64,000 nucleotides of DNA from Monocercomonoides exilis PA203. Lineage: Eukaryota > Protista > Preaxostyla. Shown piece after piece: positions 1-64,000 of this stretch. The notes beneath the pieces are model-generated. The model was not told the DNA's origin and did no database searches. It worked only from the letters and a program-made list of their open reading frames with translations. Position numbers and translations under genes: made by a program. Positions within the stretch are counted from its first letter, which is position 1, and every line of letters begins with the position of its first letter. Where the stretch lies: positions 434,001 through 498,000 of the forward strand of contig LSRY02000053.1 in the NCBI GenBank assembly GCA_001643675.2, read 5' to 3'.

Positions 1-3000
1 AATAACGGTTGATCCTTCAATCTGAATTGTTTTCTTTCCAATCTCCTTTTTCATGCATTCCATCCCTTTTCACATCGTTTTGCATGGTTCTTTCTCACTT
101 CCGCATCTTGCAACATCATATCCTTCAGATGAGATGAATATCTCAAATGAGCTGAATGGAATGAGGAACATGAACAAATCTATGTTTGAATGAAAATCAT
201 CACTCCCCACAAATAAATTGTCATCATTTATCATTGATGAATAATCAAACTTGAATGACTCATTTGTCACAGAAGAATTAAAATCCTTACCCAAAATAAA
301 TATATTCTTTCCAATGGCTGCTTTGTTGTTTGCAAACGAGACGTTTTCTAAAAGAAATGGCTTCTCATTCAAACAATTTTCACAATCCAGATGCAAGAAT
401 CCTCCTTTCCCATTGTTTGAAGAAAATGAACAAAATGATGCATTTGTTGATTTAATGATCAAATCTTCGTCATTTTTCAATATCACTCTTGCAACGCCTC
501 CTTCTTCACCGCTTCTAGTGTTCACAATATTTGAAAAGTTGTTCTTTTCAAACAATACAGAAGAAGCCATTACAAATGGAGAATTTGAAAATGAATAATC
601 TGTCAGACTGCATCCTTTCAGCGTGCAACTTCCACTGGTTGTGGTTATCAACGAATATTGAATTATTTTTGATAATTGATTTTCAAAGGAACAGTTTTCA
701 AATTGAAGATGTTCGCTTGATGAGATCAAGGAATTCATACTTGGCACAAATTGACTTGGAATCTGTAACTTCAAAGCTAAAAAGCTGAGTGTCTTAATTG
801 ATGAAATAACAGTTTGAGATGATGAAGAATCTCCATTTATTGCTCCTTCAAAATAAACTGTTTTGTGTTTGGTTTCATCTCCCTCATTCACACACCCATC
901 AATCATTAGTGCATCTCTAAACGAAAAAACATTTTCAATTGTCCCTTCATCCCTCACTTTCACTTTCCTTTCTTCTCCAACTGCTGCACTTCTGTCAATG
1001 TGGTCAATTCCACTTTTCATTGATTGACATGGGAATATCTCATCTCCACATCCCAATGTGTCATGCCCACCAGTCGATACAGACACCTCCACCCACTTCA
1101 GAGAAACAAGAAACACTCGAAGATCCATTTCCCCATATTTCCCATCTTCTCCAACAAATGCATTCCCATCATCCTTGTAATCTGTGCAATCAATTGCAAA
1201 ACGCTCTGTCTTCACACTGTTCACCAGATTCCCACTCTTCACAAACATGTTCTTCCCAACTGCTGCTGAACATCCAGAAAACGATATTGATGAAAGTTGA
1301 AATGCTTCTTCATTCAGACTCCAATCCAGATAAATCCCTCCTCCTTTTCCTCCATTATTCACATCTTCACTCACACAGCAGCTGGATAAGGTGGTGTTGC
1401 TCACAGAAAATGTGTTGGCAGGGGCAGATGAGGTGAATGAGATGCACCCGCCATTGGTGGTAGTCTGTTGGTTTTGTGGAGCTGAGTTGATGTTGGTGAT
1501 GGTGCAGTTGGTGATAGCGAGGGAGAGGGCAGGGGAGGTGGCAGAGGAGAGGACACAGCTGGAGGGGGAGGCTGTGGAGGTGATGCCAGTGATGTTGGAG
1601 GAGTTGAGGGTGAGGGGAGCGGTGAGGGAGGTGAGGTGGAAGATGATTTGGCTGCTGAGGGAGAGTTGGGTGATTGCTGTGTGGTTGAGGGCGAGGGAGC
1701 CAGCAGTGAGGAAGAAGAGGGGGGTTTTTATTGTTATGGAGGTTGTTCCGGTGATAGTGGTTGTGTTGAGGTTGAGGGAATGGGAGTTATAGGAGAGGTG
1801 GAAGAGGATGGGGGTGATTGCATTTGTGGAGTTGTGGGAGATGGCGAGGGCAGAGACTGTGAGGGAGCCCTGTGTTTGTTGGAAGAGGGAAGAAGTGGCA
1901 GATGGATCGGGGGATGATGATGTTGAGTAAAATGATGATGGAGGTTTAAGAATTCTGCTGTAGGCGATGATGGTGGCATCTGTTACATTTCCTGTGATTT
2001 TTGTATCAACAGCGCTGAAAGTGAGTGTTTGAGTTGGAACAAATGTTGAGCTGTGGAGGGAGAGAGAGGCGTCTTGGGAATCTGTCATGCGAACAAGAGC
2101 GAATTCAATTGTTTTGCATGGACCGAGTTGTGTGATTCCGCAGAGATCGGTGTTTGTTCCGTTATTTGACACGATTTTGAAAGTTGTTATGAGGGGGAGC
2201 CAGCCATTGAACACGGAGTTAGCAGCCGTTCCTTGATTCCACACTCTTTTCGTTGGAGTTGTTGAGCCACAATTCTCGAATGGAGATTGGGTGATGCAGC
2301 TGCCATAAAAGAGCACATCATTGCCCCTGCCATTTGTTGCAGTATTTCCATCGAAGAAACAAAATTTGATGAATCTCATTTCATTCATCCAAGAATATGT
2401 TTCATCCAAAAAAATGGCAGCACCTCCATAAGATTTGAAGCAGAAAGATTGTTATTGATGAATAGGCATTCTATAATCGAGAATTGACTTGGCTTGGTTC
2501 CTGGTGGACTTGGAAATGTGAGAGAACCAGCAGAATTACCACCAGAATTTGAAATATACTGGCATTTTGTGAATAAGAATTGACCGTTTTTTGGAAAAGC
2601 TCCAATATTAAAATACCATCCAGGTCCACACCAACCAGATATTGAACAATTTTCGACTTTGTTTTCTGAAAGGTAATAAGCAGAATTTTGCTGTGGATTT
2701 GTTGTATGGACTGCTCCTCCATGAGCAGCCGAGCAACTTGTGAAATTGGATTTTATGATGTCAATTTTTAACAAACTATTGCAATATAACGCTCCGGCAT
2801 GATCGCTTGCCGAACATTTGTTGAACGAACAAGAAATGATTGTGAGATTTGCGTTTGCACAATAAACATAAAGCGCTCCTCCATGGACAGCTCCACCAGT
2901 TGTATCTTTCCATTCGCACCATTCAAAGCGATGACTGTTCACATCAAAAGAAGTCAATCTTCCAGGTTTAGCTCTTTGAGATTCAGTTCCAACATGCACA

Positions 3001-4049
3001 ACAGCAGCATTTGATGAAGAGCGTGTTTGGTGGAGAAAAGACGCATTGAAGGCAGAGAGAGAGGTGGAAGGGCTGTTGAGGTTGGGAAGGATGGAACCAT
3101 CGATGGGGTTGTGGGTATGTTGGAAGAGGGTTGAGTGGATGGATAGAGATGAGTGAAGGGAGAAGGAGGTGGTTGTATTGATTTTGGTGTTGGTGGAAGA
3201 GGTGGCTGAGATGAAGGGTTTGAATGAGACAGAGGGAAGGGATGGAAGGGATGGAAGGGATTGGGGAGATGAGATGTTGGAGAAGAGGGTGTTTGAGAGA
3301 TGGAGATTGAGATGGATTTGGAGGTGGGGATGGGATTGGTGATGGATATGGAGAGGGGAAGGGGAAGGAGAAGAGGAAAGGGAAGGGGATGGAGAAAGGG
3401 AAAGGGAAGGAGAAGGAGAAGGGAAAGGGGAAGAAAAAGAAGAAGAAGGAGAAGGGGATGGGGAAGAGAGGGAAGAAGGAGAAAAAAGGAAAGGCTGGAT
3501 GAGGGAGACGAAGGAGGAGAATGAGGAGTGAGAGATGGAGAAGGAGGCAGGGATTGGGGAGTGGGCATCTGGGAGGAGATTATATGGGGTGGAGAAGAAG
3601 GGGAAGGAGAGGACGGCTGGTTGGGTGGTGGTGAAGGAGAAGTTGGTGAGGGCGAGGGAGGCATGGGCAGAGAGGAAAAGTGGAGATTTTGTTGCTGGGT
3701 TGACTTGGCAAGTGGAACAGCAGATGGTGGCAGCTGAATGTTGGTGAGAAATGAGGAATGGCCAACCGGTGAGAGGGATGATGTTGAGATGGGCCACACA
3801 CAAGGAGGTGTTGACGATTTTTAGACATGTTTGAATACAGCAAACGTAATTGTAAGCTGGTTTTATAGCTTTCGCCATTGAATTGTAAAAATAATTGTTG
3901 TAATCGTGATTTTTATCTGCAATGCTGATCTTGCCTTTCTGTTTCGTATCGTTCCATTTTTGTTGAAATTGCCTTTCTGTAATGTATTTGCCATAACAAC
4001 CGTTTACAGCAAAAAGCAATAATACAACAATATGAAATGAAGCTCTCAT
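1..4049 (-). pseudogene. Large secreted/surface protein of a Cys-motif (CG...PCKT) repeat family with probable beta-helix-like segments; disrupted
   Basis: ORF 2385..4049 starts with a signal-peptide-like MRASFHIVVLLLFAVNGCYG. It joins ORF 70..2409 by a frameshift near 2430-2455 (...NLSAS / SYGGAAIFLDETY). Motifs CGITQLGPCKTI, GCGDEIFPCQSM, CGSEKEPCKTM and GGA/GGG turns recur. An in-frame TGA at 70-72 (likely from TGG) is followed by further open sequence to the window edge. Confidence 0.75.
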
Positions 4050-4726
4050 GTGGAGGAGAATCTCTTCAAAAATATGGATTCAGGATTAAAGCCCAAAATG
4101 AATAATCACTTTGCCCCATATTTATTTTTATCATTCCTAAAACATTTTGGACAAAATTCTTGCATAAATAAAAACAAACAAGGATTAAAACCAAACTTCT
4201 TCTGATATCATGACATCATTATTCTGACATTCTCGTTCAATATAAAATGAAGATATATTTGAAAGTTGAGAAAAGTGAATGAATGAACATTGTGGAACAA
4301 AATTCATATGACAAAAATTTTTTTCATTTTTGAATGAAAGTTTGATTTCAAAAAGGATCAACGATATATTTCGTAGTGTCAAACGGATGTGTATTGTGCA
4401 GCAACATTTTTCGACTTCAATAAACAATTTTCACTTTCAAACAGTTCTTGAATACAATCCAAAAGAATGAACACATATATTGTTTGTTGTTGCCCCACCA
4501 AACGTTGGATTTCATATCTTCACTGTTGGAACAGTACTCCCCAGGTTGGTTCATAAAATTCAAATCTAATATCACATTCTATCATGGCTGAATAAAAAAT
4601 TGATCGTATTAAATTGGCCTTCAACATATTCTAATCCTTTTCAACGTTTTGAAAAGACAGATTCCATTTTTGTTTTTTCACTCGAAAAGGTTCACTTGTT
4701 ATTATTTTTTTTTATTTTTTTTGAAG

Positions 4727-6034
4727 AATCGTAAACAGAACTTGGAAAATGCGCTGAAAATGAGCAGAAACAGAAAATCAAAGAAATGAATGAACTGATT
4801 GATGAGATGGTTAAAGAAGAATTTGATTCTGTTTTCACGATTGAACTTTTCAACAAAATGTTAAAAATGATAGAAGAAAAGTAACTGCTATTGGAAGATG
4901 CCATTTTGCTGTTGAAGGAAATGGGATGTCACAAAGTTATAAAAAAGTTGTGGAGTGCTATCTTCAATTGTTCTTCGTTATGCAAAAGGTTAATGAAGAT
5001 GATTGAAGAAAATAGGAAAAAAGAAGAAAAGAATGAAAATCCACTGCTTGATCTTTGTGAATGCTATCTTCTTCTGCACAATGACTCAGAGAAGTTACCA
5101 CAAAAATTGCTATCTATTTGTCTGTCATCCCTTCTGAAAGCTGCTTTGAAGAAAGAAAAAAGAAAGGAAACTCAAAGTGATGTTGAAATAGTATTTGCTG
5201 CATTGAGCAACATTGGACAATGGGTGGTATGAACTTCTTTTTCTTCAAGATGTTTATTGACTTGTGTTTTTTGAGCAGAGAATTGAAAAAGAGCTTTGTT
5301 TGAACGAGATGATAGAGATAATCAAACATCATCAGGAGCATCACAATCTGACGCATCTTGCGTATCTGTCAGCATGGGTGTTTTTGATGGACAGATCATT
5401 TGAAGAAAGAGGGCTGGAAGAAGTGATTGCGAATGAATTGCATGCTGCTAGAGAAACAGCAAGAGAATTGGAAGAGTTAGCAAAGTGTGTCGATTGGGAA
5501 AATGAAGAAGAAACGAAAAGGAAGAAAGAAGCATTTTTAATAAAGAAATGGATCTCTCTTGTCACAAGCCAGTTTCCACTTTTGATATCGCAAAAAGAGG
5601 ACAATGTCGAGCTTCTTCATTGCCTTGTCCAGCTGTGCAGGGCATCAAGAGAGAATGGACGCAAAATATATCGAAATTGCATCATTCTGTTTCAAAAAGT
5701 GGCAGAAGTGATAAAGGTGAATGTTGAAGTTTGGATGAAAGGAAGAGCAATTGACGTGATGTTGGAGGAAATGCATCAGTCAACGTTGGATGTTGATGTT
5801 GCAAGTGGCTGTTTGAGATTCTTCTTTGAAGTTTCCAAAAAATTAGATGGAAATGATGACATTGAAATTTATGAAGATAAAAGAAAGGATATGAAAATGG
5901 AGATATTTGAAAAGATGGAAGAAGAAGGATTTGAAGATGAAGTGACAAACATTTTTGGTATATTTTTTATTTTTAACGGAGAATATTACGCTGAAATGTC
6001 TTTGGATTTGACGGACTATCTTGTGAATAAGTAA
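4727..6034 (+). pseudogene. Copy A of 3-exon lineage-specific helical (~420 aa) protein family; pseudogene
   Basis: Homologous to copies at 7.6-9.1, 32.0-33.4, 36.1-37.5 and 50.9-52.4 kb (AILLLK, LCEC, HQEHHNLT.LAY, EEEG.ED motifs). GT-AG intron 5227..5278 joins ORFs 4891..5232 and 5264..6034 in frame. In-frame TAA stops near 4732 and 4882. Confidence 0.85.
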
Positions 6035-7596
6035 ATTAAATGAAATATATGAAAAAAGAAGTGTTTTATTTATATTTTATATTTAATTTTATTTTTTTCA
6101 ATTCAAAATTCTAAAAAAATTCTTTTTCTTTTTTTCTTCGGCTTTTTTCATTCAAAAAGCAATTTAAAGTTCGAATTTCGATCTGTTTCTGCAAATATAA
6201 CAAAAAACATTTAATGATTAATGCGAATTGAACAAAGAGTCTAAAGTTTCAAAGCTTCTTGAAATGGAGAAGAAGAGGATTCAGACGAATAATCACTTGA
6301 AGGAAAAGATGAAGAAAATTGAAGGCGACTTAATATTTCGTTGTTCTTTCAAATGCGTTGGTGCATTTTCTTTCATATAGCAGCTTCACACTTTGTTTCC
6401 GTTTGTCTTTTGATTCTTCGACTTTTAACTTTTCTGTCTTTTTCAGGTTTTGTATGAAGTATCTACCAACAAGAAGAGAGAATTGCTAAAATTAGATCCA
6501 TAAGCCGAAGATGCTGCTGAGATGAAATAAGGCTATGAAATGATGATGTGTGTAATTCTTCTCAGGTGAGAAAGATGAAGGCAAAGGCAAAGAAGTTGGA
6601 GATGAAAACATGACTGCAAGCCAATGAGCATTTCCTATTCAAAAAAATATCAATGCAGGCTTTTGATAGCAAATGCCGGAATGATATAAGCAATACATTT
6701 GTTTGTTTTGCTCTCTTTCGCTGAAAATGTATCTGCTTCTCTCTTTTCCACTGAGCTGATTTGCTGTCAAATTACTTTGGCTGTGAAAACATCTCAAAGA
6801 AGCATCTCTTTCTTGTAACAGTCTTCAAATGTTATTCCTTTTCGTTCGAATAATTCGAGCAAAAAGAGATAGCAGCGTGAGAAGAATTGAGGGTCCAACA
6901 AAATAATTCAAAAAGTTCGTTGAGAAATGCAAACGAAGAACCTTCAACTCGTCAGATAACTCGTTTTATTCATGAAGAAAGAAGGAATAAACCCGAAAGA
7001 CAGAAGTCAAAGTCTCAATCAGAAGTTGAAACAGATAAATCCTCTGAGAAAGCAGATGACAGAACGGGAAAGTGGAAACTGATACATGGTGAACCTGAAC
7101 AACTTATTTCTGAACAATCTGTTTGCTCTTGCTTCAGCTTTGTCTTCAACTTTTCCTTCTTCTTCTTCTGCTTCGACTTCGGCTTCTTCTTCTGTTTGCT
7201 GTCACGGTTAAGAAATGAAATGTTGTCATGCACAAGCAGTTATGAGACAAAGCTTGTCAAAAAACAGTTCATTCTGCAAAGCACATTGAACCACAACAGA
7301 AGTGCATTCATCGTCTTTGCTTCAGCTCTCACAGAAAAGTTGAACAAGCACGAGATATTCGGACTGAAGAGAAAAAAGAAGAAGAAAAATGACAGCTACA
7401 ATGCTTTGAACTGTATTTGAAGTGACGAAGAAACAATGAAATGAAACAATGCGATGATGCATTAATATTGAAGAAGATGATGAAGGAAATGAAGGAAATG
7501 AAAATGAAGAACATGAAGAACATGCAGAAGCTTATGAATTAAAATTCTGAGAAAAATTGTTAAACATTTTCCCGTCGAAACAAGCAAGAAAGGCGA

Positions 7597-8377
7597 TCAG
7601 CAATAAACATAATAATCATTCACATCTTTTGATAAACCATACAAAAAATACCTCCAAAAAATTGTTTCATAACGCTTGGTGATTTCATCTTCATATCCTT
7701 CTTCCTCAAACCTTTCAAATATCTTTCTTTTAATCATCTTCCTTTCCGTCTTCGAAGGTTTTTCTTCACTTTCTTTGCTTGTTTTTCCTTTCAGTCTTTT
7801 CGAAACCAATCCAAGCAAACTTAGGCATTCCTCCGTTAGAGATCTGTTCAATGTTGATTGGGAAATTTCTTCCACAAACAAGTTAGCTGCTCCTTCCAGA
7901 AAATTGGTTTCCGATATGGCGTTGATTGTATACATTTTCTTTACACAATAAATACAATCATTACATAATTCTCTGTGCAAATCATTCTGATTGTTCCTTG
8001 CTGCTCTGAACAGACAGACAAGACAGCCAAGAAGATCAGAGCATTCGCCTAAGCCTTCCTGAACACCATCAAACAATTCCCGCAGTAGTTTACACCATCT
8101 CAATATTGTAATCATTTCTTCCTTTTCTTTTCTCTCTCCCTTTTTTTCATTTTTCTTCCAATCCACACATTTCATCAGCTCTTCCAATTCTTTTGCTGCT
8201 TCTCTCACAAAATGCAGTTCATTCGCAATTACATCTTCCAAGCTTTTGTCTCTATAAAATCTGTTCATCAAAAACTTCCAAGTCGATTGATATGCAAGAC
8301 GAGTCAAATTATGATGCTCCTGATGATATTTGATAATCTCTTTGATCTCATTCAAGTACAACTCTTTATCTATTTTC

Positions 8378-8427
<50 letters not shown>

Positions 8428-9077
8428 GTAATAGTAGTAGTAATAATAATAATAAAACACAAAAATAATCAAACCACATAATACTCAATATTGCTTAAAG
8501 CCAGCAATTCCATTTCCGCTTCTTTTTGTGATTCATTATCTTCTTTTCTGTTCGATGCAACTTTCAGAAGACAAGACACGCAAATCAACGATAATTCTGA
8601 TGAGAAATAGAAGCTCAAAGAAGAGTAGCATTTGCAAAGATCGTCCAAAAACTTTTCAATCTTTCCTTCTTTTTTCTTATCTTCATCAATTATCATTTCT
8701 TCAAATCTTCTGTTCAATGCAGATTCATCAAAGTGCAGATTCCATATTCTTTGCATTTCTTTCCAATATCCAACGCGCTTTAACAACAAAATTGCATTTT
8801 CCAAAGATATTTTCTTTTCTTCAATCATTTTGTCAATTTCATTGAACAGCTTTTTAGTGAAAGTCCACCCTATTTCTTCTTTATTCATTCCATCAATCAT
8901 TTCATTCATTTCAAGGATTTTCTGTCTTTGATCTTCTTCATCGCAATCCTCAAGCTCAGAAAACAATTCTTCAATAAAGAAAGAATGTAATCTCCAGTAA
9001 TTCAAATGTTACAACGAGGACAAACCATAAAATCTTTTAGTTACACTCCTTGTCTGCATTTTTGTAACACATTGCAT
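7597..9077 (-). CDS. Copy B of 3-exon helical protein family, apparently intact
   Basis: ATG at 9077 (MQCVTKMQTRSVTKRFY). GT-AG introns 8969..9025 and 8377..8474, the second containing a (TTA)n tract, join the exons in frame. Stop at 7597. Confidence 0.85.
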
Positions 9078-10527
9078 TCAGAAAACAACAAAAATTTTAT
9101 CATTCATATTGAATTCGAATATCATTGGACAGAAGAAATAGATGAAAAATAAAAGCTCAAAAGAGTCAGTAAAATATGTGTTTATACCATTCTTTCTTTT
9201 GCTAACATTCTGGTAAAAGATTATGAAGAAAACCTAATGTTTTTTCTTTATTTGTTATGGGTTCAATGATCAAATGGTTATGTTTGAACTGGAATATCAA
9301 TCAGCAAAATGAGAGAACTGAGAATGAACATTTTCAATGGAATAAGATAAATTTTCACTTGAGATGACAATACATCTTTATCTTTGCATTGATAATGAAA
9401 TTCTTTCTGTTGATTTTAGGAGATTGGATGGCCAAGGGAAATACAACAATTTCATCAATTACGCAAAAAGATATAATGCATGCATTTCATATTGTTCTAT
9501 TGGTTGTGAAGATATTTCCATCTGTATCATTTCCAAAGTGCAGAAATATGAGTTATTGTTGAAATGGCCAATCTCTGCTTTACAGTGCATAAATATGGGA
9601 ATGGAACAGACTGTTATATAGCAATTGAGAAATAAATGAAGTTGCGCAAGATATATGATTTTTATTTGGTACAAGAGATGAAAACAAATTCAACTGATGT
9701 TTCATTGAATGAAGATTTATGGATGGAATTCTGTGAATGACAAAATCTGCACAAAATTATATAGAATTTAAGAGCGTAAGGCAGGGGAGCAGTTTTTTGG
9801 CAAGGAAAGTGGCTGGCAATATCGAGGGAAGGATATTTATCATATGAAAGGCAATAATTCAACGAAAAAAGGAGAACCCCAAAATATCGATTTTATTTAT
9901 AAGGTTTTCCTGTTTCTCTGAATGCGCCAAGTTTACATGGAAAGTAACGAAATACTATTTCTGATTCCGCTTTTGCTTCAAAAGAAAGGAGAAACTCCAA
10001 CTACGAGATATCCAATTATCGAACATTTGTTGGCAATCGAACTGCATGAGGACCAGCTGCATTTGGATTTAATTCTTCGAGGGATAACCATTTAAAGCGA
10101 AAACGTCAATTATCATTTGAAGTTTGCTTTCTTTAACGCAATATCCAATGAAAGAGAATTTGATGGTTTCTGTTTTCATCGTTTGTTTTTCAATGAAGTG
10201 GTTGTTTCACTCAGCTTTGAGTGTAGGTGCATGGTCCATTGAATTTTGTGCCTTAAATATCAAAGGAAGCATTGCAGTGGAATTGTCATCAACTGCATGA
10301 GTGTGATGAATGAATGCCAACTTTTTCTATCATTCTTCCTCTAAGTCGTTGAAACACAACCAACCCATTCAATTGATTTTCATCAGTGTTTATCTTCGTC
10401 GTACACAATCTCGTTGATATTTGATGCCTTTTAATCACACGGGTCGAAGAGTCATATCATTCAAACACAGAAATATGAAAATTATTATCTTTATCACCAG
10501 GTCCAAATCGTTTATCTATTGTGTTAA

Positions 10528-10565
<38 letters not shown>

Positions 10566-10752
10566 TTTCTTCTTCTTCTTCTTCTTCTTCTTCTTCTTCT
10601 TCTTCTTCTTCTTCTTCTTCTTCTTCTTCTTCTTCTTCTTCTTCTTCTTCTTCTTCTTCTTCTTCTTCTTCTTCTTCTTCTTCTTCTTCTTCCTTTTCTT
10701 TCTTTCTTTCTTTCTTTCTTTTTCTATTTTTTTTTTTTTTTTTTTTTTTCTT

Positions 10753-10791
<39 letters not shown>

Positions 10792-10800
10792 CGCATTTTT
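10528..10800. repeat. Compound microsatellite (TCA)n-(TCT)n-(TTTC)n-polyT
   Basis: Directly visible simple repeats; the overlapping ORFs are artefacts of these repeats. Confidence 0.97.
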
Positions 10801-11053
10801 TTAATTGAACAAACATTTTGAGACTGTTTCAAAAAATGGGTAAATTTTTTGTAAATAAGAAAAAACCAACGATTTGCTCCAAGCTTTTGTCTGCATTCGT
10901 ATAATTATAAGTCCATCATTCTCTTGCAAAAAAAATAAAGAAATAGAAAAAAAGAAAGAAAGATGAAAGAAAATTTTGTATTTAACAAAATTCCTAAAGA
11001 AGAAAGTTTCATCACATATTAGATTTTGAATGTATTATACTTAAAGTTGATAA

Positions 11054-11426
11054 TGGAGGACACTTTCAATAACTGTAGATAGAGGCATTTTTTCATCTAT
11101 TATAGATAGTTGCATTCAGATAATTAATCTAACTATTCCCTCATTGAATATGAACTAAACAGCCATACGAAAATGAAACAACTTGCTTCCAAGAATAGAG
11201 AAAAAAACAATTTTTGTTTTCGGAGAAACTGGAGAATCTTTTTTCTCCGAGTTTCTTTGAAAATAATAATTAATTATTTCAAAATTTAATTGTGATCTGA
11301 GAATGAAAAAAACAATTCACATCGGTTCATATTCAATGAAGGAATAATTGTGTAAATTGTCAAAATGTAACTGTCAACTGTTGTTGAGAAAATGCAACTG
11401 TCCACAGTTATTGAAAGTGTCCACCA
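11054..11426. mobile_element. Degenerate inverted-repeat (MITE-like) element
   Basis: TGGAGGACACTTTCAATAACTGTAGATAG at 11054 pairs with CTGTCCACAGTTATTGAAAGTGTCCACCA ending at 11426. An inner pair is TTCCCTCATTGAATATGAAC / GTTCATATTCAATGAAGGAA. Arms are about 100 bp. Confidence 0.7.
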
Positions 11427-11454
11427 CAATTTACACATACAAACACAATATTTA

Positions 11455-12221
11455 ACCATTTATTATTCAAATTTGGTAAACTTATTATTCAAAATTGTTA
11501 AACTAATTATTCAAAATTGGTAAACTAATTATTCAAAATTAATAAAATTCAGAATTTTTTATAAAAAAATTTTTTGATATAATGTGATCACTGGCTGATT
11601 GTCAGAAAGTGATTAAAATGTTTTGTTTTTTCATTATTCTTTAAAAGGATGAGAATTGAACCCCAATTTTTATTATTTGTGAATAAATTTGAAAATTTTT
11701 GATATTTCAGAAAAAAAACCATCATCCTTGTAATTGAATAATTTTCAAATGAATTCACCTCACATCGATAAATTATGTTAATTTCAATCAAGAAAAGTTA
11801 TTCGCATCAGTTTTTCAAGCAAAATACAAATATTTATTGGTACTGAATAAATCTGCAAATACACTTTAGAAAATCGTTAATTGTTTTTTATTGTTCATCT
11901 GAATAAATTTAAATTTCAATAACTTTACTTGATTGAATTTTACATTATTTATCGATGTGAGGTGAATTCATTTGAAAATTATTCAATTACAAGGATGATG
12001 GTTTTTTTTCTGAAATATCAAAAATTTTCAAATTTATTCACAAATAATAAAAATTGGGGTTCAATTCTCATCCTTTTAAAGAATAATGAAAAAACAAAAC
12101 ATTTTAATCACTTTCTGACAATCAGCCAGTGATCACATTATATCAAAAAATTTTTTTATAAAAAATTCTGAATTTTATTAATTTTGAATAATTAGTTTAC
12201 CAATTTTGAATAATAAATGGT
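11455..12221. mobile_element. Foldback/MITE element with ~300-345 bp near-identical inverted arms
   Basis: Arms 11455..~11802 and ~11918..12221; the mirror ORFs 11588..11791(-) and 11929..12132(+) are almost identical. Termini ACCATTTATTATTCAA...TTGAATAATAAATGGT. A 22-bp unit TTATTCAAAATTGGTAAACTAA occurs about 4 times in the left arm and 2 times in the right. Confidence 0.9.
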
Positions 12222-13179
12222 GTATCGAAAAATATTTTTTTTTTTTTTTTTACAAATTCTTCTTGTAATAAAAGGCTTATTATTTCTTGCATTAATTTTT
12301 GTATAAAAAGGCATGAGACAAATTAAAAAAAATAATCAGTTGCCAATAATCATTCAGTTTTTTTATGTAGTTGATTAACGTTTCCCAGTCAATTGAGTAT
12401 AATTTTGAAATAAAGAACCTTTTTAATTTTTGTTTATGCTGTTTGATCAAGATATATTATAACATATACATCTTTAAACTTTATTTTGTATGTTACAACA
12501 CCATTGTCATTCAACGCAATCTCACAAGAATTAATGTTGGTTAAAATATTATTTTTTTTTTTTCGTATATTAGATATTTTAAGGAAAGAAGCACACTTTT
12601 CGAGAATCCAATGAAATTTTGGGAATGAATAATTCTTTATCGGAATAGTTTTTTTGCATATCATTATGAAACGACCTTTCTCTGTATGAAACTGTCTTTT
12701 CGTAATAACTTAGTCTTTTCGATTTATTCAAAAATTATTTCGGAACTATTTTTTTCTTTCACGAAAGAATGTGCTTTACTCAATGAATATCACAAAAAAC
12801 AAAACGATGGGATCAATTTATTTTTCTGAATCAAAAATAACTTATGAAAAATTACATTATTTGTTGTTGAAATTAGAAAAAGGAAGATATTTATAATTAT
12901 TTATAGATATTTATAATTTGAAAAAAATTAAAGTCAAATCTAGGCGGCAAAAAAACCTGAATAAGCAACAATAATCAGGAAAAACCGAGCAAACAAAAAA
13001 TAAAAATGGTGAAAGAAAAATTTGTTTTCTTCATTGCTTTTTTCATTGGCGATGATTTCAGCAGTTGAAATTTTTCGTTGTTTCGAATGTTCGTTGCACA
13101 TGTTCTCTATTAGTGAGGCACTTCGAATTCTTTTAATTTTTTCTCTGAAAAAAGCATTCGATTCTGACTTTTTTTCTTT

Positions 13180-14276
13180 TTACTTTTCAATTTCTAATTG
13201 ATTAAAAGAAATACATTGCTTCTCAAATAATCCATTATCTTCACTGAAATCATATGCCTGAATATTCAGATTTATTAGCCAAACTGCAATTTCGATATCT
13301 AACTTTGCATCATCCAAGCCGTTTCTGTTCCTGTTTGCGCATTGCTTCCACTGCCTTTTCATTCTTCCGAAAGACTATTCAACAGGAATCCGTTTCTTTG
13401 CTTTTCTTTCATTAAATGTTATTTCTTCTATCGTTTTAGCATTTTTGATTGGTGTTATGACTTCTATTCCTTCAACAGCACCTTGATATCCTCTGTCTGC
13501 CATGACTTTCCAATGTTTAATTCCTTCATCCAATCCGTATTTTTCTCTTTCGTATTCTGATATTTGTGAATATTCTTTCAACGGCTGTAAGTCTCGTTTG
13601 AACAATGAGAAATCATGGATATGACCTTCTACAACTTCTGAAGCAAATTATGCTTCAAAAGGACAGCTTGCAGCAACAGTAACCTGGATTTTCAATTCAT
13701 AAACTCTATGATGCTCATCCCGAAGCAACTTCTGATTTTCAAAACTGCTTGATGGCTTGTCTGTTCTTATAGACGTTGCGTCCACTAGTAGTGCAACCGT
13801 TCCAAAAGATTCGTCTGTATCAGTATATTTAGGTCTTCTTTTATACATGTTCATTTTTCTCAATGCTTTTAATAGGAGTGGACGTATTTGTATTATTGCA
13901 TCCGAAATTATGTGGCTTCTTCTGTTAAACCAAATCCCAATTCTTGTTTTTGTTGTACCAGAAGATAGCCATTCGAAGTAATAAAGCATTTTGTTAGTGA
14001 GCGATAAAGAACCATTTGGTCCTTTTTTCGGAGTCTGGTTGGTTTCGTTTTCTTGTTCTCAAATAATGCTGAATATTTGTTTTTCGGTTAATTTATAACG
14101 ATCAAATGATTTTTGTTTGCGTAAGTAATCAAATAGCTGTCCCTCTGGCTCAGGATCCGATAACTCCCTAATTTCAGTGTTCATAATTTTCTTTTCAACG
14201 CTATCTTTGTATGAATCAGCATTTCGAAGAGCTAAATCAAACATGTCATTTGTTTCTTTTCTGTAAACATCAGATC

Positions 14277-14333
<57 letters not shown>

Positions 14334-14588
14334 AAAGAAAGAAAGAAAGAAAAAGAAAAATTGTTATAAAGAAATTTCTTAGCAATATTCAAACTCGAAC
14401 CTTTCCATTTTATTTTTTGCTGGTGAACAAGATAGTATTGAGGGATGTTCCTGAACTTCAATTGGACCAAACACATTTGAATGCTGAGAAGCAGACACGG
14501 AAGCTGAAGGCTGGTACGAGAGTGCTTGAGAAGAGAAGTTTATATCAAACTGAGATGAAGATTGAATATTGCTTTGAACGGAGTTCAT
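13180..14588 (-). pseudogene. IS5/PIF-Harbinger-type DDE transposase (DDE_Tnp_4-like) with one intron; inactivated by nonsense mutations
   Basis: Motifs LLVDATSI (D1), GHIHDFSLF, VMADRGYQG (D2), ITPIK, FN...RIPVE*SFGRMK (E) and AVWLINL. ATG at 14588; GT-AG intron 14261..14400 joins in frame (MER|KETNDMF). ORFs 14059..14244, 13648..13989, 13375..13605 and 13180..13362 lie in one frame, separated by single stops (TGA, TAA, TAG). Confidence 0.88.
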
Positions 14589-14921
14589 ATGCGAACTTTG
14601 TTCAGGGCAATATCATTTGATTGAAAACAAAAAATAAATTATTTAAAAATATCCACAAAGATAACGAACTAAGAATGAAACAGACCAAAAATATGGATCA
14701 ATTCGAGGAAGCAAACTCATTTCCAGTTGTAAAATTAATATCAAAACAAACTGACAAAAGAAAAGCCTTTTTTATGTATGGTGATGTCTTCTATTTATAC
14801 ACATTGGCATAGTGAGAAAATATGGGTCTTTTTCGAAAAACATATGACTTTTGAGTTACAACTCGTTCTTATTTTAAATAACATTTGTTTCACTCAAAAG
14901 GTTTTTCTTTTCGTATAATTT

Positions 14922-15391
14922 ACCAAAAATTATTCAAAATGAGAACTTTTGCGTTCAAAATGGAAATTTTGCAAACAAATTAATTAAAATTTCAAACGAA
15001 ATAATAATTTTTGCGTTCGAATTAATAATTGCTGAAAACATTACAAAAATTTATTCACACTCTCACGAAATTTTGTGAAAATCAGTTTTTCAATTTTGAA
15101 TCGGAAATAATTTTGTGTTGTCATTATTTTCTTGTACGTTAGAAAATTTTTTTATATTTTTAATTTTCTGACAAAAATTTTGATAATTTCATATAATTTT
15201 TATTCATATGAAAACAGAAAATATATTCATTTCGAATGGAAATATTTTCATTTCGTTTGAAATTTTTTCATTCTGAACGTAAAAATTTTAAATTTGAATG
15301 CAAATTTATTATTTTGAATGAAAAAACTATTAATTCGTTTACAAAATTATTAATTCGATTGCAAAAATTCTCATTTTGAATAATTTTTGGT
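14922..15391. mobile_element. Foldback/MITE element, older, with degenerate ~20-bp internal tandem units
   Basis: Terminal inverted repeat ACCAAAAATTATTCAAAATGAGAA(C/T)TTTTGC at 14922, reverse complement ending at 15391. Both arms continue with degenerate TTTTGCRTTCRAA.T units. Confidence 0.8.
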
Positions 15392-15463
15392 GTTTCTAAT
15401 GAAATAGAAATTCAGTCAAAAATTGATAAGACTACGAAATTGTCATAAACAGATTTAATTATT

Positions 15464-15464
<1 letters not shown>

Positions 15465-15508
<44 letters not shown>
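15465..15508. repeat. (TA)n microsatellite
   Basis: Directly visible. Confidence 0.97.
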
Positions 15509-15510
<2 letters not shown>

Positions 15511-15767
15511 TTTGAAAAATTTATTCAAAAAATTTTCTTACATTTATGATCAAAACCAATAACATCAATTCATCTAATTTTTTAAAAATTGGTGTGAATG
15601 CTAAATTAGAGCGTATTTAAACAATGCACGCAACACAATAAATGATCAAGGGATTATCATTTTGTTTAATATTGAGCAGGAATTTACTAATGTTGTTCAA
15701 ACCAAATTACATAAATCTTGCGAAATTACACTAGCTTTTGTCATTTTTTAAAAAAGGAAAGCAATAA

Positions 15768-17037
15768 ATGTTTGCACATTCATTTTTCAGCTTATTTTAT
15801 TTTATTTTCACAAAACAGGCAAAATTCTCAATCACAAGAAGCCAAGCAAAGCTTTTCACAGGCTGGAGAGAATATGAAAGAAGGAATGCAGCACCTTGGA
15901 TCGGCAGCAAAAAGCCAATCAAAAGAGATGGCTCAAAACGCAAAGGAAGGAATGCAGCGTGGTGCTCAAGTCGTAGGAGACAAGATGCAAAACGTTGGAG
16001 CTGCGGTGAAAGAAAAAACAGTAGAAGTCGCACACAATGCTAAAGAAGGGATGCAACGCGGAGCTCACGTGATGGGAGATAAGATGCAATCAGTTGGAGA
16101 AAAAGTTAAAGAAAAAACAGCAGAAGTTGCCCATAATGCAAAGGAGGGAATACAACATGGAGCTCACGTGATGGGAGAAAAAATGCAAAATGCTGGAGTT
16201 GCAATGAAAGAAAAAACAGTCGAAGTAGCCCACAATGCAAAGGAGGGAATACAACATGGGGCTCATGTTATGAAAGAGAAAATGCAAAATGCTGGAGAAA
16301 TCATGAAAGAGAAAGGAAGTCAAGCGAAGGAAGTTGTTAGTTCAAAGGCAAACGATATGAAGGAAGGGATGATGGAGGGAGTTGAGAAGATGAAAGAAAA
16401 ATCAAATGACATGACCGAAAATACTGAAGAAGTTAGCGAAGAAATGAAAGATGATACTCAAAGTGGATTTGGAAAAATGAAAGAGAAAATGGGTGAAATA
16501 ACTGACAAAATTCGTACAAAGATTGATGAGATGTCAGGAAGTTTGCAAGATGGATGGGAAAGCTTGAAAAAGAAAATGACCACAAAGAGTAATAAAACTG
16601 ATGAGGATGAAGAAGAAATGAAAGATAGAGAGGACATCAAAGAAAGAATAATGGAAGAAGCTGGCATTCATCCAAATGACGGAGATGAAGTGAAAGAGAA
16701 AGTTATAGAAATGAAAGATCAATTGAAAGATGAGCTGAAAGAAGGAATTAACTCATTGAAAAAGAGAAGCGCACAAGCTCACAAAGCCGAGCAACAAGAA
16801 GAGCGTGAGGTTGAACGCGCAAGAGATAATGCTCGCAGGGATTCTGAGCAACTCGAAGAAGCTCTTCAAGAAGAAATTGAAAAAAGAAGGCAACACAGTC
16901 GTTCAAATTCCACAGTCGAATCTCAACAACACGAGGTGAGCCCGGATGATTCAGTCCTCCAACAGAAAGTTCATCATGCAAAAGAACAAGCACAAAACGA
17001 AGCAAAGCCAAGCGGATGGGAAGGAATTGGCCACTAA
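15768..17037 (+). CDS. Hydrophilic LEA group 3-like protein with 33-aa (3x11) tandem repeats
   Basis: About four copies of NAKEG(M/I)Q(R/H)GAHVMG(D/E)KMQNxGxxxKEKTxEVAH (99-bp period); the protein is K/E/A/M/Q-rich and lacks Cys. Proposed start AT(15768-15769) | GT-AG intron 15770..15818 | G(15819), giving MQNSQSQEAK. Stop TAA at 17037. Confidence 0.8.
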
Positions 17038-17281
17038 TTTTTTTAATGCTTTTTTTTTAATTGGATGTAAAATAATGTTTTTTTTTCCTGTTATATAAGA
17101 AACATGATAGACATTCATTTTAATATTTTTATTTGTATATTTCTTTAAGAGCACACGCTTATTCAAAAGTTGAACATAAGCAAGTGAATTATTCATACAA
17201 TAACTGGGCTAAGATCAAATTATTTGTAGATATTTTATTGTCCAACTATTTGGGCTTATTATATCACGATATCAAAGAATC

Positions 17282-18863
17282 ATGTTTGCATTTTATTAAT
17301 TGATGTATTTATTTTTATAAAATTGTTGTAACTTTTCTTTTTGTTGAAAACAGGAGTTACATTAGTAACTCAAGTACAAGCATCCCTCCCGGCCTTTTGC
17401 AAACAAAACCTCCTCCTTCTTTTGCTCCAGATATTATCTCATCCACTTCAAAGGCTTCTGAAGACGATGCTTCTTTCAATTTTGAAAGAAAGCCTCGATT
17501 GGAGGATTTTACATTTTTGCAAGTTCTCGGTGCTGGTACGTTTGGAACCGTACAAATTGCACAGCACATAGAAACAAAACAATATTTTGCTATAAAAACA
17601 TTGAAGAAAGAGCGAGTAATTGCTCTTCGGCAAGCTCAACACATCAAAAATGAAAGAGACATATTATATAGATGTAGACATCCTCGAATAGTGAAATTGT
17701 TTGAAACGATGCAAGACGATGAAAATCTCTATCTTATTTTAGAGTATTGTCCCGGAGGCGATTTTTTCACTGTGAGACAACAATTTGATCATTTAAAGCC
17801 ATCTGTTTGTAGATATTACGCAGCACAAATGGTAACTGCTCTCGAAAGATTGCATAAAGAGCACGTTGCATATCGTGATTTAAAGCCAGAAAATGTTCTT
17901 CTCGATGCAGACGGACAGTTGAAACTGACAGATTTAGGATTTGCAAAAGAGATCAGAGATTTGACTTTCACTTTGTGCGGGACTCCGGTGTGAATTTGAA
18001 TGTAGCTTCCAAAGGACATCAATCTTAATTTCTATTTTTTTCATTTTTGAAATTAAAAACAAATTTTCTTTCTGAAAACGAAAAATTTCAAAACACATCA
18101 CATAGGATTACATTGCACCTGAGCTTGTTCTTGGAAAGGGACATGATATAGGGGTTGATTATTGGGCGCTTGGGGTATTCATTTATGAGATGATGATAGG
18201 AATTGTATGCATTTACTTCATTTCCGTTTTATTCTGTCCAATTTGTGGTTCTTTTTCATCTTTATCAATTTTCATTTCTTTCATCTCTTCCCTTTTCTCT
18301 TCCCTTTTTTTCTTATTTTTTTTCTTACAACAAAATACATGGTGATTGTTTCATTACTTCACTTTCATTAAACTTGTAATTTAACGAAAATTTATTTTTA
18401 TTTGTTCTTTGCAATTACACTGCCAATGCATCAGCCGCCTTTTTATTCTGATTCCCTTCTGACCACATACGATGCAATTGTGCGGTTTAAGCCTCCGACC
18501 CGCGGGCTCTTTGAGCGGCACAGCGGCGACACCGATGAAGAGGCGAGGCTGCGTGTTGAAGGGAAGAATTTGATTGTGGACTTGATGAAGAAAGATAAGA
18601 CTAAGCGGCTGGGCTGCCTGAAGGGTGGGATTGCAGATATTAAGAATCACCCGTTTTTCCTGGGGATTGACTGGCACCGCATTGAGAACGGACTCGATCC
18701 TGCGCCTATCAAGCCGCACATCATTCCTCCTGAGAAGATCCCGCCTTATTCGCCCGACCAGTCGCTGGAGGCTGAGTTGGAAGCATATCACGACGAGAGC
18801 GATGGGAAGACAAAGAAGTTTGTTGATCCGGACAGAGACCCAGCCAACTTTGCTGATTTTTGA
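17282..18863 (+). CDS. cAMP-dependent protein kinase catalytic subunit-like AGC kinase
   Basis: [27 protein letters not shown], activation loop TFTLCGTP|DYIAPE, DYWALG, KRLG...IKNHPFF and C-terminal FADF (FxxF as in PKA-C). GT-AG introns 17284..17353 (inside the ATG), 17988..18105 and 18205..18434 all join in frame. Confidence 0.93.
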
Positions 18864-18988
18864 GGCTCAATTTGTAAATGTTTAAAAGTTCTTACTGAAA
18901 AATGACACATTCACACAACATGTAAACTGTTGAGCTGATTTGTTTTTTAAATCATTTCCTCTTCATTTCACTTTTTATTTTATTTATT

Positions 18989-20057
18989 TACCATCGTTCG
19001 AAAACCCGGGAATTTTTCTAAAACCCGGACTTTTTCATAAAATTCATATTTTTCAACAAGTTTCAAAAATAAAATTATGATAATTCACATAATTATTCAT
19101 CGGTATATAACACATATAATCATGTACATATTTTTATTTAATGTGCTGTATTTATGAAGAAATAAATAATTTTTATTTTTGAAAATCTGACTTTTAATGA
19201 ATTTTTCTATTTCAACAAAACGATTCAGTTCATCTTTTATACGTAAAACTTATTTTTTCTTTGTTGCAAACTGTTCTGGTTATTTTTCATTTTCGGCAAT
19301 TTTCTCTTTCTAGCGGAATGAAAATCTGTCATTTTCAAAAAATCACAGCCAATGGGATTACTTAAAAAATATTTTTTGCAAAACACAAAAACATCCAAGT
19401 GAATTTAACACATGTTTAAATAAATATGATAGTTATATGAAATTTCTTTATTGATGAATTTTAAAATGATTCAGTAGATATTTCATAAATCAAGATTATT
19501 TTCACAAGTGATGATTTATTATGATCATTTTCATTGAATTTTCTACCAAATTGTGTTTTATGAAATATCTACTGAATCATTTTAAAATTCATCAATAAAG
19601 AAATTTCATATAACTATCATATTTATTTAAACATGTGTTAAATTCACTTGGATGTTTTTGTGTTTTGCAAAAAATATTTTTTAAGTAATCCCATTGGCTG
19701 TGATTTTTTGAAAATGGCAGATTTTCATTCCGCTAGAAAGAGAAAATTGCCGAAAATGAAAAATAACCAGAACAGTTTGCAACAAAGAAAAAATAAGTTT
19801 TACGTATAAAAGATGAACTGAATCGTTTTGTTGAAATAGAAAAATTCATTAAAAGTCAGATTTTCAAAAATAAAAATTATTTATTTCTTCATAAATACAG
19901 CACATTAAATAAAAATATGTACATGATTATATGTGTTATATACCGATGAATAATTATGTGAATTATCATAATTTTATTTTTGAAACTTGTTGAAAAATAT
20001 GAATTTTATGAAAAAGTCCGGGTTTTAGAAAAATTCCCGGGTTTTCGAACGATGGTA
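18989..20057. mobile_element. Near-perfect 1.07-kb palindromic foldback element
   Basis: 499-bp arms 18991..19489 and 19557..20055 with a 67-nt spacer; one mismatch seen by eye (ATGACAG vs ATGGCAG). Termini TACCATCG...CGATGGTA. Subterminal ~19-bp direct repeats AAAACCCGG...TTTTTC. Flanks fit either a TA or a TATT duplication. Confidence 0.92.
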
Positions 20058-20791
20058 TATTTTTTTTTTTTTTTTTGTTTTGTTGTTGTACGATATTCAA
20101 AACGTGACATTTAATAAATTAATTATTCTTGTTTGCTATCATTTCTTTGTTTTATTGTAAATAAAATGATAATCAAAAGTTATCAATACATAATTTATCC
20201 CTCCAGAAATTGACATTTCTTTGGGATTAATAATGTTGAATATATTCGTTCTTTGACATTCCTTCTATGTTAACGCAAACCATTTATTCCAAAAATCATT
20301 TCTATTCCAACTCTTCAAATAATGCTGGTTGAAATTGCTTATTAAGAATGAGACTTTTTATTTCTCATTTGCTTAAAAATGTTTTTTGAAAAAAATCGTA
20401 TTGATAAGTGTGAATATTCATCTGTCCTGAAAAAAAATGATAAAATGCAATTTAAAAAAAAATAATAAAATTGTTAATTGGCAAATTCATTTAATAGTTT
20501 ATCTATCTATCTGTTTATTTTTTTCTCAAGGAATATAAACAAAAAAATAAATAAGTCAACTATTTTGAAAAGCTGTGATTTTATGAAAAAAAAATTTGTT
20601 TTTAATGGAAAAAACGCAAAAATAAATTTCTTGAACTCAAATATCAAACAAACAAAAATAAAATACACTCATTCTAACATTTTTTAAGCAATTAATAAAG
20701 TTGAAATATATACAAATTTTTTAAAAATTAGTTCCTTTTTTATGAAATGCATATCCTTAAAACTTTTCAAGTGAATGCAAAACACACTTGA

Positions 20792-23700
20792 TCATATTTC
20801 CAAGGATTCATCAACCGGATCAATGAAGTCTTTTGGTATGGAAGGGAAAGGAGGCAATTCTTCTACAAAATCAACAGCAGGCGCACATTTTGAAATCAAT
20901 CCCATGTACCCAAACATCCTTCCTGAACTAATCTCTTTTGGAGGTTGCATTCGAAAGTTCGACTGATTACGTAACTGATCAGAATCGGCTGACTGGAGAG
21001 AAGAATGAGACGATGGCTTTGACGAATTCAGAATCTGGTGGCTGTTTGAAGGGTGAGGTGAATTATTGGAAATAGAAGAAGAAGAATTTGATTGAAATGA
21101 GTTGCTTTCCAGCGAGCGTGAAATACTGTCTGTTGAATGATAATTCATCTTCTGCTCATCCTTAAGCAAAGGTCTATCCAACATTCTCCTTTCCTCTTCT
21201 TTGGCTATTTGCATGAATCCACATTTCCTCATTCCCACACTTGACGCTACAACAGAATTTGGCATTCCACTGCTTGCTGGAAAATCTGAAGAATTTATTC
21301 CTTCGATTATTTCATTTGCGTTCATTGATAGACGCTTTTTCTTTCTTCTCCGCCAAACAAGAATCACAAGCGTAAGCACCACTGCAACAATCGCTAAGCA
21401 CGCAATAGGAATTGAAATTCCAAGCACAACTCCAATTTCAATCCCTTTGCGCTTGTTTGGTTTTTCAGGATCGTCCGCTGGCACAGGCGGAGGCATTTCA
21501 GAAAAATACCTAATAGATGTTGAGAGCTTGCCTGTCTCTTCCACCTCCCCAACAATACCCCAGTATTGTACGCTGCACCCAATCCACTTGTCGTCTTCCA
21601 TCTTTGTCACGTCCCTCACCGAAACCAGTGCTTCAGCCACTTCGCTGCTCCGATGCGAAGTGAAATGCAGACCATGCACCGGTTGAGCCTCCATGCTTTG
21701 CTTGATCCGAATGATCGAGAATGACGTCATACAGTCCATCAGATTCGCCCCGCTAAACACAATCAAGCAGTTTTCGTCGTCTCCCTTGATCCTGCTGATG
21801 TTCACATCGTCAAGCCGGGACTCAAACATCAGCGTCTTTGCTGTCTTTGCCCACTCCCCTTCCACTTTGCAGTTGTCGTTAAGAAAGAACAGCGATCGAT
21901 CTTTCTTGTTGCACCCATCGCCTTTCATCAGAGACTCAATCGATATTTCCCCTTTGTTTTTGCACACAATGTTGTGTCTCGCCTTTTCAAACACCCCGAC
22001 CAACGGATCATTCCCAAAGAACGTTCCATTTGAAATCTTCACTTTCCCTCCAGACTGCGAAAGCCCACCAAAACGAGAGAAGGACAGCTCCACATTATCC
22101 AGCTCAGCAACACATTCAGTTAGAGAAAGCATCGAATGGCTCCAATTGCACAACTCAGAATCATTCTCTTCCGAAAACTCATCTCGGCTTTCAGATTTTG
22201 CTTGTTCGTCTGATTCTTGTCCATTCTTCAATGAATTGCAATCTCTGCCAATGTGATTTGAAGACGACAGGTGTCGGGAAGAAGAATTCTTAAATCGTTC
22301 TTCCGTGATGAGCTTACCGAGATCGATTTCTTTGTCATCTCCTCTTATTGCCAGGTTTTTCAGTGTGGCATTGACATTCTCCAGCTGAATGAAATAACCT
22401 GAAAAATTATCATTAAAGCAATCTTTCATCGTCGAATCCGAAATTTCAAGTTGCGCATATTCTTCTCCATCCTTGTGCTCCGGAGCAGCAAACTGAAGCA
22501 GACATGGCTTGCTGCCTTCCGGCTTTGTTATCTTCTTAAGTATCAGAAAAGATAGCTTCGCCGTGGTAACACTGCTTCCAATATTGAATAGAGGTGAATC
22601 TTCGCAATTTGTGCAAAGGCCGACAAGAGCATTGCTCACTTCGACGCTGCTACATCCTTCAAATGTGAAGGGTGACACAAGTGCCACTGGCTTCTTCAAG
22701 CTCTCCACTTTGTTGAAGACAATCTTTGTTATAAACACATTCTCCAACGTGGCCTTCCCGTTCAGACACACCAAGAATGCCCCATAGCACACCCCTTCCC
22801 CATTCTGCCCCGCTTCAGCATTGCTTAACGGAGCCAGCGATACATTTCTGATTGTCACTTCTGTGCACCTGCTCACAATAAGTGCCGAGTGCGACTCTGT
22901 CTTTGCGCTTTCAATATAAAAACTGATGCGTTCAATTGCAAGTGTGCCGTCTGCTATGATCAGGCCTTCCTGCTTTCCAGATATCGTCTCGTGGATCACC
23001 ACAGGATTCTCCTTCTCTTCCTTCACGCAGATCTTCACCCCGCTCGCATCCAGCTCCCGATCCACATACACCTTCTTCACAACATAAAGCACCGACCTCT
23101 CGCTTGGCAGAAGCGACCCCAGCCCAAACCCAAACGTTTTGCACGGGCTCCGCTCGTTCCCACACCCAGACACGTCCGCCCCGCCCTCCCCCACATACAC
23201 CGTCGTCCGCATCTTTGTGTTCAGATACTTCGTGAACAAGTCCTCAAATCCTTCCTCTTTGACGCTTCTGTCCAGCGAACCTGAGATCGAATACGCACCA
23301 AACACCGATTCAGACGACTCTCTGTCAAAGCGAAAGCGCAAGGGAATTATGTTTGTCTTCAAATCAGGGCAGCAAATATGAATTACGTACTTGAGTGGAT
23401 GTCTGTTTTTGCTGAAAGTTAAGTCACTGAATGAAAAATAATACTGCGTCTGTTCGTTCATCGCTGCTCTGCTTATCACATTTCCCTCATTACTCGGCGA
23501 ATGTGCACACAACAAATAAATGCATTTTCCGATCGATCCACTGTCGAAAATGCAATCAAATTCGCTGTTACTGACGGTGCACAACCCGTCATCCCCAAGC
23601 AACAGCGAAAGAATTTCTCCAGTCTTTGCGTCAGTTGAGAAAAGGTTGAGGAACTTGCACCCAGATATTGCTGTCACATAATTTTCAGGCCAGTTTTGCA

Positions 23701-26044
23701 TCACTTCTTCATCAAAGGAAAGACAACACGGAACTTCATTGTTGAACTGAATTGCGCTGAACGAACAATTCGTCAAGCAGATTGAGCCAACTGCTTCTGA
23801 AAACGTATCACACATCTTTTCAGAGCGGTTCGATAAAAGGCCTGCGGTTGATGATGAATATTGAAACGAATTCGATCCTTGGCTGTTTGTAGTGCTGCTT
23901 GGCTCAATTTTCCTTGTAATGTATATCAGACTGTGTGAGTCGTTGTAACATGTGTGTGCGTTCAGCTTTATGAAATTCACAGAAACCACAGGCGAAATAG
24001 CAAAAACGCCGTTGCTTTTATTCATCCAGGTGCTAACTTCAAAATCGTTGACTTCGAATTTGCCTCCGCAAACACACGCAAAGCACGAAATTCCTTCAGG
24101 ATCCGAAGAGAAAGAAGACGGAGAAGTTGAATCAGCCATCGTTTCTGTTGATTTCACTTCGTTGGTTATGCACGACTTTATCAACGTATACTCTGCAGAA
24201 GCCTCCACAAATAGAATGCATCTCGGCTTTGACAAGCTAATAAACTGGTTCGGAAACGTAATTGACAGCCTTTCAAGATAGACGCTCTTCGTCACTGAGA
24301 GAACCCCTTTGCTCTCTCCGCTGTCAAAAGAGTCTGAAATCACAAATCGATCGTAATCTTCATTCTGAGAACGCTCGCTAAGATGTGCTGATGAAGATGC
24401 GGATTGAGAGAAGGATGACGAAAAAGAAGAGGAAAATGAGGAAGAGGAAGAGGAAGAGTAGGAGGAGGAGGAAGAAGAAGAATCCAACTCTGACGCTGAT
24501 GCTGAATTTGACTGAGAATTTGATGCATTCTTGAAGCCCTTGATGCGAATCGAAGCAACATGCACTGCTTTGGAAATCTTCGACTGTGTGTGAATCACTA
24601 TTGTTGGCACAGCTTCGCCCCCGCTGCTACTCATGCCGAGATGGCTGACACCGTATTCGACGGTGGAGCACTCCACTCCGATCCTCCCGCACCCGTGCCA
24701 GTCGCCTTCGCCGTAACTGTTCACGTGGATTTCGTCCGTCATTATCCCCACAACATCCACCAAGCAGATGCATTGATCCTTTTTGTCATAAGTTGATCCG
24801 CACAAAAAATCCTTTGTGGCCGAAACTGGACCGTCTACTGGATATTCATCAAACACAATTTGGTTTTTGCGCAGAAATGAGAAGTCTTCACAAAAGACAA
24901 AAATCACATCTCCACTGAAAGACCCACAGTCTTTCACAGAAACATCTTTGATCAGAAAGGGCACCACACTCAGTACATCGTTGCAGTACATATACAGCAC
25001 GCTCCCTCCAAGCGTCCATTTCTTGTCCGAGCAGTTTGTAAACTTGCAGCCATCTATTTCAGCTCTGCACTCAACAGCATAAGAATCAGAGCATGCTGAA
25101 CAAAAGGAATGCTCATATGATGTAAAAGAATTGCTTCTTTCCAATCCACCAATGGTTGTCTGAAACACACCTCCTCTTGAGTTTGAAGACACAATATTTG
25201 AAAACGTCGAATTTATCACGAGTAAATTAATCGGAGTGTTCTTGTCAACGTCCAACATAGCTGATGATTCCTTTCCAATAATTGCTAAATCACTGATTTC
25301 TGAAGATGTAATATTGATGTCAGCAAACTTTGGTTAAAAAAAGCACATATGCAATTATCAAATAAAAGATATATTTACAAAATGAAGTGCCACACACTGT
25401 AACACTTTTCACAGCTATAACAGAATGTCCCTCAAATTTATGAAGCCAATTCTCAAAGTCTGACAACGACAGCTTTCCAAACGAAAGGCGGAAAATATTC
25501 ATTTCTTGACTCGGTTGCTTTTCTAACGTGCTCATTCCAATCCTTAATTCCTTCCCAACAAACGAGCTCATGTTGTTTGTCGATTTCCCTTCAACTGCAA
25601 ACCAACAGCTCGGGCCATCGCAGCTGATGCTGTTGATGAACAAATCGTCAACAATAAGCTCTGACAAAACCCTAGTAAAACAGTCCCCCTTTTCCATGTT
25701 TAACGAAAGCTGCGTACAGGTTATTAAACTTCGGATAATAACCGTCTTTCCCTCAATTCTAACATCAGAGATATTCTCTACAGCAGTATCTTTTAAGAAC
25801 TTCAAATGCAATTCTGTGTTTTCTGAATCAACGCTGAGCGCATATGCAATAGATTTGCAAGGCTTATGATTTGAATAACCACATTTTGGATCATCGATCA
25901 CTCCTTCGTCAGAAACACGCCTCTCTCTTGGCTCCTATAAAATTAGTCTAAATTAACGTTAATCACAACAGAAAATGTGCAAACTGAGCGAGCAAAAAAG
26001 AAAAATAGCAAAAATGTGAATAGTCTCGAACATATAATCAACAT
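20792..26044 (-). CDS. ~1700-aa type I membrane (receptor/adhesin-like) protein of the Cys-motif surface family
   Basis: Exon 1 from ATG 26044 encodes signal peptide MLIICSRLFTFLLFFFFARS. Introns 25935..25984 and ~25328..25397 join it to the 1488-aa ORF. Motifs CGYSNHKPCKSI, GCGRIGVECSTV and GCGNERSPCKTF. TM helix IGVVLGISIPIACLAIVAVVLTLVILVW is followed by RRRKKKR and a Ser-rich tail. Confidence 0.85.
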
Positions 26045-26486
26045 TTGTAGCTATTTTTTCTCAAGCACAAAATGTATGTGGATAAACAATAATCAATATA
26101 AATTTACAAAAATTTCAATTTTTTAACTCAAAATCAATACAATAAAACTTTGACTAAACCTTAATAAATAATTCACATTGGATAATTACAATTGTTAAAT
26201 TATGTTTTTGCAAAAATAGTTCAAATTTCTAATTTTGTGTTGAAGAGTTTTATTGGAACTGCATTTGTTACATGCTTTTATTGAACAGTTTCTTATGAAT
26301 GATAAAAGAAATTTGACATTAACATAACAATGAACAGAATAATTATGTTGTATATTCTCATAAATACAATTGAAGTGAGAAGTCATCTGGAATTGAAAAG
26401 TAAAATTTGTCTCACGTTGCTTGAAGGTTTGAATCCTCTGTTGAGATTTTTCCACTCTATCATGTTCTTCTGAGAAAAATTTAAAA

Positions 26487-26517
<31 letters not shown>

Positions 26518-27087
26518 TGGAAAAATAACAAAAATATCACTTCTAGACTTTATTTCTTTGTGTATAAAAGTTGTTTAATGAAAAGCATATTTGGTTATCC
26601 TTTTTGAAATCAAACTTTCGTTTGAGTTTCAATTTAAAAAAAAAAATACTCTTCAATGGGAATAAGTGAAAAGGGGAACAAAACACAAGCAAATGCTGAC
26701 AATAAAATATGAGAAAATAGATCAATAATAATAATAATAATAAATTCCCATATGAAAAAAAACAAAATTGATTTAAACTCGTACGAAAGAACGATTTCAA
26801 AAAGGATCAGCCAAATTAATCCATAAAAAATAGAAGAATGAATGAAAACTCTCAAATAGCAATTGAAAATAAAATAAGCGATTGGAATGAGAGAAAGCGA
26901 GCAAGTCATGAAAATTATCAATTGAAAATTAAAGAAACGTCTATTTGAGAATGATTTAATGACTATATAATTCAAATATTAATATGTATCTTTCTTTTTT
27001 TTTCCCTTTCTTTCTTTCTTTCTTTCTTTCTTTTGATGACAGATTAAAAAAAGTCAACGTTTGCTTTTATTCATTTTCTTTTCTTTC

Positions 27088-29487
27088 TTATTTCAATGAG
27101 CATTCAATGAACTCTTCCAAATACCCTTTGCATTCAAACACTTGTAACCAAATGACAAGAATTTCTTCCACGGCTTCTGACACATGATCTGGATTATATT
27201 TTTCATTTAGCTTCAAATTAATTTTTTTTCGTAATTTCGGAATATCTTCCATAGCTTCCATTGCAATAGCAAAACGCGCAATGATCTTGTATTCATCATT
27301 GGGCTGCAATAAATCAGGCAAATCTTGTTCTTTTTGGTACATTTTTGATTCGCTCAAAGACTTTGAAGATTCTGCCATTGCTCGTCTGCTCTCAAATGCA
27401 CTGTGAGTGGAAGGTGTTGCAGATGATGATGGAGTTGTTGAAGAAGAAGCTTCATTGTCAAAATTTGTTTCTTCTGCCTTTTCTCTTTTCACTTCATTGA
27501 TATACTCCTTAGGAATAAACATTTGTGCAAAGCGATACAATTTCACAATTATTTCGGCATATTTCCCCCACATCTTGTCGCATTCTTCGCAAAATTCCAA
27601 GCAATCACTCAACTTTGCTTTCTGTAAACTCCAGTATTCTTTCATAATTTTCAACTTTCCACATATATTCTCCTTCTCGTTTCTTTCTTTCTTCTTTTTG
27701 CGTTTTTCACTATCTATTTCAACATTTCCACTCATTCTGCTAATCAATTCTTCGTAACGCGAAATAACAGTCCTCGTTTTTTCGCTTTTGTCCCTTTCAA
27801 ACTTTTTCATGATGATCCTGTATTCCTTAATTTTCTGAGCATTTGATGGAATATCTCTCATTGGTGCAGATAGCTCTATTATTCCTTTGCACTCACTCGT
27901 CTTATTCGCAAACCTCATCGGCACACCCAATCCTGCTAATGCGTATGCAATATTCCCTATATATCTCCATGTTCTTGGTGCATGAAATGTTCCTTGTATT
28001 ACTCCATCTTTGATGCACAGTTTGTGCTTCTCATCGTTGTATGTGTATTCATTTCCAGGAATAAACTTGGCAGTGGCATTCGGAACATCAATTTGCTGTT
28101 TAATTACAACCGTATTTGACGAGTAGCCTTCATTTTTGAAGAATTCAATAGTGTCGAATCTCACAGGATCATCTCTGTCAAGTTCGCTGATCATCTCTTG
28201 GTATTTGCACATTTCGTCCTCATACACTTGAGCAGCGGCACGGCAACGTTCGATTTCGATCTTTAATGATTCGATAGGCTTATAAGTCATTCCGTCCATC
28301 GCTTCATCAATTTTTTGCACATCTCTGTTAATGCTATTGTATAATTTGCTTGTTTCACTTGCAAGCATCTCACATGTATTTGCAACGTCTTTCAGAAAAT
28401 TTGGAATTCTTCGTCTTCCTCTCATTGCTGATACCAGCCAATAATACTTATTTGCCATTGTCGTGATTGAATCAATAAACGAGTTATAATAGTCCGAGTT
28501 AAATTCAAGATTCACATCGCAAGGATCCCTGTAATTATTCAAATCCTCAATCTTTTCAATAATTCGTTCAATGGAGCAAGCTAATGTTGGATCATAATAA
28601 AGCAGTCTGCCTTCATCAATTGCCTTGTCCCACAGATAGATGATTTGCATTTCTTTCAAGCCAATTCTAACTTCTTCTGCTTCCTTTCCCGTCGCTCCTT
28701 TTTCTTTGCGCAAAAGTGTTTCAATAATTTGTTCAAGTGTCATGCTTGTTGACACCTCAGAAAATCGTTTGACAATTTTTATTATTGTGGCATTTTTGAG
28801 TTTTTCAATATTCTCAATTAACTTACCTTGAGCTTCTTTTATTATTCCTTCTGCATCTGCTCTTCCATCATACGAACCGGATTCCTCTTTCGCTTGCAAA
28901 CGATCTTTCATTTTAATTATCCTTTTTTCTTGGCATTTGTTTGCGAGGAACAAAATTGGTATTTCCTTGTTTCTGCATTTCTTGTTCAGTATTTCCATAT
29001 CAGCATGTGCCTTTGTCAAATTGCTGTAATTTTCAAATTCTGTTATATAAACAATCATCACTTTTTTCGCGTATTTGTGATAGAACTGCAAGATCAACGA
29101 ACTGAGCACATCTTTATCAACATCTAATTCTTCCCCTAAGAATCCACGTGTGTCGAGCAAGGTTATTTCATCATTCAGTTTGTATGCCTCTGGTAAAACA
29201 GTTTCTGATGTTATTCCCTTTCCCATTGCTGCTGTTTTCTCCAAACTTGTTTTAACAACAAGTTTTCCATCATCATCTTCTTCCATTTCCATTCCTCTTA
29301 GCCTGTTTATTAAGGTGCTTTTTCCAACCTGACTTCTTCCAAAGATAAGGACAAGATTTTTGAATTTCTCAGATTTGTTGCATCCCTTGAAAAATTCATT
29401 CAGTATTTGCAACAGTTCCTTTTGCGAAAACAAAACTTTTTCATCTTGCGTTTTATCGTCTTTTGATCGTTCAATGCGAGGAATCAT
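27088..29487 (-). CDS. Intronless ~800-aa TRAFAC-class P-loop GTPase with long helical/coiled-coil C-terminus
   Basis: G1 IFGRSQVGKST, G2 GITSET, G3 LLDTRG, G4 FLANKC. The first in-frame ATG is at 29487 (the ORF track starts at TTG 29523). Uninterrupted ORF. Confidence 0.85.
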   Translation of the reverse strand: MIPRIERSKDDKTQDEKVLFSQKELLQILNEFFKGCNKSEKFKNLVLIFGRSQVGKSTLINRLRGMEMEEDDDGKLVVKTSLEKTAAMGKGITSETVLPEAYKLNDEITLLDTRGFLGEELDVDKDVLSSLILQFYHKYAKKVMIVYITEFENYSNLTKAHADMEILNKKCRNKEIPILFLANKCQEKRIIKMKDRLQAKEESGSYDGRADAEGIIKEAQGKLIENIEKLKNATIIKIVKRFSEVSTSMTLEQIIETLLRKEKGATGKEAEEVRIGLKEMQIIYLWDKAIDEGRLLYYDPTLACSIERIIEKIEDLNNYRDPCDVNLEFNSDYYNSFIDSITTMANKYYWLVSAMRGRRRIPNFLKDVANTCEMLASETSKLYNSINRDVQKIDEAMDGMTYKPIESLKIEIERCRAAAQVYEDEMCKYQEMISELDRDDPVRFDTIEFFKNEGYSSNTVVIKQQIDVPNATAKFIPGNEYTYNDEKHKLCIKDGVIQGTFHAPRTWRYIGNIAYALAGLGVPMRFANKTSECKGIIELSAPMRDIPSNAQKIKEYRIIMKKFERDKSEKTRTVISRYEELISRMSGNVEIDSEKRKKKKERNEKENICGKLKIMKEYWSLQKAKLSDCLEFCEECDKMWGKYAEIIVKLYRFAQMFIPKEYINEVKREKAEETNFDNEASSSTTPSSSATPSTHSAFESRRAMAESSKSLSESKMYQKEQDLPDLLQPNDEYKIIARFAIAMEAMEDIPKLRKKINLKLNEKYNPDHVSEAVEEILVIWLQVFECKGYLEEFIECSLK

Positions 29488-29753
29488 TCTTGTTGAAAAA
29501 TTTTTTGGGCACCCATTATACAAATGTTAAGAAATTATTTTTTTTCTCAAGAGGAATTTGAGGTTTCAATGTGCAAAATGCAATTATCGATCTGTCATGC
29601 GCATGATCATTTTCTGAATAAATAAATCAGCATTATTTTCTTAAAATAAAAATGATATTTTTTTCTCTTTTTCTTTTCCATATTTTTTACATAAAAGGCA
29701 AAAATTGAATATGGTTTCTCTTTAGTTGATATGCTGCCATAAATGAAATGAGA

Positions 29754-29837
29754 AATGATGCTTTCTTCAATGGAAGCAGTATCACTCAATATCCATTCGA
29801 GAATTGTGGATCAGCAACCCCAACAAAAAGAGTCTGG
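29754..29837 (+). other. 84-bp orphan fragment of the Cys-motif surface-protein family
   Basis: NDAFFNGSSITQYPFENCGSATPTKRVW aligns without gaps to NDVLFYGSCITQSPFENCGSTTPTKRVW at 2239..2322(-). Confidence 0.85.
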
Positions 29838-31974
29838 AGCGTCAGAACATCTGCAAAAGGGATTATCAAACATTGCCCTCTTTCATCGCTTTTCCTCTTT
29901 ATTTTCTTCAATAAAATTCCATGTGTAATTTTTCCTATTCCTTTTCTTTCCTTTTCTTCCATTTCTTCTAATTCCTTATGCTTCCGCTCTGCTTCATCGA
30001 ATTCCTCCTTTCATGATGTTTTATTGACATCCTCCACTTCCTTCTCTTGGTTCTCAGAAATCCTATTCATTATTTCTTCCTTCTGCTTTTGTCTGCCACG
30101 TTCCTTCATAATTAACTTCACAACTTCATTTGGTTTCTCTTCATTCTCTCTTTTCTCTTCATCCTCCTCCTTCTTTCTCTTCTTTGTTTGCTTCATCCAA
30201 TTAATGTCTTTCCTGTCATCGACAAAATCTCTTCAATCCTTTCAGACAACGGCATAATTCAAGTGAACTGGTACCAATTGATCTGAGCGATTACGATTTT
30301 TGTTTAAAGGAAAAGAGGAAGGAACATTCAACAGCAGATGCTGCCAGAAGCAATGGCCGACAAGCACGATGAGTGCGAGTGCATTCGCAAGCGACTGAAG
30401 ATTGTTGTGGATGGAATTGATGAGAAGCTGCAAGAAGAAACAGTTTTTGAGTGAAGTTTCATAACAGTTTGAAAACAAATCAAAAAATAGAAAAAGAAGA
30501 GAAAGAAAGCGGAAAAAGAAATAAAAGATGAAAAAAAAAATGCATTTATAAATGAGACAATACCTCTTTTTCAAATAAGCTCATCTTCTCGCCTCTCAAA
30601 TTGAAGTTTCTTGCCTTTGATAATCTCTTCACAGCTGTTTGTTTTTTTTTAAAAAAAGTTAAAAGAATAGCAATGATACACCGAAAGAGAAATAGAAAGA
30701 AAAAACAAAAGCGAAAATATGAAATTATAATTGTCCAAAAAGGATGAGTAATTTTTTATATTTTTTATGATTTCTTTCTTTCTTTCTTTCTTTTTCATTA
30801 ATATTTTTTTTAAAAAAAATCAAATATCAAAATATGACTTTATTTGGATAACACACCTCAATTTGATCAAACACTTCAATTGCAGTCTGTTCTGTCTTGG
30901 CAGATTCATTTTGATATCGTTCGTGTTGCTTCAAGTTTTGCCTCGAACTCCATGCTGATATTGGAGAATCAACAACTGTTAACATAACAACCAAAAATAA
31001 TAATTTTCCAAAAAACGTAACAAGCATCTTCACAGATAAATACGCAACAAGCTGTAACACCATTGAACGATTAATATGTTGAAATGAACTCAAAAATTCA
31101 GTTGCAATTTGATTTCGAGATTGCTATAATCTTCCTTCTCCATCTCGAATTCTTTCATCTTCGCTCAACCTCAAAGCCTTTTGGAATGAAAGCTCTTTCA
31201 TTGCCCGATCAACGATGCAGCCCAATGTTGTCTCGATTCTGCACCTAACGCATTCAGTTATCATGTTTCCGAGCTTCAAAAAAATGTGGATTAACGAAAG
31301 CTTGATTCCCTCAATCAATTTTCCTTCAGCTCGAATTACCAACTCAAGAAACGACTAATAATAAAAGAATCCTAATATCTTATAACTATGCTCAATATAT
31401 TAAAATTGAGATTTTTATGGAAACAAGCAAACATTCTGACATAACAGAAAAAATCATTTCTATCAAGGAGTGCTTCCAGATGACACAAAACGTGAGCGTC
31501 AAAATTGAAATACTAATGCTTGCATTTTAATTTGGAGGTGAATGAAGCACACGCACGATTAATCATCAAACGGTTTCTTTTTTGTTTCCTCTTTGCATAG
31601 TTCTTTTCAAAGTCTTTTCTCTTCTTCTTCATGTTGCTAGGAATGTTGAAATGGAAATTATTTTTAATATTCAACATCGAACATTCGGGAATATTCACAA
31701 TATGTTCATAATATCATTCGTAACCCCATTCTTTTCATAAAATGAATTATTGTTGGTACGATCAAAAAGAAATAAAATTCTTTCATATTTGGCAATATAC
31801 TGCCAATTCAGTTGGCTTCTTTGTGATTTCTTTTTTAACAGAGATTTTTTACCTGAACAAATTAATTGAGTTTGACTTTATCTTTGTTTTGTCAACAATC
31901 ATCAATGTTGTTTTTGTTTTTTGTTTTTCAGTTGAATTTTTGCGGAAATTTGATCTTTGCCAAAAATAGACAGA

Positions 31975-33447
31975 ATGGAAATATGCAATAAAGACAAATC
32001 CAATGATTATACGCAGGAGCTGTCATGCACAGATAAGTTTAATAGTTTGTGAATTTCAATTGTCGTTTAAAAGCATTTTAATTGATGCATTAACATAATT
32101 TTGGAAGAATTGTTTTTTGAACTGGATCGTTGTTCAGAAAACGAGCAGAAACTGATAATCGAAGAAATGAACGAACTCTTATTCGAAATGGATTTTTCAA
32201 ATTTGCGGTACATTTTTATTACTGAGTTGTTCGACAAAATGAACAAAATGAACAAAATGATTGAAGAAAAGAAACTTTCAATGGAAAATGCAATTTTGTT
32301 ATTGAAGCATGTTGGATATTGCAAAGTGATGAAAAATATATGGATTATGTACACAAAAGAATCTTTGTTGAAAAGAAGAATTGATAAGATGATTGCTGAC
32401 GAAAATGAGAAAAAAGAAGAAAAGAACGAAAATCTTCTTGTTGGACTTTGTGAATGCTATGTAGCTCTTAGTTATGACTTCCCTTCAGAATTACTTTCAA
32501 TATTTGTGCCTTGTCTTCTGAAAGCTTCATCGAGCAGAGAGGAAAACAAGGAAGCTCAAAAAGAAGTGGAAATGGCTTTGCTGACTTTAAACTATATTGA
32601 TTATTTCATGGCTTGATAACTTTTTGTGTTTTTATTTTTAAAAAAATTGATTTTTAATGATTTTCTTATTTCAAATTAGTTTATCGAACGAAAACTGTAT
32701 TTGAATGAAATCAAAGAAATCATAGAACATCATCAGGAACATCACAATCTGACTCGTCTTGCATATCAATCAGCTTGGCAGTTTTTGATGAACAGGTTGC
32801 CAAATAACAGTTTGGAAGAAGTTATTGTGAACGAGCTGCATTTTGCAAGGGATACAAGAAGAGAATTGGAAAGGCTGGTGAAGCAAGTGGATTTGAAGAG
32901 AAGAGAAGGGAAAACGAATGGAAAGGAAATGAAAGAGATGGCAACTTTAATGAGGTGGCTCGGATCATTGAACTCTTTCTTCAGAAAATGCAAATTGTGG
33001 AATGAAGAATTTGTTGGGATTATCAGATACGTTGTTCAGATATTTCGAGTATCAAAGGATAATTACAAAGAAATAAGCGGAATTTGCATATCTCCGCTTA
33101 TTTCAGCAGCCGATAACGGAGCAGTAAAAGTTGATTACTTGCTGAAAGGTGGAGCCATTGATGCACTTTTGGAGGAGATACAACAACCAACACTGAATGA
33201 CAAAATTGCGTTTTATGGATTGCAATTCTTAATGAGAGTTTCAAGACCATTGAAAGAAAAGAAGAAAGAAGAAATGGAAGAAGAGGAAAGAAAGGCAACG
33301 AAAAGGAAGGTTTTTGAAAAGCTGGAAGAAGAAGGATACGAAGATGCCATCATTTGCTTTCATAAAATATTCGATTTTTTAAACCTCAAATTTCGTTATG
33401 ACTTCAAATTATCTTTGAATATTTCTGATTATTTTGTGTATATCTGA
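31975..33447 (+). CDS. Copy C of 3-exon helical protein family (second intron GC-AG)
   Basis: ATG at 31975. Intron 32045..32107 is GT-AG. Intron 32611..32679 begins GCTTGA at the position of the GT donor in the paralogs and joins in frame. Stop at 33447. Confidence 0.8.
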
Positions 33448-36104
33448 GGAAATAAGACGCATTTCATTTAATGACTCAAAAACTGTATTTTTCATTTTGT
33501 GTCATTTCGCAAAATAACAAAAAAATTAATTGAAGAATTTTTTTGATTGTTTTTATTCCCTCTTTCAATAAAAAAGAAAAATCAAAAAAATCCATTATTT
33601 TTTATCACCATCAAAAATCTTCATCGAATGAATATCAGTCTTCCATCTTCTTCAAACAGATTCATTTTTTCGTATAAATTCAATTGTTCAGTTATTTCCT
33701 CTTGAAGCCTCTGGATAACTCCAATTTTTCTCTTTCTCATCGCAGTCTCAATGAATTCGAGAAGTGAGAGGCGAAATGCGATGTGAAAATTCTTGAGAAG
33801 AAAACAAGAGTATCAATATAGAAATGATTGTTGAAGAATGCAGATGTCAACTTCATGAGTTCCATAAATAACAGCAAACATGGCTGAAAAAGAAGCTGAT
33901 CCAATGCTCCAATTCAGGATGTGAATGACAGAACAAGTCAATCAGAATTTATTGCTCTTCACATTCTTCTCATTTTTGTTTAGTTTTTCATATCTCTTTG
34001 TTCTTTTTCTTTCTTTTCAATTTGTCTTCCTTCGCTTTTCTCTTCATTCCTTTTATCTCTTCTTCTTGAATAAGGATACTCGTTTCATTCATTTCACTCA
34101 AAAATATCAATCTTCACAATCTCAATCAAGTTTTCCTTCTTTCTCTTCCTTTTTCTTTTTTCATTCAGTTTTCATCTGCTTTTTCTTATTGACGGAGAAA
34201 GAGAAGATATCTCATTCACATTCTTTTCTAACAAAATCATCCAAAAGTTCTGCTCCAATTATATATCCTCTTCAGCTGCTTTGTTGCCACATAAATAAAT
34301 ATTTCTTCATTCATCAATCATTTTTCACTGTTATTCCGTTTCCTTGGCAGATCTCTCTCAATCTCTGTTCAAAATTGTTCTTTTCTTCTCCATTTTTCTT
34401 CAATTCATGAAATGTTCCAAAAATTCATTCTGCCAAATCCGCTTTTTTCTCAAGCCCAATACAAAAGCAATGCATTCATGAAAAAATAAAACCTTTTATT
34501 TTTGGTTTTTGAGAATGAATTGAAAAGACGAAAGAAATGAATCCATAGCATTGAGGCTAACGGTTGATGTATTCAATGGAAAAGTCTTCCTTTGTTTTTT
34601 CCCGTCCGTTCTCCAATACTTCTGTTTTTATAAACATTCAAAATGCAGAAGAAGAAGAAGAAGAAGAAGATGATGATGATGAGAAGAGAAGAAATGAAGA
34701 AGAAGATGAAGAAGAAGCAAATGCTGAATGATAAGAGTTCAACGCAATGACTGCTTTCGCAAACAAAGTTCTTGCAGCATCAGAGCTGAAGAAATAACGA
34801 AAGAAGAAAGAGAATTGAAATGAAAAATGAAAGAAAATGAGTTTGATGAGACTATTTGAGGGCGAATAAGCAGTAAAGGCCAACAAGATTCATCTGAAGG
34901 AAATGAAGAAACATTGGATGGATTCGAATTTCATAATAATTTGAAACAAGAGAAAGCAGATCCATTCCATGTTGCAACATGAGAATTTGATGGCTGTCCA
35001 AACAACATATTCTCAAATACGAAGAAGGTGTTCTTTCCATCTGCCAAATTGAAAAAATTTTGTTAATGAAGAAATTGAAGGAGAAGGAGAAAAAACAAAG
35101 TGATCCACATTGATGGAACTAGAAATGGATTGTCCCCGGGAATGACGCTCAACAGAAAAAATGCTGTTGGTTGTAATGGAAAAAAGATTAAAAAATAATA
35201 AAATAATAATAATTAGTTTTGCATTGATAATGAAAATTCCCTTAAAAGTTCACACCTGCTCTCCCTATTGCAAATGCAGAGGATTGTCCAATCACAAATG
35301 CTGCCAGACTCCTTTTCCATTGTTTCCTTGTGCTCCTTTCTCCATCATCCTTTTTTTCAATAAATATCCTGCTTTCAATGTTTTCATCTATTTTTCTCAT
35401 CAAAAAAATATTTCTGCATTTTTCTTTCCAAATGTTATCCAATTGTTGTCAATCCTTTTCGCTCCCATCCAAATGCTTTAAAATCGATTTTGTTTTCATC
35501 CCCTCTCCCGATTGAATACAAAAAATTTGTAATTCCCATCTTCTTATTGTCTCTCGGCATAGCTCTCTTCTTATGATCTCCTCAGAAAAGCAAAGGAATG
35601 ACCATTTATATATTTTATCAGATTCTTGGGCTCTGAGAAGACCACAGAGGGAAGCATCTTTAAAATGAACCAGAACCATTCAAAAAATACAAACATCAAT
35701 ATACTTTCTTTTATCTATTCAGAAATTGCTGTATTCCATCCAAATATGTTTTTCATAAAAATCATCTCGCCCAATTCCATCATCAATTTCCCGTCTTCTC
35801 TGTTTCGTTCCACCACACAAAATAAAATCGCATATCCTACAGAAAATATTCACTCACCAATTTCTCATTCAGCCTGTTGTAATGCCAGTCCAAATTATCT
35901 CTTTCGATCATTGTATCCATTACAAATAAAGAAAAATTGAAAAAGCGTTGTTTCTTTTCATAATCCTCAGCCAAAATGTCAACAAAAGAAAAAACAGTAA
36001 AAGCACATATTTTAATGACTCTTTTGAGCTTTTTTTTTCATCTATTTCTTCTGTCCAATGATATTCGAATTCAATGTGAACGCCAAAACTGCGTTGTATT
36101 CTGA

Positions 36105-37537
36105 ATGCAATGTGTTACAAAAATGCAGACAACGAGTGTTACTGAAAGATTTAATGGTTTGTCTTTGTTGTTGCATTTGAATTACTGGAGATTACATTTT
36201 TTGTTTATTTTTTTTAAGAATTGTTTTCTGAACTGGAGCGTTGCAATAAAAGTGAACAGAGAAAGAAAATCGGAGAAGCGAATGAAATAGCTGATAGAAT
36301 GAATGATGATGAATTTTGTTCTATTTTTGAAGTTGAAATATTCAACAAAATATCCAAAATGATTGAAGAAAAGAAAATGTCAATGGAGAATGCAATTTTG
36401 CTGCTGAAGCATATTGGATATTGCAAGGTGATGAAATGTGCATGGATTTTTGGCTTTGAAAAATCTTCGTTGAATGATAGATTTGAGAAGATGATTATTG
36501 AAGAAAGTGAGAATAAAGATAAAAAGAACGAAAAGATTTTGATTGATCTTTGCGAATGCAATCTTTTGCTAAATTACTGGTTCGATTCGAAATTGCTTTC
36601 AATTTGTGTGCCCTGTCTTCTGAATTTTGCATCGAAGAAAGAAGAAATCGAGGAAATTCAAAAGGAAGTGGAAATGGATTTGCTGGCTTTGAGTTGCATT
36701 GGCGAATATTTTGTCTGAACATTCCTGTTTTTATTTTTTATATAATTGATTTTTAATGATTTTCTTATTTCAAATTAGTTTATCGAACGAAAACTGTATC
36801 TGAACGAGCTTATGGAAGTCATCAGATATCACCAAGAGCACCAAAACCTCACTCAACTTGCGTATCAGTCTGCTTGGGATTTTTTGATAAACAGATTTTG
36901 CCAAGATAGAGGCTCAGAAAAAGCTGTGGCAAATGAACTGTGTCTAGCGAGAGAAGCAACAAAAGAATTGGAAAGGCTGGTGAAGCAAGTGGATTTGAAG
37001 AGAAGAGAAGGGAAAACGAATGGAAAGGAAATGAAAGAGATGGCAACTTTAATGAGGTGGCTCGGATCATTGAACTCTTTCTTCAGAAAATGCAAATTGT
37101 GGAATGAAGAATTTGTTGGACTTTTCAGATGCATTTCGACGCTTCTAAGAATTTCAAGGGATAATTACAGAAACATTCAAATGCAATGCTTTTATATTTT
37201 TGAATCATTGGCCGAAAACAGAACATTGCATATCGATGCATTTCTGAATGGAGGGGTTATTGATGCTGCTTTGGAGGAGGCAAGCAAATCAAATGTCAAT
37301 TTCACACAAATGAAAGGCTGCATGATGATTGCCAAGGATCTTAGCGAAAGATTGAAGAACAAGAAGGAAAACGGGAAAAAAATGACAAAATTAAGAAGTT
37401 TGAAAAGAAAATTGTTTGATAAGTTTGAAGAAGAAGGATTCGAAGATTTAATGGAAGGTTTTTATGTTCTGTTAGGCGACTGGCGCAAACGAGTTTTTTA
37501 CACATTTGAATTGGCTGAATGCTTTGTTTATTTGTGA
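36105..37537 (+). CDS. Copy D of 3-exon helical protein family, apparently intact
   Basis: ATG at 36105; GT-AG introns 36157..36218 and 36713..36778 join in frame; stop at 37537. Confidence 0.87.
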
Positions 37538-38112
37538 ATCAAATGTTCGCTTCAATTTTGTTCATGTTTTTGATATTCATCATAAATGAAAAGTGAATGA
37601 AGAAGAATAAATGTGGTTTTTTTCATTTCGGAAATTTTGACTTTATATTTCAGAATAGCCTGGATTTTTGTGATTCGAAAGAATTTTGATGATTTTTGCA
37701 GCATTTCCTAATTTTGAAGCTTTTCAACAAATTCAATTTGAAATAAACCCAGTTTCGCAAAGGGGAGTCAAGGTAGATGGTCACTCGCTTTCAACTCCAA
37801 TGAAGAATTGATTGAAATCATGAAAATGAATGGACTTTTCATTTGTTTTGAAAAATATTTGTTTTTGATGGTTTTTAAAGTCTGCTTTTTGATTGGAAAT
37901 ATTATAAAAATGATAAAAAATGAGTCAGGTCTAATATGAAGCATCAAAAAGATTTTCAGAAAAAGGTTCAAAAGCTGTTGCAAAAGCATTAAATATTTGA
38001 TTTTTCATTCTGAAATTTGTTTTGCAGTTTTATGCAGTGCAAATAAACCAAACAAGAAAAAGAATATAATAATGATGTGGGAAAAGCTAAGAGCACAAAA
38101 AGCACAACTTCA

Positions 38113-38147
<35 letters not shown>

Positions 38148-38444
38148 TTAACTTTGAATAATTATGCAGCAATTGTGATAAATGTTTGACTTTTCATAAT
38201 TATCCAATGACACATCACATAAAATGTGATTGAAGGCTGAATGAAACATACAAAGTCAAAGAAATAGAAGAGGATCTTTACAAAAACACTGAAGGAATAT
38301 TGACTTTATTTTCAAATTATCGCCAATCAACAAATACCCTTCCATTTCATGTTGTAAAACCAAAATCACTCATATTTTCCTTTCACCTGATACATAAAAT
38401 TTCATAAAAATCAAAATACATGACTCAACTGTGTATCAATCACA

Positions 38445-49070
<10,626 letters not shown>

Positions 49071-50399
49071 CGATTTATTATTTATTAAACAAAATCTATT
49101 TGAAATGATCCGTTGCCATTTTATGTAAATTACAGTTTTCAAAAAATTGTTTCATTTCATAAAATTTTCCATGAATTGGAATATAAAAACTGATTGAATA
49201 TGTAATTCATTTTAAAGTTTAAAACAAATTTTATTTTATTTGTGAATAAATAAAAATTATTTCTCAAATGAAAACATACAGAGAAGTCTTTGAACAAACT
49301 GTAAGATATAACTTCAGCCAATCAACGAGATAAAAAATGACAAATTGGAGCAGTTTTTTTGAACAACTGATAATAAACATTCAAACTTGTTTCATCTGTT
49401 TCCTGGGTGAAAAAAACTTGTTCACTGAAAACTTTGAAAAAGAAATATTTCCATTTATCGAACTTAAAAATCTTGGTCTTAATTCTCAAATTATTGAAAA
49501 AGCATGAATTATTATTTTCAAGATCGAAATTTCTTTTTTCCAATCAAAAGTGTCGGTTGACATTTTTTATTACCCTTTTTAAAATAAAAAAATTAATTAT
49601 TGAAGTGAATGAACTCCAATAACTGATAATTTTTCGTTAACTCATCTCAGACATTGGCTTTCTAAACAATAATTCTGAAATCAACATTCAATCAGATAAA
49701 AAATAAAAATAAAAAAAAAAAGAAAGTGCACAATATACGACGGTTTCCAGTTTTTCGTGAAGATGATCTTTCAAGTATTATAAACTGTTGGAAAGTGTAC
49801 AATATACGACTGTGAACCAAAAAAAAATGTTGAAGTTGTAATGAATGCATGTCATGCACATATGGAGCAAAATATTTCACTTCAGGCATTTTCATTGAAA
49901 AATTATGCTCTTTTCATTGACTTTTAGAGATCAAAAAAACATTAAAAAATGGATTTATTTTATTATATTCGTGAAATGTTACATTACTTTATGTTTTGAT
50001 TTCAACGATACCTGTCTAAGGACTTGAAAATCAAATTTATTTCATTATCTGAGAAAGTGAAATAAAGTTTTGAGTGAAGTAATTTTAACATGCTTCAAAC
50101 ATAAAAAGCAAGAAAGTCCGTATCTCCCCTCATATGTTTAAATTTTTTTGGAAAAGTTCCTCTTGTCCAAATTTCAAATATCATAAAAATTTCAAATAAT
50201 GATAAAAATTATGTTCACACTCAAGAAATTTCACTAAAATGGAAGCAATATCTTGACAATGTTATTATTTCCATTTAAGTGAAGTTTCACGATTTGGAAC
50301 AGAAAATTTATTGAAATATGACATTTTTATTTTATTTGAAAATTAAACAAAAGGAACTTTTCAAAAAAAAAATTTGACACATGAATGACTGAACAAAAA

Positions 50400-50923
50400 T
50401 GAAAAGAATGTGTAGAGCAATAAATTCTGATTGACTTGTTCTATTATTCACATTCTGAATTGGAGCATTGGATTGGCTTCTATTCCACCATTCTTGCTGT
50501 TGCGCATGGAACTCATAAAGTTGACATCTGCATCCTTCAACAAACATTTCTTCATAAATGCCTTTGCATTCTTCTCAAGAGTTTTCACATCGCATTTCGC
50601 CTCTCACTTCTCGAATTCATTGAGACTGCGATGAAAAAGAGAAAAATTAGAGTTATGCAGAGGCTTCAAGGGGAAATAACTGAACAAAAAACTTTTCATG
50701 AAAAAATAAATCTCTTTGAATAAGATGGAAGACTGACATTCATTCGATGAAGATTTTTGATGGTGATAAAAAAATAATGGATTTTTTGATTTTTCTTTTT
50801 TATTGAAAGAGGAAATAAAAACAGCAATAAAAATTCTTCAATTATTTTTTTTGTTATTTTGCGAAATGACACAAAATGAAAAAGACAGTTTTTGATTCAC
50901 AAAATGAAATGCGTCTTATTTCC
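50400..50923 (-). repeat. Inverted duplicate of the 3' flank of copy C (~33448..33975)
   Basis: For example, TTTTATCACCATCAAAAATCTTCATCGAATGAAT and CAGTCTCAATGAATTCGAGAAGTGAGAGGCGAAATGCGATGTGAAAA occur at 33.6-33.8 kb (+) and 50.6-50.8 kb (-). Confidence 0.9.
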
Positions 50924-52358
50924 TCATATATACACAAAATAATCAGAAAGATTCAAAGATAATTTGTGATAATTTCTTTTGCTAAGAAAATCTATAATTT
51001 CATGAATACTTGTGATTACATCTTCGTATCCTTCTTCTTCCAGCTTTTCAAACACTTTCCTTTTCGTTTCCTTTCTTTCCTCTTCTTCCATTTCTTCTTT
51101 CTTCTTTTCTTTCAATCGCCCTGAAATCTGCATTAAAAATAATTTACACTCATATGTAGTGCCATTCTGTGTTGGTTGTTGTATCTCCTCCAAAAGTGCA
51201 TCAACGGCTCCACTTTTCAGAAAGTTATCAACTTTAACTGCTCCGTTTTCGGCTGCTGAAATAAGCGGAGATATGCAAATTCCGCTTATTTCTTTGTAAT
51301 TATCCTTTGATGCTCGAAATATCTGAACAACGTATCTGATAATCCCAACAAATTCTTCATTCCACAATTTGCATTTTCTGAAGAAAGAGTTCAATGATCC
51401 GAGCCACCTCATTAAAGTTGCCATCTCTTTCATTTCCTTTCCATTCGTTTTCCCTTCTCTTCTCTTCAAATCCACTTGCTTCACCAGCCTTTCCAATTCT
51501 CTTCTTGTATCCCTTGCAAAATGCAGCTCATCCGCAAAAACTTCTTCCAGGCTTTTGTCGTTGAAAAATTCTGTTATTAAAAACTTCCAAGCAGACTCAA
51601 ACGCAAGTTGAGTGAGGTTTTGGTGCTCTTGATGATATCTGATGACTTCCATAAGCTTGTTCAGATACAGTTTTCGTTCGATAAACTAATTTGAAATAAG
51701 AAAATCATTAAAAATCAATTTTATAAAAAATAAAAACAGGAATGTTCAGACAAAATATTCGCCAATGCAACTCAAAGTCAGAAAAGCCATTTCCACTTCT
51801 TTTTGCATTTCCTCGCTTTCTTCTTTCTTCAATGCAAAATTCAGAAGACAGGGCACACAAATTGAAAGCAATTTCGAATCGAACTGGTAATTTAGCAAAA
51901 GATTGCATTCACAAAGTCCAACAAGAAGCTTTTCATTTTGACTCTCTTTTTCCATCTCATTTTCATCAATAATCATCTTTTCAACTTGTTTATACTATTT
52001 AGAGCGATAAAATCCACTGTTCCATATATCTTTCGATGCTATGAAATATCAAACATATTTCAGCAGAATGTGAACATTGCTCAAAAATATTTTCTTTTCT
52101 TCAATCACTTCGTTTATTTCATTGAACATTTCTTTTGATATAATCGAATCAAATTCTTTTTCCCCTATCTCTTCCATCATTTCATTCATTTCAACGATTT
52201 TCACTTTCTGTTCATCCTCATTGCAATGCTCAATTTTGGAAAACAATTCTTAAAAAAGAAGAAATAGAATCATGAAGAATGCAAAGCGCAACAATTGCGC
52301 ACCATTGAAGCAAGCAGTGATAATCATACTCTGTTTTTTTCCCTCCAGTGCAATGCAT
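50924..52358 (-). pseudogene. Copy E of 3-exon helical protein family; mosaic pseudogene
   Basis: Same exon structure (introns 52249..52302 and ~51.69-51.75 kb). In-frame TGA at 52049 and a TAG near 51997. The homologous ATG at 52358 is out of frame across an A-run. Confidence 0.85.
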
Positions 52359-53519
52359 TCAAAAAACAACAGCATTTTTATCATTCACATTGAATTCGCA
52401 TTTGTCAATTAAAGAAAATTGTGGCGAAATAAAATCTTGAAACTGTCATTGAATATATCTGTGATCGCTCTTCTTCTAGACATTGAAATTCTGCACAGTT
52501 GGCAAAATTTTTTCGAAAAGTTCCTCGACTTTAATTCTGTCCCACAAAAGATCACATTTGATCAAAAAATGTTGATCATTCCGTTCCCTTTATTGTTTTA
52601 TTTATATTACATATTGTTATTTTCTGAGTTTATTATTGAAAAATTAGATACAAGTTTGTTGATATCATATGAACTGTAAACCTTCGTTTCATATTTGAAA
52701 TAAAAAACAATCATTTTGTTGTTATTTGGAACATTCAAATGTTTTAGTTAATATTTGCATTTTTCATTACATTCGTTTGAATACACATCTTGCTTTTTTG
52801 GATAATTTCACTTTTTGAACATCCTTGGTTGTTGGAAATCTTATAGAAAAAATTTGCTTGATTTGGAATTTTTTTTTTTGAAATTCATGAACAAAAAAGA
52901 TTTGACATTTCACATCTCAATACATGTGAATGATGTTTATTCATTTGTTTGCAAAGGACAGTTTTTGATATGAAAATTATAATATATAAAATTATATATA
53001 ACCAGCAAGTTAATAATTTTAAAACCTTGGAATTGTAAAAACAAGAAAAGAACACATTTCCCACTCGTTGAATCAAATCATGAATTGCATTCATATTCAC
53101 TTTCGTTTCCATATTTATCTGACTTTTCCCAATATTTTTCTTCTTGCTTAAACGTGATGTTTGTAGAAAGCATTCTCTATCTTTTTCCAACACTCGAAAA
53201 TTGTGAGATTTTCTTTTCATGTTAATTTCACTGGTATGAAACACGAAGTTGTTACAGCTCCACCAATAAATATGCCTGAAAATGCGATTAAATTGACCCA
53301 AAATCTTCTTTTAGCAAACGAAAATCAGCATTTATCTCTTTGCTCTCCTTTAACTTCATTTTCATCTTTTTCAGAACATGGAGTGAGGAAGTGAGCATTC
53401 AGATCTTTTCACGAAAGATGCGCATGCATTCATGCCAACAACTATCTGTTTTATCCTTCGTTGATGCTGACTGTGATAACGCTGTTAGTGTTGCGATCTC
53501 CGCTGTTAAGGCTTGCGAT

Positions 53520-56350
53520 GGTGAAGATGAATGACGAAACGATGAGTCGAGGGGTTGCAGTGTGTGAAGCGGAGGAGATCATGGAGAAGGGGATGGAGAA
53601 GGGGCTGAGGATGGATGATGTGGTTCTGTCGCCTGCGGCTATTGCGCTGGTGGTGCTGGAGGAGCGAAAAGAGGAAGAGGAAGGAGGAGAAGAAAAAGAA
53701 GGAGAGTTAAAAGATTGTGAAGCAGGAGATGAAGACGAGGTGTTAAGTATTCACATGCTGTTGCGAACTGCCCAAGATGACAAGCGGATATAGAAGCCGA
53801 ATAACTCTCAAGCAGAGCGGATGTAGGAGAATGACTAAATCATTCGGATGCTGGAGAGAAGATTCTAAAGTTGACCGAGAAGAACTTCATAGAGTTGAAG
53901 AAGCTTCAGGAACAGCTGCTGGAGATGCAGGATAAGACTGAATTTATTGATGAAAGGAAAGAGAAAGAGAAAAAGTGCAAGACGCAGCTGTGTGTGGTGG
54001 TAAATGTGGATAGCAAGCTGTTACCAGAGGGTCGGGTGTGTCGCTTGCCAAAACTTCTTCGTTGGTCTCTGCAAGTCGCGGAATGGTTCTGTCTTCGGCT
54101 TTATTGATTCTGCCTTCAGGGCTGCAAAGTGCCAGGAGAAGTTTGCAGCGATCATCGGGGATGGAAGTGCTGTGATGGTTGAGCAAGATCTGAACAGGAA
54201 GGTTGTTGCTGTGAAAGTGGGGATTTGTGTGAGTGTTGTGGGCGAAGCAAACAGCGGTGGAGGAGGAGGAGGGGGAGGCGGAAGTGAGTGAACGAGATCA
54301 TTGATCAGCGAGAGATCAGAGAAGAACAGTGCTGGGTCCAATGGTGGTGGTGGTGGTAGTGAAGGAGGAGTGGATGCAAGTGCTCAGCAGAAGATGAACA
54401 AGATGGAGATGGAAATGAAGATGCGGACGGAGATGATGAAAGTGCAGGATCGGACTATGAGCATGCAGAAGGCGATGTTCAAGTGCGATTGAGAAGTGGC
54501 AGGTAATGCTTGCGTTAAAAAAGAGAATAAGAATATGAAGGCGTCGTATGAAGAGAAGGTGGAGCGGCTGGTTGTTCAGGTTCGGGAGCTGGAGGAGCAG
54601 GTGTTGCGGGGGGAGATTGGCGGGGGCAGGGAAGGCGGGGTAGAGGAGAAAGGGGGGAGAGTGAAAGATGGGGTAGGGAGGAGGAAGAGGAGGAACAGAA
54701 GCAGAGGTGGAGAACACAAGGAGGCAGAGGAGTGGGAAAAGGCAGAAGAAAGAGATGTGAGTGCTGTGTATGGGATTCCGCTGTCACCGCATGAGGATGC
54801 GAAGAGAGAGCGGGAGGAATGGATGCATACTGTCGTTCCAACAGTGGCAAAGAAAGGAGAAGGGAAGGCGAATGTTGTGCAGCGGCTTTGCATGCTTCTT
54901 GAGCAGACGACAGACAGCAGAGACCGGGAAGAGTCGGAGTGGCCTTTGACTTCGTGGGGTGGAACGGGGGTATGGCAGCCTGGGACAGGTGGGGTGCCTT
55001 TGCCGGCGGGGTCGACAGCGATGGAGCGGCTGATGAGCGCAGTGTCGGGATCGCTGGGGCAGGTGGCGTACGAAACGGCGCATGTGCTATGGATGCCGCA
55101 CATATATAAGTTGCATATTCCGGTTCATCTGAGTCAGCAGTTGCTAAAGACAGGACTTAAGCAGAAGCAGATTTGGAAACTGTCGAAGATCCAGGTGATA
55201 TATGGAGACAAGATATTGGCAGATTTGAGCGATTGCAGCGCTGAGTGGAAAGATGGTGTGCTTCCAAGGCAGAACCATGAGGACTTTGTGAATATGTGAT
55301 CGGGGGAGAAGTGCCCGGAGATATAGAAGAAAAATGTTGTGCTGATGGCAATGATCTGCGAGATGTAACTATTCCGAAAGGAATTTGAAGAGGTGCGGCT
55401 GTTGGGAAGCATGTTCCGCAGGGGTTTTCCGAAGGCAAGCTGTCGTTCTTCCTGTTCTGTGTCATGGTGCTGTTTGAAGATGAGCTGCACTTGAAGCTGA
55501 TAATAGAGAAAGATGACTTCCTGACGATTTCGATCTGGATGTGCAGGAAGTGCATCAACACGGTGTTTGAAGCAGAGCCTGAATCGAATATCAAGATGTT
55601 TTTTGAGAAGTTTGAGGGGCTGCAGTCGGAGAAGGGGGAGGCAGAAACTTCAGTGTTTCTGGGGTTTCTGCTGAATTACCACCGGACAGAGGCAGTGAAG
55701 CGGAAGGAGGCGATGAAGAAGCTGTATGGTGTGATATGCAGTTGCGATATATTGACTTCATCATCAGGCACTGCGTTCAGAGAGATCACGTTCTCTGAGC
55801 TGGATTCTCTTCTGTATGTGTGCAATCTGCAGACGCCGCAGGCTTTGTCGCTGCGGATCTTCCGAGATGCGTACCGGCTGTCAGGCTGCTGTCCACGTTC
55901 GTTTGCATCGGTGCTGGAGGCGTTCTAGCGCAACGACTTCTTCACGCTGTGCTTGCGGCTGTCGGATGTGTGCGATGCTGCTCACCGATGAGATCCTCAA
56001 CCACAATCTGAGAACAGCGCAGTTGTGAAGACGGCGAGCCTGTTCTTGGTGCTGCTGAAGCCGGTGCTAGACGGCCAGGTGAGAGAGCTTTCGGTATTGT
56101 CTGCAGAAGTGAGGGTGGGAGAAGTGGTTGGGCTGAAACGGCTGTGTCGGCTGTGTGATCATCAGTGACAAAGAAAGAAGGGTAGCGGGCGCTGTTCCGG
56201 ATGGTTCTGCTGCTGACGAAGCTGGTGGGGCTGCAGCTGGGAAAGAACAATGAAAAAGTGACGATCTGCTTTCGGATGCAACTGTGGGACGCACAGAAAG
56301 TGGTTTTGTTTCTTTACACAATAACATGGCACTGGAAGGGAGAAGGAGCC
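53520..56350 (+). pseudogene. Decayed GC-rich coding sequence (coiled-coil plus helical domain), identity uncertain
   Basis: Chain of + strand ORF fragments (53871, 54301, 54496..55299, 55464..55928) with coding-like composition, broken by many stops and frameshifts. Confidence 0.55.
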
Positions 56351-58736
56351 AATGTATTTTCATGCTTCATTATTATCTTCTTCTTTAACTTCTTTAATAT
56401 AGCACGAGAAGGCTCCTCATTATAAATAGATAGCAAAAAACAACATGCTGTTATTCTTTGATGTGCATTAGATGATGTCGAGCCTCAGATTTCCCTGATG
56501 ACACTTTACTCAAAGCTGTCATCTTCTTTTCCTTTTTCATCCTTTTCTATCTCCTGTTTCGTGTCGCTTTCATATTCTTTCAAAAAGCTTTTGTAAGAAA
56601 CAAATATTTAGTCAACATTGAGAATGTTTAGTCTTCTTTCTTCATATTTCTGAAAAAATAATAGAAAAGAAGAAGGTGAAGAAGCAGAGGAAGAAGGTGA
56701 AGACGAAGACAAAGATGTTTATTAGAATGATAGTGACATGAATATTACAAAAGAGGATGAAGAAGAGTTTAAAAAGAAGAAGGAGGATACAGTCCAGCAA
56801 ACGATCCTCCCACACTCCTCCATCAGTCCCTTCTTCTCTTCAGGACAGCTCCTCTGTCTGGTCAGTCACAACTGCCCAGTCTGTATCTGCCATCCTCACT
56901 CAAGTTCCCAAACTCCTACAGAAGCTCCACAATTGGTTGTTTTCCTTCGCTCGTCATGCCTCTTCTTCACCCAAGTCCAAAGGCCAAAGCAAAAATAAAA
57001 CAGCTTCTGTGAAGCTTCCTTCTCACTACACTATACAGCTCTTCCTCCGCTCCAATCCAGTCTTCAATGCCCTCGATAATAATGTTAGCAGCGCATTGGT
57101 GTTTGATTCTCGGTGCGTTCCGCATCCAAGTGTTCGCCTGTTAATGCCCATTTTTAACTTTTCCTCTCTTCTGCTCTCGGATGCTTTCGCAGCGTTGCGA
57201 AAGCCTTCGCTGACATAATTACTGGGAAACCTGACAAATCAGCTGGACTTTCCGTTATTTTGATTTGGGAAGTTCAAGTCTGCATCTAAAGCATGGAACT
57301 AGTTCTATTCGCAGGATGTTCCTGAGTTGAATTATGTGTATCCATTTTATGTAATCCATCAGACCATATTGCCTTTCTTCATAGCAGATCCTTTCGATTC
57401 TCCGATTGCAACGAACACGGCAGTGACTGATCAGCTTGGAAGAGTGATGTGTTCCTCTTGGAGATTCCGTTGGTTGATATTCACTATCCCTGTGTTTGTG
57501 GTGAAGCCTGGAAAAGAAATACAGTATCTGAAGGCATTGAAGGACTCCATCAAGAACAGAAAGAGAGAAGTGAAGAATGAGAAGGAAAATGAGAATGAGA
57601 ATGAGAGGAAGCGAAAGGATGGCTGGATTGCAAGTGTGTGTAGAGTCTGATCCATTGGAGGAAGAAGAAGAGGAAGAAGCTCTGTCTCCTAGAGATCCCC
57701 TTGAACATCTCATATAAGTGCTGAAGAAGCAGCCTATGGCGTTGACAAACCAGATTGAACGCCTGACAATAGCAGCAACGCTGGTTATTCGTGTGCACGC
57801 AATGCTTCCAAGCAGAAAAGTGCAGAATGAGTCAATGCCGCAGACAGAGAATGAGTTCTCGTTCAGTTTTCTTGTGTTCACTTTGCTGAGTGGATAGAAG
57901 ATAGATAGAAGCATTGGGAAGAAATAAGAGCAAAGTGGAAGAATGAGAGAAGGAAGAGAAAGAGGAGGATTCACAAGAAGAAAAGGAGAAAGCTCGCATG
58001 GAGGAGCAAATGAAAGCAGTGCAAGCGATACGGAAATTAATATTTTTTTCTTCTGATTCAAAAGACAACATCGCTTCCCAGATGCAGAAGCTGAATGCTC
58101 TGCTCCCCAGCTCTGTGATGTTTCAGACGTCGTTCTTCTCAATCTTAGCTTTGATCAGTGACATTGCTGAAGTGCCGAAGAATAGAATGGCTTAGGTGGA
58201 TATTCCGAACAAGAAAGCTGCAGTGGCAGAAGGCAGTGTTGAAGAGGCGATGAAGTTGAGGAGGTTGGAGAGAGAGATAAACCGGAACTGATAAAAGATG
58301 TGGAGCTGTTGTTTGAGCAGGTGGAATTTGTGCAAAGCTGGAGAAGCAGAGGAAGAGGAAGAGGAAGAGGAGAAGGAGAAGGAGAAGAAGAAGAAAGAGA
58401 AAAAGAAAAAGAAGAAGAAGAAGAAGAAGATTTTGATGTGGCTGAAAAGGAGCCAGAAGCATTTGAAGAATGGCATTTTGTGTGGTGGATGTTTGTGTGA
58501 ATGTGGAAGAAGGAAGATATGAAGTTTGAGTTGTTGATGAAAGAGGAAGAGAAACTGAAGAGGAAGAGGAACAGGAAGAAGGAGGAGGAGGAGAAGAAGA
58601 AGAATCGGAGGAGGAGGAGGAGGAGGTGGTGGTGGTAAAAGGAAGAAGTTCCATTTGAATTCCTTTTGTAGTTGTTTAAAGAAATAATCCAAATATATGT
58701 TGTTCCTGAGGTTGAGCTGTTAAACCCAATGACATA

Positions 58737-59500
58737 GCCTTCTGACAGCTTCACTCAATCTGCACATGCTTTATTAAATACAAAACTTCCACATTGTCCA
58801 ATCTCAACAACATTTCTTGTTGATTCAACCTGTTCCAGCTTCATATTTGTCAACGAAATCTCATCTCCATTTAGCAGAAATGAATACTTTTTGAACGAAA
58901 GCATTGATACTGAGCAGTTGTCAACACGAAGAATTCCATTTTCGATGCTCAGCAATGTTGAGTTTAAAAAAACAGCTTCAATGTTTTCTGATTGGCCAAC
59001 AGAAGAAAAATCAACAAATGAAAGAGAAAGCTGGCCATTTGCTTCGTGAATAATTGAATTACCTGATTATGAAAATAACTGGCCAAAGTTGAATTTCAAA
59101 CTTTCGATCCGAACATTCTCTGAGGTTATGATGAGACTTCCATCGTTGGTAATTGTTGAGTCCAGATGCACCAAAGCAGTTGAGGGAGATTCAAGTGAGT
59201 GTATGCTTGCATCCTTCGCTTCGCATTCTCCATTGATGATCGTATCCTTTGCGATTAGCAGCTGAGAATAAGATGATGGAAAAATGTGCCGAACTCCTTC
59301 ACTCAAAGACTCACAAGGCGCTTCAAACCCTCCGCATTGCTCGCTGTCCGTGTGATTGTCTGCAATAGAAGATACAAATATCGTCTCGCTCTGATATTTC
59401 AAGACTCTCAGCAGAAGATCCTCTTCTTCAACAAATGAGTCTGTTGCAGCACCCCACATTACCAACTCTTTAGCAAGTGGTACTCTGAAATCTGTCACAA
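58737..59500 (-). pseudogene. Internal fragment of the Cys-motif surface-protein family
   Basis: WGA...EEDLL...IFVSS...QCGGFEAPCESLSEGV matches the module pattern (FVG...DL...IFIS...CG...PC) of the genes at 1-4049 and 20.8-26.0 kb. It lacks an N-terminus and contains internal stops. Confidence 0.75.
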
Positions 59501-60442
59501 ATTTTTCAAGCTCAAAAAATGAAAGCTTTTATAAATAATTAAACTTAAAGAAAAAACAAATTGCAAACCATCAATTTTTGATAATAATTTTGTTCAATCC
59601 AACTTGTACAAGCCGTATTTGCTTCCATGAAAGTTGATATTCAATCTGAGTTTAAAAAAATTCTGATTTAGTTAAAACTTAAGTGATTATCAGGATATTT
59701 GTTAATTCTCAAAAAGAATCGAAATATACCGTGAATAATTCATAATGCAGCAATTGCTTGATTGTTCAAGCAAACGTTACTCTTTTTTATTGCGAAACAA
59801 GTTTTTTAATTTTGATCAATTAATTTAATATATAATTTTTGAATTCAAAATATTTTTTCTCATTTAGAAGTTTGCATCGAACTTACAACAATTGTGGAGA
59901 ACGTAACTTTTATTAATAAGAATAATGGTGAAGGAATGATAAATAATTAACTTCCATGGGTCAAATTTTTGATCTGATGTCACTTTTCAAAAAAATTTAG
60001 CCAGTTATTATGGAAAAGAATCACTTGATCTTTTTCTGTTTGTTGCATTGGATTCTATGATCTGAAAATATTATTGGGAAAAGCTTTTCTGAATGAAAAA
60101 TCAGAAACCAATAAGTGAATCTATTCTGTTGAATCATTTATAATATCTCCAACGGTGACATCATGCAAAGATAAAGATGTATTGATTTTTTTAATTTTTG
60201 TGAAATAAATTTTGAAATTGGATGACCAAGTGAAACACAACAATTTTATTAACAACACATTAAAGTGCAAAGCACCTTTATTCTTAAGAACAATCGTGAT
60301 TAACGACACCTCTCTTTTATGGGAGTGAGAGCGCCTTATTAAGGGCTCTGTCGTTCACAAAATTTGAAAAATGTCAACATTGTTGGAAGGACCTGCGTAA
60401 AGACTGAGCGGGATATTCCCGCAAAGCGGAACAACAGGCGAT

Positions 60443-61015
60443 ATGGGCGCACCTATTCCCATTTCCAATCCAACTTCCGCAGCTTCCAGTTTGGCATTTG
60501 CTTCATCTTCTGTGTCTCAACTGTCCGAGGACATTGCGATGACGCTAGACTCAGCTCCCACACAGCCCTTGGATAAAGCCTGCAATATACTATTCGGAGA
60601 TCAAACCCATTATTCAGTGTTCAACTTTCCAATTAAAGCCAATGATATTGATCAGTCCACAGCAAAATATGAGTTACTCTCAGCGAACCCGTTTATTCCA
60701 GCTAGAACCCACGCTCACTCCCGATCAAGAAGCTGGTTTTTCGATGCACTTGACGAGGGAACCTGGAAAGTGGAGGCCAGGTTGCTTCCAGCGCTGAAGG
60801 CAATTGTGTTGGCAACTCAGAATGTGAAGCAGGAGGATAAACCGTATTTAAGCGACGCGCTAACCTTCTTAATTACAGCGCTTCAAGATACTAGACAATT
60901 GGGGATAATCGCTAAATTTGGTTATACTTCTGCTGTGTTATTACAGGAAGAAAAAGAAGACCCATTACTCAACAGGGTACAACTTGAAAGGATTGCACCA
61001 TTGATGCAAAAGTAA
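60443..61015 (+). CDS. Putative DIRS ORF1 (gag-like), probably prematurely stopped
   Basis: 190-aa ORF directly upstream of the RT; the frame stays open after the TAA and overlaps the pol frame. Assignment is positional only. Confidence 0.55.
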   Translation: MGAPIPISNPTSAASSLAFASSSVSQLSEDIAMTLDSAPTQPLDKACNILFGDQTHYSVFNFPIKANDIDQSTAKYELLSANPFIPARTHAHSRSRSWFFDALDEGTWKVEARLLPALKAIVLATQNVKQEDKPYLSDALTFLITALQDTRQLGIIAKFGYTSAVLLQEEKEDPLLNRVQLERIAPLMQK

Positions 61016-61040
61016 CGAGAAACCTTAACACACTCAACAT

Positions 61041-63020
61041 ATGCAGCTAGCCTGCAGAGCGCGCGTTCCTCGAGAGAATTTTACTCCAGAAGACGTTTCA
61101 TCCCTCCAAAGACTCGATTTTTCTGAGAAAGAAGGAGGCCGCACTCAGGCCTTCGCAGTTGAGATGGAGAAAATTGGAGCGGGAGAAGTGATTGAGGAGG
61201 GTATTCGACCGATTTGGAAGGGAAAGGGTGCGAGAGAAAAACTAGAGAAGGAGAATGGACGATGCGGAGGCTTCATCGGAGGGAAGAAAGAGGAGCAAGC
61301 TTGTGCGGAGTGGATTCAAGAGGGGTTGAGGACAGAAGTGTTGACCAAGCTGACCGCGGACCAAGTTGGTTGCCTGAACAACATTTTCTTTATCCCGAAG
61401 AAGAACGGCAAATTCAGACAAATCCTAGACTGCAGACCGCTGAACTCCGCGCTGAAGGATGTTCACTTCAAAATGGACGATCATCGCACGGTGGAGAAAC
61501 TGCTGCAAAAGGAAGACTGGGCGACTTCTTTGGACCTTTCTCAAGCGAATTTCCTCATACAGGTTCACAGAGAGTTCACACATTTCCTGGCTTTCAAGTT
61601 CAGAGGAGATTTCTTCGGTTTCAGGGAAATGCTGTTTGGTTACAAGGACGCCCCCAGGGTCTTTCCCAAGGTTATGCGCAAAGCAATGATGCAGGAAAGG
61701 AAACGGTGGAGGGTGAGGTGGATAACTCATTTGGACGATATGCTTTTCTTCATCAGGATTGAAATCATTTGCGGGAATGGAGGAAGGAGATTGTGGAATG
61801 GCTAGGGAAGCTAGGCTTCTAGGTAAATATGGAGAAAAGCGAGCTACAACCAAAAAGACTCTTCAATTACCTTTGATGGAGATGCGACAGCGAACAGATG
61901 ACAGTGAGACTGGAGGATCAACGACGCAGTGAGCTGAGGCAACAATGTGGGAAATGGATGAAGTGGGTGAAGCGCAGCAGGACTGTGATAGTGCGGGGTT
62001 TTGCATCCTTCAAAGGGCTACTCAGCGCTAAGCGCTTCGTGTTCAGAGAGGAAAAGCTTGTTTATGAACAGATAGAATGCGGTTCTCACCAAAGGCGTTA
62101 GAGAATCTGGTTGGAACGGGGAGGTGCACCTCAACGGCAGTCTGAAGAGGCAACTGGAGCTATGGTTACAGAGACTGAAAACGAGGTTCAACAGGAAGCT
62201 GATGGACTTTGCCAGCCCAGAAGCTGTTCTTACATCGGACACCTCTCCTTTTGCAGTGAAAGCAACCTTGAATATTGCGGGGAACATCCAACATTTCCAC
62301 AAATTTCTCAGCCCAACATTCAGGGAACAAGCATCGAATTTCAGAGAGCTTTTGGCTGTTCTCCTTGCTTTCAACAATTTTTCTTCCAGCCTGGAGAGCA
62401 ACAAAATCCACAACCTGCTCTTCCGTTCGGACAATACATCAGTTGTTTTCAATATCAACAGGTGGGGAGCAGGACCGTTCTTTGTTTCTCTGCTGAGGAA
62501 GATTCGATAAGCATGACAATAGATGGATCTCCCAGTGAATGCAATTCACATTCCAGGAGAAAGGAACATCGCGGTAGAAGCACTGTCCCAGACAGTGGTA
62601 GAAGGAGATTACGAGATAACCGCTCGAGAACAAAAAGAAGCCGAACAAGCGTTTGAAGCGGTTCACATAGTCGACGCATTCGCAAACAGGAAAAACAAAA
62701 GATGTGTGACCTGGTATGGTCCGGGAAGCCCTTGGTGCAAAGACGGTCTCGCTGCGGATTGGGGAAGAGACGTCGTTCTGCTTCACCCTCCGATTCCGCT
62801 TATCGTCCCTTGTCTGAAGAAAGCGAGAGCGGAGAAAACGAGAGCAATTATTCTTCTTCCAGCCTGGAAGAATCAAGTGTGGAGTCAATTGTTTGAAGAG
62901 ATGGAGACTCATCGAGTTGTGTGGAAGGACGCAAAAAAGGTCCTTTTACCAGGAGAAGAGCTTAGAAGGACTGGAGCATCTCTGCCACCGTGTAGATACA
63001 TGGCGGTGAGGCTAAACTAG
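61041..63020 (+). pseudogene. DIRS pol: reverse transcriptase - RNase H - N6-adenine DNA methyltransferase-like domain
   Basis: RT: FFIPKKNGKFRQILDCRPLN, FKMD, SLDLSQA, FGYKDAPRVF, HLDD, LGF*VNMEKS, YL*W. RNase H: TSDTS, NFRELLAV, RSDNTSVV, HIPGERN. MT: VDAFAN...DGLAADW...LHPPIPLI...ILLPAW. Several frameshifts and stops. Confidence 0.9.
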
Positions 63021-63029
63021 TAGCAGACA

Positions 63030-64000
63030 AAGGCGAAATATGGTGGAAACAGAGCATGAGACAATGCGGAGTACCTGTGAGAATCCAAGGTGCAGCAAGG
63101 AACAGTGTGGCTCAGACAACATGGAGATCGTACTGCTTCGGATTCAAACACTTCAGTTGAGCATGGAGGAGATTGAAACTGCGATAGTTTCCCAAGAAGT
63201 TTGATGACTGGATAAAGAACTATTTATATTGTTTTACAGACCTGAGAGACCGAGGTTTTTCATATGCTTGTCAAGCAGCCACGCGTTCAACTATCTCCAT
63301 TATTTCGAAGGTCATGTGATGGAAGAGAGATATAGAAAAGTTCTCATCTTTATTCTCCATTTAGGTCTTTCTCCAGAAGCCAAGTGCACAGAAGACTTTG
63401 CACTGAGATGTGGAAGCCAGACCTCGCTTTTCGATATTATTTTCAGGACTACCCAAATGAGAAGTTGTCGTTCCTTGAACAAACCATAAAAAGCATTTTG
63501 CTAATTATGATATTCACAGCATGCAGGTTTCGTGAACTAGCACAGCTCTCAATGATGGCATCGATTGCACATTCAAGCGCAGTGCATCTCCAAACGAAAC
63601 TCAATACAACAAATACATCATCCTTCATTTCAGTGCCTTTCCTCGATGAGCCAAACGAAAAGATTTCCCAAGCAAGAACCTTATTGTGCCTATGGGAATT
63701 CATAAAACAGACACACCCTGAATGTGACACATTCCTCTTGAACGCAATGAAATTCACCCCGCTGACAGTGGAGAGTTTTAGGAAGCAAGCCAGAATTGGA
63801 ATGTCTTGGAAGGAGTTCACAAACATTACCGCCAATATACTATTAAGCACGCTGCTATTTCAACGCTTAAGCTTAACAAAGTTCCAGAAGTGCTGGTTGC
63901 AAAATACGCATGACTTTCACCAACTGCACACACTCCCTCTAGATTCTACCTCTCTGCAGACCTATCCCTTCAAATGGCTAACAAGATTATTTCAGCATCA
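63030..64000 (+). pseudogene. DIRS tyrosine recombinase, disrupted
   Basis: N-terminal SVAQTTWRSY...F, catalytic-region IFTACRFRELAQ and YTIKHAAISTL...VAKYA*LSP...RFY. Multiple stops and frameshifts, so it does not appear in the ORF track. Confidence 0.75.

What the first reader, a model, noticed from the sequence alone, without database searches (positions are those of the whole stretch)
31975..52358. Dispersed paralogs are patchwork mosaics: possible segmental gene-conversion diversification system
Seen: copies C, D and E differ widely, yet share a 156-bp tract that is identical by eye (32862..33017, 36964..37119, 51345..51500). C and D diverge abruptly on both sides of it. Copy E switches templates: C-like LLVGLCEC, then D-like for ~310 bp across intron 2 (51601..51912 vs ~36551..36863), a short unique stretch, then C-like through the stop and ~500 bp of 3' flank. 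Copy D's upstream region, exon 1 and intron 1 instead resemble copy B (~35990..36235 vs ~8960..9200). Switch points fall near conserved motifs (LCEC, RELE, EEFVG). Inference: frequent short-tract ectopic conversion shuffles modules within a large family, with pseudogenes as possible donors. This resembles the logic of VSG/msp2 mosaics, but here the protein has no signal peptide or TM helix, so it may be an intracellular variable recognition family.
Basis: partly seen in the sequence, partly recalled or inferred. Interest (0 to 1): 0.78.

Follow-up and report, generated by a model that had tools for sequence, protein, structure and literature searches.

The report
Conversion-shuffled armadillo-repeat protein repertoire
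The mitochondrion-less gut flagellate Monocercomonoides exilis carries several hundred unannotated paralogous genes that share short, exactly copied DNA patches, mostly with their neighbours and likely by gene conversion; their proteins are predicted armadillo-repeat solenoids whose variation is concentrated on one helix face, which would make them a shuffled library of intracellular binding proteins.

Summary
The 156-nt tract is identical in copies C, D and E, although C and D are only 69% alike over the gene body. E switches between D-like and C-like DNA as described. Contigs from public runs carry the tract junctions, so assembly polishing does not explain them. Copies C and D equal M. exilis MONOS_18210 and MONOS_18211, members of an unannotated family of at least 404 protein clusters. 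Mosaicism is family-wide (53 of 118 full-length proteins) and about 35-fold enriched between genes on one contig. Intron DNA is copied too. This fits ectopic gene conversion in a monoploid that lacks end-joining repair. New here: the protein is a predicted armadillo solenoid (pLDDT 90). Its hypervariable residues lie on one face of the third helices of repeats 5-8 and in loops, while other exposed faces are conserved. That suggests a variable binding repertoire, but positive selection could not be shown and no ligand is known.

The parts
4727..6034 (+). Copy A, probable pseudogene: exon 2 4727-5226 with two in-frame stops, exon 3 5279-6034 open; exon 1 not identified
7597..9077 (-). Copy B, intact model of 441 aa: exons 9077-9026, 8968-8475, 8376-7597
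   Evidence: no identical protein among the 134 fetched
31975..33447 (+). Copy C = P0040 = MONOS_18210, 446 aa: exons 31975-32044, 32108-32610, 32680-33447; intron 2 is GC-AG
36105..37537 (+). Copy D = P0001 = MONOS_18211, 434 aa: exons 36105-36156, 36219-36712, 36779-37537; D-type RNA contigs, one spliced at intron 2
50924..52327 (-). Copy E, probable pseudogene: exon 2 52248-51752 with two in-frame stops, exon 3 51685-50924 open; exon 1 (52327-52303) uncertain
32862..33017 (+). 156-nt three-way identical tract in C (52 codons; second and third helix of repeat 6, six hypervariable sites)
36964..37119 (+). Same tract in D, the inferred recipient
51313..51529 (-). 217-nt exact C/E run in E, containing the 156-nt tract (51500-51345)
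32645..32700 (+). 56-nt three-way identical tract: 35 nt of intron 2 plus 21 nt of exon 3; C is the inferred recipient
51601..51910 (-). D-like segment of E across intron 2 (298 of 310 nt with D 36554-36863)
50381..50923 (-). 3' flank of E, 89% alike to the 3' flank of C (33448-33991)
35991..36235 (+). Upstream region, exon 1 and intron 1 of D, 86% alike to B

Best explanation
The five copies belong to a several-hundred-member M. exilis gene family whose members share short exact DNA patches, likely copied by ectopic gene conversion, and whose proteins are predicted soluble armadillo-repeat solenoids that likely act as a repertoire of variable binders. Shown: exact tracts between 69%-identical paralogs, including intron DNA and all silent sites; family-wide mosaicism; strong same-contig bias; tract ends not enriched at conserved motifs; variation concentrated on the exposed face of the long helices of repeats 5-8 and in repeat loops. 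Inferred mechanism: a double-strand break in a monoploid cell without end-joining is repaired by homologous recombination on a nearby paralog, so about 50-300 nt are overwritten from a genomic DNA template. No dedicated recombinase or expression site is needed. Because tracts are about one repeat long (median 34 residues; repeat about 44), they swap sets of variable residues between scaffolds. Inferred function: the conserved N-terminal repeats and conserved acidic C-terminal motif dock on common cellular machinery, and the variable groove binds diverse peptides or proteins (foreign proteins or degradation substrates). Odds: conversion mechanism about 0.9; variable-binder function about 0.6.
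For: Silent sites: 47 of 47 degenerate codons are identical in the tract, whereas only 106 of 153 same-residue degenerate codons are identical outside (0.69^47 is about 3e-8, my arithmetic). Junctions in run data: contigs of X1 and X2 run from D-specific DNA to 36993, 30 nt into the tract; an X4 contig covers E's left junction and another the C/E right junction; an RNA contig holds the whole tract plus D's left flank; another holds the tract end plus D's right flank. Family: 39 of 6903 pairs exceed the 95th percentile of the maximum in 100 conservation-stratified column permutations; same contig 16 of 189, different contigs 14 of 5916; without the window's contig 11 of 161 versus 13 of 5092; 0 of 2000 label shuffles reach 16. 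Trees: odd and even columns share 16 of 32 and 17 of 36 supported splits, N- and C-halves only 3 of 37 and 5 of 35. Fold: pLDDT 90, pTM 0.87; best matches armadillo and HEAT solenoids, Z 17-18, rmsd 5-9 A, 300-360 aligned. Variation: 14 of 34 exposed-face positions of third helices 5-8 exceed 3 bits, against 0 of 46 on second helices and 0 of 29 on third helices 1-4; repeated in 82 further sequences, 3.05 versus 2.20 bits, p 4e-6. Monoploidy, missing end-joining and present homologous recombination: PMC6759080 (section 6 and passages).
Against: Positive selection is not shown. Synonymous sites are saturated (dS about 1-3), and omega at hypervariable sites is 1.2-1.3 versus 0.17-0.21 at conserved sites. 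Isolated substitutions in near-identical segments are only 4.2-fold more frequent at hypervariable sites (9 of 135 versus 12 of 756), no more than relaxed constraint predicts. Their amino-acid make-up is close to neutral expectation. The 'repeats 5-8' group was chosen after seeing the entropies; all third helices versus all second helices gives only p 0.023 (replicate 0.035). Helix numbering and the groove assignment rest on secondary-structure triads and recalled armadillo anatomy, not on coordinates; no Pfam Arm hit and no PDB sequence hit. No other gene family of this genome was tested, so the conversion rate may be genome-wide background. Two of five window copies are broken. No single contig spans both flanks of D's tract.
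Confidence: 0.6

Rival explanations
1. Ordinary birth-and-death family: conversion is a by-product of break repair among many neighbours, and the variable face is merely free of constraint. The proteins share one function or are partly redundant.
For: Proximity bias and random tract ends are what passive conversion gives (compare PMC3966223 passages). Omega near 1 at variable sites, 4.2-fold ratio, near-neutral composition. E's recent segments differ at 19 nonsynonymous versus 5 synonymous codons, as for a neutral pseudogene.
Against: The exposed faces of the second helices stay conserved while one face of four consecutive long helices is saturated with variation; relaxed constraint would more likely affect the outer surface. 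Hundreds of full-length open reading frames persist at saturated dS with omega 0.17 in the scaffold.
Confidence: 0.28
2. A dedicated VSG/msp2-like system: silent or broken copies are an archive that donates segments to an expressed locus at motif-defined breakpoints.
For: E is broken, carries both exact tracts and could be the donor to C and to D. E's 5' half shows about double depth in one run, hinting at a twin.
Against: No motif enrichment at tract ends. Both intact neighbours are inferred recipients. Intact genes lie on at least 42 contigs. RNA contigs match more than one copy type. No surface-targeting signal.
Confidence: 0.06
3. Assembly or polishing artefact: ten rounds of short-read polishing homogenised paralogs.
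For: The assembly was polished with Nanopolish and ten rounds of Pilon (PMC8767320 passages). No laid contig spans a whole gene.
Against: Contigs built from the runs themselves join the tract to D-type and E-type left flanks and to D-type and C/E-type right flanks, in DNA runs dated 2016 and 2022 and RNA runs of a second study. Older gene models from another source are mosaic too (for example P0004/P0021).
Confidence: 0.03
4. The mosaics come from unequal crossing-over or chimeric duplication rather than non-reciprocal conversion.
For: E is D-like then C-like through 500 nt of flank, which one crossover plus duplication could give.
Against: Internal tracts with divergent DNA on both sides (156 nt in D, 56 nt in C) need two close switches; E is inverted relative to C and D.
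Confidence: 0.1

Closest known systems
Fungal NLR WD40/TPR/ANK repeat domains (Podospora; PMC4986451, passages read)
   Same: Intracellular repeat scaffolds; exchange between family members; variable sites on one binding surface.
   Different: No nucleotide-binding or effector domain here; repeats within a gene are not alike; exchange is between equivalent positions of paralogs; positive selection is not demonstrated; scaffold is armadillo-like.
Trypanosome VSG and Anaplasma msp2 mosaics (PMC3467770, passages read)
   Same: Short-tract conversion yields mosaic genes; large family with pseudogenes.
   Different: Not a surface antigen; no single expression site seen; intact intron-bearing genes dispersed over many contigs exchange with neighbours.
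Interlocus gene conversion among Caenorhabditis paralogs (PMC3966223, passages read)
   Same: Short identical tracts, more frequent between close neighbours, tolerated at moderate divergence when linked.
   Different: Here it touches 53 of 118 sampled members at about 50% protein and about 70% DNA identity.
Armadillo-repeat proteins (beta-catenin, importin-alpha, designed armadillo binders)
   Same: Predicted three-helix repeat solenoid; Z 17-18; nearest Atlas clusters are armadillo/HEAT proteins.
   Different: No sequence-level match; natural armadillo proteins are usually few and conserved in the groove (recalled), whereas this family has hundreds of members with a variable face.
Nematode F-box and MATH-BTB substrate adaptors (recalled, not read)
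   Same: Large birth-death family with conserved docking part and variable binding part.
   Different: No F-box or BTB domain detected; no ligase link shown.

Membership tests
VSG/msp2-type antigenic variation | Surface-exposed antigen (signal peptide, membrane or lipid anchor) | tested here: not met
   2 of 181 full-length proteins have a hydrophobic N-terminal stretch and 15 of 181 a 19-residue window above 1.8; C and D peak at 1.27 and 1.22 (hydropathy only, no dedicated predictor)
VSG/msp2-type antigenic variation | Mosaic genes from segmental conversion | tested here: met
VSG/msp2-type antigenic variation | One expression site, singular expression | tested here: inconclusive
   Bulk RNA contigs match D-type, E-type and a C-related copy; contigs give no per-cell information
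VSG/msp2-type antigenic variation | One-way flow from a silent, mostly pseudogene archive | tested here: inconclusive
   C and D, both intact, are each inferred recipients; donor may be broken E or the intact neighbour
VSG/msp2-type antigenic variation | Subtelomeric archive | not testable with these tools
NLR-type intracellular receptors | Central NACHT or NB-ARC domain with effector domain | tested here: not met
   No such Pfam family in 24 of 24 members scanned; all-helical model covers the whole chain; 1 longer form found, with a nucleotidase-like domain
NLR-type intracellular receptors | Positive selection on the concave repeat surface | tested here: inconclusive
   Variation is concentrated on one helix face but dS is saturated
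Armadillo-repeat superfamily | Alpha-solenoid of three-helix repeats of about 42 residues | tested here: met
   Two models, helix triads at about 44-residue spacing; top fold matches armadillo, tied with HEAT importins
Armadillo-repeat superfamily | Sequence match to the Arm profile or to solved armadillo proteins | tested here: not met
   No Arm hit; 0 PDB sequences at E up to 10
Armadillo-repeat superfamily | Peptide binding in the groove formed by third helices | not testable with these tools
   Recalled feature; no ligand known
Ectopic (interlocus) gene conversion | Identical tract flanked on both sides by divergence, including silent and intron sites | tested here: met
Ectopic (interlocus) gene conversion | Non-reciprocal transfer | not testable with these tools
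   Needs pre-conversion alleles from other strains

The most novel reading that the evidence does not exclude
M. exilis keeps a natural library of hundreds of armadillo-repeat binders: a constant scaffold with a hypervariable peptide groove whose repeat-sized modules are reshuffled by gene conversion, serving as an intracellular non-self recognition or substrate-targeting repertoire in a single-celled eukaryote.
Probability: 0.35. Interest if true: 0.82.

Novelty: new variant of a known kind. Interest (0 to 1): 0.6.

Why it matters
The family appears as large as, or larger than, the 332 tyrosine kinases published as this genome's largest family (PMC6759080), yet members are named only 'uncharacterized'. 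If the variable face is a selected binding groove, this is an immune-like repertoire on a scaffold so far known for this use mainly from engineered binders, and a natural source of armadillo specificity rules. It also offers a testable link between monoploidy, loss of end-joining and paralog shuffling. If the face is merely relaxed, what remains is a well-supported but ordinary case of gene conversion in an undescribed large family.

Tried and rejected
Breakpoints at conserved motifs: rejected by planted-tract simulation (55-81% of simulations reach the observed value). Protein-level purifying selection as the cause of the tract: rejected by silent and intron identity. mRNA-templated copying for the intron-2 tracts: rejected, as intron DNA is shared. 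Alternative genetic code for the stops in A and E: rejected; the stops are TAA, TAG and TGA at positions with unrelated consensus residues. dN/dS: uninformative through saturation; the value of 3.0 for third-helix sites is unreliable. DNA of relatives: none in metagenome contigs (590 pattern matches, 0 confirmed) or prokaryote genomes (422, 0). Pfam: no hit above a curated cut-off. Foldseek with the better model gave no match at E up to 0.001. Further family fragments in the window: only the five copies. No shared terminal repeats or transposase next to the copies were seen in the self-comparison. Earlier scan findings: none. No complex prediction was run, since no partner is known. Depth in laid contigs was not used to rank expression.
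Full report
Identity of the locus. The window is eukaryotic, with two-intron genes. Five copies of one gene lie at 4727-6034 (A, +), 7597-9077 (B, -), 31975-33447 (C, +), 36105-37537 (D, +) and 50924-52327 (E, -). My spliced models of D and C are identical to Monocercomonoides exilis MONOS_18211 and MONOS_18210. B, C and D are open; A and E each have two stops in exon 2.

Observation. The 156-nt tract is exact in C, D and E; C and E share 217 nt; a second exact three-way tract of 56 nt includes 35 nt of intron 2. C and D are 69% alike over the gene body and permutation never gave more than 41 identical nt. E is 298 of 310 with D across intron 2, then C-like (217 of 217, 331 of 389, and 453 of 510 in the flank). 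D's 5' region is 207 of 240 with B. The 'LLVGLCEC' patch is weak: 24 nt, and present in 5 of 137 paralogs.

Not an artefact. The assembly had ten rounds of short-read polishing (PMC8767320, passages), so this was the main risk. Contigs of runs X1 and X2 extend from D-specific DNA to exactly 30 nt inside the tract, as expected where a graph of 31-letter words meets a repeat. Run X4, dated 2016, gives E's left junction, the tract itself and the C/E right junction. RNA contigs from a second study give D's left flank with the whole tract, a D-type splice across intron 2, and the tract end with D's right flank. The tool lists only part of the pieces, and none spans both flanks of D, so phase rests on the assembly. 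The four DNA runs are one sample and may be the window's source.

Not protein constraint. All 47 degenerate codons of the tract are identical, against 106 of 153 outside, and intron DNA is shared, which also points to a genomic rather than an mRNA template.

Family. A profile search found 404 clusters at 90% identity among 7988 scored candidates (120 listed, all M. exilis) and 329 clusters at 50% identity, 283 of them below E 1e-30. 10 of 10 weaker representatives checked were M. exilis; the 179 weakest were not listed, so lineage restriction is likely, not proven. Some clusters are older models of the same genes. 118 labelled proteins fall on 42 contigs, using contig length as label. Median pairwise identity is 51%.

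Mosaicism is general. Among 118 full-length sequences (of 137 aligned), 39 of 6903 pairs, involving 53 sequences, carry exact tracts above the permutation threshold; median 34 residues, longest 298, so a few are partial recent duplicates and pairs are not independent events. Same-contig pairs: 16 of 189; different contigs: 14 of 5916; 9 hits involve unlabelled proteins. The bias holds within identity bands (8 of 58 versus 16 of 3465 at 50-55%). Trees of the two halves share few supported splits compared with interleaved columns. On the window's contig, D shares its N-terminus with P0002, C shares residues 73-130 with P0003, and E shares its C-terminus with P0127. Tract ends are no more conserved than those of planted random tracts, so motif-directed switching is not supported.

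Direction. C shares only the 3' part of intron 2 with D and E, and its relative P0003 continues differently, so C likely received the 56-nt tract. C and E share both flanks of the 156-nt tract, so D likely received it. The donor could be broken E in both cases, or the intact neighbour; this cannot be told.

Protein. Models of D (24 sequences, pLDDT 82) and C (140 sequences, pLDDT 90, pTM 0.87) are all-helical solenoids. Best matches are designed armadillo proteins, other armadillo proteins and HEAT importins at Z 17-18, rmsd 5-9 A; no single natural protein stands out and there is no sequence-level match. In 129 paralogs from other contigs, 38 positions exceed 3 bits: loops at 91-99, 136-141, 179-183 and 220-226, and helical-period sets at 274-286, 317-325 and 358-372 (D numbering). 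With exposed faces defined by hydrophobic moment alone, 14 of 34 positions on third helices 5-8 are hypervariable, against 0 of 46 on second helices and 0 of 29 on third helices 1-4. That grouping was post hoc, but it held in 82 further sequences. That third helices line the binding groove is recalled knowledge; a paper search for it returned nothing, and I could not read model coordinates. The 156-nt tract moves one such variable helix from a C/E-type gene into D.

Selection. Not demonstrated. dS is saturated; omega is 0.17 for conserved, 0.74 for intermediate and 1.3 for hypervariable sites. Isolated substitutions are 4.2-fold enriched at hypervariable sites, compatible with neutrality.

Mechanism. 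M. exilis is reported monoploid, lacks non-homologous end joining and has homologous recombination and most mismatch-repair components (PMC6759080, section 6 and passages). I infer that breaks are often repaired on nearby paralogs, giving short tracts that recombine variable repeats among scaffolds. Whether this is exploited by selection or is background is the open point; the control on other families could not be run.

Literature. Searches for Monocercomonoides with armadillo (5 papers, 4 listed) and with gene conversion (6, 5 listed), and a general search, showed no listing about this family. PMC6759080 has no occurrence of 'gene conversion' and names 332 kinases as the largest family; its supplement, which lists large families, could not be read and may include this one. 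PMC8767320 (abstract and passages) suggests that unclassified repeats may be expanded protein families. PMC10703272 (passages) has no 'armadillo'. PMC4986451, PMC3467770 and PMC3966223 were seen as passages.

Verdict. Real, family-wide ectopic conversion in a large undescribed armadillo-like family with a localized hypervariable surface. It works like the variable repeat domains of fungal NLRs more than like VSG, and is a member of neither. Interest 0.6.

Noticed in passing
window 51859-52392: E's 5' half has contig depth 186-195 in run X2, where single-copy pieces have 79-97, hinting at an identical twin elsewhere; run X4 is too shallow to confirm.
   Followed up: partly
window 32989-33202: An RNA contig matches C with 9 differences, five of which give the P0002/P0003-type motif: possibly a transcript of a further mosaic copy.
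   Followed up: no
window 32611-32679: Intron 2 of C has a GC donor; the model equals the deposited protein.
   Followed up: partly
window 8377-8474: Intron 2 of B contains an ATT trinucleotide expansion.
   Followed up: no
window 11506-12214 and 18989-20057: Long perfect inverted repeats (268 nt arms; 340 plus 160 nt arms), with weaker ones at 11054-11426 and 14922-15391: foldback or MITE-like elements.
   Followed up: no
window 27088-29526 (-): Uninterrupted 812-codon frame with an N-terminal P-loop GTPase hit (PF01926, E 1.5e-7) and a long helical tail, between the B and C copies.
   Followed up: no
window 60401-62656: Reverse transcriptase frame (PF00078) at 61029-61805 with adjoining overlapping frames: a retroelement.
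   Followed up: no
window 15715-17037 (+): Protein with 33-residue repeats (99-nt period), resembling late-embryogenesis-abundant proteins by eye.
   Followed up: no
window 38445-47574 (-): Very large low-complexity gene with armadillo-like helical motifs by eye and no Pfam hit in its main frame, lying between D and E.
   Followed up: no
P0213 / P0285 and P0029: One family member is fused to a nucleotidase or phosphatase-like domain and one has two family stretches; may be gene-model fusions.
   Followed up: partly
family alignment, D positions 399-405 and C-terminus: A nearly invariant acidic motif (five of seven positions at 96-99%) and a conserved aromatic C-terminal end are candidate docking sites.
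   Followed up: no
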